From the IMG/VR virus record IMGVR_UViG_3300027804_000039, positions 127,096 through 191,095 of that record: DNA of 64,000 bases. One strand, given 5' to 3'. The translations under genes and the position numbers were made by a program. This DNA is from a virus. A model generated the notes under the pieces. It made no database searches and was not told where the DNA came from. It saw only the letters and a list, made by a program, of their open reading frames with translations. Shown piece after piece: positions 1 to 64,000 of the stretch. Position 1 is the stretch's first letter. Every line of letters begins with the position of its first letter.

Positions 1-593
1 CTGGCCAATTGGGTAATGTCGTCCCATTTTTCGCCCTGTCCACCTTCTGGACGATACCAAAGTGTAATGGTTGCGCCTCGGTATTCCCAACTATTGGCCA
101 GTCGCATGTCACGTCCTAGTCCTTGTTGTATGCGATCAATTTCCGTGGTTGAACCGCCTCTAGACAAGCCTGGATCTGCTTGAACAGGCACTACATCAAT
201 CTTTTTATAAGTGCCGCGCTTCATACCATGCTGATCTGTGTTATAGCGATCAAACCACCCAGGCTGTAGCATAGGGCTGTCTTTGGTCAATTGATAGCCT
301 GTTTCCTTTCTGAACACCATGCCCTTATACACATACAGGTCGTTGGGATTGCCTGGATGTGGAGTTGCTCCAGGAGGCATTTCACCGGGCGGCATTCTAT
401 TGCTTTTGGTCATAGAATAGTCGCCAGGACCGGGGGTATACTGGTCAATGCCCGGAATACGTCCTGTTGGAGTGTCTTGACTCATAAGTGCTTCGGATAA
501 ACTGACTGCACGAACACAATCATAACCGGGCTGTACTAGCCCTGCTTCTAAATAAGTTAATTGATCAATAAGTTGTCTTAGGTTCTGTTCCAT
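1..593 (-). CDS. Hypothetical late/virion protein, runs off the left edge (MEQNLRQLIDQLTYLEAG...)
   Basis: Read manually: ATG at 593, frame open to base 1; TAAATA late-type box and AGGA upstream; not in the ORF track because it is truncated. Confidence 0.7.
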   Translation of the reverse strand, partial: MEQNLRQLIDQLTYLEAGLVQPGYDCVRAVSLSEALMSQDTPTGRIPGIDQYTPGPGDYSMTKSNRMPPGEMPPGATPHPGNPNDLYVYKGMVFRKETGYQLTKDSPMLQPGWFDRYNTDQHGMKRGTYKKIDVVPVQADPGLSRGGSTTEIDRIQQGLGRDMRLANSWEYRGATITLWYRPEGGQGEKWDDITQLA

Positions 594-796
594 GGTGCAT
601 CCTAGCAATTAGGTATTTATCGCGAAGCGCTGGCGCGGTAGATATCCTAGCCGCAAAGCGGTGCGCGAAAATTTTTGATGCGCCTCAGTAGTCCAGTCCC
701 AGTTCATTTCATTCACCGGTTGGCCATTCGTTTAGTCCAGAGACAGCGGCCCCGGACTAAACTCTGGGTGATAAATATACAAAAGAGGATACCGCC

Positions 797-1021
797 GTGA
801 AACAAATACCCGAATACATTGTAAAAGCGCACAGCAGAAAGTTAAACATGACCCAGCGTGAACTTAATCTTATGAGTGCTCACCCTCGATCAGCAGCTGA
901 CGCACAACGTTGGGCAGACAGTTTTGCCGCTAGACTGAACGAACAACAGTTCCTACGCACAACAGATTGGCAAGGACAAATTGAGCAAGTTGACCCAAAC
1001 AATCACGCTCGTACAAGATAA
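797..1021 (+). CDS. Hypothetical protein
   Basis: 74-aa ORF; GATAAATA box and AGAGG RBS upstream of GTG. Confidence 0.65.
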   Translation: MKQIPEYIVKAHSRKLNMTQRELNLMSAHPRSAADAQRWADSFAARLNEQQFLRTTDWQGQIEQVDPNNHARTR

Positions 1022-1024
1022 GCC

Positions 1025-1222
1025 ATGACACACGACGACTGGACACGATGGGTTAGAAATCAACTAGTCCAAGTGGCTAGCGACAAATATCCCAACAACA
1101 TACAGCAACAAATGATATATCAAATTGGCTTTTTAGAAAGTCAATTGGCTGGTGCAATCCGTACTGACAGTAGAGTATATGATAATTTCAAAAGAAGTGT
1201 TCAAAGAGCTAGTAGACGATAA
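1025..1222 (+). CDS. Hypothetical protein
   Basis: 65-aa ORF directly after 797..1021. Confidence 0.65.
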   Translation: MTHDDWTRWVRNQLVQVASDKYPNNIQQQMIYQIGFLESQLAGAIRTDSRVYDNFKRSVQRASRR

Positions 1223-1281
1223 CTTATACTATGTAATAGCTTTGACTATTATATGTGTAACCAGCTTTAATTTGGGCTTGC

Positions 1282-1470
1282 TTATTGGTTTTCTAATAGT
1301 GCTATAGCTCGCTTGAACTCAGCAATAGTGGGTTCAGTCATACGCATTACAGTATGTTCAGTATGAGTGTCATATACACATATATGTACACTATCACCAT
1401 CAAAGTTCTTGACTAGTAACAGTTGCTTTGAGCCCTGTTCTAGTATCTTATATACAGTATAAGAAGTCAT
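1282..1470 (-). CDS. Hypothetical protein
   Basis: ORF track 1282..1482; second Met (MTSY) has GGAAAAAATT upstream. Confidence 0.5.
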   Translation of the reverse strand: MTSYTVYKILEQGSKQLLLVKNFDGDSVHICVYDTHTEHTVMRMTEPTIAEFKRAIALLENQ

Positions 1471-1596
1471 AATTTTTTCCATTGAGTCAACACAACTGCC
1501 ATTGCTACTTATACAGAGCGACTAGAGTGCAAACACAATAGCTATACTATACAGTCAGGTTATGGGCGGAACCTAAAGTTTTGAGCATATATGCAT

Positions 1597-1895
1597 GAGA
1601 CCCCGCTGCTGTGTATATACACTAATCTATATAGTCCAAATGACTGTAGCGTTCTAGTTGGGGATCTATCAAGTACAGTAAGTAAGCACGGTCCTCAGCT
1701 ACAAAGTAGTCCACACAGTCATTGCGTATACTGAACCAACCATGCAAACGCTGTGTAAGGAAACCCAAACTATCCTGTATAGTCCAGGATGAACGACTGC
1801 GTAGACATATGATAAGCATACGTGTATATAGTTGACTAGAGACCCCGCTGCTGTAGACTAGGGTAGAAGCTGTATATAGGGAAGGCCCCGCTGCT
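1597..1895. repeat. Three direct repeats of CCCCGCTGCT (two extend to GAGACCCCGCTGCTGT)
   Basis: Copies at 1597-1612, 1839-1854 and 1886-1895. Confidence 0.8.
1622..1819 (-). CDS. Hypothetical protein (MLIICLRS...)
   Basis: C-terminal part of track ORF 1622..1954; the upstream part runs through repeats, so the internal Met is preferred. Confidence 0.5.
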   Translation of the reverse strand: MLIICLRSRSSWTIQDSLGFLTQRLHGWFSIRNDCVDYFVAEDRAYLLYLIDPQLERYSHLDYID

Positions 1896-2036
1896 ATGCG
1901 TATGCGTAGGGGATGATTGGGGGAATGGGGGGTAACCATTTTAACTATGCCCATTTTGACCTCGAGTCAAGAAATTTTTTCTACCATATCTGCGGCACCA
2001 TAGCCTAGATTGTGGCTTGAAATCGTGAATCTGTCA

Positions 2037-2073
2037 CACTTTTCAACACTTTTCAACACTTTTTTGCACTTTT
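2037..2073. repeat. Four CACTTTT units at exact 10-bp period (iteron-like or phased tract)
   Basis: Starts at 2037, 2047, 2057, 2067; related copies at 2130 and 2141. Confidence 0.8.
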
Positions 2074-2214
2074 CTAATTCTTGGCCTTGCGTATAGACAT
2101 CATAGCGCATGGTGCCATGATCTAGATCACACTTTACTTGCACTTTTTCACACAGTATATACACGGTGTCAATTCTGCTAACCACACATAGAATATCAAA
2201 CCGTTAAATACATG

Positions 2215-2430
2215 ATGAAGCAGTATAATATAGTTCCTCTAGCACATATACACGTTAAGGACACAGACTATAATGTCTATATCAGTATGTGCATTGACAC
2301 ACGACAAATGCATATATTCAAATATAATGATACATGTTGTGATTATGAAGTCTTTGGCACTGAGGGAGAAGCTTGTAGATTTATAGAGCAACCCATGCCT
2401 GGAACTCATTCAAAAAATCGACGCAGATAA
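2215..2430 (+). CDS. Hypothetical protein, probably leaderless late gene
   Basis: TAAATA at 2205-2210, ATG at 2212 or 2215. Confidence 0.65.
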   Translation: MKQYNIVPLAHIHVKDTDYNVYISMCIDTRQMHIFKYNDTCCDYEVFGTEGEACRFIEQPMPGTHSKNRRR

Positions 2431-2443
2431 AGGCCTGGGGCCT

Positions 2444-2484
2444 GTTTGGGCTTTCAGCAAAACCTTCAAGCCCAAACCATTTTT
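2444..2484 (+). terminator. Intrinsic terminator
   Basis: GTTTGGGCTT/AAGCCCAAAC 10-bp stem followed by CATTTTT. Confidence 0.6.
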
Positions 2485-2610
2485 CGTTTTCTTAATAACC
2501 CGTTTGTCAACCTGGTCGTTGTTTTAAAGCAACGGTTAGTTGGCGCTTACCAACTTAAAAGGTGCTGCGCACCCTCCACGTCCATCCCCTGTATAGCAGT
2601 TCGAACCTAT
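2444..2610 (-). ncRNA. Putative small RNA A (antisense to the early direction)
   Basis: Minus-strand TTGACA(2640-2645)-17-TATAAT(2617-2622); no ORF follows; shares motifs with the copy at 4667-4752; 3' end uncertain. Confidence 0.4.
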
Positions 2611-2712
2611 GCCCAAATTATATGCGATTTTGGGCAAAGTGTCAAATTGGGCTAAAGACCCTACTGTCATCATGGACTTGACAGTTTGGGTTCAAAATGC
2701 TATAATTTGGAC

Positions 2713-3033
2713 ATGACGAAAAGAACTGCTCGTAAAGACTCAAACTATGTTATCTACGCTGCTATACATGAAGGCAATGTATACGTGGGCTTGACCCGTA
2801 AAGGCTCTACTACAGTGGCAAAGGCTGTAAAGGAGCGGTGGCGTAAGCATATTTCGCGGGCACGGCACGAAGACAGACAGTGGGTGATTTATCAGTACAT
2901 CAAGGGCGGAGCATGGACTGACTGGGAACATGAGGTTTTGGCTGTGATACGCGGGCGAGCTGAGGCTTATGCATGGGAGCGCGAGTACGTCAAGCAGCAT
3001 CAGCCCACACTCAACGATCAGTACATTGGTTGA
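2713..3033 (+). CDS. Stand-alone GIY-YIG nuclease
   Basis: YVIY...VYVG motif, conserved R (ERWRKH), E (AWEREY) and terminal LN; ATG 6 nt after TATAAT. Confidence 0.8.
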   Translation: MTKRTARKDSNYVIYAAIHEGNVYVGLTRKGSTTVAKAVKERWRKHISRARHEDRQWVIYQYIKGGAWTDWEHEVLAVIRGRAEAYAWEREYVKQHQPTLNDQYIG

Positions 3034-3089
3034 CAGGGTTGTTCAATCCTGTTATAATATAGGCTACAGTAAACGAAAAGGAGCGAACT

Positions 3090-3791
3090 TTGAAATTACT
3101 TTCCACAGCAAATCCCAAAATCCAAAAGGGTACGAAGCTTGGTTACTTGAGCTTTATCCTGCACCTCGCACCTGCTACACTCAGTGGCAAAGAGACTTGC
3201 CCTAAGCGCACCGCTGGTTGTACTAGTGCATGTCTTAACACCGCAGGGCGTGGTGGCATGTTCCGCAAGGGCGAAAACACCAACGTGATCCAGCAGGCTC
3301 GCATTCGCAAGACTAAAATGTTCTTTGAGCAGCGCGATGCATTTATGGCCCAGCTGGAGAAAGACATTAAATTGGGCATTAAGCAGGCTGCGAAGCTGGG
3401 CCTTACTCCTGTATTCCGTTTGAATGGTACTAGCGACTTGACTTGGGAGAAGTATGGCATTATTGAAAAGTTCCCCCAAGTACAGTTCTATGACTATACT
3501 AAGGTCTTGGGCCGTAAGGTTGCACACCTGCAGAACTACCACTTGACCTTTAGCGCAGCTGATGGCAACGACGCTGATGTGGCAAAGGCTGTGGCGCAGG
3601 GCATGAATGTGGCTGCGGTGTTTGACAAGCTGCCCAGCGAGTACATGGGCAAGACTGTAATTAATGCAGACGAGCACGATTTGCGCTTTTTGGACCCTAA
3701 GGGCGTGATTGCTGGCTTGAAGGCTAAGGGCAAGGCCAAAAAGGACACTAGCGGATTCGTGCGCCGTGTGATTGACATCCAGGCAGTTTGA
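3090..3791 (+). CDS. Phage gp88-like Cys-rich protein (radical-SAM-like TIM barrel)
   Basis: TCPKRTAGCTSACLN Cys cluster; FRLNGTSD, FYDYTK, YHLTFS and DLRFLD motifs. Confidence 0.7.
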   Translation: MKLLSTANPKIQKGTKLGYLSFILHLAPATLSGKETCPKRTAGCTSACLNTAGRGGMFRKGENTNVIQQARIRKTKMFFEQRDAFMAQLEKDIKLGIKQAAKLGLTPVFRLNGTSDLTWEKYGIIEKFPQVQFYDYTKVLGRKVAHLQNYHLTFSAADGNDADVAKAVAQGMNVAAVFDKLPSEYMGKTVINADEHDLRFLDPKGVIAGLKAKGKAKKDTSGFVRRVIDIQAV

Positions 3792-3831
3792 GCTTATAAT
3801 ATACACTTCAACAATGCAAATAGGAGCGACT

Positions 3832-4110
3832 ATGAACATTCAGGAAATCAACCGTGCTATCATTTCGGGTACATTCACTGCCCAAGAACTTGAAAGCATT
3901 CAGGACGCTGTCAAGTTCGCAAGAGCCAAGACTGCCCGTGTTAACTCTGTGACCTTCCACGCAGGTGATACTGTAAAAATTACCCATGCCAAGCTGGGCG
4001 GTACTGTAGTAGGCACCATCCGTAAGATTAAGATTAAAAAGGCTGACGTGTTCATTCCCGGCAAGAACGTCACTTACAATGTTCCCCTTTCTATGTTGGA
4101 GGCTGTATGA
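3832..4110 (+). CDS. Hypothetical early protein with KOW/SH3-like C-terminus
   Basis: Own promoter and AGGAGCG; FHAGDTVKI...GTIRKI pattern. Confidence 0.75.
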   Translation: MNIQEINRAIISGTFTAQELESIQDAVKFARAKTARVNSVTFHAGDTVKITHAKLGGTVVGTIRKIKIKKADVFIPGKNVTYNVPLSMLEAV

Positions 4111-4334
4111 AATCAATCAAAGAAATCTTCCCTGGCATTATGATCCTGGACAAAGAGCCAGTTGAAGTACAAAACCCATTCTCGGGCGAGTGCGCGGTCT
4201 TGGACCCTGAAGAGGTTGCTGTCTACGACTACATCAAAGGCTGTGAGCTCATGGGCGACTACACGGGTGTTCGCAAGGGCTTGGATTGGTTTAGCCGTAA
4301 GAACCCTGAAGCCTACATGACCCTGCTTGATTGA
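4107..4334 (+). CDS. Hypothetical early protein
   Basis: 75-aa ORF, ATGA overlap with the previous stop. Confidence 0.75.
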   Translation: MKSIKEIFPGIMILDKEPVEVQNPFSGECAVLDPEEVAVYDYIKGCELMGDYTGVRKGLDWFSRKNPEAYMTLLD

Positions 4335-4384
4335 CAGACTAGCCCAAACCTGTTATACTGTAGTCATAGTGAAAGGAGCGACAT

Positions 4385-4663
4385 ATGATGTTCACGCTAG
4401 AAGTATATAAAAAGGATGCTCGTACTAAAAAGGGCGAGCGATTGGTACATAAGGCAGACCATGACATTAGCAATAGTGGCCCTGCTCTGAATATGTTCGA
4501 GCATACTGTCAAGCATACATGGCGAGCTGGGCAGGGTTATCGTTATGAAATCCATGTGACTTATGTAACGAAAAAGAACATGATGACGGGTAATGAGTTT
4601 GTCGAGCGTTACGATACGCCTTACTACTGCTCGCCCAGTTCTGAAACCTACTGGAGCATGTAA
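4385..4663 (+). CDS. Hypothetical early protein
   Basis: Own promoter and AGGAGCG. Confidence 0.8.
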   Translation: MMFTLEVYKKDARTKKGERLVHKADHDISNSGPALNMFEHTVKHTWRAGQGYRYEIHVTYVTKKNMMTGNEFVERYDTPYYCSPSSETYWSM

Positions 4664-4666
4664 AAC

Positions 4667-4692
4667 AAAACCCGGCTGTCAACCGGGTTTTT
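4667..4692. terminator. Bidirectional intrinsic terminator
   Basis: AAAACCCGG-CTGTCAA-CCGGGTTTT. Confidence 0.8.
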
Positions 4693-4752
4693 CATTTGAT
4701 CAGGGTTTAGATTCGACGCCCAGCCTCCACGTCCACCCCCCTTTGTTCGACA
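4667..4752 (-). ncRNA. Putative small RNA B, about 85 nt
   Basis: Minus-strand TTGACT(4781-4786)-17-TATACT(4758-4763), ending at the terminator 4667-4692; shares GGGGNTGGACGTGGAGG with copy A. Confidence 0.5.
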
Positions 4753-4892
4753 TTGTTAGTATAACAAAACCCGCCCAATCAGTCAACCAAAAGAACAATA
4801 CCCGAGTAAACCCTAAGGTCTTTAGCACCAAAAGGTTGACGTTTTGGGCGGACGGCGCTATAATTGCAGCATAAGTTAACAAGGAGCGCAAT

Positions 4893-5135
4893 ATGCAAAC
4901 AAACTGCCTAGCCCGTGCAACGCTTGTAAAAAGCCGCAAGCTGCAAAACACACAATTCTACAAACTCAAAGTCGCGTTTAATGTAACGCAAGTTAACCCT
5001 GCTACAGGCAAGTTTATTTTCCCTGTACAAAAACAATGCGCTTATGTAAGCGGGGACATACAAATTGACGAGCTAGGGCGTGTGCTTGTAAACGTGCAGC
5101 AAGTTATACGCAGCAAAAACATAGAACTTGTGTAA
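4893..5135 (+). CDS. Hypothetical early protein
   Basis: Own promoter and AGGAGCG. Confidence 0.75.
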   Translation: MQTNCLARATLVKSRKLQNTQFYKLKVAFNVTQVNPATGKFIFPVQKQCAYVSGDIQIDELGRVLVNVQQVIRSKNIELV

Positions 5136-5213
5136 GCTGTAGGGTCTTTATAGCGCACACTTGACATTTTGGGCAGGGTGCGCTATAATACAAACACTTA
5201 GAAGGAGCGTAAG

Positions 5214-5378
5214 ATGACTGTTAAAGAGCAACTGTTTGCTAAAATTGCAGAGCTGGAAAACCTGCTGTTGGAAGCTGAGTGCGACGGTGTACAGCTGGCA
5301 GAAGGTGACGATGTGCTGGGCGAGCTGACTAGCACACTAAACAGGCTTGCTGACGAGATTGACTACTACGTGGATTAA
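5214..5378 (+). CDS. Small acidic early protein, 54 aa (MTVKEQLFAK...)
   Basis: Read manually; promoter at 5161 and AGGAGCG at 5203. Confidence 0.75.
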   Translation: MTVKEQLFAKIAELENLLLEAECDGVQLAEGDDVLGELTSTLNRLADEIDYYVD

Positions 5379-5408
5379 TGCTATAATTGTTTTTTGAAGG
5401 AGCGATAG

Positions 5409-5771
5409 ATGAGTAAAGTACTTTTTAGCACTAGTGGCGACGGCTACTGGAGCAACGTGCAAAAAACTGTAGAGATTACAGACATGAAGCTGGGCTATGT
5501 TAGCGACGAGGGCGACTTTGGCGAGTTGCGAGTGTACTTTAACACTGACACTTGGGACGTTAATACAGACGGCTTAATTTACACAGACGGCCTGTTTAAA
5601 CAGGAGCTGATGGCGTTTATTAAAGAGCATGGGCTTGTGGTAGACTTGTGCTACAGCGAGCAAGGTATGCAAGGCGATGACTATGTGTCGCTGGACGTGG
5701 GCAAAGACTTTTTGGACAGCTGGGCTGCTAAGTTTGGCGTAGACAGCATTAAGGAGGCTATGTATGCTTAA
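5409..5771 (+). CDS. Hypothetical early protein
   Basis: Promoter at 5359 and AGGAGCG. Confidence 0.8.
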   Translation: MSKVLFSTSGDGYWSNVQKTVEITDMKLGYVSDEGDFGELRVYFNTDTWDVNTDGLIYTDGLFKQELMAFIKEHGLVVDLCYSEQGMQGDDYVSLDVGKDFLDSWAAKFGVDSIKEAMYA

Positions 5772-5958
5772 CGACAAACAAAACAAACTGTTACTTGAAG
5801 CTGTAGACTTACTGCACCGCGCGGATGCATTAATGCAGCAAGGGTGGGGCAAGGAAGAAGGCGAAGAGTTGTACTGTATACACAATGCCATTGAGTGCGC
5901 AGCTGACGACATATTGGATTACATACAGGCAAACAACCCAGAGGACATGGATGCTTAA
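5764..5958 (+). CDS. Hypothetical acidic protein
   Basis: Overlapping start/stop with both neighbours; GGAGG upstream. Confidence 0.7.
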   Translation: MLNDKQNKLLLEAVDLLHRADALMQQGWGKEEGEELYCIHNAIECAADDILDYIQANNPEDMDA

Positions 5959-6175
5959 CAATACACTACAGTGGGCAGGCACTGTATGTCTGCTCACTAT
6001 GTATGTCCTAATGAGCTTTTACCCACACCTCCACCCTTGGAACATTGCGGCTGGAGTACTTGGAGGCATTTGCTACTTGGCTTGGACTGTGCGGGTGCGG
6101 AATACTCCACAATTAATTGTCAATGCAGTTGCAATAACCATTGGGCTTGCAGGGTTATTCAAGGCATGGGGTTGA
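5951..6175 (+). CDS. Small membrane protein (about three hydrophobic segments)
   Basis: MLNNTLQWAGTVCLL...; hydrophobic stretches. Confidence 0.7.
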   Translation: MLNNTLQWAGTVCLLTMYVLMSFYPHLHPWNIAAGVLGGICYLAWTVRVRNTPQLIVNAVAITIGLAGLFKAWG

Positions 6176-6226
6176 CAGTTTGGGCAAGCTCTGCTATACT
6201 ATAGGCTAAGTTAACAAGGAGCGAAC

Positions 6227-6499
6227 ATGTTAAACATTTCTAAAATTGTCAAAACCTACTCAGGCAAAATGGGTGGTTGTATGTGCGGGTGCCGGGGCAA
6301 GTATTCCTACACCGCAGACGGAGCTGCTAACCACGGCCCGGGCTACAATGTAGAGGACAGCGTCAACGAACGCTCTGTACGCATTATCGCTAAGAAGGTG
6401 CTAGCCAATCCCAACTGCAAGTGGGAGGACAACATTGCCTACGTCGAGGACAAGGTTAAAGGCCGCATCCAAGTAATCTTTTTTAAGGAAGCCCTGTGA
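6227..6499 (+). CDS. Hypothetical early protein with GCMCGC motif
   Basis: Own promoter and AGGAGCG. Confidence 0.8.
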   Translation: MLNISKIVKTYSGKMGGCMCGCRGKYSYTADGAANHGPGYNVEDSVNERSVRIIAKKVLANPNCKWEDNIAYVEDKVKGRIQVIFFKEAL

Positions 6500-6744
6500 T
6501 TACTGCTGAAGCACTTCAAACCCTCATCAACTACCGTGCCCCTGAACTGACACGCTTGGTCAAGGAGGGCGGGTACAAAGGCCCTGCGTTCAGCTCATGC
6601 CGCTTCCTGGGCATTACTAACGGCGGGCAACTGTGCTACCTTGCTGTCTTCTTAGTGGAGGGTGGCACTGACAGCGCAAAGGTGTTTGTTACCCACAGAG
6701 CTGGTAGGGTTTCTGCAGAGGTTGACAGGAACTCAGTTTGGTAA
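6496..6744 (+). CDS. Hypothetical early protein
   Basis: GTGA overlap with the previous gene. Confidence 0.7.
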   Translation: MITAEALQTLINYRAPELTRLVKEGGYKGPAFSSCRFLGITNGGQLCYLAVFLVEGGTDSAKVFVTHRAGRVSAEVDRNSVW

Positions 6745-6776
6745 TATAATATACACATACTAACAAGGAGCGAACC

Positions 6777-7013
6777 ATGCGAGTAGAAGACCTTATTGCA
6801 GAACTGCAACTCATGCCACAGGACGCAGAAGTCCACTTCCAATACAATTACGGAGACCACTGGCGCACCCAGGTTGCTCCTACTGTCGACAGCGTAGAGA
6901 TGGGTCTTGTCAAGTACAGTGACTACCACCGTATGCCCAAAGTCGTAGAACCCGACTGGGACGAAGAGGACGCTGACCAAGTTGACGGCAAACAAGTTGT
7001 CTTAATTGGTTGA
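6777..7013 (+). CDS. Hypothetical early protein
   Basis: Own promoter and AGGAGCG. Confidence 0.8.
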   Translation: MRVEDLIAELQLMPQDAEVHFQYNYGDHWRTQVAPTVDSVEMGLVKYSDYHRMPKVVEPDWDEEDADQVDGKQVVLIG

Positions 7014-7073
7014 CAACTAACCCAAATCCAGTTATAATACACACATCAACAGCAACTTAGGAGCGAAACTAAA

Positions 7074-7541
7074 ATGGCTACACGTTCAACTATTGCCCTG
7101 GAATACGCAGACGGTACAGTGGACAAGATTTACTGTCACTGGGACGGCTACTTGGATAACAACGGCAAACTCCTGTTTGACAACTATAAGGACCCGTTCA
7201 AAGTGCAACGCCTTATGGACTTGGGTGACGTAAGCTCACTGGGCCCTAACATTGGCGACAAGCACGACTTCGACTGCCCTTTCCCTTACGGTACTCCTGA
7301 GTATGTTAAGTGGACTGACGACAAGCGCGAAGTGACTACGTTCTACGGACGCGACCGTGGCGAAACTGGTACGGGTGCCCAGCGTTATAAGGACTATGCG
7401 GACTATCGTGCCAACGCACAGTTTGAGGAATACAACTACATCCTCCGCAAAGACGGCAACTGGTATGTGGAGTTTTACGGTGACTTTGACGGCTTGCTGT
7501 CTGAGGCATTTGAATTTCAGCGAGCACAGGAGGAAGCATGA
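7074..7541 (+). CDS. Hypothetical early protein (MATRSTI...IYCHWDGY)
   Basis: Own promoter and AGGAGCG; IYCHWDGY motif typical of phage early proteins. Confidence 0.8.
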   Translation: MATRSTIALEYADGTVDKIYCHWDGYLDNNGKLLFDNYKDPFKVQRLMDLGDVSSLGPNIGDKHDFDCPFPYGTPEYVKWTDDKREVTTFYGRDRGETGTGAQRYKDYADYRANAQFEEYNYILRKDGNWYVEFYGDFDGLLSEAFEFQRAQEEA

Positions 7542-7726
7542 CAGGCTTTCAAAGCAAAAGGGCTTCGGCCCTTGACAAGCTCAACACAGAATGGATTGAC
7601 TTGCGTGAACGAGTGCTAGAACAAATCGTCAAAGATGTTAACGACGGCGACTTGACTGCCATCGAAGAACTGTTGGTCTACTGCGACGAAGAAGCTATGA
7701 AACAATTTCTACCGGAGGAAGCATGA
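7538..7726 (+). CDS. Hypothetical protein
   Basis: ATGA overlap; GGAGG upstream. Confidence 0.7.
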   Translation: MTGFQSKRASALDKLNTEWIDLRERVLEQIVKDVNDGDLTAIEELLVYCDEEAMKQFLPEEA

Positions 7727-7902
7727 GTAAACTAGCAGAGCTGGCCTACGACATTGAGCAACTGTACATTGAAGGCCTGCACCCTACGAAGATTGCTCGC
7801 GAACTGAACTGTCCTTTGAGTATAGTATACGATTGGCTTGAAGCGCAGAGCCTAGACGAAGGTACAGAAGAAGCCAGCCCGTTCAACACTATTAACAGCT
7901 AG
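7723..7902 (+). CDS. Small helix-turn-helix protein, 59 aa
   Basis: Read manually: EGLHPTKIARELNCPLSIVYDWL has HTH spacing; ATGA overlap; GGAGG upstream. Confidence 0.65.
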   Translation: MSKLAELAYDIEQLYIEGLHPTKIARELNCPLSIVYDWLEAQSLDEGTEEASPFNTINS

Positions 7903-7914
7903 TTCGCTCCTAGC
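7898..7914 (+). other. Hairpin displaying the complement of the early RBS motif
   Basis: GCTAG-TTCGCTC-CTAGC; 7903-7911 TTCGCTCCT is the reverse complement of AGGAGCGAA. Confidence 0.65.
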
Positions 7915-7922
7915 AACCCTGA

Positions 7923-7953
7923 GGGGGCCCAGGGCATTGGCCCCCATTCTTTT
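7923..7953 (+). terminator. Intrinsic terminator
   Basis: GGGGGCC-9 nt-GGCCCCC followed by ATTCTTTT. Confidence 0.7.
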
Positions 7954-8007
7954 GGTTGACAACAACTTCTTTTGGTGCTATAATATACACATACTAAGGA
8001 GAGCGAC

Positions 8008-8241
8008 ATGGCAACTATCCAGATTGACGGACTAAACAAGACCCAGCGAGCCCTAGCAGACATCATGTGGGGCATGGACAGCAAGGATCAGGTAACTGCA
8101 TTCATCAGCAGCCTACGTGGACAGCAACAGCGTGATGCCCAAACCGTCCTGGAATTGATGCTGTTGGCCATTTGGGACGAGTGCGAAGATACCCTGGAAG
8201 CCAGCCAGGTTATTGGTCAGTTCCGGTTGACTGGTATCTAA
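8008..8241 (+). CDS. Hypothetical early protein
   Basis: Promoter at 7956; AAGGAGAGCG RBS. Confidence 0.8.
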   Translation: MATIQIDGLNKTQRALADIMWGMDSKDQVTAFISSLRGQQQRDAQTVLELMLLAIWDECEDTLEASQVIGQFRLTGI

Positions 8242-8285
8242 TTTGGTGCTATACTATAGGCTAAGTTAAACAAAAGGAGCGACAG

Positions 8286-8549
8286 ATGAACATTGCAACT
8301 ATTGAGCAGTATGTGGATGGTAAAAACAAGTGGGGCGCCCTGTTTGGCAACAAACCTCTGAGCCTGCTGGATGCAGCAGACCGCCAGAAGATTGCAGACA
8401 GCATTGACGCAGACCTCAGCCCTGAGAACTTGACCTGCGATGGCGAACTGCCTCGCTCACAAGTTCAGCAACGCTACCAGTTCCTGACTCGTTGTGCCCA
8501 GGAGTTGAAGAGCATTGATCCTAATGTAACCTTTTACGAATATGGCTGA
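8286..8549 (+). CDS. Hypothetical early protein
   Basis: Own promoter and AGGAGCG; DLSPENLTCDGE motif. Confidence 0.8.
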   Translation: MNIATIEQYVDGKNKWGALFGNKPLSLLDAADRQKIADSIDADLSPENLTCDGELPRSQVQQRYQFLTRCAQELKSIDPNVTFYEYG

Positions 8550-8634
8550 ACTTATCACTTACATCCTGCTCCGCATCATCCAGGTAGGTATCTTGGTGTT
8601 TGCGGTAGCAGTATTCATCAACGGTTTTTTCTAA
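8542..8634 (+). CDS. 30-aa single-pass membrane peptide
   Basis: Read manually: MAELITYILLRIIQVGILVFAVAVFINGFF; fills the gap exactly. Confidence 0.5.
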   Translation: MAELITYILLRIIQVGILVFAVAVFINGFF

Positions 8635-8643
8635 GGAGCGAAT

Positions 8644-9246
8644 ATGCCTAATTGGTGCAATAACACAGTAGAAGTATATCATCCGGACCCATCCAAGCTC
8701 AAGGCTTTGGTAGAGGCGTTTAACGAAGGTAAGTTCTGTAATCATATCATTCCAGTGCCCAAAGAGCTCACTGAGACTGTAGCAGGACATTGCGGCGAGG
8801 GTTATGCTCAGGACTTGAATCAGTTCAAGATGGAACTGAACCTAAAATACTTTGGTGCCAAAGACTGGTATGACTTCTGTGTTGCACGATGGGGCACTAA
8901 ATGGGATGTAGGCGGCGACAATGCCTACAGCGATCCTGTAGAGCTCAAAGAAGGCCAGAATGATGTGACCTTGGGCTTTGATAGTGCATGGAGCCCTCCT
9001 GTTGGTGTATATGAGGCTATGGTTGAGCAAGGCTTCAGCGTTCGTGCATACTACTATGAGCCTGGCATGGCATTTGCTGGTGTATGGTGGGACGGTGATG
9101 ATAATTACTTTGAATACGGTGGCTTGACCAGCGAGCAGATCAAAGAGGAACTGCCCAGCGATTTGGACGAGTGCTTTGGCATCAGTGAGTCAGTCGCAGA
9201 ATGGGAAGCAGAAAACGAAGAAGAGGAAGAACATGACAGCAAGTAA
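8644..9246 (+). CDS. YubB/DUF1281-like ferredoxin-fold protein
   Basis: MPNWCNN, WGTKWDV, FDSAWSPP and YYEPGMAFAG motifs. Confidence 0.75.
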   Translation: MPNWCNNTVEVYHPDPSKLKALVEAFNEGKFCNHIIPVPKELTETVAGHCGEGYAQDLNQFKMELNLKYFGAKDWYDFCVARWGTKWDVGGDNAYSDPVELKEGQNDVTLGFDSAWSPPVGVYEAMVEQGFSVRAYYYEPGMAFAGVWWDGDDNYFEYGGLTSEQIKEELPSDLDECFGISESVAEWEAENEEEEEHDSK

Positions 9247-9296
9247 AGAAGCAATGGATCAACTAGACGCTATCATAGCTCGATGGATTAAGGATC

Positions 9297-9572
9297 GTGA
9301 GTAAGCTCGAATTCTACTGTAGACCATTGGTTGCCTTTGATCCTAACAACAAGGATCATAGGCGCTGGTACTACCAATTCATTGAATATGGCGGCTGGGG
9401 CAAGTGCCCGGTTAGGTTCATTTGCCCTGAGGATTCGGGCTCAGACTTGACCATTATGATCCGCAACCAATTGATTGATTTCTATGTCCGAAAGGAGTTC
9501 GAACGAGCAAACAAGAAAACGGTTGTCCAAAATGTAAAGAAAACGGTTGACAAGCAACCAAAAAAGCGTTAA
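9297..9572 (+). CDS. Hypothetical protein
   Basis: 91-aa ORF with a GTG start. Confidence 0.7.
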   Translation: MSKLEFYCRPLVAFDPNNKDHRRWYYQFIEYGGWGKCPVRFICPEDSGSDLTIMIRNQLIDFYVRKEFERANKKTVVQNVKKTVDKQPKKR

Positions 9573-9581
9573 AATACGAAC

Positions 9582-10001
9582 ATGCTAAGGAAACTGGCAT
9601 ATAACTTAAACCACAGAAAGAGAGATACACACATGGCTACAGATAAACTTTTTACCGTTTGCGGCGTTTCAAAACATCCCGACCTGGGCTATAAGGTTCG
9701 ATTTGCTACCGACATCATGCGAATCAAGAACCTCGCCAAGTCAGGTCATGAGGACATTCGTCTTGCTGAGCTGGACACTGCTGTCACCAAGTATGAAGCA
9801 GTTACACAGATCAAGGGCATGGACGAGTTTCAAGATGCCGCAGCACAGTCTGCAATCGCTGAGTACCTTGAGGACAATGCTCCTAAGGCACCTAAGGCTA
9901 AGGCAGCTCCTAAAGCTAAGACCGTCCCTGCTGCTAAGGCTCCTAAGGCCAAGGCTGCTGCTAAGACTGTTGACGCAGACCTCGAAGACGCTCCATTCTA
10001 A
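9582..10001 (+). CDS. Putative nucleoid-binding protein with Lys/Ala/Pro-rich tail
   Basis: APKAPKAKAAPKAK... histone-H1-like tail; start at 9582 (leaderless) or 9633. Confidence 0.7.
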   Translation: MLRKLAYNLNHRKRDTHMATDKLFTVCGVSKHPDLGYKVRFATDIMRIKNLAKSGHEDIRLAELDTAVTKYEAVTQIKGMDEFQDAAAQSAIAEYLEDNAPKAPKAKAAPKAKTVPAAKAPKAKAAAKTVDADLEDAPF

Positions 10002-10004
10002 GCA

Positions 10005-10208
10005 ATGCGGTACGGGTGCTCTCTAAGTGACGATTACACACCTAACCGTGTGGTCATCCGTGACTTTGAGAGTTCACCCAAAGGCCGCGTTCTATGCGTC
10101 ATTGCTAGGGACAACCTGCACGAAGCGAACCAAATAGCACAGAATCTTTGTGACCTTTTAAACCATCAATACCAAAATGAGCTGGACTCAATACGAAGTA
10201 TGGGCTGA
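10005..10208 (+). CDS. Hypothetical protein
   Basis: 67-aa ORF filling the gap; weak RBS. Confidence 0.45.
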   Translation: MRYGCSLSDDYTPNRVVIRDFESSPKGRVLCVIARDNLHEANQIAQNLCDLLNHQYQNELDSIRSMG

Positions 10209-10365
10209 ACTAGACGGCCATCAGGAACTTCTTGAAACTACACACAGTAAGAAAGAAGCTATTCAGATAGCAGAGAAACACTTTAATGACGGGTGCGACT
10301 TTGTTGAAGTATTTGAAGAAACCGCAGATGGCGACTACTCATCCATCAAACAGCTAAGTAGATAA
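10177..10365 (+). CDS. Hypothetical protein
   Basis: 62-aa ORF. Confidence 0.65.
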   Translation: MSWTQYEVWAELDGHQELLETTHSKKEAIQIAEKHFNDGCDFVEVFEETADGDYSSIKQLSR

Positions 10366-10371
10366 CACTTA

Positions 10372-10449
<78 letters not shown>

Positions 10450-10452
10450 ATT

Positions 10453-10529
10453 CTGCCCGTAGCTCAACTGGATAGAGCAACAGCCTTCTAAGCTGTAGGT
10501 CGGGGGTTCGAGTCCCTCCGGGCAGGCCA
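10453..10529 (+). tRNA. tRNA-Arg(TCT)
   Basis: CTGCCCG/CGGGCAG acceptor, ACAGC-CTTCTAA-GCTGT anticodon arm, TTCGA T-loop, encoded CCA. Confidence 0.95.
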
Positions 10530-10596
10530 CTTTCGGTTGACACACTCCTTGTTTGGTGCTATACTATAGGCTAAGTTAAACAAAAGGAGCGACACA

Positions 10597-10824
10597 ATGG
10601 CATTCACCCTAGAATCTCGAGACAACTACGATACCCGTCACGGCGGCCCTTTTGACCGTGGATCAGCTGACAGTTACTATGGGCGTGGTCGTAACCCTCA
10701 CTACTATGTTGGTGGCACTGGCACCAGCGAGCGAGTAGAGACCCTAACACCCGCAGAAGTCCAGGCCTACCTAGCAGGCTACCAGTACAACGAGCAGTTT
10801 GGCGATAAGAAAGACTGGGGCTAA
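10597..10824 (+). CDS. Hypothetical early protein (RHGGPFDRGSADSYY)
   Basis: Own promoter and AGGAGCG. Confidence 0.8.
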   Translation: MAFTLESRDNYDTRHGGPFDRGSADSYYGRGRNPHYYVGGTGTSERVETLTPAEVQAYLAGYQYNEQFGDKKDWG

Positions 10825-10889
10825 ACGGTTGACAACTTCTGCCCAATTTGCTATACTGTAGGCTAAGTTAAACAAAAGGAGCGAACCTT

Positions 10890-11285
10890 ATGATGCTAGT
10901 AATCGACACGCAGTACATGGAAAACTACGGCGCCCACGATTGGGACGGCAAGGGCGAGTGCCCACAGTACTGGAAAGCCAAGGGCGGCAGTGAGTTCAAG
11001 GTTACTGGCATTCCCCGCAACGTCGATGTAGACCATGTGCTGTTCATGCTGGGCCAGGAAGTTCAGTGGAGTGACAACGGTTCAACCAGCACCGTTATTG
11101 GCACACACATCGAGGAGGATGACTACCTCAGCTGGTTTGAGAAGTCACAGATGGAGTACGATGGTCGTGTGGTGTTCGCAGAGCCCAGCATCAGCTATGC
11201 AGACCTTTGCATTGAAGAGCAGGCACGTCAGCAAGAATACGCTGAAATTGCCGCAGACCTTGACGCAATCTACTACGGAGCTTAA
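10890..11285 (+). CDS. Hypothetical early protein (TQYMENYG...YWKAKGG)
   Basis: Own promoter and AGGAGCG. Confidence 0.8.
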   Translation: MMLVIDTQYMENYGAHDWDGKGECPQYWKAKGGSEFKVTGIPRNVDVDHVLFMLGQEVQWSDNGSTSTVIGTHIEEDDYLSWFEKSQMEYDGRVVFAEPSISYADLCIEEQARQQEYAEIAADLDAIYYGA

Positions 11286-11286
11286 T

Positions 11287-11475
11287 ATGAAATCAGCAGG
11301 CTTTTTGTTGGCAGTTGGATTCCTACTTACCTTTGGTGCTGTAGGCGGTATTGAAAACGATGGTCCACTGGTGGACTGTTTGATTGTAGCAGTCCTGGGC
11401 CTGGCCATCATGGGCTGTGGATCTTTGATGTTGCACAAGGCCAAGCGCCCGGTTGACAACCCCACGCTTTGGTAA
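11287..11475 (+). CDS. Small two-helix membrane protein
   Basis: MKSAGFLLAVGFLL...; C-terminal part of track ORF 11035..11475; GGAG upstream. Confidence 0.65.
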   Translation: MKSAGFLLAVGFLLTFGAVGGIENDGPLVDCLIVAVLGLAIMGCGSLMLHKAKRPVDNPTLW

Positions 11476-11513
11476 TATAATACATACTTCAACAACGCAA
11501 ACAGGAGCGAAAC

Positions 11514-11864
11514 ATGTCTGCACTCAACTACACCAAAGAGCAAGTCGAGCAAATCGTCAAAGAAGCACAGACTGCTGCATACAAGGCCGCAATGGAGTTC
11601 TTCTACGATAAGTTGGGCGGCAAGGACCAATATGCTTGTGGCTTTGCTTGGGTTAACATTTACAAAGTCCGAGGCAACACCAAAGTTGGCATGGCTCTGA
11701 AAGCTGCAGGCATTCGTCCCAGCTATCAAGGCGGCCTGCAGATGTGGAACCCAAGTGGCATGGGTGTGCAGAATGTGGACACTCTGGAAGCGGGTGCAGA
11801 AGCAGCAGCGGCAGTGTTTACCAAGTATGGTTTTGAAGCCTACGCAGGTAGCCGACTAGATTGA
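11514..11864 (+). CDS. Hypothetical early protein (YACGFAWV)
   Basis: Own promoter and AGGAGCG. Confidence 0.8.
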   Translation: MSALNYTKEQVEQIVKEAQTAAYKAAMEFFYDKLGGKDQYACGFAWVNIYKVRGNTKVGMALKAAGIRPSYQGGLQMWNPSGMGVQNVDTLEAGAEAAAAVFTKYGFEAYAGSRLD

Positions 11865-11919
11865 CACAAGAGCCGCAAGGCTCTATAATTAATGTTTTAA
11901 ACACACAGGAGCGCAATAA

Positions 11920-12813
11920 ATGGGACGACCCGCTGGTAGCAAGAACAAGGTTATGACTCTGGAAAGCCTTAAGAGCATGGCTGTAGAATCTAAGAGCCTA
12001 GAGCAGGCCAAGATTGAAAAGGACCTCAGCAAAGAGTCTGACGAAAGCATTATGGCACGTTTGGGCCAACGTTTTGAAATCCTTGAAGACATGACTCGCG
12101 CTGTAAAGAAAGGCGACGTTCGTGCAATGATTGTAACTGGTCCTCCAGGCGTTGGCAAGAGCTTTGGTGTTGAAAAGGTTCTGGGCAAGCATGATGTGTT
12201 TGCTGATGTAGCCAATGACTCAAAGCTGAAAAAGTACGAAGTAGTCAAGGGCGCCATGTCAGCCATTGGCTTGTACAAGAAGCTGTATGAGTTTAGTGAT
12301 AAGAAGTGTATCCTAGTGTTTGATGACTGTGACAGTGTGCTATTGGACGACTTGAGCCTTAACATTCTAAAGGCTGCACTAGACTCTAGCAAGAAGCGTA
12401 CCATTCACTGGAACACTGACAGCAGACTGTTACGTCAAGAAGGTGTGCCCAATAGCTTTGAGTTCAAGGGCGGTGCTATCTTTATCAGTAACATCAAGTT
12501 CGATCACGTTAAGAGCAAGAAGCTGCGTGACCATTTAGAAGCATTGGAAAGCCGTTGCCACTACTTGGACTTGACTATTGATACTGTACGTGAGAAGCTG
12601 CTGCGTATACGTCAAGTGGTACGTGACTGTGGCATGCTGGATGACTATGCATTTGATGATAGTACTAAGACAGAAGTAGTAGAGTTTATAGCTGCCAACG
12701 CTGCTCGTATGCGTGAGCTGAGCCTGCGTATGGTGCTAAAGGTAGCGGACCTGCGTAAGAGTATGCCCACTAACTGGCAGGCCGTTGCTGAAGTAACTTG
12801 TATGAGGCACTAA
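11920..12813 (+). CDS. AAA+ ATPase with an N-terminal AT-hook-like motif
   Basis: Walker A GPPGVGKS, Walker B LVFDDCD; N-terminus MGRPAGSKNK. Confidence 0.85.
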   Translation: MGRPAGSKNKVMTLESLKSMAVESKSLEQAKIEKDLSKESDESIMARLGQRFEILEDMTRAVKKGDVRAMIVTGPPGVGKSFGVEKVLGKHDVFADVANDSKLKKYEVVKGAMSAIGLYKKLYEFSDKKCILVFDDCDSVLLDDLSLNILKAALDSSKKRTIHWNTDSRLLRQEGVPNSFEFKGGAIFISNIKFDHVKSKKLRDHLEALESRCHYLDLTIDTVREKLLRIRQVVRDCGMLDDYAFDDSTKTEVVEFIAANAARMRELSLRMVLKVADLRKSMPTNWQAVAEVTCMRH

Positions 12814-12827
12814 GACCTCAGCAAGGT

Positions 12828-12914
12828 GGCCACTGACCCGATTCGCTCCCGGTGATGTGGTCGAGTTGTGCCCCAGGATATCCGATTCGCTCCCGGTGTC
12901 CTGGGGATTTTTTT
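12828..12914 (+). ncRNA. Putative 3'-UTR small RNA: two hairpins with an identical ATTCGCTCC loop, the second also a terminator
   Basis: 17-bp direct repeat CCGATTCGCTCCCGGTG (12838-12854, 12882-12898); stem CCCCAGGATATCCG/CGGTGTCCTGGGG followed by T7; G-U pairs favour the plus strand. Confidence 0.6.
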
Positions 12915-13109
12915 GATTGAATGATCGAAAAAAGATTTCGAAATGGTGAGGGGGGTCGGGGTATATATTATATTTTTGTTGTTTTTTACAACAGCGCAAG
13001 CCTAAATTTTCACCCCATATAGGTGTAAAATCACCACCCTGAGAGGAAATAGTAGCTATTTTAAATTTTTCGCGCACCAATTTTTTTAGGCTACAGGACC
13101 CATTCTGGA

Positions 13110-13763
13110 CTAAACGTCCGCGCCCAGTCTACGCAACATTGTATAAGCATTCTTCTTAAATGCTTCAAATCCTGCGCTATGTGCCACTGGAGCCAGTCCT
13201 TGATTGATGTCTGCAATAGCAAACTTTCCCACTCCAATTTCTCTAACATCATTTAGCTGTGTTCTAATATCGCCTATGGTTGCGTCCAGGCGTTCAGCAG
13301 TACGTTTTAAGTTGGGCATACCATAGTACTTGCTGATACCGTTTTCTGTACCTTTGTTAATCCATCCATCCGGACCAATGCCAAATATAGGATACCACTT
13401 GCCAGCTGCTACACCTTTTTTACCTGCATCTCCAGTACTCAAATAAAATGGTACACGCACACCGTCCACTGGCACTATTACTATAGCTCGCCCGTCATAG
13501 TTAACCACTGGTACCGCACGTTCCACAAAAGTATTCTTTGACTTGTCCCATATTTTAGTTGCCATGGGCTCTAGCTTGACTCCAGCTTGACTGGCTCTTG
13601 ATGCTATTTGATCAGCTAATATAGCCACCTTTGGTGCTGCAGTTGCTGCTGCATTGCCCATTTTAGGCACAACCTTTGTGGCTGTGTCAGCAGTCTTTTG
13701 TGCAAATGTCTTCATTAGAGCATTTACCATAGCTGCGTTTTCAATGATTTCTTTGACTTTCAT
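13110..13763 (-). CDS. Late protein, possible capsid-internal/injected protein
   Basis: Start moved to MKVKEIIE (13763), 7 nt after TATAAATA; Ala-rich linker then a globular domain (PFYLSTG...KWYPIFG). Confidence 0.7.
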   Translation of the reverse strand: MKVKEIIENAAMVNALMKTFAQKTADTATKVVPKMGNAAATAAPKVAILADQIASRASQAGVKLEPMATKIWDKSKNTFVERAVPVVNYDGRAIVIVPVDGVRVPFYLSTGDAGKKGVAAGKWYPIFGIGPDGWINKGTENGISKYYGMPNLKRTAERLDATIGDIRTQLNDVREIGVGKFAIADINQGLAPVAHSAGFEAFKKNAYTMLRRLGADV

Positions 13764-13766
13764 GGT

Positions 13767-13776
13767 TAAATATTTA
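13767..13776. promoter_or_regulatory. Palindromic bidirectional T4-type late promoter TAAATATTTA
   Basis: TAAATA on both strands, 5 nt before ATG 13778 (+) and 7 nt before ATG 13763 (-). Confidence 0.7.
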
Positions 13777-13777
13777 T

Positions 13778-14020
13778 ATGCAACAATACTATGTACTAAC
13801 TTTAGAACCCAGATGTGGCGAAGTGTTTCGCTGGATAGAGTCACATCAACTGGACTACGAAGTACACTTGAATCGTACACGCTTTTGGATACCCAAAGAT
13901 AGTCTGTTACAAACAGAGTTTTTACTGCGTTTTAGTGAATGCTGTGGTACTGTGGATGAATCATTAGATACACTTACTGGCATGCCCAAAGTTGGTGTGC
14001 TAGATTCTAGGCCCAAGTAA
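13778..14020 (+). CDS. Hypothetical protein
   Basis: 80-aa ORF directly after the late box. Confidence 0.7.
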   Translation: MQQYYVLTLEPRCGEVFRWIESHQLDYEVHLNRTRFWIPKDSLLQTEFLLRFSECCGTVDESLDTLTGMPKVGVLDSRPK

Positions 14021-14258
14021 GCAAAAATAGCGTACGGTGTTTTTCCCATTTGAAGGCTACGCAGGCTTCCCATGAGTTATGATCTCTTTGTGTAGCCCAT
14101 GCCCAGCGAGTCCAGTGGCCGCCCACATATTGATTTAACCATTGTTCCATGGTGAGATAACCTTGTATCCAATCCATTTGGATCTGTGGTTGAGGCCAGG
14201 GTGCAGTGGCTATGTAGTCAAAGTCATGATACTCTGGCAAATAGTAGCTGGTAGGCAT
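14007..14258 (-). CDS. Hypothetical Trp-rich protein
   Basis: Start moved to MPTSYY, 5 nt after TAAATA (14264-14269). Confidence 0.7.
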   Translation of the reverse strand: MPTSYYLPEYHDFDYIATAPWPQPQIQMDWIQGYLTMEQWLNQYVGGHWTRWAWATQRDHNSWEACVAFKWEKHRTLFLLTWA

Positions 14259-14311
14259 ACAAATATTTATGGCTGAGCTAACAGAACACACCAACTTGTG
14301 CGTACCGTTAC

Positions 14312-14398
14312 CGCTTCGCGGCTTGTTAGCTTTTAGCCGGCGCTTCGCGGGTGCGAATTTTTTGCTGAGCTTCGCTGTAAAAAAGCGCGGAGCTTCGC
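14312..14398 (-). repeat. Four GCGAAGC mini-hairpin motifs
   Basis: Plus-strand GCTTCGC at 14313, 14342, 14369 and 14392. Confidence 0.75.
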
Positions 14399-16174
14399 TT
14401 AGGCTGTTACACCTTTAAGCACAAAGAAGCTGATTTGTGGAGCATCTGATACTGTAATAGCTACTGGAACATACACACTGATACGGAAACTGCCGTTGGT
14501 TACTTGTGTTACTTGTGGTATGTACACGTTGGCAGCGTTGGTACCAGTTACTTTGTTTACTATGATTTGGTCGTCTGTAGTAACCAATGTGTTGTTGACT
14601 GTAAAGCTGAATGTACCTGCTGATGCTGTGGTGTTGAACAAGGTAATACGTCCTGACAACTTGTTCAAACTAACTGCTGTGGTTCTGTTGGTGCCTTGTG
14701 TTACTGTACCGCCTTGACCTGTAGCATAACCCATGCCGCCGGTGTTGTTTACTCTCAACTGTGTAGTCAATGTGCCCACGCTGACAATATTGGTTGATCC
14801 TGCCCAAGTGCTGATGGCTGTGTTTTCCACGTTGCCCAGACCTACTGATGATTTTGATACGCCGCTTACTGTGCCTGTAAACGTTGGGTTTTCAAACATT
14901 GTGGCTTTGCTTTCATTGGTTACATTACCCAAGCCAACCATTGCAGCTGTGATGCCCGATACTGTGCCAGTAAATGTTGGGCTGGCGCTGGCAACCAATA
15001 CTCCGCCTGTGCCTGTAAATCCTGTTATACCTCTAGACAATAGTGTAACTGTAGTACCAGTGAAAGTTGGATCTGTAAACATGGTAGCCTTGCTTTCGTT
15101 GGTCACTTGATCTAGTCCTACCATGGCGGCAGTGATGCCTGTAACTGTGCCGGTAAATGCAGGGCTTTCTATTGTGGCATAGATATTCAAAGGCGGTGTG
15201 TTGGTAAAGTTTGTATAGTCTAGGTAGTATACACCATCGTTACCGTCTAGTGTGTCGGCATCCACGTTAGAACCGCCCGCCGCAATATCAGCTGCAGGTT
15301 TCCAAGCTGTACCGTCCCATTTTAACACCTGCCCTGTTGTGGGCGGTGTGCTGGCTGTGTCTACGTCGCTCAATGCGTTAATACTTGCACCAATAACACC
15401 CGTCACAGTCAAGTTACCTGAAATGCTGGTGCTCTTGCCCAGAGTAATTGTGCTAACACTGGTACTGATAGTTGAGCCACTGAATGTAATCAAACCTGTA
15501 GTAGCCACAGCTGATCCGCCAATAGTAGATCCTGCTGGTAAGTTAACAGTACCCGAGCCTAGGTTTACAGTTCCTGTAAACGTAGGATTGTTAAACATTG
15601 TGGCTTTGCTTTCGTTGGTTACGTTGCCTAACCCTAAACTAGTGGCAGTTATACTAGTAGGGCGCCAACGACTGGCTGCTGTGTCCCAACGTAGTACTTG
15701 ATTATTGGTAGGTGCATAAGCACCGCTGGCATCCACATCAGCCACATCATCTAAACTGTTGATGCTGGTTCCGCCTGCACTACTGATAACTCCGTTAGTG
15801 ATAGTAATGGTTGTTCCGTCAACTTTTACCAATCCCAGTGTGCTGGTAGTAGCTGTGCCTATAACAGGCTTGTCAGTTAGGTCGTTGTAACTGCCAGAAA
15901 AGATAGTTGGGCGGTTGGTTAGATCCAAGTAACTGCCTGAAACTGCCACAGGACTGAATACTGGAATAGTGGGTTTGTTCTGTATGTTGGCCCAGTCTAG
16001 TTGAGTAGCTACCCAATCTCTACTGGCCAAGGTAGTTCCGCCCTTGTCAGCGCCGTTGAATATTCTCAGCGTTTCTCTATTGCGGTCGTAGAACAGTTCT
16101 CCTAGACTGCCACCAATGGCATCTAGACTTTGTTGTGTTTTGGCTTGTAATCTTAGACTACGTAATACGGACAT
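14399..16174 (-). CDS. Tail-fibre-like virion protein
   Basis: Thr/Gly/Ser-rich; repeats GLGNVTNESKATMFxxPTFTG, PDLTNKP-like and LxDV motifs; TAAATA upstream. Confidence 0.8.
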   Translation of the reverse strand: MSVLRSLRLQAKTQQSLDAIGGSLGELFYDRNRETLRIFNGADKGGTTLASRDWVATQLDWANIQNKPTIPVFSPVAVSGSYLDLTNRPTIFSGSYNDLTDKPVIGTATTSTLGLVKVDGTTITITNGVISSAGGTSINSLDDVADVDASGAYAPTNNQVLRWDTAASRWRPTSITATSLGLGNVTNESKATMFNNPTFTGTVNLGSGTVNLPAGSTIGGSAVATTGLITFSGSTISTSVSTITLGKSTSISGNLTVTGVIGASINALSDVDTASTPPTTGQVLKWDGTAWKPAADIAAGGSNVDADTLDGNDGVYYLDYTNFTNTPPLNIYATIESPAFTGTVTGITAAMVGLDQVTNESKATMFTDPTFTGTTVTLLSRGITGFTGTGGVLVASASPTFTGTVSGITAAMVGLGNVTNESKATMFENPTFTGTVSGVSKSSVGLGNVENTAISTWAGSTNIVSVGTLTTQLRVNNTGGMGYATGQGGTVTQGTNRTTAVSLNKLSGRITLFNTTASAGTFSFTVNNTLVTTDDQIIVNKVTGTNAANVYIPQVTQVTNGSFRISVYVPVAITVSDAPQISFFVLKGVTA

Positions 16175-16216
16175 GGTAAATTCCTAGTTTAACTAGTATA
16201 TTTACCCAAACTTTGG

Positions 16217-16660
16217 CTAGTCTTTTGAATAGTATTCGTAGTTAACGCTAGTAGGGTTTTCTCTACGAATTGTTGCACCGTTCTTTAGATGAAAACGTTT
16301 GGCCATTTCTGTTTGTGGACTGAGGGTTACGATGTTTTTAATATCCTTGTACTCAGTTTTCAGCCATTCAGCAGCCGCCTTGATCAACTGTTGTCCTGCG
16401 CCAGGTGCATAACTCCAAATAGTGTAGAATACCGCAACATCGTGTGTTTCCGCCAGTTCTTTGAGATCATCTTCATCTTCGGGAATATCTCTCAGCCATT
16501 GCATACAAGTAGCCGCCAGGACTTCCTCTCCTGCTTTAAGAATCAAGATTTCAGCAAGGTCATTGACTCGCTGTTCAAGAGGAATGTGTGGACGAACTGG
16601 GTCGTCCTTGATGACTTTTACGAATGGATCATTTAGATCCTTGATGTGATGCAACTCCAT
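16217..16660 (-). CDS. GNAT-fold acetyltransferase-like protein
   Basis: YAPGAGQQLI (motif A-like) and AKRFHLKNG (motif B-like). Confidence 0.55.
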   Translation of the reverse strand: MELHHIKDLNDPFVKVIKDDPVRPHIPLEQRVNDLAEILILKAGEEVLAATCMQWLRDIPEDEDDLKELAETHDVAVFYTIWSYAPGAGQQLIKAAAEWLKTEYKDIKNIVTLSPQTEMAKRFHLKNGATIRRENPTSVNYEYYSKD

Positions 16661-16725
16661 GGCGTTCTCCGGCGGTATTATATGCGTATTTATTATAACA
16701 CCAAGAAAACTGCATTACAAGTAGA

Positions 16726-18159
16726 TTACACCAAGTCGTCACCGGGTAAGTTGTTCAAAAGTTCTCTCAGTTTGCTGCTTTCAACATTGGCTTTGACTTT
16801 TGGAGCACCGCCTAAACTGTTAGGATCTACTTCACCTGTTTGCGGATCTACTACAGTTTGCCTTTGTTTAATTTGATTAAGCAAACTAGATCCTGCGCTA
16901 GGAGCACCATTTCCATAACTATCTTCTTCTGCCAAGTCAGTAATACGCAGACTGTCAATGTTGAACTCCAAGTCAATCTTTTGTCCAACACCGCTTGAAC
17001 TACGAGTTTTCATCAGCTGTAATTGATATCTACCACGTTCACGCATCGCTCTGCTTGTAAAGATACCAAACACGTTGTCTGCTGTTTGAATCTTAGAAAG
17101 TCCACCCGAAATATGACTGTGGTCAAATTCAACTTCTTCTACCGCACCTCGATTTAACTGTGCCGCCGTTACACAAATACATTGTTTTTCCATTGCCAAG
17201 TTACGCAATTCTTCACTGACATATTTGTCTTTAACGAACAAGTTCTCTGCAGATATCTTTTTGCCAATAGGCATTAACAAGTCCAAGTAGTCTACTAATA
17301 GTACATCTACTTTACGTTCCATTTTGATTTCATACTCTTTCATATAGGAACGTATGTCATTTACGGTCTTCCCAGACGGCATATACTTGACTTGAAACTG
17401 CCCTGATTTTTTACCAATCATACGAACTTTCATCTCAACATCGTCGATGTTCTTAAACACTTCCTTTGTTGGCATTCCAGTTAACATGGCATCCATACGC
17501 ATACTAACCAACTCTTCGCTAAGTTCAAGACTTAGATATACAACATTTAAACCTTGTAGTGCCCAGTTCAAGCCAAGGTTAGCAAGAAAGAGGGACTTAC
17601 CTGCACCAGAACCACCGGCAAAAATGTTAAGTTCTCCACGGTTCATACCTCCAAACAATTTGTCATCTATAGCTTTCCAACCAGTACTGATCTGGCCGTT
17701 TTTATCTTTAATACGCAGCAGACGAGCACGAGGATCTAGAAAGTAATCTGTACCCATGTCTTTTTGTAGACCAATTTGCACAGCCTTTTTAATCTTTTCT
17801 TCTACTGATCCATACTCACCTTTTTCCAACATGTCTGCCGATTCAAGAATAGCTCTTTCGAGACCTTTGTGTCTAGTAAATGTTTCGAAGTCGTTCATTA
17901 GCCAGTCAAAGTGTTCTTCACGCAAGTCGCTAGGAACTTTGAAATCTGCGCCTGTGGCTGCATTAACAATAGTTTCTGTTGGAACTACACTATGTTCTTT
18001 AACATAGTTATTGATAAAATCTGCAGCTGTTTGTAATTTTCTATCAAACAATGTGTGGTCAAAAATTGCCTGACAACGACTAAACGTTGCCGCATCTGCC
18101 AGCATCATTTCTAAATAAACTTTTTGTATTTCGTAACCGTAATCAGTATTCTGTTTCAT
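16726..18159 (-). CDS. gp41: Replicative DnaB-family helicase (T4 gp41-like)
   Basis: FAGGSGAGKS Walker A, LSLELSE, LLVDYLDL, TAAQLNR, LMKTR motifs. Confidence 0.93.
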   Translation of the reverse strand: MKQNTDYGYEIQKVYLEMMLADAATFSRCQAIFDHTLFDRKLQTAADFINNYVKEHSVVPTETIVNAATGADFKVPSDLREEHFDWLMNDFETFTRHKGLERAILESADMLEKGEYGSVEEKIKKAVQIGLQKDMGTDYFLDPRARLLRIKDKNGQISTGWKAIDDKLFGGMNRGELNIFAGGSGAGKSLFLANLGLNWALQGLNVVYLSLELSEELVSMRMDAMLTGMPTKEVFKNIDDVEMKVRMIGKKSGQFQVKYMPSGKTVNDIRSYMKEYEIKMERKVDVLLVDYLDLLMPIGKKISAENLFVKDKYVSEELRNLAMEKQCICVTAAQLNRGAVEEVEFDHSHISGGLSKIQTADNVFGIFTSRAMRERGRYQLQLMKTRSSSGVGQKIDLEFNIDSLRITDLAEEDSYGNGAPSAGSSLLNQIKQRQTVVDPQTGEVDPNSLGGAPKVKANVESSKLRELLNNLPGDDLV

Positions 18160-18175
18160 CTAATGATTATACACT

Positions 18176-19663
18176 TTAATTAAAAACTTTTACACCGTAT
18201 TGAGCTTCAAAGTTTCGGGCATCAGCAAAGTCATTTACTATTGGTTGTCCTTTGATGTTTAAACTAGTGTTAAGAAGCATTGGACAACCAGTACGCTCAT
18301 ACCATTGTTCTAACAGTTGTCTGAATGGACTTCCGTCTTTAGGCACAGACTGTACACGACTAGTCCCGTCCCTATGAACGATAGCAGGATATAAGTCAGG
18401 GCGCCTACAACGAGCGACGACTTGCATATACCGGCTGTTACGCCAACCACTAGGCATAGCAAAATAGTCAGGAAGTAATTCCTCCAAAATTGCTGGCGCA
18501 AACGGTCTGAATTCTTGTCTTTGTTTAATTGCATTTACACGATCCTTGATATCCGATCCTCTAGGATCAGCTAATAAACTTCTATTACCCAGAGCACGTG
18601 GGCCAAACTCTGCACGACCTCTAGCTAATCCGCATATCTTGTGGTCAACTAGGTAATCGACAATATCTTTGTTGCTGGTCTTGCTTCCTAAGTCTAAACC
18701 TAAGAAAGGATTAGTCCAATCGGTATATTCTCTCCAATGCGGTTTCTTTGCTAGTACTGCACCTATAGCACTACCAGCATCTCCTGGTTCAGTATATATC
18801 CAAGTGTTTTTAAAAAACTTACCCGTTAGTCTATTAGCTACACAATTTAAGGCACAGCCTCCCATAAGCACAAGGTTATCACTAGGATTCAAACTATATG
18901 CATAGTGTAATGTTCTTAAAAATAAATCTTCGTAGACTGCTTGAGTTGATGCTGCTATTTCAAAACTATCTTTTACTGTAAGGTCAGGTCGCCAATGCTG
19001 GCATCCTCTATGTAAATTTTGTTTGAAACTAACCAGGCCACCCATGTCCCAGGTTGGAATGTGAACAAAGTCTTGGAACATTTTAGCATATAATTTATTT
19101 GGATCACCATATGCAGCCATACCCATGAGTATGTATTCATCTTCGTTGGGCTTTAATCCAACACGCTGAGTCATTGCGCTGTAAAATAATCCAATGCTAT
19201 GTGGATAACTTACATTGAATAATTTTTTAAGTTTAGTACCAGTGGCTTGCCATATCGTCAGTGTTTCGAATTCACCAATAGCATCGATAACTACCACCGT
19301 GGCATTATCAAACGGACTACTGTAATATCCAAGGGCAGCATGTGTGTGATGGTGTGAACTATAACTTATTGGTGCATTGATCCCGTACTTGGATAGATAC
19401 TTTTTAATATTATTATCACTCCATTTCCAGCCTTGCCCAGCACTTAATTGCCTAAAAGTTTTAAGCAAAGGACGCTCATACCAATAAACCCTATCAGGTT
19501 CGCCCCACTGTCTTTTTGCAAATTCTACTAAGTTATGATTTAAATCTCTGTCATTCTTGATCTTACTGAAACGTTCAGCATGACTGGCAAACACAAGTTT
19601 TTCATCACAGAACACAGCCAATGCAGCATCGTGACTATTTGCAGAAATTCCCCATGATATCAT
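18176..19663 (-). CDS. O-carbamoyltransferase (NodU/CmcH/TobZ family)
   Basis: SHDAALA, HHHTHA, VIDAIGE, EFGPRALGNRSLLADP, FRPFAP, LLNTSLN. Confidence 0.93.
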   Translation of the reverse strand: MISWGISANSHDAALAVFCDEKLVFASHAERFSKIKNDRDLNHNLVEFAKRQWGEPDRVYWYERPLLKTFRQLSAGQGWKWSDNNIKKYLSKYGINAPISYSSHHHTHAALGYYSSPFDNATVVVIDAIGEFETLTIWQATGTKLKKLFNVSYPHSIGLFYSAMTQRVGLKPNEDEYILMGMAAYGDPNKLYAKMFQDFVHIPTWDMGGLVSFKQNLHRGCQHWRPDLTVKDSFEIAASTQAVYEDLFLRTLHYAYSLNPSDNLVLMGGCALNCVANRLTGKFFKNTWIYTEPGDAGSAIGAVLAKKPHWREYTDWTNPFLGLDLGSKTSNKDIVDYLVDHKICGLARGRAEFGPRALGNRSLLADPRGSDIKDRVNAIKQRQEFRPFAPAILEELLPDYFAMPSGWRNSRYMQVVARCRRPDLYPAIVHRDGTSRVQSVPKDGSPFRQLLEQWYERTGCPMLLNTSLNIKGQPIVNDFADARNFEAQYGVKVFN

Positions 19664-19773
19664 TTGTATATAAACGGATCTCGTTTCCTAAGTTCGTCCA
19701 TGCGTTTTTTAAATGCTCGTCGCGCCCTGTACCACTCTAACGGCATTTTCAATATTTCAATTATTCGTTTCAT
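19660..19773 (-). CDS. 37-aa basic peptide (...RMDELRKRDPFIYK)
   Basis: Read manually; overlaps the primase stop region and the carbamoyltransferase start (ATGA). Confidence 0.65.
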   Translation of the reverse strand: MKRIIEILKMPLEWYRARRAFKKRMDELRKRDPFIYK

Positions 19774-20764
19774 CATTCTTAAACCACTTTTTTGCTCTTA
19801 GTTGAATTTTAAGACTGTTAGACTCTTTGGCATTAATAATCATCCAAAAAGCGGTTAATCTTCCTAGTTTGACCACAGCATCGTTGACATCTTTAATACC
19901 TTCTGGCCAATCTGGCATACTGACACTCCAACCGTATTCTATTGCTTGTTCTACTGTCCTTGGGCCTTCGTGATCTTTGTCTGGTACTAGGATAATTTCC
20001 TTGCCCAGTTGTTTCAACAACCAATTCTGACTGTCTTTTATTTCTGCGCCAAGTAAAGCACATCCATCAATACTTAGTGCATCAAACGGTCCTTCCATAA
20101 CAATCACGAACTCACGCTCGTACGTTTGTCTATCTAAGTTAAACACATACCCTGGTTGTTGCTCACTAATAAATTTAGGTTTAGCATCATTTGTAGCACG
20201 GGCAGTATATCCTACGACTTTACCATCCTTATAAAAAGGAATAATAATACGATTTTTAAAACCAATTTTATTTGTCCAGTAAAACGGATAACTGTAGGGA
20301 TTTATGCCTCTGATATTTCTTAGATAGCAAAATGCATTGATTAGTTCTTGATCAGTATTTTCCCAACCTTGCAATTCAATCCAAGTGCTCCACTCTTCTA
20401 AACTCTTTGCATCCATAGGCAAAGCACGTTCGTCAAAAGTTGGAACTACTTGTCTTACTTGTGCATTTTCGTTTTGATTAAGACGTAACGCTTCTAATCT
20501 TAATTGGTTAATAACATCATCGGGCATGTTTAAATCCCGCATGAGTTTATTCATCTTGGCACTTATAGTTCTGCCCGGTTGCCAACTTGCTTTGAATCCG
20601 CAGTTAAAGCAATGGTAACTAACTGCATCGCCGGCATTCATAATGAACCCGCCACGCTGACGTTTGTCATCGCAACAGGGCGCATTGAAACTTATCCAAC
20701 CGCTTGGTGTTGTTTTACGCTTTGCAGGTAAGAAAGTTAGTAGTGTATCGGCTATGAGACTCAT
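19757..20764 (-). CDS. gp61: DNA primase (T4 gp61-like)
   Basis: Zn-binding CC...HCFNC; RIIIPFY, YTAR; TOPRIM VMEGPFDA and VPDKD. Confidence 0.9.
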   Translation of the reverse strand: MSLIADTLLTFLPAKRKTTPSGWISFNAPCCDDKRQRGGFIMNAGDAVSYHCFNCGFKASWQPGRTISAKMNKLMRDLNMPDDVINQLRLEALRLNQNENAQVRQVVPTFDERALPMDAKSLEEWSTWIELQGWENTDQELINAFCYLRNIRGINPYSYPFYWTNKIGFKNRIIIPFYKDGKVVGYTARATNDAKPKFISEQQPGYVFNLDRQTYEREFVIVMEGPFDALSIDGCALLGAEIKDSQNWLLKQLGKEIILVPDKDHEGPRTVEQAIEYGWSVSMPDWPEGIKDVNDAVVKLGRLTAFWMIINAKESNSLKIQLRAKKWFKNDETNN

Positions 20765-20777
20765 AGCACTATTATAC

Positions 20778-21863
20778 TTAACTAACCGTTATTTTGTCAA
20801 CGGTTCCGGTGATATTTGTTCCGGTTACAATGTAGGTTGCTGAACCATTTGCGGCAGTACCAGATACCGATACTGAAGAAATCGAACTAACGCTATAACT
20901 AGACGGATAGTTTGCACTAACACCGTCGACACCAGTTACAGTCAAAATCAAATCGTTTATACCATCGACACCGCCCAAAACGCTTCCTAATACTTTAATT
21001 TGGCTACCAACAGCATATCCGGTTCCACCAGCACGTAAAGTTACATTATAAGTATTGCTATCTAATGCTACACTAAAACTAGCACCAACACCATTTGCTC
21101 TTGGAGTTGTATAACTAATTCTAAAATATTTGTAGTCACCGATTGTTTGATTAGGTACAGACCATGTGCCGGTAAAATCTTCAAATGTATACGAGCTTAG
21201 GTAAGCGGCTCCCTTCCATGCTTCGGTTCTGATGGTACTTTCTGTTGTTCCTTCTAACCAAACACTTCCAGTAAAGCCAGATAGATTTACATCAAAATCT
21301 AACGTTTCAGTCTTTTCAGCTTCATAGAATGTAGCTGGTATTGCTGGGCTATGATAAGTCGGATGTCCTTTTAAATCTATCTCTGCTGTGAATGTTTTAT
21401 ATACACGGTCTTCTTTAAAAACTGGCAATGCTGTGCCTACTAGTTCAATTGTACCAACAGCACCAAATCTACTATCAGCATACAGTATAACATCGTCACC
21501 GTCTTTGGCCGCAGTAACACTATATCTCAAAAACTGATCGCTTAACGCAGCTAAATCTTCTTGTGGTATCGTTACTGATGCTAACCCTTTTAATGTTGTT
21601 TGATTTAAAGGAGTTACTGTATAAGGACTGTTGGCTAACGCTTGTCCAGACAAATCCATAACGTTTAATTCTATGTTAGATAAAGTGCTAAGATCAATGC
21701 GTTTTTGATCTGCGTTCTTAATATCAAACTCTAGGGTATTATCTATACCATTGTAAATTTTAACTGTTCTCTGATACACGTTAGTCCACTCCGTAGGAAA
21801 GCCTGCCAAATCAGCGAGTAGTTCAATTCTATTCGGATATAAATAACTTGAAATTTTTTGCAT
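20778..21863 (-). CDS. Virion structural protein (baseplate/fibre-associated, BppU-like N-terminus)
   Basis: NTLEFDIKNADQK N-terminus, beta-rich; TAAATA upstream. Confidence 0.55.
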   Translation of the reverse strand: MQKISSYLYPNRIELLADLAGFPTEWTNVYQRTVKIYNGIDNTLEFDIKNADQKRIDLSTLSNIELNVMDLSGQALANSPYTVTPLNQTTLKGLASVTIPQEDLAALSDQFLRYSVTAAKDGDDVILYADSRFGAVGTIELVGTALPVFKEDRVYKTFTAEIDLKGHPTYHSPAIPATFYEAEKTETLDFDVNLSGFTGSVWLEGTTESTIRTEAWKGAAYLSSYTFEDFTGTWSVPNQTIGDYKYFRISYTTPRANGVGASFSVALDSNTYNVTLRAGGTGYAVGSQIKVLGSVLGGVDGINDLILTVTGVDGVSANYPSSYSVSSISSVSVSGTAANGSATYIVTGTNITGTVDKITVS

Positions 21864-21888
21864 TTGGACAAACCTTTATTTTATATTT

Positions 21889-22263
21889 ATGGCAAAATTA
21901 AGAGATAACATAGAACAAAATTTGCCCTTTATTAGTGTGCTAAACTACGGTGAAGAAGAGTACGTTGGCATTATAATAAATCAAGATCAATTTGTTACCA
22001 GTTTTTACGACCTCAACTCTATAAAGAGCTTGGAGGAACGTGCAGTTTTCCTAGAAATAGGAGAAACTTGGTGGTGGGAAAGCAACAGGCAGTTTCCAAT
22101 AAGCATTATATGTAGAGATCAAATAAAGCCCTTTGCTTATGCAATAAAAACATTTAATAGCAAAGATGTTAGGATAATACTAGGTCCTGTTGTAAACCTT
22201 ATGAACCTAACAATGAAGCGAGTTAAACGCAAAAGTGTTCAACTTGTAAGAAAAACCCGTTAA
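21889..22263 (+). CDS. Hypothetical protein
   Basis: 124-aa ORF convergent with the DnaE fragment. Confidence 0.75.
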   Translation: MAKLRDNIEQNLPFISVLNYGEEEYVGIIINQDQFVTSFYDLNSIKSLEERAVFLEIGETWWWESNRQFPISIICRDQIKPFAYAIKTFNSKDVRIILGPVVNLMNLTMKRVKRKSVQLVRKTR

Positions 22264-22838
22264 CTATAACCATAACTAAGTTCTTCGCAGATTAAGTTCA
22301 TCTGCACTACAATTACATGAGCATACGCAATGGCATGTGCTTTCTTAAAGTAGTATTCACCGTTCTCCGGTTTCGTCCAAATCGTCTGCCCAATCTCTGT
22401 CCATGTCTTCCCAATCAAGTGTCTCTTCGCTGGGCGAATCAAAGCGATACACATTGCCAACTCTTCTATACTTCGTGGCTTCATCTGTTTCATTAATCCA
22501 CTGTGCCCATTTACGTGGAACAATAAACCCGCGAAATCCTGTTGCTCTAGTAGATCCCATAGTGGCTCTGTCTCCATTAATTGTTTGAGATGCTCTCGAC
22601 TTTTTACCTTCTCATATACACTAACGTTCAAGAAATCAATCTTGAAATAACCTCTATCTTCTGCTTCTTTATAATCTATTGTACTTAGCCCAGTAAAAGG
22701 ATTGTACGGTACAGATGTACAATATATTCCTGTATTGTGCTTTTTAAAAGTACTATCTTCTTTAATAGCCGCACCAACATGTTTAAAATGTTCAAGTGCC
22801 TTTGCTCTATCTGCAAAATCAATATCAATGTCCGGCAT
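22260..22838 (-). CDS. dnaE: Miniature DNA polymerase III alpha (family C) catalytic-core protein
   Basis: MPDIDIDF, KHNTG, YFKIDFLNV, ALIRPA, FKKAHAIAYA in DnaE order within 192 aa. Confidence 0.85.
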   Translation of the reverse strand: MPDIDIDFADRAKALEHFKHVGAAIKEDSTFKKHNTGIYCTSVPYNPFTGLSTIDYKEAEDRGYFKIDFLNVSVYEKVKSREHLKQLMETEPLWDLLEQQDFAGLLFHVNGHSGLMKQMKPRSIEELAMCIALIRPAKRHLIGKTWTEIGQTIWTKPENGEYYFKKAHAIAYAHVIVVQMNLICEELSYGYS

Positions 22839-23010
22839 TTTTTATTTTCCTCCAGCTTGAATTTCCAATGGTTGGATAACCTATGTACTCTTCACCTGTT
22901 TCCATGTCAATGAGTTTATATTTTTCTGGACATCGTGTGTAGACAGTTAAAGTGACAGGAAGTTCCAGTTCTTTAACTTCTAATCCGTCTTGCAATTTTC
23001 TTTTATTCAT
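22825..23010 (-). CDS. Hypothetical protein
   Basis: 61-aa ORF in a tightly packed operon. Confidence 0.7.
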   Translation of the reverse strand: MNKRKLQDGLEVKELELPVTLTVYTRCPEKYKLIDMETGEEYIGYPTIGNSSWRKIKNAGH

Positions 23011-23207
23011 TAATGCTTTGTTCCTGATTCAAACAACAATAGTGGTAAAGTTTCTGTCAAGTATGTAGCATAGTCGTCTGCTTCTTCTATAGTATCAAAA
23101 CCTATAAATTTTACATACACAGAGTTATCTTCTTCAGATACAATAACTTCTAAGTCTAAATGCAGCGCATCTGGATTTCCGCTAACATGATTTGTTGGTG
23201 TTGTCAT
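23010..23207 (-). CDS. Hypothetical acidic protein
   Basis: 65-aa ORF with overlapping stop/start. Confidence 0.7.
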   Translation of the reverse strand: MTTPTNHVSGNPDALHLDLEVIVSEEDNSVYVKFIGFDTIEEADDYATYLTETLPLLLFESGTKH

Positions 23208-23896
23208 ATGTTTGATTCCTTAACGACTTGTCGAACTAGCTCTGCATCTGCTGGAAGTTTTTTAAATTTACTAACCCAGAATTGAGGATCGATAATATTA
23301 CTTATTGCCGAGAGTTGTTCATCGTTTAGAGTTTTTAATAATTTTTTACCGTTATTGCTGTTTAATACTAGCCAAGGACTAATTTTTCCGTCTTTAACAT
23401 CAAACATAAATCTACTAGGGCTAACATATAAAAAGTAATGATTCCAAACACTTTTATGTGTGTCGGCCCACTCCATCATGTGTTTAATACTGCGCTCTAG
23501 TGCCACTTCTACTGGTTCTGTTTTTATTAATTCGACAACATATTTGTCATATAATTCGTCTCTGCACCAGTGGTCTAGCTTGACGCCAGATTTGATTACA
23601 TAGTCGATGAACTTGTCAAAGTACAACGGGTTTACATTTGAAACAAAACTACCAAATTTAATAAATGCGTTGTAGTAAGGGCTCCGAGCAAATTCTTCGT
23701 AAGTTTTATCTGCTTTAGAATTTTGTGTTAATTTATAAAAACGATTATAAGTGTCGTAACCAAGAACCACATGACGTTCGCTTTTTGCCAATGCTCTTCT
23801 TTTTTGTTCACACACGTGAACAGCCAAAGTCTTTTCCTTAGAAAACTTAGTACTGCAATATTGACAAGTATATGGCTGACTTGCAAGATTCATCAT
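23204..23896 (-). CDS. C2H2 zinc-finger protein in the replication operon
   Basis: YTCQYCSTKFSKEKTLAVHVC. Confidence 0.7.
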   Translation of the reverse strand: MMNLASQPYTCQYCSTKFSKEKTLAVHVCEQKRRALAKSERHVVLGYDTYNRFYKLTQNSKADKTYEEFARSPYYNAFIKFGSFVSNVNPLYFDKFIDYVIKSGVKLDHWCRDELYDKYVVELIKTEPVEVALERSIKHMMEWADTHKSVWNHYFLYVSPSRFMFDVKDGKISPWLVLNSNNGKKLLKTLNDEQLSAISNIIDPQFWVSKFKKLPADAELVRQVVKESNI

Positions 23897-24372
23897 TTAA
23901 ATTTCTTTGCGATTGTTGGTTCGTCCATTCCGTACTTGCGAGCGAGGTCTTTAATTTCTTTGTCTGTGACTAGTTTTGCCAATAACTCAATTTCATCAAT
24001 CTTTTTATTAGGATACAGGTCTGTTAAAAACTTAACCTTCTTGCTGTCACTGCCAGTTTTCTTTTTATTGCCAATCCATTCATGATAGAATTGTGTTTTG
24101 CCGTCATAACTGCACATACACAATAACAACCATAATAGCTTTGGATGTTTCTGAAGTACGTTCCAGTTCTTATTAAAGTATTCATTAACAGTCAAAACAA
24201 AATGCTGTTGTACTTCTTTGTTAGTTGACCTAGCATTGCTAATATATCTGTTTAAAATAAAAAATTCTGATTTCAAAGATTTTTGCTGGTCAGTATCCAT
24301 GGCATCCCACAATTCACGAATATTTTCGTCGACCGCTGCAATTTTTTCTTTTAGTTCAACTTTTTCACTCAT
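23893..24372 (-). CDS. Putative clamp-loader small subunit (gp62-like)
   Basis: FILNRYIS...HPKLLWLLL...HEWI pattern, size and replication context; weak similarity only. Confidence 0.45.
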   Translation of the reverse strand: MSEKVELKEKIAAVDENIRELWDAMDTDQQKSLKSEFFILNRYISNARSTNKEVQQHFVLTVNEYFNKNWNVLQKHPKLLWLLLCMCSYDGKTQFYHEWIGNKKKTGSDSKKVKFLTDLYPNKKIDEIELLAKLVTDKEIKDLARKYGMDEPTIAKKFK

Positions 24373-24991
24373 CTTTAGGCCTTAGTACAGCATCAAATGC
24401 CATCACAGTTCTATGTCCAACACCTTTCCACGGATATACTGTATGTGGAAGATGACTTGGGAATAATATCACAGCACCTTGTTGCGGTGTAAATTTCCAA
24501 GTATCGTTCATTATAAACTTTGTAATGTCCTTTGACTGCGACATTCTAAATAAAACTTGCCCATCACTAGGAAGACTGCCTGCTTCTAACTCAGGAACTT
24601 GAATGTACATATTCCCACTTAGGTTTCCAGCAGGATGACTGTGCATCTCTTGATACTGCCCCGGCCCTTGACGTATGGTCCATATACTATTAACTACAGG
24701 TTTACAATGTTTAAGTTCAGGTGCACCACTTTGTGCAGTAACTAACTCCATATAGCCCACACATAGCTCTTCAAGATATTTTACTAGCCAAGATACATCT
24801 AATCCAAGTTCGTTTGGATAAACTTGAATTTGCTGGCCTCCTCTAATGCTAATTGTTGGATTACCAGAGTCATTAAGTTCAGGATGGCTGTGTAATGTTT
24901 CTGCTAGATTATAAATCTGGCTAAATGTACCTGGCGGAATTTCATCTATAGCCATAATTGTTGGAGCAAAATACGCAACTTTTAAACTCAT
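24365..24991 (-). CDS. 2OG-Fe(II) oxygenase (TIGR02466-like)
   Basis: MHSHP...LSGNMYI, FPSHLPHTV, RTVMAF; start moved to MSLKV. Confidence 0.85.
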   Translation of the reverse strand: MSLKVAYFAPTIMAIDEIPPGTFSQIYNLAETLHSHPELNDSGNPTISIRGGQQIQVYPNELGLDVSWLVKYLEELCVGYMELVTAQSGAPELKHCKPVVNSIWTIRQGPGQYQEMHSHPAGNLSGNMYIQVPELEAGSLPSDGQVLFRMSQSKDITKFIMNDTWKFTPQQGAVILFPSHLPHTVYPWKGVGHRTVMAFDAVLRPKDE

Positions 24992-25236
24992 TCTAATCTT
25001 TCCTTGCTCAATTTGTATAACATTATAACACGATCCACCGCCTTTTGTAAAGTAGGATTGGACTCTGCTTCTCTCAAAACTTGTCCCCAAAATTTAGCAT
25101 TATAATGATTGGCGTCGTCTTTATAATCCCAACCTATTGGAAAACGAGTACTAGGATCCGAACCAAGTTCTCTGCAATAGGTTATACCGTCGGCTTTTTC
25201 ATAGATATAAGTAGCACCTGGTTTAAGACTTCCCAT
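24988..25236 (-). CDS. Hypothetical protein
   Basis: 82-aa ORF; GGAG upstream. Confidence 0.7.
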   Translation of the reverse strand: MGSLKPGATYIYEKADGITYCRELGSDPSTRFPIGWDYKDDANHYNAKFWGQVLREAESNPTLQKAVDRVIMLYKLSKERLE

Positions 25237-25363
25237 CTTTTTTCTCCTGTACTATGCCGTATTGTTTGTATATCCAATGTATGAATTTTTCAATTTCAAC
25301 GCTAGGATACGGATATGCTCTATATGCTATAACAATTCTTTCTAACCAATCTTTATCAATCAT
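25223..25363 (-). CDS. 46-aa hypothetical protein (MIDKDWLERIV...)
   Basis: Read manually; fills the gap with overlaps at both ends. Confidence 0.55.
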   Translation of the reverse strand: MIDKDWLERIVIAYRAYPYPSVEIEKFIHWIYKQYGIVQEKKDGKS

Positions 25364-25866
25364 AATATCTTATCTAACTGAATAATTTCGCTTTGTCTGC
25401 TAATCTCTTTGACAAAGTAAGCACAATCTGGTTTGTCTCTAAATCTAGTTGGGACGGCCAACAGTTGCCCGTTTTTCATTTTAGGAAAGTACCATTTTAC
25501 GTCGTTATAAAAGTTTACAATCTCAATCTTTTTAAATTCTAACCTAAAACTACTGAGCGGATTGAAAATCATAGCTTCAAATCCTCTGTCGTTTAAACTA
25601 GTTAATGGCAAAATTTCTATATCATTGCTACTGCTACTATCACCAACTGCAATACTCCAATCTATCGGCATAGTAACTTCATCTTCTCCGATACGTAGTA
25701 CCATTGCTGGGCTATTAAAACTTTCTAAAAATATTAACGGCATAAAGAAAAAATCTGGCTCACTTGGTGTGCTGTTATCTAATACAGCAAACCTCGTGCT
25801 GTCGTCTACTTCATCCGGTAAATTGTTTAAACTAAATGTTTGGTTATCTAATGTTAATATCTGCAT
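25360..25866 (-). CDS. Hypothetical beta-rich protein, possibly a degenerate Hint fold
   Basis: Start at MQILTLD with AAGGA RBS, directly after UvsW. Confidence 0.7.
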   Translation of the reverse strand: MQILTLDNQTFSLNNLPDEVDDSTRFAVLDNSTPSEPDFFFMPLIFLESFNSPAMVLRIGEDEVTMPIDWSIAVGDSSSSNDIEILPLTSLNDRGFEAMIFNPLSSFRLEFKKIEIVNFYNDVKWYFPKMKNGQLLAVPTRFRDKPDCAYFVKEISRQSEIIQLDKIL

Positions 25867-25871
25867 AATCC

Positions 25872-27341
25872 TTATTTTTGCCAGTCCGTCTTCTCCAAAG
25901 TAAACGGATACTTGGCTTCCTTGTAAAATTTCTTCCTTGCGGTAAGGTGGCGCTTGGCGTATTTGCAGGTACTTGTAATGTCCCATATTTGGACAAAGTC
26001 TTTGTCTTCGGCTTTCCTAATGCCTCGTCCAATACTTTGTATAACGCGGACAAAGCTCTTTCCGGGTTCAAGAAGAACCAAATTAAAAATCCTTGGAATA
26101 TTAATACCCACAGCGGCCACACCGTAAGTCGCCACAGTAATCTTGTTATCTGAAATCGCATGTTCTTTGTATTCCTCTTTTCTGTCTTTGCCTTTGACTT
26201 CGCCTGATATAAATGCAGCACCAGGTATTAGTTCTGTTAAAAATTTGCCTGTATCAATTCTGTTTACTAACACAAGTGTGTTGCCTGACTCGGATATGCC
26301 TTCTATTAATTTACTAATGTATGTTACTCTATCTTTATTAGTGACAAGATACTTTAATTCTTCTGCGTATGACTTGAATTCTGGTAAGTCTATCATTTGC
26401 ACTACGTTTACATGGCAGGCAGATAATATTCCCATCTCTTGCAGCTCGTGTGCTTTAATTCCGCCAACAACTGGTCCAATACTTGCAAATATAGGAGCAG
26501 ATTCAAAGTCATCTTTAGGAACAGTCCCAGTTAATCCCCATCGTATAGGTGTACCTGAGAAATTATGTGTAAGCAAATTCTTAAGAACATCTGCTTTAGC
26601 CATATGTACTTCGTCAACTATAACTGTTTGAACACCGTGTAAAAATTCTGCTAAAGATAGCGCCTCTTCCAAGTCCCAGTTCTTAGATTTCTTGTCTAGA
26701 ACGTTTAACGACTGCCATGTACAAATTGTATGTGTATGGCCGATCATTTTACGATCACCAAAGTAAACGCCAACATCTAAACCAACATTAACAAAGTCTT
26801 CTTCTGTTTGTGTTACAAGGTCTTTGTTAGGAACAATAGTAACAGTGCGTCCATATTTCTCAGCACAATGAGCAAGTGTAGCAGTCATAATTGTTTTACC
26901 AGCGCCTGTTGCTACTTCTTGCAATGATTGAGTATTAACAAAGAATCGGTTTACAATTTCGACTTGATCATCGCGTAGTGTAATAGGTTGGCCTTCAAAT
27001 CGGTGACCTTGCGGCCACACTTTTCCCATATCTGCCCAATAATTATTTGTGATAGGTTGAAACTCAATTTTTCCCGAAGTACGTAAATCTTCTAACTCGT
27101 CGATTTCAATACCCATGTTTCCAAGTACTTCAAAACACTTTTCTAACTGGTTCAAATAACCGTTGCCGCCTAACCCAAACAAACTTACACTACCGTCCCA
27201 ACGCCCTAGTTTGTAAGCAGGGCGATATCGAGCTGTTGGATCTTCATACTTAAAAGTTGAGACAAGTTTTTTTCGAGCATCTAACGAAAGATTCTCAAAT
27301 TTAATGTTTACTTCATCTCGAATTACTAATTTTACTCCCAT
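25872..27341 (-). CDS. uvsW: SF2 DNA helicase (UvsW-like)
   Basis: LRDDQ, ATGAGKT, IVDEVH, GLTGT, VGINIPRI, QSIGRGIR. Confidence 0.93.
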   Translation of the reverse strand: MGVKLVIRDEVNIKFENLSLDARKKLVSTFKYEDPTARYRPAYKLGRWDGSVSLFGLGGNGYLNQLEKCFEVLGNMGIEIDELEDLRTSGKIEFQPITNNYWADMGKVWPQGHRFEGQPITLRDDQVEIVNRFFVNTQSLQEVATGAGKTIMTATLAHCAEKYGRTVTIVPNKDLVTQTEEDFVNVGLDVGVYFGDRKMIGHTHTICTWQSLNVLDKKSKNWDLEEALSLAEFLHGVQTVIVDEVHMAKADVLKNLLTHNFSGTPIRWGLTGTVPKDDFESAPIFASIGPVVGGIKAHELQEMGILSACHVNVVQMIDLPEFKSYAEELKYLVTNKDRVTYISKLIEGISESGNTLVLVNRIDTGKFLTELIPGAAFISGEVKGKDRKEEYKEHAISDNKITVATYGVAAVGINIPRIFNLVLLEPGKSFVRVIQSIGRGIRKAEDKDFVQIWDITSTCKYAKRHLTARKKFYKEAKYPFTLEKTDWQK

Positions 27342-28519
27342 AACACCCTGTTCTCAATGATTGGTTCTTGTTCTGTATAAGAAATAATTAAGTCACAGCA
27401 ATTTGCATACGCCGCTGTTTTAGTTTGTTTGAGCGGAGAACCTATACTAATTACACTCATGGGCTTCCATTCGTTTTTTAGGAAAAATTTTGGTATTTTT
27501 CCGTTCTGCACACCAACTATTTGCGTTGTTTCGTCTAGTTGTGAATTATATTTTTTTTCTGCAATCAGTTTATTAAAATTTGAACCGTGCTCGTCGTTGT
27601 TAAGTCTAAAGTAGATTCCGACATTTTCTAAAATTTCATTTTTTTCCAGATTTTTGCTGAGATTTACCAGATCTTCATAACATCTACGATTGTCGTTGTG
27701 GTCAAAAATTACTAGTGTTGGCAGTCGATTTAATTCTTTCAAAGATTTGAAAATTTCTTCTAATGAATAGGTTGAGCGGTTGACCCAAATTTTTGTATTT
27801 TTTCTATAGGCCAGTTTTTTTGTCAAATTTTCGGTATTTTTTTCAGTTTTTTTGTCATCACTTAATGAGTAGTGATAACGCATACTTCGGTCAACGATGA
27901 TGTCGTCTGACACCGGTGTGTCAAGACCTAAATCTTGTGTTATTGCTTTTTGAAAATTTGCATGGCTGATATTTTCTAGTAAAAATTGACCTCGAATTTC
28001 GCTTTCTGACCATGATTTTATGGTTTTGTAAAAATCTATGATTTTTTCTTCGATATCAAATTCATATGGGGTAAAGGTCTCGACTAATAGGACAATATTT
28101 TTTTCAGTTAGTTCAATATTGTAAATTTTACCGCCCGAGTCTTGCGAAATATTTCCAAGATTTTTCCAAATTCCTTGGAGAACTTTACGTAATGATGTTG
28201 AAAATGCAAATTCGACAATAATTTCAGAATTAGCTGATGACAAATATATTTTTTTAGTTCTGTCCAACGGTCTAAAAACTCTAGACCACGAAGGCGACAA
28301 TAACGATGATAAAACTTCATCATTGAGATCACCAAAATTTTTGGAATTTTCACCTAAAATCTTTGATAATAGTTTTCCTTGATTTTCTGTGATAAAATTT
28401 TGTGATGCCACGAGCTTTCCTAAATTTTTAAGAATTTTCATTTCTCGTGTAGGTATACTTGCCAACGTTTCGTGAGGCAAATTTAAAATTTTAAGTAAAA
28501 TTCTATCTATTTGTGTCAT
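27332..28519 (-). CDS. Hypothetical protein, 395 aa
   Basis: Long ORF; minus-strand TTGACT-17-TATTAT 6 nt before ATG. Confidence 0.8.
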   Translation of the reverse strand: MTQIDRILLKILNLPHETLASIPTREMKILKNLGKLVASQNFITENQGKLLSKILGENSKNFGDLNDEVLSSLLSPSWSRVFRPLDRTKKIYLSSANSEIIVEFAFSTSLRKVLQGIWKNLGNISQDSGGKIYNIELTEKNIVLLVETFTPYEFDIEEKIIDFYKTIKSWSESEIRGQFLLENISHANFQKAITQDLGLDTPVSDDIIVDRSMRYHYSLSDDKKTEKNTENLTKKLAYRKNTKIWVNRSTYSLEEIFKSLKELNRLPTLVIFDHNDNRRCYEDLVNLSKNLEKNEILENVGIYFRLNNDEHGSNFNKLIAEKKYNSQLDETTQIVGVQNGKIPKFFLKNEWKPMSVISIGSPLKQTKTAAYANCCDLIISYTEQEPIIENRVLWE

Positions 28520-28619
28520 ACTACTATAATAAACAAGTTGTTAACAAAAGTCAATACCTGCAGAAAAAAATAGGCCTATAAATATTTAAGGCCTATGGAG
28601 GGGTTTTTGGACAAATTAG

Positions 28620-29075
28620 TTATAGCGATGCATCTTCCATACCAGCAACACGTAATTTAACAATATTTGTTATTTGCCATTGTTTTTGGTCTAATGCCTT
28701 TGTGATGCCTAACCATTTATTGCGTAAGAGAGCAAACTCGTTGATGATTTTTTCAAAGTCAACTACATCTGCTTCCCCTTCCACAAATTTTTCACAATCT
28801 CGACTACTAAGAGCACGTTGGTAATTTTCTAAATACTTACGAAAGTGCTGACTTTTTAATCTTCTAAGCTCGATATTCAAATATTCCAAAATTGCTTCAA
28901 TTTCTTGAAGCTGACTAAATCGTTGTTCCACGATGCCTGGCATTCCAGCCGCGGCTCTTTCAATATTTCCCGTTATACGGCATTCAACTTTTGCGGCTTC
29001 CAATTCTGCCTTATAGAATTCCACAGCATCGGGGATATTCGATATGTCTTTTGAAATTTTTGCGTACCAACCCAT
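28620..29075 (-). CDS. uvsY: Recombination mediator UvsY
   Basis: Helical protein ending ...KALDQKQWQITNIVKLRVAG; next to UvsX. Confidence 0.85.
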   Translation of the reverse strand: MGWYAKISKDISNIPDAVEFYKAELEAAKVECRITGNIERAAAGMPGIVEQRFSQLQEIEAILEYLNIELRRLKSQHFRKYLENYQRALSSRDCEKFVEGEADVVDFEKIINEFALLRNKWLGITKALDQKQWQITNIVKLRVAGMEDASL

Positions 29076-29308
29076 TAAAAATCCAATTCTTTGTAGTCGT
29101 CGTCTTCTTGGTCTTCTTCGTCTAGGTAGTATTCAATAGCTTGATCTAGCGTATGGTCTACACCCATTGCACCTTGTAGTGTTCTATCACCGACACCATA
29201 GTCTGCAAGCAGATCGATGTATCTTTCGGCTGCAACTTCTAATTGTTTTTTATCAATGTAGTCGGCGAACACTAACCAGATGTCACCAATTTGGCTTTCA
29301 TTCAACAT
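29075..29308 (-). CDS. Hypothetical acidic protein
   Basis: ORF between uvsX and uvsY; GAGGAG upstream. Confidence 0.75.
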   Translation of the reverse strand: MLNESQIGDIWLVFADYIDKKQLEVAAERYIDLLADYGVGDRTLQGAMGVDHTLDQAIEYYLDEEDQEDDDYKELDF

Positions 29309-30362
29309 GCTCTTCATTCTCCTCGGGAACAGTAGTTGTTTTAGTAGGGCTGATATGGAATTTTTCCATTATCATATCTAATTTATCATCTTTCCATTCT
29401 TTTCGGTAGAATTTGAACTCTTCTCCAGTTTCTGGGTCAACCCATTTAAGTCTGTTGCCTTCTTGCTTGAGCAAACCTTCTTTTTCAAACAAGTCAACAA
29501 CACCACTATAGGGATTCATACCTGTTTCATAAGGAATCTTGACCTGCACACCTTCAAAAGGTTTAGCATATCGTGTTTTCATAATTTTACAAGCAGCACG
29601 AATACCGTTTACTTCTGAAACCTTGTTGCCGTCTTCGTCTTCTTTAAGTTTTAACTTCTTCATGGCAACCACAATAGAACTTGCGTAAATGAAGCCTTGT
29701 CCGCCTGAAATTTTATCGTCAGGATCGAACATATCTTGCGATGCGTATGTATGATTAGTTGCAACAAGTCCAATATTTAAACTCCCAAACATGTTTACAC
29801 AATTACGAACAAGTGCTGTCAGTGCTTTAGGCTTACGGCCCATGTCACCTTTCAAATCACCTGCTTCAAACTGATTAACGTCAGTTGGTGTTAGCAACAT
29901 GCCCAGACTATCAACCACAAAAAGTACTTTTGGTCTAGTTTCTTCCGGCATTTCTTTATATTCTTTGATGAATTCGTTGATAGTTTTAGCAACGTCGTCG
30001 ATCATAGCCATATTAAGTTTTAACAACTTGTCTTCGCTAGTATCTACACCAAGTGCGTGTAACCATGCTTCGTCCAAAGCATTTTCGCTGTCGATTAGTA
30101 CAACATAAATGCCTTGTGCTTGAGCATTTTTGACAATATTGCCTGAGCAAATATAAGACTTGCCTGCGCCAGACTCACCAGCAAACACAGTAACCTTGCC
30201 TAGTGGAATTCCGCGATGAAAGTCACCACTGATGAGATAGTTAAGGGCGTAATTCCCTGTACTGACCCAATCTGTTGGATCAGTAAAGCCAACACTTAGT
30301 CCGTCAATAGACTTAGTCAGCGTTTTTCTAAATTTTGATAAATCGAATGCTTTAGTGGCCAT
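29298..30362 (-). CDS. uvsX: RecA-like recombinase UvsX
   Basis: GESGAGKS, LIDSENA, VVDSLG, ATNHTY, SGGQG, KTRY; start moved to MATKAF. Confidence 0.95.
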   Translation of the reverse strand: MATKAFDLSKFRKTLTKSIDGLSVGFTDPTDWVSTGNYALNYLISGDFHRGIPLGKVTVFAGESGAGKSYICSGNIVKNAQAQGIYVVLIDSENALDEAWLHALGVDTSEDKLLKLNMAMIDDVAKTINEFIKEYKEMPEETRPKVLFVVDSLGMLLTPTDVNQFEAGDLKGDMGRKPKALTALVRNCVNMFGSLNIGLVATNHTYASQDMFDPDDKISGGQGFIYASSIVVAMKKLKLKEDEDGNKVSEVNGIRAACKIMKTRYAKPFEGVQVKIPYETGMNPYSGVVDLFEKEGLLKQEGNRLKWVDPETGEEFKFYRKEWKDDKLDMIMEKFHISPTKTTTVPEENEEHVE

Positions 30363-30364
30363 AA

Positions 30365-30556
30365 TTATTGATCCAATGGTAATGAATTCCACTCTTTAAT
30401 TAGAGCGATTACTTCTTCTTCTGAATTACAAAGAGTCTTGGTGTTAGTCCAATCTTCTTTTTTATTGCGTCCACCAATTTCAACCATCCAACCGTTATCA
30501 TAACGATTGATGCTGATGTTTTCGTTTACCTTAGCTAATTTTGCTAATTTACTCAT
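30365..30556 (-). CDS. Hypothetical protein
   Basis: MSKLAK start with TAGGAG RBS. Confidence 0.75.
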   Translation of the reverse strand: MSKLAKLAKVNENISINRYDNGWMVEIGGRNKKEDWTNTKTLCNSEEEVIALIKEWNSLPLDQ

Positions 30557-30624
30557 AATCATTCTCCTAATAGATGTGAGAGCACGGGCGTACAACTAAG
30601 TTGCAGAGGCCCACGCCGTGTTTA

Positions 30625-31605
30625 TTACTTCTGACGGTTACGAATCATTGCCAAGATGTCTTGGGCACGTGAATCGCCGCTACTTGCAGGTGCTTCTGTT
30701 TTTGTTTCAGTTGCTGATGCAGGTACTGCCTTTGCTACTGGAGCAGGCTCGTCGTCATAGTTGTCGTCTGCTGGTGCAGATGCTTTAGGAGTTGATTTTA
30801 CAGGATCGCCAGTTGCTTGGCCCATGCCTGCTGGTTTGAAATACTGACCCCAACGTTCCATGTCAAATGGTTCTCCATCAACAGACGCTTCAAACATTTC
30901 CTTCATAACCTTAACTTCAATTTCAGTTGGTTTCTTAGGTAGGAAATCTGTTAGATTGAACAAGCCATGTGCTTTGATAGCAGCTTGCTCGTCGTCACCT
31001 AGTGGGCGTTCACGGCGGGCCCATGAACTTGTTGAGTAGTCAGCGTAGCCTCCCTTGCTACCTTTCTTCATACGGAAATCTAGTCCGTGTACAAAGTCAG
31101 TTGGCAAGTCTTCCAACTCTGGATCTACAAGAGCAGAACGAATTAGTTGGAAAATTTGAGGTCCGATAATAAATCGGCGAATTGGGTTTTCAGGTTTTTG
31201 TTCTTCCTTCAAACCGTCTTCAGCAACAAAACCTTGGAAAATGTAAGAACGCTTTTTCCAATACTTACGACCCATGTCCTCAAGTGCTGGATCTTTAAAC
31301 CAACCGCGAACCTCAGTTAGAATGGGGCAAGATTCCCCATACATTTCCATGCATGGTACTTGTACGATTGTTTGTTTGGATTCTGCTTCACCTTTGATTC
31401 CGGCGAATGGCAATTTAATCATTGCACGTTCAACCCAGAAAAAAGTGTTGTCTTGATTACCGTCGGGTAAGAAACGAAGTACGGATTCACCGCCTTCTTT
31501 TAGGTTCCAGAACGGGTAAATTGAATTATCACCGCCTGTACGTTCTCCTGAACCTTTTTGTTCAGATGCCTTAAGTTTTGCTCTAATTTCAGCCAAAGTT
31601 GCCAT
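30625..31605 (-). CDS. gp32: Single-stranded DNA-binding protein (gp32-like)
   Basis: LRFLPD, CPI, YWKKRSY, GxxDYSTS, acidic/low-complexity tail. Confidence 0.9.
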   Translation of the reverse strand: MATLAEIRAKLKASEQKGSGERTGGDNSIYPFWNLKEGGESVLRFLPDGNQDNTFFWVERAMIKLPFAGIKGEAESKQTIVQVPCMEMYGESCPILTEVRGWFKDPALEDMGRKYWKKRSYIFQGFVAEDGLKEEQKPENPIRRFIIGPQIFQLIRSALVDPELEDLPTDFVHGLDFRMKKGSKGGYADYSTSSWARRERPLGDDEQAAIKAHGLFNLTDFLPKKPTEIEVKVMKEMFEASVDGEPFDMERWGQYFKPAGMGQATGDPVKSTPKASAPADDNYDDEPAPVAKAVPASATETKTEAPASSGDSRAQDILAMIRNRQK

Positions 31606-31667
31606 AATATTTCTCCTTTAATATGCCTTTGTTTTTGCCTTATATTGTTTGATAACTTTACCAAACA

Positions 31668-31699
31668 AAAAACGCATACATATTATTGTATGCGTTTTT
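31668..31699. terminator. Perfect 13-bp inverted repeat overlapping a sigma70 promoter of gp32
   Basis: AAAAACGCATACA-TATTAT-TGTATGCGTTTTT; minus-strand TTGCTT-17-TACAAT overlaps it. Confidence 0.7.
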
Positions 31700-31726
31700 A
31701 TTTAGCAAAGCAAGAGTTTTCTTGCT

Positions 31727-32554
31727 CTAAATGTGGAATTTTTCACCAAAAAGATTTGTAGAAAGTCCTTTTTTATTCAGCCAACTAGATACAAATAATT
31801 GGTTTTCATAATCATAGTTGTATATCAATGAACGGTGTAAGCCGGCTACTTTTACATGCTCTTTATCAAAGAAGTGCGGCAGTAGCTGATCTGCCTTCAT
31901 ATTAAAATCTTTAGACAGCATGTAGAATTTTGATTTTTTTTCAAATTGAGTTGGAAATTTATCCAGCTTATGTAATAGCATGGAATAAAGAAGGAACTCG
32001 CTTTCAATCACTGTTTGATCGGCAAAGTCTTCCAAAAACTTTTGATAATCTGTGATTGTTTCTAACACACTTTTATGAAAAACAAAGGGTGTTAAAATTG
32101 ATAAATGTTGGAATGTTACGGGTATATCGAAGTATTTTGCATACTCTACGATGGTATTGCGCCAGTTATTGTCGTCAGTGAAATTGGCACTTGTTCCGTT
32201 TCCTACTACAAGATCCCATTCATTTATATCAGTTTTTTTGATAAAAAAGTTCTTAGAATCTAAAGTTAAATAATCGTCTTTTATATACCTAAAAGCATCT
32301 AATTTGTAGTATTGTTGTCTTGACCAACCACCTTTGCTATTATAAACTGATGGTATAATGTCAGCTCCGTTTACAACTTTCAAAGTATGATTCGAATAGT
32401 AAGGAGATAACAAAGAATACCACTCGTCCACAGAAACAGCCGTGTCATCAACAACAACCCAATGCGTACAAGGACTAAGAAATTTTTGTATGCTTTCTGC
32501 CTGCAATAACATTTGTAACTTGTCGTGACTACAAGTTATTGTAAGTAGATCCAT
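31727..32554 (-). CDS. GT-A-fold glycosyltransferase-like protein (DUF6492-like)
   Basis: GWSRQQYYKL...YLTLDSKNFF, TPFVF, ESEFLLY. Confidence 0.55.
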   Translation of the reverse strand: MDLLTITCSHDKLQMLLQAESIQKFLSPCTHWVVVDDTAVSVDEWYSLLSPYYSNHTLKVVNGADIIPSVYNSKGGWSRQQYYKLDAFRYIKDDYLTLDSKNFFIKKTDINEWDLVVGNGTSANFTDDNNWRNTIVEYAKYFDIPVTFQHLSILTPFVFHKSVLETITDYQKFLEDFADQTVIESEFLLYSMLLHKLDKFPTQFEKKSKFYMLSKDFNMKADQLLPHFFDKEHVKVAGLHRSLIYNYDYENQLFVSSWLNKKGLSTNLFGEKFHI

Positions 32555-32557
32555 AAG

Positions 32558-34939
32558 TTATCTGTGATGTACTAAACTAACCAAACGTTGTACTTCGTCA
32601 TAGCCTGTTGATTCGTGGAACGCTGGAGCCATAGATTGAACTTGAGTTTCTAAAGCGCCAATATCGTGCGATGGTCCAGCATGTCTAGTAGTAACGTCTG
32701 GTGTGCTTGATCCGCTAGGATCTTTCATATCAATGAATTTTAACACCTTAATTAAATCTTCTTCTGTTGCGCCTTCAAACATTCCGTCTTCAAATGCTTT
32801 CTTCAATTTAATTTTGATACGCATTCCACCTAAAGGAAAGTTTCCAGTTTCTTTATTGTAAAAACCACTGACAAATTTTAGCATACCTTCTAAGCCGCCT
32901 TCAACCGGAGTGCTGAAACCAAAATCTGCAGGTTTCATTCCACATTCATCGATTAGCTCAGCCAGTGTTTTATTGCCTATCATTGTTTCTAGTGTTGCAC
33001 CGGCTTTTTTAGCTTTATCAATTGCTCCAGCTAATCCTTGACGTGCAAGGTGTCTTGCTTGACTGTGTGCTGTATGTTTGGCACCGCTCTTGTCTGTAAC
33101 ATCACCTTTAGCTTTCTTATAAGGACCATCAAACGGAGGATCATCTTTCTTTGCTTCAGCGACAGGTGCTGGCTGAGCAGCCGGTTCTGCTGTAGGCATT
33201 TCTCCTGGAGCTGCCGCTGTTGGTTCTGCTGGAGGTGTTGCCTCTGGTGCAGGAGCAGCTGCCGCAGGTTCTGGTGCAGGTGCCGGCTCTACTGGTTCTT
33301 TGGCAGCATTTTCATCTGCTGGAAATGTTAGTTGATCTAACAATTCTTGATGTTCTGTTTCAATCCATCCTCTTACGATATCATTTAAGTCTGTTTCGGC
33401 AGGAACAGATTTAACCGCATCAACAAACGATGGTTCATCAATTAAACCTTTTAAGGTCATAACAGCGTTGTCGCCATTAGGACCTACTTGCAAATTTTGT
33501 GAAAGAATATCATTTAGTTTTTCAATGGCTGCAGATTTAGCGCCTTCGTTTGGACTAAGAATTTCGTTTTTGTTTTCGTTAACTAAAGTTTCTAAAAAAG
33601 ATTCGTATTGATCTTCAATGTTGAATGACTCGAGCTTACCAGACTTGGCACGTTTACATGCATCTAGTACAACGTCATACGGGTCGGTTGACCAAGACAA
33701 CGGCTGTCCGGAGCCGCCAGTAACTTTAATTCCTAATTGTTGAGCAATTTGTTGAGGCGACATTCCTTGCTTACACATTTGATATGCCTTTGCGCTCAAT
33801 GCTGTCTTATCAGGCGTCATACGCTCATTTACTGTGCCCTCTGAGGTGTGTTCATGATCGTCACATACACAATCTTTTTCAAGTCTGTCACATGAATCGC
33901 AATATTCTTCTGTCTTTTCACCCAATATGTCGTCTGCTGATAATTCAACTACTGGTAACTCTGACTCGTCAATAAATTTGTAAATGTAAGGAAATACAGA
34001 TTTTAATTCTTCATTAAATGTACGAATAGTCAAACGGTCAATTAAATCATTTTGTATGTCCTCTGGTATAGAAACTTCTTCTCGATCTTCAAACGATTCT
34101 ACAAACGATTCGTAGTATGATGTCTTTTGTAATTTACCAATAGTGTCTTTAATTTCTTCAATGCGTTCGATAACACGACCAGTTACACTAGACATTGCTT
34201 CGCTTAGTTGCTCTTGACGACTTACGTAACCTTTGAACTTTCTCAGGCCAGCAAGTTCTTCACTTAATCCACAAATGTATTGACCAATGTTATCATAAGG
34301 ATTGCCACCGTGGCCAATATGTTCTGCTAAAGCACGAGCTCCATTGATATGTTTGAAAGGATATTTAAATCTCTCTCCTTGACTATTTTCAATGTAGATA
34401 CTTTCAATGTGCATAGTTCTACCAGCAGGTAGTTCAATGTTAATTGGCTGGCTGTGCTTAATCACTAGACGTGTTTCGCCTAAGTCTTGGTAACTCATTC
34501 TGTTGTTACCGTAAAGTTTGTTTTCCATAATTGCGGGCATAATTGGCATTTCCTTACGTTTTGCCTGAAACTCGTAGTCTCGTTTATCTAAATTGCTTTT
34601 TCCAATGTTTTGAACATCAAAGTTTAAAAGTCTGTCTTTGGCAAACTGTCTAAAACCTCTAATAAATTTAAAGGCTCTGTGTCTAGTAGTCTTACTTTCG
34701 TCGTCTACTAAATCACCGCTGACTTGCATAACAATCCCATCTTCTGCATCTAACGTGATTGCAATAGTGCCTAAAGATTCGCCGTCTTCTTCGTATTCAA
34801 ACTCAAAGAAACGGGCTCTAGGAATGTCTTCTTTTTTGCTTAAAACTTCGGCGTTTTCATCACCGATGTTAATGTTCTTAAAGCGGGTCTGTATCTTTCC
34901 ATACAGATCTTTAGCAATTTTGTTTAAATTTGAGTCCAT
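32558..34939 (-). CDS. Large late protein, probable head core/internal protein
   Basis: Start moved to MDSNLNK, 4 nt after TAAATA; acidic, with a Pro/Ala/Glu linker and many (L/V/M)xE sites. Confidence 0.7.
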   Translation of the reverse strand: MDSNLNKIAKDLYGKIQTRFKNINIGDENAEVLSKKEDIPRARFFEFEYEEDGESLGTIAITLDAEDGIVMQVSGDLVDDESKTTRHRAFKFIRGFRQFAKDRLLNFDVQNIGKSNLDKRDYEFQAKRKEMPIMPAIMENKLYGNNRMSYQDLGETRLVIKHSQPINIELPAGRTMHIESIYIENSQGERFKYPFKHINGARALAEHIGHGGNPYDNIGQYICGLSEELAGLRKFKGYVSRQEQLSEAMSSVTGRVIERIEEIKDTIGKLQKTSYYESFVESFEDREEVSIPEDIQNDLIDRLTIRTFNEELKSVFPYIYKFIDESELPVVELSADDILGEKTEEYCDSCDRLEKDCVCDDHEHTSEGTVNERMTPDKTALSAKAYQMCKQGMSPQQIAQQLGIKVTGGSGQPLSWSTDPYDVVLDACKRAKSGKLESFNIEDQYESFLETLVNENKNEILSPNEGAKSAAIEKLNDILSQNLQVGPNGDNAVMTLKGLIDEPSFVDAVKSVPAETDLNDIVRGWIETEHQELLDQLTFPADENAAKEPVEPAPAPEPAAAAPAPEATPPAEPTAAAPGEMPTAEPAAQPAPVAEAKKDDPPFDGPYKKAKGDVTDKSGAKHTAHSQARHLARQGLAGAIDKAKKAGATLETMIGNKTLAELIDECGMKPADFGFSTPVEGGLEGMLKFVSGFYNKETGNFPLGGMRIKIKLKKAFEDGMFEGATEEDLIKVLKFIDMKDPSGSSTPDVTTRHAGPSHDIGALETQVQSMAPAFHESTGYDEVQRLVSLVHHR

Positions 34940-34949
34940 GTTATATTTA

Positions 34950-36542
34950 TCACAATCCCGAAACGAATATTGGTAGCGGCGGCTCCCAATCATCCCCAAA
35001 TTCGTCATCTACGCTCATAAGCTCAAACACTTTAGGATCCCAGTCTGCTAACACTACGCTCATTCTGATCAGCAATAGTAGCGCCGCCACTAAGTCATCG
35101 TGCTGGCCTTCTTTAGCTTTATAGGTAATTCCTTGTGCAATATACGTTTTGAGCTCACTGATTAACGTTTTACTGTTAATCTTCATTTTGTCTTCTTCAA
35201 TCAAATATTTTAGTCGGGCGCAGGCTGCAATCTTTGTACCGTGGGTAGTATTAAATCCTTTGCGGAATTTACGAACATGCCCTTTACGTTGCGGTTCACT
35301 AACAAACATTCCTGGAAACGTTTCTTCGCCTAGGTCCGCAATTACGACTAATGCGGCTTCTCCAACGGTGTTATTTTCAACACTCCAGTAGATGCTATTG
35401 TTGTTATCTGTACCTATTTCGTCTTGAACATATTTTAGCACATCTCTAAATATTTTAACTTGCCCTTGCACTTGAGTTAAGTTGTGTTGCCACTCAGCCA
35501 CTTGTATGAAACTAGGCAACTCAAATACCTGTATACCTGCGTAGTCGCCGCCCGTACCTAAACTAGGATCTAGTGCAGCAAGATATAACATTCCCGGTAC
35601 TGGCTTTTTGTACCACCTAACTTGGCCCATTTTAAATAACGGGTCTTTTCCTGTCATGTCAATTAATTTAAGAGAGCTAACTAATGTTTCATCAAAGACC
35701 AAGAATTCGCAACCGTATTCGCGACGGAATCGTTCTTCACCAATACGCCCAAGTTCTTCTCTTTTCCAGTCTTCGTTTCTATCCGGATGTTCCCACCATT
35801 CAGCTTTGAATCCGTGAAAGCCGTTTCTTCCTAAACTATCTTCTTTAGCATTGCCGTATTCGTCAAATAAATCCTGGCTTTCCTTCCAAATTTCAGCAAA
35901 TGTATCTTCATCGCTGTTTGGTGTTGACGTAATAATTGCTTTACCACCGGTTGCCAGTGTTGGTGATATGGAGGTCCAGAACTCGTTAGCAATATTAGGT
36001 TGTACGAACGCAAACTCGTCACAATATAGTAGTGATATAGACATACCACGACCCGTTGTGCCTGTTGTGGTTTGACTTACAATACGTGAACCGTTATCAA
36101 ACTCTATACTACCTTTGTTGTAACTAACAACACCGCATCTTATATAATCAGGGCATAACTCATATCCGTAACGAATACGTTGCATAATTTCCTGAGCACC
36201 TGTATATTTGTGCGCAGCAACTAGAATTGTTTGATCCGGATGAAACATTGCATACCACAACAAATACCCCGCAGCACATGTTGTTTTACCGCTTTGTCGC
36301 GGCATCATGTTAATGTTAAAACGATAATCGTGATAACTGTGAAGGAGCCTTAACTGATATTCAAATGGCTCAAACTTCATCTTACCTTTAGTAGGATGTT
36401 GTATATGAAAAAAGTTTTTAGCAAAGTACAAATACCCCTCCATGGGGTCTGCACACATCAGCAAGTCTTGGACTTGTGATTCAGTAAACTTTTCTTGTTT
36501 ATGCGCCTTTTTTACTAAGACGCCGTCTAATGATTTTGCCAT
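34950..36542 (-). CDS. gp17: Terminase large subunit (gp17-like)
   Basis: PRQSGKTT, LYCDEFAF, ITSTPN, ALDPSLG, HDDLV. Confidence 0.95.
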   Translation of the reverse strand: MAKSLDGVLVKKAHKQEKFTESQVQDLLMCADPMEGYLYFAKNFFHIQHPTKGKMKFEPFEYQLRLLHSYHDYRFNINMMPRQSGKTTCAAGYLLWYAMFHPDQTILVAAHKYTGAQEIMQRIRYGYELCPDYIRCGVVSYNKGSIEFDNGSRIVSQTTTGTTGRGMSISLLYCDEFAFVQPNIANEFWTSISPTLATGGKAIITSTPNSDEDTFAEIWKESQDLFDEYGNAKEDSLGRNGFHGFKAEWWEHPDRNEDWKREELGRIGEERFRREYGCEFLVFDETLVSSLKLIDMTGKDPLFKMGQVRWYKKPVPGMLYLAALDPSLGTGGDYAGIQVFELPSFIQVAEWQHNLTQVQGQVKIFRDVLKYVQDEIGTDNNNSIYWSVENNTVGEAALVVIADLGEETFPGMFVSEPQRKGHVRKFRKGFNTTHGTKIAACARLKYLIEEDKMKINSKTLISELKTYIAQGITYKAKEGQHDDLVAALLLLIRMSVVLADWDPKVFELMSVDDEFGDDWEPPLPIFVSGL

Positions 36543-36557
36543 AACTTTATTTACATA

Positions 36558-36586
36558 AAAAAAAGGCTCCTAAGAGCCTTTTTTGA
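36558..36586 (-). terminator. Intrinsic terminator
   Basis: AAAAAAGGCTC-CTAA-GAGCCTTTTTT. Confidence 0.75.
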
Positions 36587-36598
36587 CTGGTTTTTGAA

Positions 36599-36967
36599 TT
36601 AAGGAGCAATTGGCAAATCGCTACCTGGTACTGGTTCTAAGGATCCTGTACTTGCGCCACCGCCAACATTAGGATTAAATTGTCGGTTAGGTTTAGCTAG
36701 TGCGGCAGGTGCTGAAACTTTACCTGGTTGAGATTTAACAGCATCTTTGACTACATATTCCCCGCACCATTTAAATTTCTTTAGACCTTGTTTTTTAGCT
36801 ATTGCGTATGCTTGACTAAATGTTGGCGCATCAATGACAGGACTTCCTGCAGGTGCTGCTGGTTGAGTCTGAACGGCTGGAGCATCTGCTACAGGGGCGT
36901 CCGTTACTTCAGATATTTGTTCTAAACGTTTTTGTAATTCACGGATTTGATCCGATAATGTGCTCAT
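36599..36967 (-). CDS. Hypothetical virion protein
   Basis: Coiled N-terminus (QIRELQKRLEQISE); TFSQAYAIAKKQGLKKFKW motif. Confidence 0.7.
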   Translation of the reverse strand: MSTLSDQIRELQKRLEQISEVTDAPVADAPAVQTQPAAPAGSPVIDAPTFSQAYAIAKKQGLKKFKWCGEYVVKDAVKSQPGKVSAPAALAKPNRQFNPNVGGGASTGSLEPVPGSDLPIAP

Positions 36968-36968
36968 G

Positions 36969-37454
36969 TTAGCTACCTTTAATTGCTTGATACTTCTCAG
37001 ATAACTTAGCCACTAACGATTCCATAGCATTACTGCCGCTTATACCAACACCACGTTTTCCCATCAAACCTTTAGAGTGAATATCATCGCCTGTTGGGGT
37101 CATTGCGCTAACATCTGCTACTTGCGGATTTGGCTCATTGTCGAAAGTTTCGTCTGCACCGATACCGACTAGTATGTCGTCAGAATCTTTACTATCACCA
37201 GCTTGTTCGATGTTTCTCAAAATTCCAATTAAATCTCTAATGCCGCCTGCGCCACTGCCATTCATACTTACATTCATAGTAACTGAATCGCTTTGCTTAG
37301 GTGCGCCCATGCTCATCATTCCGCCACACTCGCCGGTTAACATATCACCGTCGTTTGGCATTTTGTTTGGTTCAACATCCATCTGTCCGCCACACTCGTC
37401 GGCTTGTGTTTCGTCTAATTGTTTTATTTTTGTTAATAAGTCTTGGAAATTCAT
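36969..37454 (-). CDS. Acidic prohead core/scaffold-like protein
   Basis: MNFQDLLTKIKQLDE; acidic low complexity; head-gene context. Confidence 0.55.
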   Translation of the reverse strand: MNFQDLLTKIKQLDETQADECGGQMDVEPNKMPNDGDMLTGECGGMMSMGAPKQSDSVTMNVSMNGSGAGGIRDLIGILRNIEQAGDSKDSDDILVGIGADETFDNEPNPQVADVSAMTPTGDDIHSKGLMGKRGVGISGSNAMESLVAKLSEKYQAIKGS

Positions 37455-38077
37455 TATTTTACTCCAACAGTTTTAGCTGTTGGCTTTTTAGTCTTAACGC
37501 TGCCAACGGGGCTCTTTGAATTGATCTTTGCCGCATCTGAAGATTTACTTTCTTCCTTTGGCATACTTTTTGCTAGGATAGCATCGTTAACACCTGTGTA
37601 TTGTTCAAGTGTCTTGGAATCTTTTGTTAATTGTTTTAGTAGACTCATCTTTTGCTTTTCGCCTACTAATTTTTGACCTTCTGAACTGCTATCGTAATCT
37701 TTACCTAAAAGTGCTTCTCCGCTCTTTTCATCGTTTGCATGATTTAATGCAATCTCTGCTTCTTCCATTGGTGTGCGAACTTTAACACTTTCTAATGTGC
37801 AACGGCATTTTTCTGCAATAGCTGCACGAACAGTTGCGCTATTTGTAGGGTAAGCAGTACATACATCAAAAATAGTAACATTAGTGTTTTTGTGATTAGG
37901 AAAGTCTGCGTGTGTTTCTGCAATAGGCAAACGCTTGCCTGCTGAACAACTTTCAACTTTGTAAGGTGCTAATGCTAGTTTGATAGCTTCTGCGGCATTT
38001 TTGTAATCGCCAGCAAGTTTAACTTTAAATTCGTAAACTTTCTTGCTTTCCATTAAGTATTCGGTAAATGATCTCAT
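37454..38077 (-). CDS. Virion protein with a capsid-targeting-like N-terminus
   Basis: MRSFTEYLMES start with AGGA RBS. Confidence 0.7.
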   Translation of the reverse strand: MRSFTEYLMESKKVYEFKVKLAGDYKNAAEAIKLALAPYKVESCSAGKRLPIAETHADFPNHKNTNVTIFDVCTAYPTNSATVRAAIAEKCRCTLESVKVRTPMEEAEIALNHANDEKSGEALLGKDYDSSSEGQKLVGEKQKMSLLKQLTKDSKTLEQYTGVNDAILAKSMPKEESKSSDAAKINSKSPVGSVKTKKPTAKTVGVK

Positions 38078-38094
38078 AGTTTTATCCTGATACA

Positions 38095-38589
38095 TTATTT
38101 ATTCATATTTTTAAGTTTTTCAATAAGGCTATTGCGGTCTGTAATAATAACGCCGTCGCCATTAAGGTTTATTCCGTGATCCTCACCGCCTGAAGCGTCT
38201 TGATCTAGTTTTTGTTTCTTTAGTTGAAGCTCAATCATTTTGAGCTTTTTATCAACTTTAGCCGCTTTTGCATCAATGGCGTTCTTTAGCATAGTGCCAG
38301 CAACTTCAAAAATACGTGCTGAATATCGTGCTTCTACGTTCATACCTAAATCAATTAAATCGTCATAGGCATCTGTAGCACGTTGAGCAAGTGCATCAAA
38401 TTCTGCATCGCTTACATCACCTAAGCCCTTAACTTGTGGTAAAGCTGCGCTAATTTTATCAAATTCTGACATATCGCGCAAGAACGGTTGAGCCTTAGCA
38501 ATTTCTGCTTTTGCTGCTTTCTTTTCTTCATCCTTTATGAGTTTTTTGCTCTCAGGAAGATTTAGTAGTTCTTCAAGTTTTTTAGTCAT
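38095..38589 (-). CDS. gp16: Terminase small subunit (gp16-like)
   Basis: Helical; ARIFEVAGTMLK resembles the gp16 RxxEVAxxLxK core; near the large subunit. Confidence 0.6.
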   Translation of the reverse strand: MTKKLEELLNLPESKKLIKDEEKKAAKAEIAKAQPFLRDMSEFDKISAALPQVKGLGDVSDAEFDALAQRATDAYDDLIDLGMNVEARYSARIFEVAGTMLKNAIDAKAAKVDKKLKMIELQLKKQKLDQDASGGEDHGINLNGDGVIITDRNSLIEKLKNMNK

Positions 38590-38596
38590 ATTTTAC

Positions 38597-39028
38597 TTAT
38601 GCATTATGGAACATATCATTTTCGTTAATGATGCGGAATTTTATACCCTGCTGTCTGCACCATATATTAGCCGCTGCCCACTTAGCTTGATTTTTTACAT
38701 ACTGGGCTTGATTGTACTTGTTTTTGCCCACACGCTCTAAGATTGTCTGACTTGCTGGTTTAATTTCTATTAGTTCAACGTGAGTTTTACTAAATTTATC
38801 AACATATTGAATGAAAAAGTCGGGTACATAAACTGTTTGCTTTCCAGTCAACGGATCTCTGTACGGAATTTGAATTGCTTCGCTGGCCCACTTCTGCACA
38901 CTTTCATTTGTATCGCAAAAGGTCATAAAACTATACTCCCAGCTGCTACGATATGTAGGACTCTTTGTTCCTACATACTTTCCTGGGTTTTTCATTGTGA
39001 ACTTGCCTTTTGCAAACTTAGTAGCCAT
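38597..39028 (-). CDS. gp4: Head completion nuclease (gp4/TnsA-like)
   Basis: YRSSWE, WASE, YVPDF, LIEIKP. Confidence 0.88.
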   Translation of the reverse strand: MATKFAKGKFTMKNPGKYVGTKSPTYRSSWEYSFMTFCDTNESVQKWASEAIQIPYRDPLTGKQTVYVPDFFIQYVDKFSKTHVELIEIKPASQTILERVGKNKYNQAQYVKNQAKWAAANIWCRQQGIKFRIINENDMFHNA

Positions 39029-39390
39029 TACAATAAGATATTTCTACTTTCGTATTCGTCTTCGACTGATGCAATACGATAGCCCAACGCACTAATGTTT
39101 TCTCTATAAGCATTTAACACTTGTGCTACAACTTGACTCAATTGAACATCTGATAATGTCTTTAGTGTGTCGATCATTTGAAAAACATTAACATTGTCTT
39201 CTTTTGCTTGGTTCAACAGTACGATACTGGTGCTACGAGCACTTTCCTGATCAAAGCCGTGTTTTTCAAAGAAACTAACTACTGCATCAATTTGATTACT
39301 AGGAAATGTTATTTGATTTACATAAAACTTATCAAAGAACTGTCTTACATCTACTACTGCCGATTCTTGTGTTGGTAAATTTCCTGACAT
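39028..39390 (-). CDS. Hypothetical virion-associated protein
   Basis: 120-aa ORF in the structural operon. Confidence 0.75.
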   Translation of the reverse strand: MSGNLPTQESAVVDVRQFFDKFYVNQITFPSNQIDAVVSFFEKHGFDQESARSTSIVLLNQAKEDNVNVFQMIDTLKTLSDVQLSQVVAQVLNAYRENISALGYRIASVEDEYESRNILL

Positions 39391-39391
39391 G

Positions 39392-40378
39392 TTATCCGCC
39401 TACCTTTGTTTGTGTTGCTATTACTGTTTGATTATTAGTTGAGACTGTTGGAAAACTAAATCCTTGAAGGCCGCTAGTACTAGTAGTTGCCTGTGCTGTT
39501 GTTAAAGATTTTAAGTTTCCAGAGTTTTGATTTTCTTTTGTATTCTGATAAGTGTTAATTTGTGTTGTCACTGTGTTTAAAACTTGTGTTCCGTCTAATG
39601 TTGGACTTTGTGTAAATGTAGGAGATTGTTTACCCGAGCCGTCTCCACTTTGTAGTGAGCTTGGTGTTTGGTCATACTGCTGGAATCCAAACCCTTCTGG
39701 ATCTCCAGTGGTTACTTCTCCATATGCATAAGCTACTGATTCAAATGCAAGGCCCATAGTAAAGTCGTGGATTCCTGGTTGCGATGAATCTAATTTATTA
39801 TGATTAAATGACGTAATTAACGGATTGACCAGTGTATAACTAACATACTCATGTCTGGCCATTTGATAAATTGTGATGTAGTTAAAAAACGGATTTGTAG
39901 AACCGTTGTCTAGACCGTAAGGAGTAGTTATAAAATTTGAATTACGTGTGGCGTTTCTTCTATATGCACCTGGTGTTGATGCACTATTAGTATCAGCATA
40001 GTAGTAACTGTAATAGTTTTGCCATAACTGATTAATAAGTCCCATGTTATCGTCATGGAAAGTAATACTAAGATTTTCGTATTTGTGTGTAGTTTGTATA
40101 ACTTTTTTTCTGTTATACTGATTTAAAGTTTCTGCGCTAACTTTAAACTGAGGAAGGTCAACGGCTTTAACTAATACATTTATTTCATTTCTATAACGTT
40201 CAACTAAGTCAATATTCCTTAATGCAGCAGGATTGATACTGAATGCAACATGGAATAAAAATTTATGTTTAGGAGCAAGTCTAAACTGATCATCAGTAAA
40301 GATGCGAGCAGCATGTTGCCAATCTTTTAAGGTAACATTGCTAGGTGAATATAGAAAACTATTAGGTGTAAAGGCCAT
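39392..40378 (-). CDS. Tail tube paralogue / tube initiator (gp19/gp48/gp54 family)
   Basis: VKAVDLPQF...ITFHDD; directly after the tail tube gene. Confidence 0.65.
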   Translation of the reverse strand: MAFTPNSFLYSPSNVTLKDWQHAARIFTDDQFRLAPKHKFLFHVAFSINPAALRNIDLVERYRNEINVLVKAVDLPQFKVSAETLNQYNRKKVIQTTHKYENLSITFHDDNMGLINQLWQNYYSYYYADTNSASTPGAYRRNATRNSNFITTPYGLDNGSTNPFFNYITIYQMARHEYVSYTLVNPLITSFNHNKLDSSQPGIHDFTMGLAFESVAYAYGEVTTGDPEGFGFQQYDQTPSSLQSGDGSGKQSPTFTQSPTLDGTQVLNTVTTQINTYQNTKENQNSGNLKSLTTAQATTSTSGLQGFSFPTVSTNNQTVIATQTKVGG

Positions 40379-40428
40379 AAAATTATTTATCCGGTATAAT
40401 TAACTGAGTAGTTAATGATTAACCATAA

Positions 40429-40457
40429 AATAACCCACTTACGTGGGTTATTCTTTT
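40429..40457 (-). terminator. Intrinsic terminator
   Basis: AATAACCCAC-TTAC-GTGGGTTATT. Confidence 0.7.
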
Positions 40458-41080
40458 TACCTTGCTCCAGCTGCTGTTGCCGCTGTTCCAGCACGTCTTG
40501 ATGTTGGTGCTGATGCTCCGCCTGTTGTTTGAATACAGTTATCTGGTTGAATAGTCAAGTCAATGGTCAACATTTCTTGGTTACCGTAACCAATTGTGTT
40601 GTAGTTTGCTTGACGTACATAGCAACCATAGCATTCCCATGTTTCAAGAATGTTTGGTGTTTGTGCGCCGTTACCACCGTCTAACATTTCAATACGCATT
40701 AGGAACTTGTAGTCACCGCCTGATGCCGCACTTGATTGTTCAAAGAAGTCAAACTGCTTTTGCATTTGCTCGCCGACTAGTTTGCTTACTTGACCAGTTA
40801 CATCATCGCGTAACTTAATAGTAAGTTCGTTCCATTTAGGACGTCCTGCATAGTTAATTGTCGAGTTGTAGACCTGGATCATTTGGTTATCAAATGTAAC
40901 GTTTGGTCTTGCAGCATCTTGAACTTGCTTTGTTAGTTCTGTTGTTGGTGTTGATACTCCAAAGTTTTCAAACATCACTCTAAAGCGATATTTTAGCTTT
41001 GGCATCAACATACCTTGAGCAGTTGCTGATTGATCAGTTGCTAAAGGTACTGTAAATTTTGATAAACTTGCGATTGCCAT
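40457..41080 (-). CDS. gp19: Tail tube protein (gp19-like)
   Basis: PKLKYRFRV, RPNVTF, YAGRPKW, TWECYGC; follows the sheath gene. Confidence 0.85.
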   Translation of the reverse strand: MAIASLSKFTVPLATDQSATAQGMLMPKLKYRFRVMFENFGVSTPTTELTKQVQDAARPNVTFDNQMIQVYNSTINYAGRPKWNELTIKLRDDVTGQVSKLVGEQMQKQFDFFEQSSAASGGDYKFLMRIEMLDGGNGAQTPNILETWECYGCYVRQANYNTIGYGNQEMLTIDLTIQPDNCIQTTGGASAPTSRRAGTAATAAGAR

Positions 41081-41099
41081 TTTCTATGCTCCGTTGTTA

Positions 41100-44000
41100 T
41101 TATGCTAGGCCCTTGATTTCGCCAGTGTTCTTCAAGCGTAGTGGAATGTAGATAAATTCAACTGCTTTAACTGGTTCAATCGCAACGTCTAGGTAAAGTT
41201 CATTACGATCAATTCTTGCTGGTGTATTATTGCTTGTATCGCAAACTACAATGTAGTCGTATAGAGCACGTTGTCCAACTAATTCTAATAGTAGACTTTC
41301 AACAGCACCTTTCAATTCGTCTCGTGTTACTTTGTCGTTTGGTTCAAACACATATGGTTTAGCCAATAGTGAGAATTGACGACGTAGATAAACTACTAAA
41401 CGTGCCACGTTAATACGATCTAGTGCGCTGGCATTTCTAGCACGAGTATACTGTCCGTAGTTAACAAGACCTGTTCCTGTAATGAATGTTATTGGGTTAA
41501 TCTTGCTTTCAGCAAGTGTATCACGCTGTCCAGTATTCAATGATACTGATTGGAACTCACCTTCGCTGGTAATATAACCAACTGCTGTTGCATTAGTAAT
41601 TCCACCACGACGTGTACCTGCTGGTGCAAACCATGGATAGCTAACTTGATCGTTTAACGCAATAGTGCGTAAAATCATGTGGCTTGGCGGAACAACAATG
41701 TTGTTTCCAACGTTATCGCTTGTGTATCCCCATGGATAAAATACTCCAAGATATTCGTCACTGCTGACTAAACCTTGGTCGTTGTCTTCAACTGCACCTG
41801 CTACGTTCTTACCCCAATTGTTAAGTGTTGTAGCATCTGGTGTCAAGCGGGCTGGTGTGTCGCCAACTACAAATGCAGTTAAACCTCTATCGTAGTTTAA
41901 TGTTAGCATTTCACCAATAAGTTCTGGGTAACCTGGGCAAGCAATTAAGTTGAAAATACGTGATTCTTCGTCACGGATTTGTTGGTTACTATTAATCAAT
42001 GCTTGTAAAGATTGTACAACAACTTTACGTTGTGCTTTGCGTCCAAATGTACCAGCACCGTTGTCTTGGTTGCCTGACTCAGTTACCCAACGATTAGCAT
42101 AGTAGCTGCTCATACTAGCATCATCTTGTCTTGGGTTGTCAGCTGTTACATCAACGTAATTGTGAACAAACTTCTTAACGTTGAACCCTGAACGACGTAA
42201 GTTCCATAGCAACATACCACGTGGATATAATGCAGGATCTGGTGCGTCAAAGTCTAAGAAATCACTTTCTAGTAATTCAACGATTGTTGATGCATCACTA
42301 GATGCGCCTGTTGTTGCCCAACGTGCATCAGCAAAAATAATACCGTCTTGTGTTGTTTGGTCGCTTGTATCAACAGCAACCCACTTACCTAAATCCTTGT
42401 TGTATTTGTACAATGAAGGATAATTTTCTAAATCGCTAGTGTCAACCCATAAGTCACCAGACACAAGTGAAGTTCCGTCAGATTGTGTCTTTGGTTTAGT
42501 AGCACTGACAATTGGTCCTTTTGGATCTGTTAAATCGTCTTCTACACCTGAATAATATGGTGATGCAACGGCAGAAATTCCTGTGCCATCGTATTTAAAT
42601 CCAACCCATGCTTCGCCGTTGTGTACTAGAACATCAACTTCGTCAACCATAGAATTGTACCATAATCTTCCGTCTTCTGCTTCGGTAGTTGGAGCATCTG
42701 CACTTGTAGAAATTGCTGGGTATGGGCTCCATAAAGATGCAACATAACCAGTTCCAGTACTGTTGTCATAGAAGTTAACAGTTCCTTGGCCAACACCATT
42801 TCCGTCAACTGTGTATGGTGTAAATAGGTCTGTTATAGGTGTTTCATCAGTTTCAACAAACACAATATCGCCGCCTTCGTTGTGGCGGATCAGTGCTGTA
42901 CCAGTAGTTGTTTTTGATGCAAGGATCTTTGAAGTAATTGGACTGCTACCCCATGTTGCATCAGCTAATTTAGCTGTAAGTGCTGCAATAAATGTGTCAA
43001 TATCAGCAGATGCATTAATAGAACCACCTAGTGCTGTAAATGAAACAGTTAGTGCATCAGATAATGTTGCTTTTCCTTTAACTGATTCTCTAATAGTGAA
43101 TTCGTTATTACCTGCTGTAAAACCTGTAAATGAAGAACTAGAAGCAATTTCTGTTGCACCTGATGCCTTACGTGCATATACTTTAAAGTTAGCATTAGCC
43201 ACGTTATCTTGTGCGTTAAGTGCTTCGTTTACGTTTGTTTTTACATATAAAGCACTTTGAGTTAAATTGATTCCGCCGCCTGCTGAATCTAAACCTTTTA
43301 GAGCATCTGCATTTGATGCGTATAACGGAGCTGTCTTTTCTGTCCAGCTACCAGTCACTTCATTGTATACTTTGATTCTCCAACGAGCGCCAAGGTTTGG
43401 ATCAGTAGTTTTGACCCATACAGAACCTGTTGGATATCCTTGAACAGTTGAGCTATTCTCTGAACGCTTAAATGTTGGAACTGTATAGTGAGGGCTTGTT
43501 TTTAGTGTTGGAGCAACAAAGTTTCCTGAACTAGCCCATGAACCGTTGCCATCTGGTACTAGTCTTAATTTTTCTACAGAAGTACCGCTAACACTAAAGT
43601 TCTCGCCTGCTGTGTATAACTCTAATCTTCCGTTAATAACTGCTGCTGTAATTCCATCTGCAGGAGTTGTATTAATGTCGCTTACTAAAGATGCTACTGT
43701 TGTGTGTCCAGTATAACTGCTAGTATTGCCATCAACTGTAATTGATAGTGTGTCTCCACTTAATAAAGTTGACGGTGTTGCTAAACTTTGTGCTGCTGGC
43801 CAGCTCTTGATCCAGTTTGAACTACCTACTGCTACCCACGCACCTGTTGCTGGGCCTGCTGTACCTGTATTTCCCTTTTTAAAGAACAAGGTGTAAGTTG
43901 CGTCGTTAAGCACCAGTGCATAATCTCCAACTGCACCAATGCTTGCTTTAGGTGCGCCTGCATCGATATCAGCGGCTTCAGTAATTACTAACGGGATTTT

Positions 44001-44495
44001 ATTGCTAAATGTTTGTCCGCCAGTGACTGTTGCTTCTGAGCTGTTCCATTGGAAAATACCAAAATTAGTGCTACTTGTGTCAAACCACAATGTGCCGTCT
44101 GCTGGTGAACCTGCTGGCGCTTCTGCACTGGCATTTAGTTGACCTAAGTCAATATCTGCTCGAACAACATACGCACGATTGCTTACGCCTAAGTAGCTGT
44201 ATGCTGCTTGGAGACCATATTCGTTTTGCTCTCCAGCGTGAATTGGATTATTGTTAGCATCAGTTTTAAATGCTGGTGTGCCAAAGGTGTCTGACAAGTC
44301 TTTCTGACTAGTCATTAGGTATACTTTACCAGCGTTAGCAGCAGTAGTACCTGCAGCTGTACCTGTTGAAGAACCGTTTGCTTTGTCTTGCTCAGTTGCT
44401 ACAATAATTAATGGTGTTGTGCCAGGTGCGGCAGATGTATAAAAACTCTCGTCAATAACTGTTACGCTTACGCCTGGTGAATTAAGTTGGGCCAT
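41100..44495 (-). CDS. gp18: Contractile tail sheath protein (gp18-like) with large insertion
   Basis: SPGVSVTVIDES N-terminus; IACPGY, PWFAPAG, RINVARL, FEPND, KAVEFIYI. Confidence 0.93.
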   Translation of the reverse strand: MAQLNSPGVSVTVIDESFYTSAAPGTTPLIIVATEQDKANGSSTGTAAGTTAANAGKVYLMTSQKDLSDTFGTPAFKTDANNNPIHAGEQNEYGLQAAYSYLGVSNRAYVVRADIDLGQLNASAEAPAGSPADGTLWFDTSSTNFGIFQWNSSEATVTGGQTFSNKIPLVITEAADIDAGAPKASIGAVGDYALVLNDATYTLFFKKGNTGTAGPATGAWVAVGSSNWIKSWPAAQSLATPSTLLSGDTLSITVDGNTSSYTGHTTVASLVSDINTTPADGITAAVINGRLELYTAGENFSVSGTSVEKLRLVPDGNGSWASSGNFVAPTLKTSPHYTVPTFKRSENSSTVQGYPTGSVWVKTTDPNLGARWRIKVYNEVTGSWTEKTAPLYASNADALKGLDSAGGGINLTQSALYVKTNVNEALNAQDNVANANFKVYARKASGATEIASSSSFTGFTAGNNEFTIRESVKGKATLSDALTVSFTALGGSINASADIDTFIAALTAKLADATWGSSPITSKILASKTTTGTALIRHNEGGDIVFVETDETPITDLFTPYTVDGNGVGQGTVNFYDNSTGTGYVASLWSPYPAISTSADAPTTEAEDGRLWYNSMVDEVDVLVHNGEAWVGFKYDGTGISAVASPYYSGVEDDLTDPKGPIVSATKPKTQSDGTSLVSGDLWVDTSDLENYPSLYKYNKDLGKWVAVDTSDQTTQDGIIFADARWATTGASSDASTIVELLESDFLDFDAPDPALYPRGMLLWNLRRSGFNVKKFVHNYVDVTADNPRQDDASMSSYYANRWVTESGNQDNGAGTFGRKAQRKVVVQSLQALINSNQQIRDEESRIFNLIACPGYPELIGEMLTLNYDRGLTAFVVGDTPARLTPDATTLNNWGKNVAGAVEDNDQGLVSSDEYLGVFYPWGYTSDNVGNNIVVPPSHMILRTIALNDQVSYPWFAPAGTRRGGITNATAVGYITSEGEFQSVSLNTGQRDTLAESKINPITFITGTGLVNYGQYTRARNASALDRINVARLVVYLRRQFSLLAKPYVFEPNDKVTRDELKGAVESLLLELVGQRALYDYIVVCDTSNNTPARIDRNELYLDVAIEPVKAVEFIYIPLRLKNTGEIKGLA

Positions 44496-44600
44496 CTTGT
44501 GATCTCCGTGAATACTATTCCTAATTGTATTTAGTGTATTTTGGTTTTTTATCAGGGTTAACCGCCTAGAAAAAGGTTCTAAAAAGGCTTAAATATACAC

Positions 44601-44927
44601 ATGAGACCGTTATGTTCGTGTGGAAGACATCCTGTAGCAATCAATTACTACAAAGAAGGCAAGGCGTTTTATAGAAAACGCTGTGGGTATTGCCTACGGG
44701 GTATAACCGCACCTAGATGGCAAAGTGCTGGCTACAAAATGAAAAACACTTGCGATAAATGCGGGTTTAAAAGCATCCATCGCGAAGTGTTTAATGTATT
44801 TCACGTTGACGGAGATTTAAACAACTGCCGTCATAATAATTTAAAAACTGTATGTTCTAATTGCCAACGAGTCCTGCATAAAGAGGGCGTTCGCTGGCGT
44901 CAAGGGGATCTGACACCAGATCTCTAA
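44601..44927 (+). CDS. Small HNH endonuclease
   Basis: CxC, CxxC and CDKC Zn motifs; FHVDGDLNN...VCSNCQ; TAAATA 5 nt before ATG. Confidence 0.85.
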   Translation: MRPLCSCGRHPVAINYYKEGKAFYRKRCGYCLRGITAPRWQSAGYKMKNTCDKCGFKSIHREVFNVFHVDGDLNNCRHNNLKTVCSNCQRVLHKEGVRWRQGDLTPDL

Positions 44928-45540
44928 TCTTTGCATATAAGTCATCAATACTGCCGTCGTTTTCTAACTCAGCATCGAATTTAGTCCCTACCCAAGCAGT
45001 TTCACTGGCATGGATCCCTAACTTCTCAAGTCTGGCTTTGCTAGTTGACCAAGTAAAATTCTGTACTTCACCTTTGTTTGCGCTAAGTGCCGCATCGTAC
45101 CACTCGGGTAATTCTCCGCGTTTTACCCAAACAATGCTGCCTCCGGCATCTTTGATTGATTTGATTTCGTTAGGGAAACGACAGTCGCTGATAACAATGT
45201 CGTCTTTGCTGTTTCTAAGTTTATTTTCTAAACTAGCAATCCAAATATCATCATGAAAGCCTCTACGGCATACTTCGGTGCCCCATAACTGTAACATTAA
45301 ACGCGGAGTAAGAGTAGGCATGTTTAAGCGTTCGGCCCACCAAGGATCTACTTGTTCGCGCCATTCTCGGGCTTGTTTTGTGCGTCCTTCTAGTAATGTT
45401 CTGTCCCAACCAAACACGTTGGCAACAGCATCTTTCAAACTGTTAGCAAAACTTTCTCGCCTAAAACCGTGGAAATTAACTAGATAGTCAGCAACTGTAT
45501 CTTTGCCTGAACCAATAAAACCGCATACACCAATAATCAT
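44857..45540 (-). CDS. gp1: Deoxynucleoside monophosphate kinase (gp1-like)
   Basis: GFIGSGKDTVA, FANSLKD, PRLMLQLWGTE, ISDCRFPNE, HASE. Confidence 0.9.
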   Translation of the reverse strand: MIIGVCGFIGSGKDTVADYLVNFHGFRRESFANSLKDAVANVFGWDRTLLEGRTKQAREWREQVDPWWAERLNMPTLTPRLMLQLWGTEVCRRGFHDDIWIASLENKLRNSKDDIVISDCRFPNEIKSIKDAGGSIVWVKRGELPEWYDAALSANKGEVQNFTWSTSKARLEKLGIHASETAWVGTKFDAELENDGSIDDLYAKIRDLVSDPLDASERPLYAGLVGN

Positions 45541-45609
45541 AGAGCCCTCCGCAATTGATGCTAGTATATAACACTTTTATTACAAGAGCAAAATTTTTTT
45601 AGCCAAATG

Positions 45610-46557
45610 TTAGGTTGTGTTGGCTGCGATTGCGTGGTTTTGGCTGTATGACCACACTCCTGATATATTATAAGCGTTTGAATTCCAATTCATTTTGAAT
45701 CTAAAATATTCAATGCCTTCAGTGGTACCGTCTCTCCCAACGCCAGCAGCAAACCACATGTATAACCCGCCGTAACTGTCCCAGAAACCATTAAAGGTCA
45801 TATAATAAGTAAGGTCCGTACCAGGTGTTATTGCAGTACCTGTTGAGGGGGTTGCTAGTTCCATTGTTCCCCAGTTTTGAAAATTATAAAATAAGTTAGC
45901 AGTACTGTAAACAGTATTCAATGGCAACAGTACTCTGCAATAATAATTTCGACCGGCACTAGGATTGCTTGGGTTCGTTTCTGTGGGAATAGTCCAAGAA
46001 GCATTTTGATAAACGCCTGCTGTTTCATTGAAAATGTCAATAACAAATCTAAATTTATAGCAGGTAACAGTTGAACTTGTAGCTATAATATTGCCTGTTG
46101 TAGCATTTCTTGTTCGTATGTTTATGCTAAACGTTGTGTTGGTTGCTGTATCGCTAGTATTTGATGTTGTTGTATTTGCATAGACTGCCTTGGTAAATGT
46201 TGCACCTTGTCTACCTATTCTGCCAGTAAGACTATCTGTTGTACTGGTGCTTCCATCTGGATTAGTATACCAAGCATTTGCAGCGTTAGATCTTCCCGAT
46301 TGATAAAACCTAGCTTGTTCAGCGCCAGAGCCTGTGATTTGCCAATAAATTTCTTCGCCGTTAGTCCTTGCAAATACAGTGATAGGAATTTTATCACTGT
46401 AGTAACCAGATTCATTGTTTGCATCAAATAAGTTTTGAAACCCTTGACTTGCTGGGAATAAGCCACCGTTTTCTGCAACAACAGTTCTGCCTAATGTTAT
46501 AGTTGCATATGGGTTATGTTTGACGCCTGGTTTTGATATGCTACCCATTCTTGCCAT
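45610..46557 (-). CDS. Tail-fibre-associated/receptor-binding-like protein
   Basis: Thr/Asn/aromatic-rich beta protein directly after the fibre gene. Confidence 0.6.
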   Translation of the reverse strand: MARMGSISKPGVKHNPYATITLGRTVVAENGGLFPASQGFQNLFDANNESGYYSDKIPITVFARTNGEEIYWQITGSGAEQARFYQSGRSNAANAWYTNPDGSTSTTDSLTGRIGRQGATFTKAVYANTTTSNTSDTATNTTFSINIRTRNATTGNIIATSSTVTCYKFRFVIDIFNETAGVYQNASWTIPTETNPSNPSAGRNYYCRVLLPLNTVYSTANLFYNFQNWGTMELATPSTGTAITPGTDLTYYMTFNGFWDSYGGLYMWFAAGVGRDGTTEGIEYFRFKMNWNSNAYNISGVWSYSQNHAIAANTT

Positions 46558-46561
46558 ATGA

Positions 46562-48580
46562 TTATCCGTATGTTGCTACGCTGGCCAGCACTCTTGCAAT
46601 CGTTCCTGCGTTATACAATATTGATACTGTGACCACATCAGTTTTACTAGCCGAAGCTGAAGGAGCACTGCCGCCAATCCACCGTATGGTTTGCGCAGCC
46701 CCCGCAACTTGTACTGCCGACATCATAAATGCTGACGCACCCTGATCTAATACCAGTGTGCAGGTAACAGCCTTAGTATTTGGTGTTGAAGGAATATTAG
46801 TAAAATTAGCTGTAAAGGTTTGAGTAGGCGTGAAATAAAATACACTTGCTGCCGAAGTATCAAAGTTCATAGTTGAGCCAGTTGTTCCTATGACCATTGT
46901 TTCATTTTGTCCGGCAAATATAGCTGTTCCCGTAAATGTTGGGCTACTAAACATAGTAGCTTTACTTTCGTTAGTCACATTACCTAACCCAACCATAGTA
47001 GCAGTGATTCCGCTTACGGTTCCTGTGAATGTTGGGCTACTAAACATAGTAGCCTTGCTTTCATTATCTACATTACCTAATCCAACCATGGTAGCTGTCA
47101 CACCACTTACTGTACCAGTAAATGTTGGACTGGTAAACATAGTAGCTTTGCTTTCGTTGGTTACATTACCTAGTCCTACATCGGTTGCTGTAACAGTATC
47201 CCATGCAGGGGCGGCGCCGTTTGTGCCATCGCCGACTTGGCGTAAAAATTGTCTGGTAGTACTTGTGTTTGGAGATAACACTGAACTTACATCAACATCA
47301 CTTTGATAGTGTATAGTTCCCAACAATGTTGTGCTATTACCGCCTGTTAGATTAGTGCTTTTACCTGCACTTGTAGCTGTAGCAGCATTTCCATCAATAC
47401 TGGTAATACCAGTCAATGCTAAATTTCCGCTGGTTCTATTAATTGCTACCTGTGTAGTACCAATATAGAACGATTGATTGTTTAGTGCTAATGTACCAGC
47501 AGTAGCAGGTAACGTTGTCGATGTTCCATCGGTACCACTCAGTGTAATTGAATTATTAACTGTAAATGTTTTTCCGTTAGCAATAGTTAATGTGGCTGAA
47601 GTTGCTGGAGCAGTTATAGTTACTTTGTTAATGGTAGTTGCTGTTGCAACACCAAGTGTTGGTGTTGTAAAACTCGGACTGTTTAAAAGTGCATATCCGT
47701 CTATACTAGCGCCAGCAGGAATAGTAACTGTTCCAGTAAACGTTGGACTAGCTAGAGGTGCTTTTAATGCTAAATTAGATGTCACAGTTGATGCAAAGTT
47801 TGCATCGTCGCCTAGAGCCGCTGCTAGTTCGTCGAGCGTATCTAATGCTGCGCCAGCGCCGTTAATTAATCCGTTAACCGCAGTCGTTATAGCCGCAGTA
47901 ACATAAGCTGTACTGGCAGCAACAGTTGTATTACTTGCTGCCGCAGGTGTTGGAACACCTACTACACCAGTAAATATTGGACTACTAAACATAGTAGCCT
48001 TGCTTTCGTTAGTTACGTTACCTAATCCAACTTCTGATGCACTATATGTAGGTTTAGTTGGTTGTTTGGCCCAGGCATAAACGTCGCCTGCTGGTGCACT
48101 ACCTGACGTAACAGTACCTAATGTGGTAATATTTGCGCTTCCAGCCCATGTGCTAAGTGCAGTATTCTCAACCAAACTTAACCCAACCATGCCTTTGGTT
48201 ATGCCCGTCACTGTTCCTGTAAATGCAGGACTTGCTAATGGTGCAAAACCTGAAATACTAGCACCGCTTGGAATAGTTACAGTTCCTGTAAACGTAGGAC
48301 TGGTAAACATTGTAGACTTACTTTCGTTAGTTACGTTACCTAATCCAATCTGACTTGGAGTTATAGTAATATTGCCTGTGCCATCAAACGAATTGCCGTT
48401 AATTGTTCTTGCTGTTTGAAGTTTAGTTGCTGTGGCTGCGTTGCCTGCCAGCACGTGAGTAGTCACTGCTGCTATTGTAGTCTGTTTACTTGTTGACCCG
48501 CTACTGGTGTCTACAACTGCTAATAATGTTGTTCCATCAACAACTGTTAACGTAGGTAATTCAGATACTCTAATTGACAT
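46562..48580 (-). CDS. Tail fibre protein
   Basis: ARTINGNSFDGT, APLASPTFTG, LDTLDELAAALGDD; five NESK(A/S)TMF repeats. Confidence 0.85.
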   Translation of the reverse strand: MSIRVSELPTLTVVDGTTLLAVVDTSSGSTSKQTTIAAVTTHVLAGNAATATKLQTARTINGNSFDGTGNITITPSQIGLGNVTNESKSTMFTSPTFTGTVTIPSGASISGFAPLASPAFTGTVTGITKGMVGLSLVENTALSTWAGSANITTLGTVTSGSAPAGDVYAWAKQPTKPTYSASEVGLGNVTNESKATMFSSPIFTGVVGVPTPAAASNTTVAASTAYVTAAITTAVNGLINGAGAALDTLDELAAALGDDANFASTVTSNLALKAPLASPTFTGTVTIPAGASIDGYALLNSPSFTTPTLGVATATTINKVTITAPATSATLTIANGKTFTVNNSITLSGTDGTSTTLPATAGTLALNNQSFYIGTTQVAINRTSGNLALTGITSIDGNAATATSAGKSTNLTGGNSTTLLGTIHYQSDVDVSSVLSPNTSTTRQFLRQVGDGTNGAAPAWDTVTATDVGLGNVTNESKATMFTSPTFTGTVSGVTATMVGLGNVDNESKATMFSSPTFTGTVSGITATMVGLGNVTNESKATMFSSPTFTGTAIFAGQNETMVIGTTGSTMNFDTSAASVFYFTPTQTFTANFTNIPSTPNTKAVTCTLVLDQGASAFMMSAVQVAGAAQTIRWIGGSAPSASASKTDVVTVSILYNAGTIARVLASVATYG

Positions 48581-48583
48581 ATT

Positions 48584-49378
48584 TTATCCTATTACAAACG
48601 TTAATGGAGTTCCGCCAGGAACCATGTCATTAATTTCTTTTTCTAATTTTTCAATTTCTGTTGTACCTGCGGTTGTCAGTGCGGTACCGTTTAGTTGAAT
48701 ACCGCTACCTCCTGGACCCGCAATACTGGCAAATTTGCTACGAGCTTCGCCTAACATTAATTTGCAAACTGCAAGAGTATAATCGTATAGCCATTGTTTG
48801 GCATAGATATCTTGTAGTAACACAAAGTCAGGACGATAGTTGTGTGTGCGTAACAACACCTGTTCTCCTGCTGCAAAAGGACGTTGCAAAATTGTTAATA
48901 TATGGTTAGTTTGGCGCCATTTAAATTCGATGTATGCACCAAACATACGACCTACTAATTTTTGATAACCAGCAAATAATTCATATGTTGCTAGTCCGCC
49001 CATCATACTTCCGCTTAACAAGTAGCTGTTTGTGTACGCCAAGTTGAACGGCTCGAACAATGTTCCGCCTGCACCCAAACCGCTACGTGATCCTACTGCA
49101 CGTCTAAAAATACTTTGTACTTCAATAACTTCGTCTGGCAGTCGATATTCATTAACATCTTGCATTAGTTCAAGAAACATATAGCTTTCTTCAACAGCAT
49201 TACTACTACGCTGACGAAACTTTGTTAATGCACGATCTAATGCAGTTTCATAGTGCTTAGGGTCTAATTCTACTTCTACCATGCCGTCACCCAGCATATT
49301 ACGAACGTAATCAAACACCTTATTTCGCTCTATTGTGCTGTCGGAAAGCCCAGGATCTTGTGGGTAAATATCTGCCAT
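48584..49378 (-). CDS. gp13: Neck protein gp13-like
   Basis: VEVELDPKHY, KQWLYDYTLAVCK, GIQLNG. Confidence 0.85.
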   Translation of the reverse strand: MADIYPQDPGLSDSTIERNKVFDYVRNMLGDGMVEVELDPKHYETALDRALTKFRQRSSNAVEESYMFLELMQDVNEYRLPDEVIEVQSIFRRAVGSRSGLGAGGTLFEPFNLAYTNSYLLSGSMMGGLATYELFAGYQKLVGRMFGAYIEFKWRQTNHILTILQRPFAAGEQVLLRTHNYRPDFVLLQDIYAKQWLYDYTLAVCKLMLGEARSKFASIAGPGGSGIQLNGTALTTAGTTEIEKLEKEINDMVPGGTPLTFVIG

Positions 49379-49395
49379 TTTAAGTTCTCCTAGTA

Positions 49396-49415
49396 TATTT
49401 ATCTAGCGATAAATA
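49396..49415. promoter_or_regulatory. Divergent pair of TAAATA late promoters
   Basis: Minus-strand box 49396-49401 toward gp13; plus-strand box 49410-49415, 5 nt before the gp14 ATG. Confidence 0.7.
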
Positions 49416-49420
49416 TCATT

Positions 49421-50830
49421 ATGCCACGATTATCCTTATACAAGCCCGAACGCGGACAAGACTATAAATTTATGGATCGCCAGATTTCTGAGATGTTTCA
49501 GGTTGGCGGTACAGATGTCTATCTGCACAAATATTTAGGTCCTAAACTAAAGGACGAAGGTACAGCAGATCAGCCTGTTTACAGCGATGTAAAAGAAACT
49601 AACATTCAGGATTTGTTGTTCTTAGAAAATAGAGATAGAAAATACAGCGAAGAAATTTATAAAATTCGAGGTATTTATAATGTACAAAACATTGACTTTA
49701 ACCTAAGTCAATTTGGTTTGTTTATTGATAATGACATAGTTTTTATGACTGTGCATATTAATGATTTTATCAAATACGTAGGGCGCAAACCGTTAAGCGG
49801 AGATGTACTTGAGTTACCACACTTGCGTGATCAGTTTGCGTTAGATGACGGCGCAGAAATCGCCCTGCCAAGATATTATGTTATTGAAGATGTGGGCCGT
49901 GCCAGCGAAGGATTTAGTGCTACTTGGTACCCACATTTGTATAGATTACGTTGTAAGAAATTAATGGATGCTCAACAGTTTGCAGATATATTAGATAAAC
50001 CAGCAACCGATGCGTACGGCAATCCAAGCGACTCAACACTTAGAGATTTGTTGAGTATGCGTTCTAAAGAGTTAGAAATTAATGATGCTGTAGTTCAGCA
50101 GGCAGAAGCAGATGCTCCGTCTAGTGGTTATGAAACAAGGCAGTTTTATACTTTAGCTGTTGATCAAACTGGCAAGACGGTTCTTAATACTGCTGATACT
50201 TCAACGTTAGATGCAAGCGTTTCTAGTATTACTGCTCTTGAAAGCAATGCCCGTCCTGTAAGAACAGGCTACACAGGTTACCTAGTAGGCGACGGATTCC
50301 CTCAAAACGGTTATGATTTTGGACACGGTATTCAGTTTCCTAGTAACCCGGGACAAGATGACTTTTTCTTACGTACAGACTTCATGCCTAACAGATTATT
50401 CCGTTTTGACGGTTCACGCTGGATCAAAGTTGAAGATGCAGTTCGCATGAACATGACTAATAACGATAGTCGTCAAACACTCAAGACTGGATTTATTAAT
50501 AATTCTACCTATATCTATAATCAAGCTGTTGCGATTGATTGGATTAATTTAGATGCTGATGTTTATTCGTTTGACACAAACATTGATTATCCAACAACTG
50601 CGTTATATCTTGTATTAAAATTAGAAGCAACAGAAGTTGCATTTACAATAGCAGACCATACTGGAATTATTACCAATGTTGGCGGCAAAGTACATGTCAC
50701 ATTACCAACTATTGACGCTGAACAACAAGTTATTCCGTATTCAGGAACTTGGAAGTTGAGCCTATGCAATGCTAGAGAAGCACAACGACAGAGCCTAAGT
50801 AAAGCTCTTAGACCAAAGGCAGATTTATAA
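49421..50830 (+). CDS. gp14: Neck protein gp14-like with C-terminal extension
   Basis: DLLFLENRDRKY, FNLSQFGLF, GDVLELPH, WYPHLY. Confidence 0.8.
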   Translation: MPRLSLYKPERGQDYKFMDRQISEMFQVGGTDVYLHKYLGPKLKDEGTADQPVYSDVKETNIQDLLFLENRDRKYSEEIYKIRGIYNVQNIDFNLSQFGLFIDNDIVFMTVHINDFIKYVGRKPLSGDVLELPHLRDQFALDDGAEIALPRYYVIEDVGRASEGFSATWYPHLYRLRCKKLMDAQQFADILDKPATDAYGNPSDSTLRDLLSMRSKELEINDAVVQQAEADAPSSGYETRQFYTLAVDQTGKTVLNTADTSTLDASVSSITALESNARPVRTGYTGYLVGDGFPQNGYDFGHGIQFPSNPGQDDFFLRTDFMPNRLFRFDGSRWIKVEDAVRMNMTNNDSRQTLKTGFINNSTYIYNQAVAIDWINLDADVYSFDTNIDYPTTALYLVLKLEATEVAFTIADHTGIITNVGGKVHVTLPTIDAEQQVIPYSGTWKLSLCNAREAQRQSLSKALRPKADL

Positions 50831-52290
50831 TGCAATTTTTTTATGACGGACAAATTAGACGTTACTTGACACAAACTATTCGTGTATTGAGTAACTTTAC
50901 TGTTAGATACGGAGACGGAACACTAGTGCGTGTTCCTGTTATGTATGGAGATGCTGACAGACAAGCAGCAAGTATTGTTCGTCAAAACAGTGAAAATAAA
51001 ATTAGTAGCGTGCCTCGTATTGCCGTTCACATCTCTGGTTTAGACTTAGATACAAACAGATTAAGCGATTCAACATTTGTAGGCAAAGTACATGTAAGAG
51101 AGCGAGAAATAAACGACTCCGATCCTAATAATCCAGTATACACTACTGGCCAAGGACGCAACTATACCGTTGAACGATTAATGCCAACTCCATTTAAGTT
51201 GACAATGAAGTGTGACATATGGACTGCAAACACTGAACAAAAATTACAATTATTAGAACAAATTCTAGTATTATTCAATCCAAGTTTAGAATTGCAAACA
51301 ACAGACAACTATATTGATTGGACTAGCCTTTCAGTTTTAAATTTAACACAAACTTCTTGGTCTAGTAGAACAGTACCAGTTGGTACAGACAGTCCTATAG
51401 ATATTGCAACTTTGACTTTTGAGACTCCTATATGGATCAGTCCGCCTGCCAAGGTTAAACATCTTGGAGTTATCACTAAAATTATTACCAGCTTGTACGA
51501 AGGTGCAACAGTTAATTCTAATTCGTACATAGAAGGACTTGGACAACCGTTAGCCGGACCAGAAATAGTAATGGGTCAACTGCTAACTAGAGAAGCAATT
51601 ACCATTAAAGATTATAATATTCAAATCTACAACAACCAAGCAATTCTTCTCAACAAGAGTGAAAGTAGTATACCTAGAGAACCAACACTAGATATTCCTG
51701 TTAGACAAGGAACTCCAATTGAATGGCAAACATTATTTGACAAGTATCCTGGCAAGTATGTTGCTGGTTCAAGCAGCATGTACCTAACACAAACAAACGG
51801 AACTGAAGTTATTGGTACTGTAGCAATTAGCCCGTTAGACCCTACTATCCTGCAAGTTTCGTGGGATGCAGACACATTAAACACAAATACAGGCATAGAC
51901 AGTGACGGCAATTTAGACACCGATCCAGATTATGGAACAAATAATTTAAGAGTATCGAGTCCTGGTACATTTGACGCCATTATTAATCCACTAACTTACA
52001 ATCCAGCATCACCCACTTCAGGCACCAGGTATCTTATTATCGAAGATATTGGAAGTGCAAATAATACACAACCTGCAGCAACGTGGGGCAACTTGGTTGC
52101 AGTTGCTAATGATATCATAGAATTTGACGGAACTGATTGGTATGTTATATTTGATTCCGCTCAAGAATCAGACACCCTCATCTATCAAACTAATATATAC
52201 ACTGGAGTCCAGTACGTCTGGAATGGTGTTTATTGGGCTAAATCGTTTGAAGGCGAGTATAGAGCGGGTGAATGGAGACTAGAACTGTAA
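50830..52290 (+). CDS. gp15: Tail terminator / sheath stabiliser gp15-like
   Basis: FFYDGQIRRY, VPVMYG, PRIAV, LEQILVLFNP. Confidence 0.85.
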   Translation: MQFFYDGQIRRYLTQTIRVLSNFTVRYGDGTLVRVPVMYGDADRQAASIVRQNSENKISSVPRIAVHISGLDLDTNRLSDSTFVGKVHVREREINDSDPNNPVYTTGQGRNYTVERLMPTPFKLTMKCDIWTANTEQKLQLLEQILVLFNPSLELQTTDNYIDWTSLSVLNLTQTSWSSRTVPVGTDSPIDIATLTFETPIWISPPAKVKHLGVITKIITSLYEGATVNSNSYIEGLGQPLAGPEIVMGQLLTREAITIKDYNIQIYNNQAILLNKSESSIPREPTLDIPVRQGTPIEWQTLFDKYPGKYVAGSSSMYLTQTNGTEVIGTVAISPLDPTILQVSWDADTLNTNTGIDSDGNLDTDPDYGTNNLRVSSPGTFDAIINPLTYNPASPTSGTRYLIIEDIGSANNTQPAATWGNLVAVANDIIEFDGTDWYVIFDSAQESDTLIYQTNIYTGVQYVWNGVYWAKSFEGEYRAGEWRLEL

Positions 52291-52721
52291 CAGATAAAAT
52301 TGTGTGTAGCGGAGCATTGTTCTACGCTAAATCTACACGAAGGATTTTATTGTTACAAAAAGCTCACGGAAAGCATCAAGGAACTTGGGGTTTAGTTGGC
52401 GGTACAAATCTACAAAACGAAAACCCGTGGCAAGGTCTTCAACGTGAAGTCTTAGAAGAAATTGGTTCTGCTCCAAACATAATCAAAACTATTCCTTTAG
52501 AAACATTTGTTTCAAACGACAAAGTTTTTAATTTTCACACATATTTGTGCGTAGTAGCCGAAGAATTTTTACCCCAACTAAGCAGTGAACATTCTGCATG
52601 GGCATGGGCTAATATTGATTACGCACCAAAGCCCTTACATCAAGGACTAAGAAATAGTTTTTCTAACAAAGTTATTAGGACTAAACTTCAAACAATTTTT
52701 GACATCATGGAGTTAATTTAA
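52272..52721 (+). CDS. NUDIX hydrolase
   Basis: Nudix box GTNLQNENPWQGLQREVLEEIG. Confidence 0.9.
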   Translation: METRTVTDKIVCSGALFYAKSTRRILLLQKAHGKHQGTWGLVGGTNLQNENPWQGLQREVLEEIGSAPNIIKTIPLETFVSNDKVFNFHTYLCVVAEEFLPQLSSEHSAWAWANIDYAPKPLHQGLRNSFSNKVIRTKLQTIFDIMELI

Positions 52722-53302
52722 TGTATCCAATGATACCTGAACAGTCACCTAATGAGCCGTACGCATGGGCAACTAACATTTTTTCAGAAGACGAAATACG
52801 CCTTATCATAGATATTGGTAAAAGTTTGCCCATCGAAGACGGCGGAGTGAACAACACTGGTGTTGCAAAGTTAGAAACTAGAAGAAGCAAGATATCTTGG
52901 ATTAGGCCAGAAGTTAACACAGAATTTATATTTCAAAGAATATCTCATGCTGTTCAAAAAATTAATAAAGATTTTTATAATTATGAATTAACTGCAATGG
53001 AAGATATTCAGTTTAGTGAGTACGATGCAAGTTATCAAGGCATGTATAGAAATCATACAGATGACGGTTTTGAAGAATTTAGAAGAAAAATAAGTTTTAC
53101 TCTGCAATTATCTGATCCTAGCGATTACGAAGGCGGAGAGTTATTGATATATCGATTTAAATTAGACAATCCGTTTGAAGTTAAGAAAGAAAAGGGATTG
53201 ATTACGATATTTCCAAGTTGGACTATACACGAAGTAACCCCAGTCACACACGGAACAAGATATACATTAGTTGGATGGTGCCATGGACCGCAATTTAAGT
53301 GA
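52721..53302 (+). CDS. 2OG-Fe(II) oxygenase (PKHD/YbiX-like)
   Basis: HTD...RKISFT, YEGGEL, FPSWTIHEVTPV, RYTLVGW. Confidence 0.9.
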   Translation: MYPMIPEQSPNEPYAWATNIFSEDEIRLIIDIGKSLPIEDGGVNNTGVAKLETRRSKISWIRPEVNTEFIFQRISHAVQKINKDFYNYELTAMEDIQFSEYDASYQGMYRNHTDDGFEEFRRKISFTLQLSDPSDYEGGELLIYRFKLDNPFEVKKEKGLITIFPSWTIHEVTPVTHGTRYTLVGWCHGPQFK

Positions 53303-53861
53303 TATAAGATTTAGTACTTTGTGGCCGACGCACATCATGATGACCACTCCGTTCATTGATACTACGCCAATGATTAATGAAATTTACAAATTAGCTGCTG
53401 CGCCTAATACTATTAAAAAATCAAATTACGGTGGGTGGCAAAGCGATGTCGATTTGTACAACAACCCTGTATTTTCTCCGTTATGTGAGCATGTCAAAGA
53501 TGTTTGCTGTAGAGTATTTGATGTTAAAGGTGTAAAGTTTCATCAAATGTGGGCATGTATTAATAAAAAACATGATCAAAATTTAATACACTCACACAGT
53601 AACGCATTTAACTTGTCTGGTGTTTTTTACCTCCAAGTACCTAAAGAGTCCGGTGATATTGTATTTAGAGATCCTCGACCTGGTGCTATACACGCACCTG
53701 ATAGGATTTTTAATTACGGAGATAGCGAGTATTTTATACCGTTTGATAACTTAGTAATTATGTTTCCGTCGTATTTAGAACATTTTGTTTTACCTAATAA
53801 GAACAACGAAGATAGAATCTCTATGAGTTTTGATATAACATTGGACCGAGAATGTACTTAA
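53283..53861 (+). CDS. 2OG-Fe(II) oxygenase (TIGR02466-like)
   Basis: HSH...LSGVFY, FPSYLEHFV, RISMSF; start uncertain. Confidence 0.88.
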   Translation: MDRNLSDIRFSTLWPTHIMMTTPFIDTTPMINEIYKLAAAPNTIKKSNYGGWQSDVDLYNNPVFSPLCEHVKDVCCRVFDVKGVKFHQMWACINKKHDQNLIHSHSNAFNLSGVFYLQVPKESGDIVFRDPRPGAIHAPDRIFNYGDSEYFIPFDNLVIMFPSYLEHFVLPNKNNEDRISMSFDITLDRECT

Positions 53862-54496
53862 CTGATAAAGTTATTATTGTAGAAAACTTTTATAAAGATC
53901 CTGATATGATCAGGAATCTTGCTCTAAGGCAAGAGTTTTTACCAGAATCTCATTCAAAACGGGACGGCAATTGGCCTGGGCTTAGAACTAAATTTATTAA
54001 CGATATTAATCCAAGACTTTGTGAAGAGTTTAGAGACAGTCTTATGTCTAGTTTGTTAGAAGGCGTTAATACCGAATACAGTTGTTATTTTGAAACAAAT
54101 TTTCAACTTTGTTACGAGTCCCACGGAGACTCATGGATACATTATGACTTCAACCCTAAAGGTTGGGAAATAACACACGTTGGTGTTGTATATTTGAACC
54201 CTAATCCTCCGCCCAATTCCGGAACATTGATATACGACTTTAACAAAGAGTACGAAGAAGAATTTAAGGATTACTCAGAAAAACATAATCATGTGTGGAG
54301 AAAACTTAATAGAGATCAAGATAGTGAACAGTTTAACAAATGGTGGTCTTTGAATTTATCTGTTGAAAACAAGTATAACCGCGCAGTATTATACTCGCCG
54401 TCTGTGTGGCACAAGTCAAACAAATATTTTGGCAATGATAAAGAAACCGGAAGACTAATTCAACCATTTTTTTGTAATATACAGTATAAGCAATGA
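53852..54496 (+). CDS. 2OG-Fe(II) oxygenase (DUF6445-like)
   Basis: WIHYD, VVYLNP...SGT, NKYNRAVLY...WH, RLIQPFF. Confidence 0.8.
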   Translation: MYLTDKVIIVENFYKDPDMIRNLALRQEFLPESHSKRDGNWPGLRTKFINDINPRLCEEFRDSLMSSLLEGVNTEYSCYFETNFQLCYESHGDSWIHYDFNPKGWEITHVGVVYLNPNPPPNSGTLIYDFNKEYEEEFKDYSEKHNHVWRKLNRDQDSEQFNKWWSLNLSVENKYNRAVLYSPSVWHKSNKYFGNDKETGRLIQPFFCNIQYKQ

Positions 54497-55131
54497 AAAA
54501 AATAGCGTTATTTGGAGATAGTTTTTCAGACCCTACATGGGCTAACAATGACAAGTATCTTGCGTGGCCTGAACTTTTAGAAAATGATTTTTCTGTTACA
54601 AACTTTTCTTTAAGTGGTACAGGCATGTGGTGGTCCTATAAACAATGGAGAGAACAACACAATAATTACGACTATTGCATTTTTGTTGTAACTATACCTG
54701 GTAGAATTCATGTTGAATCTTTAGACAGACATTTAAATTTTAATCCAACAACTTGGCCAAGGTGGTTTGGTATAAATTTTGGAGAGTTATGGTTTAAACA
54801 TTTTTATTCCGAAGAAAGAGAAAATGCATTTCATAATTTCATGCTGGAAGATATCTTAAAATACAATGATACGTTATTGGTTCCTGCATTTAATGAAAGT
54901 ATGCCAGGAATAAAATCAATTTCTCTATGTCACTTAGCGGATTTAGAAATGTATGGTTACGGACTAACACATGCTGGTAATAATGAAAAACGTAAATGTC
55001 ATTTAACTAAAGAAAACAATCTAGTTGTGTATGAAAGAATTTTAAATAATCTTGGTAAAGAGCGAGTCTTAAAATTAGTTGAAGACGATTTTAAACAACC
55101 TATCGAACCAATGAGTTATTATTGGTATTAA
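54493..55131 (+). CDS. SGNH/GDSL hydrolase-like protein
   Basis: FGDSF nucleophile block, NFSLSG block, C-terminal CHL. Confidence 0.6.
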   Translation: MKKIALFGDSFSDPTWANNDKYLAWPELLENDFSVTNFSLSGTGMWWSYKQWREQHNNYDYCIFVVTIPGRIHVESLDRHLNFNPTTWPRWFGINFGELWFKHFYSEERENAFHNFMLEDILKYNDTLLVPAFNESMPGIKSISLCHLADLEMYGYGLTHAGNNEKRKCHLTKENNLVVYERILNNLGKERVLKLVEDDFKQPIEPMSYYWY

Positions 55132-55132
55132 C

Positions 55133-55708
55133 ATGAAGAATTTTTTAATTGTTAGAAATTTTTTAAATAAAGATACTTGTCTTTCAATGGCAGACAAGTT
55201 GGACTCTTTACATAAACAAGGTTTGTCTTTACCACCAGATAATCAGTGCATACGTAGTCCAGCATTCTACGGAGTGTTTAACGACGAGTCTTTGACATTT
55301 TTGCCTAAAATTGAAAATTTAATTTGTAAAGAACTTTTTCCTACATATACATATTCTAGGATTTACCAGTACGGAGAAATTTTATTACCGCACACAGATA
55401 GAGAGTCTTGTGAAATTAGTTTTACATTAACATTAAAATATGATAGAGAAATTTGGCCATTTTATATAGAATCAAACGGTGATGCACACGAAGTATCTCT
55501 CGATATAGGAGATATACTAATTTATAAAGGTATGATTGACTCACATTGGAGATTACCATTAAAAAGTAATTTTCAGTACCAAGCATTTTTTCATTATGTT
55601 GATAAAACTGGACCTTATACCAATCACAAATACGACAAACGACACAACTTTGCGTCAACACAAGAATCTCTCGATGAATTAAAAAGGAAAAGAAATGTAT
55701 TACAATGA
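55133..55708 (+). CDS. 2OG-Fe(II) oxygenase
   Basis: PHTDRESCEISFT, GDILIYKG...HWR, QAFFHY. Confidence 0.85.
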   Translation: MKNFLIVRNFLNKDTCLSMADKLDSLHKQGLSLPPDNQCIRSPAFYGVFNDESLTFLPKIENLICKELFPTYTYSRIYQYGEILLPHTDRESCEISFTLTLKYDREIWPFYIESNGDAHEVSLDIGDILIYKGMIDSHWRLPLKSNFQYQAFFHYVDKTGPYTNHKYDKRHNFASTQESLDELKRKRNVLQ

Positions 55709-56294
55709 AGAATTTAAATATTTGGTGGTTAATGTGCCATCTGTAGCTAAAAATTTAGAGAATATTAAAAGAATTACACAGATTGGTGTTGATAAATTTA
55801 AAAGAAAATTTACACAAACTAATCATCATGTAAAAAACGACAATATTACTTGGCAGTTTATGAATTACAATGTTTACGGTTTATGTTCATGTAATGAGTG
55901 GTTTTACGATTTGTATGTTGAGCAGATTAAAACTATTAAAGAATATTTTCAACTAACAAATACACCTGTTCCTCGACAATTATGGTTACAATCGTGGATT
56001 AACAGCCATACTCCTAAACAAGTATTAAAATCTCACAATCACGACTGGCCGTGGCATGGATATATCAGTATTGACCCAAAAAATACATATACTGTATTCA
56101 CCGACAAACCCAACGGCAAAGAATTGTACAGAGTCAAAAACGAGCCGGGAAATATATACATTGGACCAGGACATAGATTCCATCATGTAGAAATTGTAGA
56201 ACCTTTTGAAGGCGAAAGAATAACATTTGGATTTGATTTAGAATGTACAGATAGGATAATGGATAATATTGGTTTTGTGCCAGTTATAATTTAA
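55695..56294 (+). CDS. 2OG-Fe(II) oxygenase-like protein
   Basis: WINSH...HNH...HGYISI, HHV, RITFGFD. Confidence 0.75.
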   Translation: MYYNEEFKYLVVNVPSVAKNLENIKRITQIGVDKFKRKFTQTNHHVKNDNITWQFMNYNVYGLCSCNEWFYDLYVEQIKTIKEYFQLTNTPVPRQLWLQSWINSHTPKQVLKSHNHDWPWHGYISIDPKNTYTVFTDKPNGKELYRVKNEPGNIYIGPGHRFHHVEIVEPFEGERITFGFDLECTDRIMDNIGFVPVII

Positions 56295-56338
56295 ACTGCG
56301 AAAAAACAAGTTAAATACTACCTTAAACGGAGCAAGCA

Positions 56339-56965
56339 ATGGACAGAAAATTAGAAATTTATCACATAGAAAACGCCGCGTCGCAAGATGTTTTTTCAAA
56401 TCTAGGGTCAGATTTAGATAAAGATATTTGGAGATACGGGGTTGCTGAACAAACGTATGCTTGGGATATTGAAGATCCTAAGCCAAAATGGTGGTGCGAC
56501 TTAATTAAAAATAGGTGGCACGAAACATTAATGACTGACATAGTTGATCGTTTAGAAGCAATTGACCCAAATGTTAAGAATTATGTTTTTAAGTTGATTA
56601 ACTGTCAAGGCGGTGGTAGAACACACGGGTTGGACGGAAGCATACATGTAGATCACGACTTTCAATTTACTGAAGAAGGTTACGGATACATGACATTCTG
56701 CTATTTTCCACACAAAGAGTGGGATGCCGAGTGGGGTGGTGAAATTCAATTCTTTAACGAAAAAGGCGAAATTGTTGCCGCATATCATCCTATGCCAAAT
56801 ACTGCCGTTGTATTTGACAGTAATATTCCACATCGCGGTTTGGCTCCAACTAGCAACTGTCCTGTCTTAAGAAAATTTGTTACTTTAAAACTACAAGTAG
56901 ATAAGGCATGGGGTGTTAATACTGTTAATTTCTCAGAAATAAAAAAATTAGACAACAATGACTAA
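56339..56965 (+). CDS. 2OG-Fe(II) oxygenase (prolyl-hydroxylase-like)
   Basis: IHVD, EWGGE, VFDSNIPHRG, R; TAAATA and GGAG upstream. Confidence 0.85.
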   Translation: MDRKLEIYHIENAASQDVFSNLGSDLDKDIWRYGVAEQTYAWDIEDPKPKWWCDLIKNRWHETLMTDIVDRLEAIDPNVKNYVFKLINCQGGGRTHGLDGSIHVDHDFQFTEEGYGYMTFCYFPHKEWDAEWGGEIQFFNEKGEIVAAYHPMPNTAVVFDSNIPHRGLAPTSNCPVLRKFVTLKLQVDKAWGVNTVNFSEIKKLDNND

Positions 56966-57260
56966 AATAACCTTAGTTCCTTTTAGCAATCAGATAGTAA
57001 AAAAAGATGAGTTGCCTGCGGTTGACGGTGCAAAAGTTCCCCGCACAATCAGGCCTTTGAAAAAAGCGCCAGTAAAGCCACTTAACGAAAGAATTTTGCT
57101 AGTTGATGCATCAACTGGTGAAGAACGTATGCGTATATGCAAGGCATGCGAGTCCTTTAATGACTGGGCATGTAAAATTTCAAATAATTTTTTACCCAAA
57201 ACTACTCGCCTCAAAGGCATGCAATGTCCAAAGGGTTATTGGTCATCTAAGTGGGATTAA
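56958..57260 (+). CDS. Small Cys-containing protein (DUF6171-like)
   Basis: RMRICKAC...C...CPKGYW. Confidence 0.6.
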   Translation: MTKITLVPFSNQIVKKDELPAVDGAKVPRTIRPLKKAPVKPLNERILLVDASTGEERMRICKACESFNDWACKISNNFLPKTTRLKGMQCPKGYWSSKWD

Positions 57261-57263
57261 TTT

Positions 57264-58025
57264 ATGTCAATAATAAAGATTGGATATGTACCGTGGTTTG
57301 AAAAATCCCCTTTTACCAATCAAGGATCCCTTAACTATTACGGCTGGAGCGAGGTAGTACAATTTGATTTAGAAAAAGTTGACACGTGGAAGGATTCAAC
57401 TAAAGGATTTATGAAGTGTCCTGCATTTGTGAAATATGTTGATCAAACCTGGGTTATTAAATCCAGTATAGATATAGATATACGGTGGGACAGTACTAAC
57501 AAAGTTTTACACAGCAATCTTCCTGAACTAGCACACAATGCCATGCTAAGAACACATTGGGGAGATTTCAACATCGAAACAGAACGACCAATAGTTGCTG
57601 TCAACAGCTCTTATTTGTTTGTAGCCGATGATGATGTGTGGATAGACTTCTTACCTCCATTTAATGATATTGATCCTAAATGGAGATTAATGCCAGGAAG
57701 TTTTAACATTAAAAACTGGCAAAGACCTGTGGTTCCTACATTTGAAATGTTAGCCGACGAAGTTACCTTAAAGCGAGGCCAGCCTCTTGCTTACATTAAA
57801 TTTAGAAGTAGAAATCCACAAGATATGTTTAAACTTATTAAACAAGAAAGAACTGCGGAGTTAGAACATTTAGCAAATTCTTGTGTGACGATCAAAGCAT
57901 ACCAACCAAATTTAAGTTGGCATGTTGTTAGCGGAAATGTTCCTAACAATCAAAGAAAAGGTAAAAAGTTGGTAAAGACAGAACCTTGGATTTGTAGATT
58001 TTTTAGATTTATTTTAAGAAAATGA
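57264..58025 (+). CDS. Hypothetical protein with dUTPase-like beta fold
   Basis: MKCPA, LMPG, LKRGQPLAYI pattern; catalytic dUTPase motifs not evident. Confidence 0.5.
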   Translation: MSIIKIGYVPWFEKSPFTNQGSLNYYGWSEVVQFDLEKVDTWKDSTKGFMKCPAFVKYVDQTWVIKSSIDIDIRWDSTNKVLHSNLPELAHNAMLRTHWGDFNIETERPIVAVNSSYLFVADDDVWIDFLPPFNDIDPKWRLMPGSFNIKNWQRPVVPTFEMLADEVTLKRGQPLAYIKFRSRNPQDMFKLIKQERTAELEHLANSCVTIKAYQPNLSWHVVSGNVPNNQRKGKKLVKTEPWICRFFRFILRK

Positions 58026-59485
58026 TAAAATCACTGACTATACTTGGAGGCGGAACTGCTGGTCTTATTACTGCTTTAATTTTAAAAAAGTGGTATCCGG
58101 CAATGGAGATCACTGTTATCGAAAGCTCTAATATAGGAATAGTTGGAGTTGGGGAAGGCAGTACTGAACACTGGTCAACTTTTATGAAGGCAGTTGACAT
58201 AAAACTTCAAGATTTAATTACAGAAGCTGGCGCAACATTTAAAACAGGTATTAAATTTGAGAATTGGAACGGGGACGGCAAATTTTATATGCACTCTCTA
58301 CACGCAAATTTTACTGAGCCAGTGCCGTCGGGTGTTCCTGGCATCATGATTCAAATGATGATTGATGGCGCAGAACATTTAACTCCATCTAGTGTGTTAA
58401 ACTCAACTCATTATTTTCCGCTGTCAACTACAGTATATCAGTATCATTTTGACACATTTAAACTTAATAACTTTTTTCATAAGATATGTACGGAAAGAGG
58501 TATTAATTTTGTAAACGACGACATTGTTGATGTTACGTTAGATCAAGACGGATATGTTAAAGAATTGGTTTCAACAACTAACAAATATTCAGCAGACTTT
58601 TTTGTTGACTCTAGCGGTTTTAAAAAGATTATCTCTTCTAAGTTAGGATTAAAATGGAAAGATTGTAAAGATTATCTTCCTATGAATAGAGCGTTTGCTT
58701 TTCCAACTGAGCGCACGGAAGAGATTCCGTCTCATACTTTAAGCAGAGCACTATCAAGCGGCTGGATGTGGAGAATTCCAACGCAAGATCGTTATGGAAA
58801 CGGCTATGTGTTTTCAGATAATTTTATTAATGACGATCAAGCACTGGACGAAATACAAAAATATTACCCCTCTGAGATTCATGTAGGTAAAAGTTTTAAA
58901 TTTTCTGCAGGTTATTTAGAAAACCCGTGGACTAAAAATTGTGTTAGTATAGGGCTTTCTGCATCCTTTGTTGAGCCGTTAGAAGCAAGTAGCATTGGCA
59001 CATCTATTCAACAGGCATTTGGCTTTGGTGCTGCTATACTTAATTGGTCAAAAGGGAAGGACAAAACCTCAGAAACTTATAATTTACATTTTAGAAAAGT
59101 ATCTGAAAACATAATTGATTTTGTTCAGTTACACTATTTTACAAAAAGAAATGATTCTCCTTTCTGGCAAGCCTGCAAAAATGAAATTACTTTAACTGAT
59201 TTTAACAAAGAAACTTTAGAATACTTTAAACACACAATTCCGTTAAAGTCTCAATTCTCGCAACCTTTTATATTATTTTCAGAAGCCAACTGGATACAAG
59301 TTATGTATGGTTTAGGGTTGTTTGATATAGATTCTATTTCTAAAATTTGGATGAACCAAGACGAGGGCCTTATCTTAGAAGCTCGTAATAAGGTATTAGA
59401 CGTAGCAAAGTATCAAACAAGAGATCAATTTTTTCATCATAGAGAAGCATTAAATTTTATAATGTCAAAAAATTTTAATGAATAA
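58022..59485 (+). CDS. Flavin-dependent (tryptophan-type) halogenase 1
   Basis: GGGTAG, GVGEGS, TFKTGIKF, WMWRIP, FVEPLEAS. Confidence 0.92.
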   Translation: MIKSLTILGGGTAGLITALILKKWYPAMEITVIESSNIGIVGVGEGSTEHWSTFMKAVDIKLQDLITEAGATFKTGIKFENWNGDGKFYMHSLHANFTEPVPSGVPGIMIQMMIDGAEHLTPSSVLNSTHYFPLSTTVYQYHFDTFKLNNFFHKICTERGINFVNDDIVDVTLDQDGYVKELVSTTNKYSADFFVDSSGFKKIISSKLGLKWKDCKDYLPMNRAFAFPTERTEEIPSHTLSRALSSGWMWRIPTQDRYGNGYVFSDNFINDDQALDEIQKYYPSEIHVGKSFKFSAGYLENPWTKNCVSIGLSASFVEPLEASSIGTSIQQAFGFGAAILNWSKGKDKTSETYNLHFRKVSENIIDFVQLHYFTKRNDSPFWQACKNEITLTDFNKETLEYFKHTIPLKSQFSQPFILFSEANWIQVMYGLGLFDIDSISKIWMNQDEGLILEARNKVLDVAKYQTRDQFFHHREALNFIMSKNFNE

Positions 59486-60995
59486 AAAAATTATTATACT
59501 TGGTGGTGGTTCGGCAGGTTGGATAACTGCATTATTTCTTAAGGAAATGTTTCCTAATAACGAAATAACAGTTGTTGAAGATCCGTCAACTCCTCCAATT
59601 GTTGCAGGCGAAAGCGGTTCTGCTCAGTTTAATAAATTGTTAAATTTTCTTGGAATTAATTTTGATGACTGGGTAGTTAGAGTAAATGCTATGCCTAAGT
59701 TAGGTGGTAAATTAACCAATTGGAACGGAGTTGGTACTTCTTTTATTCACGGTCTGATACCTTCTTGGTATAGCACTAGATATAACGCCGAGTTTCCTTC
59801 TTTTGGTTTAACATCTATTGATTTTATGTCAAGTGCAGTGGCACTTGATATACCGGTAGAAAACATATTCTATGCTGCAAGTTTACAGCATAACAATAAA
59901 CTACCAATAACACCGTTTTCACAAGATCCAAGACAAAAATTTAATGTATTATCTATGCCAATGTGGCACTTTGATAGCAGAGCAAATGCTGCTTTTATGA
60001 AAGAAAAGGGTCTTGAGAAAGGTATTAAACTAATCGAAGGCAAGTATCAGAGAAGCATACGAAACACTAACGAAAATATCGATGCAATCGTACTGGAAGA
60101 TCAAAGACAATTAAATGCTGATTGGTTTTTTGATTGTTCAGGATTTGCAAGGCTTCTTTTGAAGAAAGAAATGAAAGTAGAAGAAGTTGACCTTAGTAAT
60201 TATTTCCCGGCTAGTTCAGTTATAGCATGGTGGGATGATGAGCCAGAAATTAAAAATTACACCGGATTAAATGCCATGAAGTACGGCTGGTGTTGGAATA
60301 TTAATTTGCAGCATAGAGCAGGCAATGGTTACATCTACGATGATTCACACATCTCTAAAGATCAAGCATTTGAAGAAATTGAAAAAACGTACGGTAAAAA
60401 AATAAAACCTGTAGCAAATCTTAAGTTTACTCCGTCGTTACTAAAAGAAGGATGGCGAAATAATGTAGTAGCCATAGGGTTAAGTACAGGATTTTTGGAG
60501 CCTTTAGAATCAAATGGCCTTAGTAGTATTGCAGAACAATTGAAAGCTGTTGAATATTTTTGGAATCCGTCTAGTGAAGGCGGGTGGGCTAGAGATTGCT
60601 ATAACAAATACAACTGGGAAGTTATGACTGATATATGTGATTTTCTGTGCCTACATTATAGAGGGCACAGAAACGATACAGAATTCTGGAGAGACCACAA
60701 CACAAACCCAGCACGTATGTCGGATAATCTTCGAGCAAGACTTGATGGTGCTCAGCAAGGTGTATTAGGAATAGACGACACCAAAGGGTATGCTATAGAA
60801 AACTATATTATTGTCCTCCAAGGGTTAGATCTCATTAATAAAGAAAAATTAAAAAATAATTTATTGTCAAAACGAGCTAGTATTTTTGATGACTTTAATA
60901 GGCATTACACTGTCTTATCAAAAGAGATTGCTCAAATTAATGAAATATGTTATACTACAGAACAATGGAAAGAGTTAATGTATGGAAAAAGTTGA
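59478..60995 (+). CDS. Flavin-dependent halogenase-like protein 2
   Basis: GGGSAG, AGESG, PKLGGKL, WCWNIN, FLEPLES. Confidence 0.88.
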   Translation: MNKKIIILGGGSAGWITALFLKEMFPNNEITVVEDPSTPPIVAGESGSAQFNKLLNFLGINFDDWVVRVNAMPKLGGKLTNWNGVGTSFIHGLIPSWYSTRYNAEFPSFGLTSIDFMSSAVALDIPVENIFYAASLQHNNKLPITPFSQDPRQKFNVLSMPMWHFDSRANAAFMKEKGLEKGIKLIEGKYQRSIRNTNENIDAIVLEDQRQLNADWFFDCSGFARLLLKKEMKVEEVDLSNYFPASSVIAWWDDEPEIKNYTGLNAMKYGWCWNINLQHRAGNGYIYDDSHISKDQAFEEIEKTYGKKIKPVANLKFTPSLLKEGWRNNVVAIGLSTGFLEPLESNGLSSIAEQLKAVEYFWNPSSEGGWARDCYNKYNWEVMTDICDFLCLHYRGHRNDTEFWRDHNTNPARMSDNLRARLDGAQQGVLGIDDTKGYAIENYIIVLQGLDLINKEKLKNNLLSKRASIFDDFNRHYTVLSKEIAQINEICYTTEQWKELMYGKS

Positions 60996-62499
60996 TAGTA
61001 TACTAGTGCTCGGTGGCGGCACAAGCGGATTAATTACCGCAATAATGATGAAAACCCAATTTCCTGAAAAAGAAATTAAGGTCATCGAGAGCTCTTCAAT
61101 TGGCATTATTGGTGTTGGGGAAGGTGCAACAGAACATTGGCGTAGTTTTTGTGACTTTGTTGGCATTCCTTTGGAAGAGACACTAGCAGAATGTGGAGCA
61201 ACATTAAAAGCAGGAATTAAATTTAGCAATTGGGGTGTTCCAGATTATTATCACGCAACTTGTGAGCCTTACTCTCAAGCAGCAGGAGACTACCTTGCCG
61301 TTTATGCTACTATGATAAGTCAAGGTGCAAGTCCTATTGATATAATATTTGACCGAAGGTGTGTTAATAATGAAATACCCACTGGATGGTTAGAAGGTAC
61401 TGCTTCTTGTCCGGTTAACCAATTTCATTTTAATACATTTAGTACCAATGATTATCTGCATAAAATTTGTCGAAACAGAAACATTCCAATAATCGATGAT
61501 AAAATTCACGATGTGGAGTTAGATGAAAACGGTTACATAAAGACATTGCATGGAAACGATTCTTATTCAGCAGATTTTTTTATAGATTGTTCAGGGTTTG
61601 CAAAGTTATTGATTAGTAAATTAGGCGCAAAGTGGATCAGTTATAAAGATAATCTTTGGCTAAACAGCGCAATAGCATTTCCCACAGAAGATACAGAAGA
61701 ATATCCTGTATGTACACAAGCCACAGCATTAGATTATGGGTGGATGTGGAACACGCCTGTTAGAGGTCGCTGGGGAAATGGTTATGTTTTCTGTGACAAA
61801 TACATCAATTTTGAGCAAGCACAAGAAGAAGTAGAAAAAGTGCTGGGAAGAAAAGTTAATATTGCTAAAAAAATTAAATTTGAAGCAGGCAAATTAGACA
61901 GAGCATGGATTAAAAATTGCGCCAGTATTGGACTTTGTTCTAGTTTTGTTGAACCTTTAGAAAGTTCGGCAATTAGTCAAACTATTTTACAAGGGTTTTT
62001 AATCACCAACTTGTTGCAATCTTGGATTAATAGTAATGACGAAATAGCATCAATTTATAACGATAAAGTTGATCACTTATGCGAGAACATACTAGATTTC
62101 ATTGCAGTACATTATATAAGTCCTAGAGAAGATACACCATTTTGGAAGGATCTAAAAGATAACCGCGACAGTTGGATGCCTGAGACATTGAAAAGAAACT
62201 TAGCCAAGTGGGAAAAGAGGTTGCCCATGGTTGTAGATTTTAACAAACAATATAGTTTATTTGTTGCATCTAATTGGATTGTTACCCTTCATGGTATGCA
62301 ATTAATAAAGCAAGAAAATGTCCAGCGAGAAGTTTCGATGTTATCTTCTTACGTTAAACTTCGATGCCAGGAAATTATCGATGAGAATAAAAGATTAGAA
62401 AGAGAATTAACACACGTATCTCATAAAAGAATTTTGGAAATGTTCGATATAAAATATCAAGAACATATGAAAAAACTCAAGGAGTTACAAAGTGAATAA
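60982..62499 (+). CDS. Flavin-dependent halogenase 3
   Basis: GGGTSG, GVGEGA, TLKAGIKF, WMWNTP, FVEPLESS. Confidence 0.9.
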   Translation: MEKVDSILVLGGGTSGLITAIMMKTQFPEKEIKVIESSSIGIIGVGEGATEHWRSFCDFVGIPLEETLAECGATLKAGIKFSNWGVPDYYHATCEPYSQAAGDYLAVYATMISQGASPIDIIFDRRCVNNEIPTGWLEGTASCPVNQFHFNTFSTNDYLHKICRNRNIPIIDDKIHDVELDENGYIKTLHGNDSYSADFFIDCSGFAKLLISKLGAKWISYKDNLWLNSAIAFPTEDTEEYPVCTQATALDYGWMWNTPVRGRWGNGYVFCDKYINFEQAQEEVEKVLGRKVNIAKKIKFEAGKLDRAWIKNCASIGLCSSFVEPLESSAISQTILQGFLITNLLQSWINSNDEIASIYNDKVDHLCENILDFIAVHYISPREDTPFWKDLKDNRDSWMPETLKRNLAKWEKRLPMVVDFNKQYSLFVASNWIVTLHGMQLIKQENVQREVSMLSSYVKLRCQEIIDENKRLERELTHVSHKRILEMFDIKYQEHMKKLKELQSE

Positions 62500-63109
62500 C
62501 GTCCATTTATTTCCTATACTAGTTCAAAAATATAAAATAGAACCAAATAAAGAAGAGTACGAGATGTTTGATACTCTTTTATCAACAGTTTTTAATAACT
62601 CAATGGAAAATATTTGGGCACTTGAGACTGGTAAATCTACTGGTCAGCACGATTTATTTTTACACACCAGACCCGAAGCACAGTGGTTAATGCAACAAAC
62701 ATTTAAATGCGTATTGCATTACTGGAATGCATTACAGTACAGAACCGGTGCAAAATTAGAATGTACAAGTGCATGGGCAAATTCTCACAAGTTTGGACAA
62801 ATAACAGGCGAGCATAGTCATTGCGGTGGCGCAGTTAGAGCACATATTTCAGCTGCATACTATTTTAAAAAACCTGCTCTATCCGGAAATATTGAGTTTG
62901 TAGATCCGTTAGAATACATACATAAAATGACACCTATACACGAATACAGTGAATATACGCCTGTTGGTATTTCTCATATGTATAAAGAAGTAGAAGCAGA
63001 ACAGTTTGACCTAGTATTATTTCCAAGTTGGTTAAAGCATCGTACCCAAGTAAGTCAATCTAACGACGAGCGTGTTTGTGTTAGCATGAATTTTGTAGGA
63101 CTATATTAA
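62492..63109 (+). CDS. 2OG-Fe(II) oxygenase (TIGR02466-like)
   Basis: HSH...ISAAYY, FPSWLKHRT, RVCVSMN. Confidence 0.88.
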   Translation: MNNVHLFPILVQKYKIEPNKEEYEMFDTLLSTVFNNSMENIWALETGKSTGQHDLFLHTRPEAQWLMQQTFKCVLHYWNALQYRTGAKLECTSAWANSHKFGQITGEHSHCGGAVRAHISAAYYFKKPALSGNIEFVDPLEYIHKMTPIHEYSEYTPVGISHMYKEVEAEQFDLVLFPSWLKHRTQVSQSNDERVCVSMNFVGLY

Positions 63110-64000
63110 ATGAATACTGATAAAATTATTATTGTAGGAGGCGGAAGTGCTGGGTGGATGACAGCAGCTACCCTTATTAAAAACTTTCCTAATAAGGACA
63201 TTTCTGTTATTGAAAGTAAAGATGTACCCATCGTTGGAGTTGGCGAAAGTACGTTAGGCCAGATTAATGAATGGTTGTATACATTAGGTATCAACGAAGA
63301 CGATTTTATGAAAGATTGTGATGCTAGTTTAAAACTTAGTATTAAATTTACAGACTGGGGTGGAAAAGGCACAGGTGCATTCCACTATCCATTTGGGGAT
63401 CCGTGGATGGTAGGGTCTAATTTTGGATTAAACGATTGGTTTATTAAAAAAACAATGTATCCAGATATTCCTAACTCTGATTTTGTAGATTGTTTTTATC
63501 CTGCAATGCCGCTAATCTATCAAAATAAAGTGATAAAAAATGAAGACGGCCGATTACCTGGATTCAGATACTTGAGTGATGTTGCTTATCATTTTGATGC
63601 TACAAAATTTGGCGCATGGTTAAGAGATAAGTTTTGTATTCCAAGAGGTGTAAAACACATAGTTGGTACTATAAATGAAGACATTGCTACAGACGCAAAC
63701 GGAGTTTCCTATTTAGAATTATCTACAGGCGAGAAGATTATTGCGGATTTATATATAGACTGTACAGGTTGGAAGAGCTTGCTGATGAAATCATTAGATG
63801 TTCCTTTTGAAAGTTATGAAGATATATTGCCTAACAACGGTGCATGGGCCACTCGTGTTCCGTTTACAGACAAAGTTAATGAACTAGAAGGTTATACAAA
63901 CTGCACAGCTATTGGTCACGGTTGGGTCTGGAATATACCACTGTGGAGTCGTATTGGTACAGGATATGTGTTTAGTACTAAGTATATTTCTAAAGAAGAT
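63110..64000 (+). CDS. Flavin-dependent halogenase 4, truncated by the window edge
   Basis: Read manually: GGGSAG, GVGEST, SLKLSIKF, WVWNIP; frame open to the end. Confidence 0.9.
   Translation, partial: MNTDKIIIVGGGSAGWMTAATLIKNFPNKDISVIESKDVPIVGVGESTLGQINEWLYTLGINEDDFMKDCDASLKLSIKFTDWGGKGTGAFHYPFGDPWMVGSNFGLNDWFIKKTMYPDIPNSDFVDCFYPAMPLIYQNKVIKNEDGRLPGFRYLSDVAYHFDATKFGAWLRDKFCIPRGVKHIVGTINEDIATDANGVSYLELSTGEKIIADLYIDCTGWKSLLMKSLDVPFESYEDILPNNGAWATRVPFTDKVNELEGYTNCTAIGHGWVWNIPLWSRIGTGYVFSTKYISKED

Follow-up and report, generated by a model that had tools for sequence, protein, structure and literature searches.

Why should the early genes of a phage share an unusual ribosome-binding site (RBS), and why should hairpins at terminators display its reverse complement? 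We examined these questions in a window of 64,000 nt, one strand of IMG/VR record IMGVR_UViG_3300027804_000039 (positions 127,096-191,095), where genes are called early from their sigma-70 consensus promoters and their position. The early RBS tag, (A)GGAGCG(A)(A), precedes 15 early genes in the window; 18 copies of GGAGCG lie on the plus strand, and 15 of these are RBSs situated 5-10 nt ahead of start codons over the span 3080-11908. GGAGCGA was found in 12 of the 15 and GGAGCGAA in seven, exactly reproducing the counts of an earlier note on this DNA. The tagged sites, all plus-strand and given here with their upstream promoters, take the form AGGAGCGAA at 3079-3087 (TTG start at 3090; promoter 3030-3058), 6217-6225 (6172-6200), 6766-6774 (6722-6750), 7059-7067 (7010-7038), 10877-10885 (10829-10857) and 11503-11511 (11453-11481), AGGAGCGA at 3822-3829 (3772-3800), 4374-4381 (4331-4359), 5398-5405 (5359-5387), 8275-8282 (8227-8255) and 10585-10592 (10537-10565), AGGAGCG at 4882-4888 (4836-4864), 5203-5209 (5161-5189) and 11907-11913 (11861-11889), the last belonging to an AAA-ATPase gene, and AGGAGCGAAU at 8634-8643. 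Over both strands TTCGCTCC occurred 10 times against 0.87 expected, a count attained in none of 100 shuffles, and AGGAGCG occurred 17 times against 2.6 expected by chance. The extended form AGGAGCGA(A) lies ahead of most promoter-proximal early genes, whilst genes of early operons with no promoter directly ahead have GGAGG rather than the tag. The earlier note had not seen the tag ahead of replication or late genes; GGAGCGA RBSs are nevertheless not strictly confined to the early block, as four minus-strand genes beyond the window are also tagged (genome positions 68778, 70563, 72333 and 124762).

Three plus-strand hairpins showing UUCGCUC(C), the anti-tag, adjoin or lie inside intrinsic terminators, and all three were present as first reported. 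The core regulator candidate is a twin element (12814-12914, plus strand; two hairpins and a U-tract) in the 3'UTR of the AAA-ATPase gene (phrog_1250; 11920-12813, plus strand), with which the early block ends. Within it are two copies of the 15-mer CCGATTCGCTCCCGG, one at 12838-12852 and one at 12882-12896, and both form the apex, CCG-AUUCGCUCC-CGG, of a longer hairpin: hairpin A (12828-12862; loop 12841-12849) and hairpin B, itself an intrinsic terminator (12871-12914; stem-loop 12871-12906, loop 12885-12893, U7 at 12908-12914). The predicted fold of the twin element has an energy of -39 kcal/mol and leaves the two 9-nt loops single-stranded, and opening the loops costs only 0.2-0.8 kcal/mol (0.78 in hairpin A, 0.18 in hairpin B). 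The extra copy, hairpin 1 (GCUAG-UUCGCUC-CUAGC; 7898-7914), overlaps the TAG stop of the plus-strand ORF 7723-7902, which encodes a 59-aa HTH_23 protein, and is followed by a GC-rich intrinsic terminator with stem and U-tract (7923-7953) and a perfect sigma-70 promoter (7956-7984) that together make a terminator-promoter composite. The same hairpin variant follows the AAA gene in one relative (L066). The stretch from the AAA-ATPase gene to the twin element showed no promoter-like site, and a scan of the window against Rfam families, C4 included, gave no match.

The reported complementarity of 9-11 nt, at 3079 and at 8635, proved correct: the complement of the hairpin 1 loop, AGGAGCGAACU, lies at 3079, and the site at 8634-8643 contains GGAGCGAAU, which is complementary to the twin loops over 9 nt without a mismatch. 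Most tagged RBSs, however, are GGAGCGAAC or GGAGCGAAA while the loop starts with A, so pairing usually covers 8 nt rather than 9-11. With accessibility included, loop:RBS energies averaged -9.1 kcal/mol at GGAGCG sites versus -2.9 at other GGAG sites, and the raw duplexes reached -11 to -20 versus -6.5 to -10 for Shine-Dalgarno (SD):anti-SD pairing. We consider it probable that the 3'UTR is a phage regulatory RNA whose anti-tag loops repress the tagged early mRNAs as a class. The regulator would be the 3'UTR that closes the last early operon (12814-12914), with an additional copy at 7898-7914, and its two apical AUUCGCUCC loops would base-pair with the extended SD tag, such that 8-11 nt of pairing would mask the SD in competition with the 16S anti-SD, lead to class-wide translational repression of tagged mRNAs and let ordinary GGAGA and GGAGG sites escape. 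As it ends in the operon's own terminator, the element would behave either as a 3'UTR-derived sRNA or as an mRNA 3' end. The structured 3' piece, offering two or three loops to about 15 or more target mRNAs, would build up relative to its targets and produce feedback on, or shut-off of, early protein synthesis; because regulator and targets use the same class of sigma-70 promoter, a delay requires differential stability, which we assume. We infer translational repression by pairing, an early shut-off timer in particular, and with it pairing in vivo, action in trans and the timing. A phage Hfq or ProQ was looked for and none was found. The RNA data covered were assembled metatranscriptome contigs. 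If the pairing represses, one phage RNA would control the translation of a whole gene class.

Relatives made the original observation, here confirmed, much stronger. More than 100 related IMG/VR contigs possess both the tag and the anti-tag loops, and relatives of the AAA-ATPase (phrog_1250) in IMG/VR number 196 + 132. The phage family carrying the system consists of uncultured freshwater giant phages. Both motifs were kept at 63 of 80 related loci, upholding the proposal that the loops are the functional antisense partner of a class-specific tag. Approximately half of the promoter-proximal RBSs on related contigs are GGAGCGAA, and the loops are usually two invariant copies of AUUCGCUCC in the 3'UTR of either the conserved AAA-ATPase gene or a small wHTH gene. 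The syntenic element was recovered from 59 unique related 3'UTRs, with exactly two copies in 49. The hairpins do stand beside terminators, as the earlier note had seen for the three in the window, but each genome has essentially one sense hairpin locus, and the hairpins are not a general terminator feature: in complete relatives, 383 kb and 364 kb long, sense hairpins are confined to the AAA-gene 3'UTR locus, all other matches being opposite-strand RBSs or coding sequence.

Across 454 unique promoter-proximal RBSs from relatives chosen by protein, the tag was strongly conserved (A.91, GGAG, C.93, G.74, A.71, A.68), with just 0.1-0.5 bit per position in the remainder of the 5'UTR; judged from this alignment, selection targets the tag itself rather than the entire 5'UTR. 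This pattern bears on the proposal that the repeats are by-products of recombining terminator-promoter cassettes like the PeSLs of T4, kept alike by gene conversion, and that RBS and loop have no regulatory connection. Perfect sigma-70 promoters do recur together with similar 5'UTRs, and metagenome DNA contigs fuse different genes exactly at tagged RBSs (e.g. 4373>10920, 6217>7954, 8275>11526 and 10584>11526), as described for PeSLs (PMC2839356, PMC4122927). Conservation, however, is centred on AGGAGCGAA and not on the neighbouring 5'UTR, the sequence common to tag and anti-tag is an 8-9-mer only, loops stay invariant despite turnover of their stems, and homogenisation predicts neither a reverse complement confined to loops nor the co-variation seen in a sister clade, clade B, described below. 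We give this explanation hardly any credence; cassettes are probably shuffled alongside the tag system, which such shuffling does not explain.

The loops themselves separate RNA pairing from the recognition of duplex DNA. Of 213 unique CGCTCC sites outside RBSs, 95 are GAUUCGCUCC, so nearly invariant is the anti-tag loop, whilst the closing stems differ between relatives and covary (CCG/CGG, GUG/CAC, GUUG/CAAC and CUAG/CUAG). In minimum-energy folds of the 59 unique 3'UTRs, 88% of motif nucleotides were unpaired. The 45 unique terminators homologous to hairpin B have outer stems that differ yet remain complementary (10.3 of 14 positions differ between instances with pairing kept), and real flanks gave -15.0 kcal/mol and 13.1 spanning pairs against -6.8 kcal/mol and 8.6 pairs when flanks were permuted. 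Were the motif instead a duplex-DNA site for a phage protein, such as the small HTH/wHTH protein encoded upstream, it would be used in either orientation, at early 5' regions and at the end of the operon, and tag and anti-tag would co-vary by both following the specificity of that protein. The HTH_23 and HTH_39 genes immediately preceding anti-tag sites fit such a site, the specificity of one protein would equally account for a coordinated clade change, and forward copies in 3'UTRs might be counter-selected as spurious SDs. Duplex DNA, however, needs neither an anti-tag placed precisely at an unpaired apex nor covarying stems, both of which were found in both clades; of the terminator-linked loops, 93 show UCGCUCC in the RNA sense and four show GGAGCGA; the spacing from tag to start codon is constant but that from tag to -10 box varies (13-24 nt); and the neighbouring gene in most genomes encodes the AAA ATPase rather than an HTH protein. 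A DNA site is accordingly very unlikely.

Pairing between tag and loop is argued for most directly by clade B (L212-L233), in which the RBS tag has become GAGGGCA(A), with GAGGGC in 45 and GGAGCGA in three of 90 unique windows. The complementary GCCCTC was counted 53 times within 5.2 kb of syntenic 3'UTR and 32 times in the remaining 246 kb, each 3'UTR has two to three copies of UGCCCUC, and the loops (G-UGCCCU-C) are apical and in the terminator, on covarying stems. The tag switch is thus matched by a loop switch, GGAGCGA/UCGCUCC to GAGGGCA/UGCCCUC, which is the covariation that the earlier note had proposed looking for and which argues for tag:loop pairing and RNA control of a gene class, although the independent events are few, about three rather than dozens. 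In clade C relatives AGGAGC is retained but the three bases after it vary, so that pairing would be weak at many of the RBSs. Tags without loops, or the reverse, had been named as a second point to check in relatives; three lineages lack both, and two of the three are nested among system-bearing lineages in a quick maximum-likelihood tree with midpoint rooting, implying joint loss. It is scarcely probable that the loops are bound by a nuclease or an RNA-binding protein, acting as a sponge, as a stabiliser or as a target for antitermination, with the tag an independent signal for a RegB/S1-like or RegA-like factor and the complementarity incidental. RegB/S1 does recognise early mRNAs of T4 by an extended GGA + A-rich 11-nt site (PMC1702504), and a pair of spaced identical loops recalls sponges of dimeric proteins. 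Separate readers, however, would not predict the joint switch of clade B to a new complementary pair, the clade-B tag has no GGA triplet, and RegA/RegB Pfam matches were absent from this record and two complete relatives in a weak search whose controls were silent. That tag and anti-tag form a functional RNA-RNA pair is well supported by these comparisons, and the earlier interpretation overall is partly supported.

A real pairing need not repress a class in trans, and a cis or local role is unlikely but has points in its favour: the anti-tag may circularise or stabilise the mRNA by pairing with a 5' RBS, couple termination at the adjacent stop codon to re-initiation, or insulate transcription units by silencing the RBS of the following gene on read-through transcripts. 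The first anti-tag copy lies at, or a few nt from, a stop codon in six of seven clade-B and 10 of 59 clade-A UTRs, as well as in hairpin 1 of the window and in clade C, so that a terminating ribosome would govern its exposure; the order hairpin-terminator-promoter-tagged RBS recurs; one gene, in this genome and one relative (G003), has a cis version of the pairing, with AUUCGCU in the 5'UTR opposite GGAGCGAAU; and 5'/3'UTR pairing that governs RNase access has precedent (PMC5737220). Insulation is nevertheless hard to reconcile with the conserved twin locus, which sits at a convergent junction with no plus-strand gene beyond it to insulate, and a duplex covering the SD would still have to be removed ahead of initiation. 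The AAA gene's own RBS (GGAGCGC), which pairs with the loop over just 6 nt, is among the weaker matches, and a single regulator locus facing dozens of scattered tagged RBSs fits action in trans better.

The earlier note knew of no described phage system of this design; close conceptual precedents nonetheless exist in anti-SD sRNAs with C-rich loops, of which LhrC has a seed in its terminator loop, in P1 c4 RNA and in the RegB/S1 tag of T4. Like the phage element, the Rsa RNAs/RsaE of Staphylococcus aureus (PMC2790875), LhrC of Listeria, with one C-rich motif in its terminator loop (PMC4132741), and 6C of Mycobacterium tuberculosis (PMC6486639) present several identical unpaired C-rich loop motifs, and 6C (PMC6486639) and the Rsa RNAs (PMC2790875) are able to act without Hfq. 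These sRNAs share with the element pairing to the SD region of several mRNAs and a seed much more conserved than individual targets, but neither sequence nor an Rfam relationship. The candidate here is a 3'UTR rather than a free-standing gene, would act on the phage's own genes in a lytic-type jumbo phage, and has targets with a dedicated extended tag (SD + CGAA or GCAA) in a promoter-proximal early class. Enterobacteria have 3'UTR-derived sRNAs of the CpxQ, SroC and DapZ type. As in the phage element, their terminator and U-tail are common with the upstream mRNA and the seed lies upstream of or inside 3' hairpins; the phage seeds, by comparison, are in loops, that of the terminator included, and a discrete phage species, its processing and its Hfq dependence are putative.

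Among phages, the c4 antisense RNA of P1/P7 was reportedly described by Citron and Schuster in 1990. It resembles the element in being co-transcribed with the operon controlled and in pairing short exposed segments over an RBS (PMC8198154), but serves temperate-phage immunity with one target (icd-ant), whereas dozens of RBSs carry the target here. RegB/S1 and RegA of T4 (PMC1702504, PMC3014915) follow the same logic, an extended SD-linked signature marking early mRNAs as a class that a phage factor can shut down once the early period is over, except that the T4 reader is a protein nuclease or repressor and the reader here would be an RNA. In PeSL cassettes (PMC2839356, PMC4122927), as here, modules of stem-loop/terminator and early promoter flank small variable early genes and relatives recombine there; PeSLs are described as recombination modules, and an RBS-complementary loop with covariation was not found in those descriptions. 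Finally, in Bacillus subtilis hbs (PMC5737220) a 3'UTR segment near the terminator likewise pairs with the 5' leader near the SD and alters mRNA fate, but the pairing there is in cis, spans 14 bp, modulates RNase Y and concerns a single mRNA, whereas here one 3'UTR matches many mRNAs.

The record is a 191-kb fragment (~40% GC, rated ~50% complete) of a myovirus encoding a tail sheath, a DnaB-like helicase and tail fibres, and the window is its last 64 kb; complete relatives reach up to 364-383 kb. A megablast search of 7000-13500 against a GenBank phage collection returned tRNA matches only, and a virion protein shared <30% identity with jumbo phages (PA5oct-like). Judged by these comparisons, a cultured close relative appears to be absent and cultured jumbo phages to be remote relatives only. 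Near-identical DNA was present in freshwater and wetland metagenomes of nine studies, plus three metatranscriptomes. Between 2.6 and 12.9 kb, small plus-strand genes lie behind 17 strong sigma-70-type promoters (2.6-11.9 kb), nine of them perfect TTGACA-17-TATAAT, and this block converges at 12.8-13.1 kb on a minus-strand replication and structural block. From its promoters and position, we infer that the 2.6-12.9 kb block is expressed early. One further perfect TTGACA-17-TATAAT promoter (2645-2617, minus strand) sits at the left edge of the block and points away from it, and tRNA-Met(CAT) and tRNA-Arg(TCT) genes (10372-10529) lie within the block, directly followed by a promoter and a tagged ribosome-binding site (RBS).

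The tag is an extended Shine-Dalgarno (SD) sequence of promoter-proximal early genes. Our counts of early start codons preceded by GGAGCG (n = 15), GGAGCGA (n = 12) and GGAGCGAA (n = 7) agreed with those of the earlier note, and both motifs occurred far above shuffled expectation. Across the whole record, GGAGCG was found in 19 of 133 GGAG-type candidate SD sites, 15 of them in the early block; four minus-strand genes elsewhere also carry the tag. SDs in the rest of the genome were mostly GGAGA, and those of genes inside early operons were GGAGG. The reverse complement of the tag, hereafter the anti-tag, was located in the loops of three RNA hairpins, each exactly where it had been claimed to lie. 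The stem of the first (7898-7914, plus strand) includes the stop codon that ends a 59-aa HTH gene; downstream come a distinct GC-rich terminator and, after it, a perfect promoter. The other two make up a twin element (12814-12914, plus strand) and have a common apex 15-mer, CCGATTCGCTCCCGG, with the second hairpin acting as a terminator followed by U7. The loops were unpaired in minimum-energy folds, with an opening energy of 0.2-0.8 kcal/mol for those of the twin element, and all fifteen early RBSs were complementary to them over 6-11 nt. A hairpin at genome position 85921 with the minus-strand loop CGCUCCCUCC was set aside, as it falls inside an ORF.

The twin element extends from the stop codon of an AAA-ATPase gene (11920-12813) at 12813 to the U7 at 12914, sharing its intrinsic terminator with this upstream coding gene, and the plus strand showed no promoter-like site within 12000-12830. 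It therefore has the arrangement of a 3'UTR-derived sRNA, using the terminator of the upstream gene without a promoter of its own. Contigs from two metatranscriptome runs of separate studies (X18 and X19) matched the early block with zero mismatches; RNA-run cover was absent at 12901-14100, where a DNA run continues, these being assembled contigs that cannot show RNA ends or levels, and the end of one contig at 12840 likewise does not indicate an RNA 3' terminus. A non-coding stretch of ~200 nt (12915-13110) separates the early terminator from the convergent minus-strand gene and may serve as an origin, as a promoter for the minus strand or as a further RNA. It contains a TTGTTG-N-CAACA hairpin and blocks (GGGGTCGG, AAATCACCA, AGTA..AATTTTTYGC and GGACCCATT) kept across relatives whose neighbouring AAA-ATPase proteins are just 69-86% identical.

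The AAA-ATPase gene upstream of the twin element has hundreds of relatives in IMG/VR, and an exact search with the 15-mer matched >120 viral contigs. In almost all of these, the 15-mer capped a longer hairpin with an outer stem that was different in every instance, and a U-run or a second terminator came next. Conservation counts were drawn from loci selected by protein (L001-L080), and are thus unbiased for the motif; here GATTCGCTCC accounted for 95 of the 213 unique non-RBS CGCTCC sites, with covarying closing stems (CCG/CGG, GTG/CAC, GTTG/CAAC and CTAG/CTAG). Since MAFFT placed the outer stems of the terminator hairpins out of register, a flank-permutation test was used instead. Real 3' flanks gave -15.0 kcal/mol and 13.1 spanning pairs, compared to -6.8 kcal/mol and 8.6 pairs when flanks were permuted between instances, which differ at 10.3 of 14 flank positions; swapping the 3' flank thus collapses the predicted stems. 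Terminator-linked loops carried UCGCUCC in the RNA sense 93 times and its complement only four times. Exactly two copies were present in 49 of 59 unique 3'UTRs, with 88% of motif nucleotides unpaired in the minimum-energy folds of these 59 related UTRs. In complete genomes, sense hairpins occurred at the AAA 3'UTR locus only, other 9-mer matches being opposite-strand RBSs or coding sequence, which points to one structured RNA element in each genome, placed where the early AAA (or AAA-wHTH) operon ends, and to an additional copy now and then, like the one at 7898. AAA ATPase aside, small HTH genes were the commonest immediate upstream neighbours of anti-tag sites, including HTH_23 at 7723-7902 and, in relatives, an 89-aa HTH_39 wHTH (L085:1603-1872).

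The tag was also conserved, with 427 GGAGCGA RBSs detected in relatives. In relatives, 454 unique promoter-proximal RBSs followed the pattern A(.91) GGAG C(.93) G(.74) A(.71) A(.68), with GGAGCGAA as the top 8-mer (220/454), whilst positions in the remaining 5'UTR held 0.1-0.5 bit each and the -10 box lay 13 to 24 nt from the tag. A conserved tag amid a variable 5'UTR argues against a promoter and UTR cassette simply having been homogenised, and suggests that the tag itself is under selection. Cassette recombination is nonetheless clearly indicated as ongoing alongside the tag system by metagenome DNA contigs that fuse different genes precisely at tagged RBSs. Joints at tagged RBS/promoter cassettes in freshwater DNA-run contigs included 4373>10920, 6217>7954, 8275>11526 and 10584>11526, with joint positions in the window at 4373, 6217, 7994-8004, 8275, 8633-8644, 10584, 10920 and 11526. 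Related phages thereby seem to reshuffle their early genes at such sites, in the manner of the T4 PeSL modules, where recombination occurs at terminator-promoter cassettes (PMC2839356, PMC4122927); the arrangement here has the same components, namely a stem-loop followed by a promoter (7898-7984), the 17 promoters in 2.6-11.9 kb and joints at tagged RBSs.

A second version of the pair was found at the same locus in clade B (L071 and L212-L233), which has the same promoters and AAA gene as the GGAGCGA/UCGCUCC loci of clade A but a different promoter-proximal RBS, with the logo G(.84) AGGG C(.81) A(.79) A(.65), or GAGGGCA(A). Among unique clade-B windows, GAGGGC was present in 45/90 and GGAGCGA in 3/90. 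The clade-B AAA 3'UTR carries two to three reverse-complement copies of this tag. Of seven unique UTRs scored, six have the first copy no more than 2 nt from the stop codon; the others form 6-nt apical loops (G-UGCCCU-C) whose stems vary from locus to locus, the last copy being the terminator apex. GCCCTC occurred 53 times in 5.2 kb of clade-B UTRs, compared to 32 times in the remaining 246 kb of the same loci. Locus by locus, RBSs and UTR motifs were solely A-type in clade A, and the converse held in clade B; the pair GGAGCGAA/UUCGCUCC is re-coded as GAGGGCAA/UUGCCCUC. Four positions separate the clade-B tag AGAGGGCAA from AGGAGCGAA, and the complementary four have changed in the anti-tag. 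One clade-B loop copy is only partly independent, since its string GTTGTGCCC is common by descent with a clade-A spacer; shared descent does not explain the stop-codon copy and the other clade-B loops. Covariation of RBS and loop, which the earlier note had proposed looking for in related phages, was therefore borne out between clades (GGAGCGA/UCGCUCC against GAGGGCA/UGCCCUC). Inside clade A, no fine-scale covariation was detected at the 9th position, where the loop 5' A is fixed whereas most RBSs have C or A, because both motifs are nearly invariant.

Both features were missing together in three lineages (L073-80, L234-243 and L244-265), which have generic RBSs and another ORF directly after the AAA gene, and a search of these distant AAA-gene lineages for a third tag/anti-tag pair found none. 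Clade C (L272-L288) keeps AGGAGC with variable next bases, and carries a single-stranded UCGCUCC directly after the wHTH stop codon. In the AAA-protein tree, clade B formed one group nested among A-type rows, and two of the lineages with neither feature were nested as well, one with clade B (support 98) and one with clade C (support 95); this nesting implies that tag and anti-tag switched together once and were lost together at least twice, a reading to be treated with the caution due to a quick maximum-likelihood search with midpoint rooting. Clade-B 3'UTRs (L212-L233) also keep GCUCCG near the stop codon (10 in UTR windows vs 18 elsewhere in the loci), and GGAGC is found in 10/90 clade-B RBS windows, which may be left over from the clade-A system or reflect dual specificity with it.

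The coordinated change of two short motifs to a new complementary pair bears the signature of direct base-pairing, strengthened by the constant placement of one motif in unpaired loops of the sense RNA. A duplex-DNA site for the neighbouring HTH/wHTH proteins could likewise yield co-variation, but leaves unexplained the loop placement, the stem covariation, the 93:4 orientation and the fixed distance to the start codon. Reading of tag and loop by separate proteins, RegB/S1-like or RegA-like, is a further rival that does not predict complementary co-variation. The clade-B tag GAGGGCAA has no GGA and falls outside the RegB/S1 target class, and neither RegB (PF10715) nor RegA (PF01818), the repressor gene of a RegA-type translational operator, was matched in this record or three relatives (two complete), with search controls silent; phage Hfq and ProQ likewise gave no matches. 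The comparative evidence for tag:anti-tag pairing is strong.

In this genome, GGAGCG sites had a mean predicted loop:RBS energy, corrected for accessibility, of -9.1 kcal/mol, as against -2.9 for the remaining GGAG sites, and raw loop:RBS duplexes ranged from -11 to -20, compared to -6.5 to -10 for SD:anti-SD. The tag may resemble a segment of 16S rRNA, and the loop the 16S 3' tail, a likeness that carries no weight in this reading. The simplest consequence of a duplex over the SD would be that the anti-tag RNA covers the SD, competes with the 30S subunit and represses the tagged class. Trans action of the 3'UTR RNA on dispersed tagged mRNAs is favoured by the presence of one regulator locus and many dispersed targets. 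Beyond pairing potential, a repressive effect, the build-up of a stable 3' fragment and a role in timing are inferred. The first anti-tag copy, which often adjoins a stop codon, hints at a cis or stabilising role coupled to translation of the upstream ORF, for which there is a precedent (PMC5737220). Outside the window (genome 72333 region; L205), a minus-strand gene has AUUCGCU in its 5'UTR ~40 nt upstream of an GGAGCGAAU RBS, both halves being conserved in the related genome G003 despite a different spacer, and AUUCGCU is predicted to sequester this SD in cis.

The phage group carrying the element also encodes ribosomal protein bS21 (Pfam PF01165, E 1e-16 to 1e-22), located at genome 79220-79375 (minus strand), outside the window, and in three related genomes (G001, G002 and G003). 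On the ribosome, bS21 adjoins the SD:anti-SD helix, and a link to class-specific RBSs is conceivable. Freshwater bS21-encoding phages have been assigned predicted hosts among Bacteroidetes (PMC9723584); in the present phage, E. coli-type promoters and strong SDs point towards another host type.

What is known of temporal control in large lytic phages concerns mainly proteins, such as sigma factors, RegA, RegB and anti-sigma factors. We tentatively propose, at somewhat less than even likelihood, an RNA-addressed translational regulon across a large clade of uncultured freshwater jumbo phages, in which an SD-extension tag marks promoter-proximal early genes, a single multi-loop 3'UTR RNA serves as the shut-off reader, and the pair can be re-coded to give natural orthogonal channels. 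If true, developmental timing in phages would gain a level of control by RNA, in which one RNA addresses a whole class through a private RBS tag, along with a rare instance of demonstrable regulator-regulon co-evolution; the two natural pairs would offer a ready design for orthogonal translational switches. The abundance of the element in lake metagenomes of several studies and in metatranscriptomes indicates that it is widespread in an environmentally common phage group, not a one-off.

A cmscan of 1-14000 against Rfam, including C4 antisense RNA, with E-values up to 1 allowed, returned two tRNAs and chance-level matches only; neither 7898-7953 nor 12814-12914 gave a match. By analogy, the element appears functionally closest to sRNAs with C-rich anti-SD loops, 3'UTR-derived sRNAs, the P1 c4 RNA and the T4 RegB/S1 tag. 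Several C-rich anti-SD loops are found in Rsa/RsaE (PMC2790875), LhrC (PMC4132741) and 6C (PMC6486639), with LhrC carrying a seed in its terminator loop (PMC4132741), and the element shares with this class an exposed seed, SD complementarity to multiple mRNAs and co-variation of seed and target. To the T4 RegB/S1 early-mRNA tag, the likeness is in logic only (PMC1702504). Ultimately, what is new is the combination: a phage-encoded element that would act on the phage's own early class, a private SD extension that defines the regulon, and a regulator and tag that are re-coded together.
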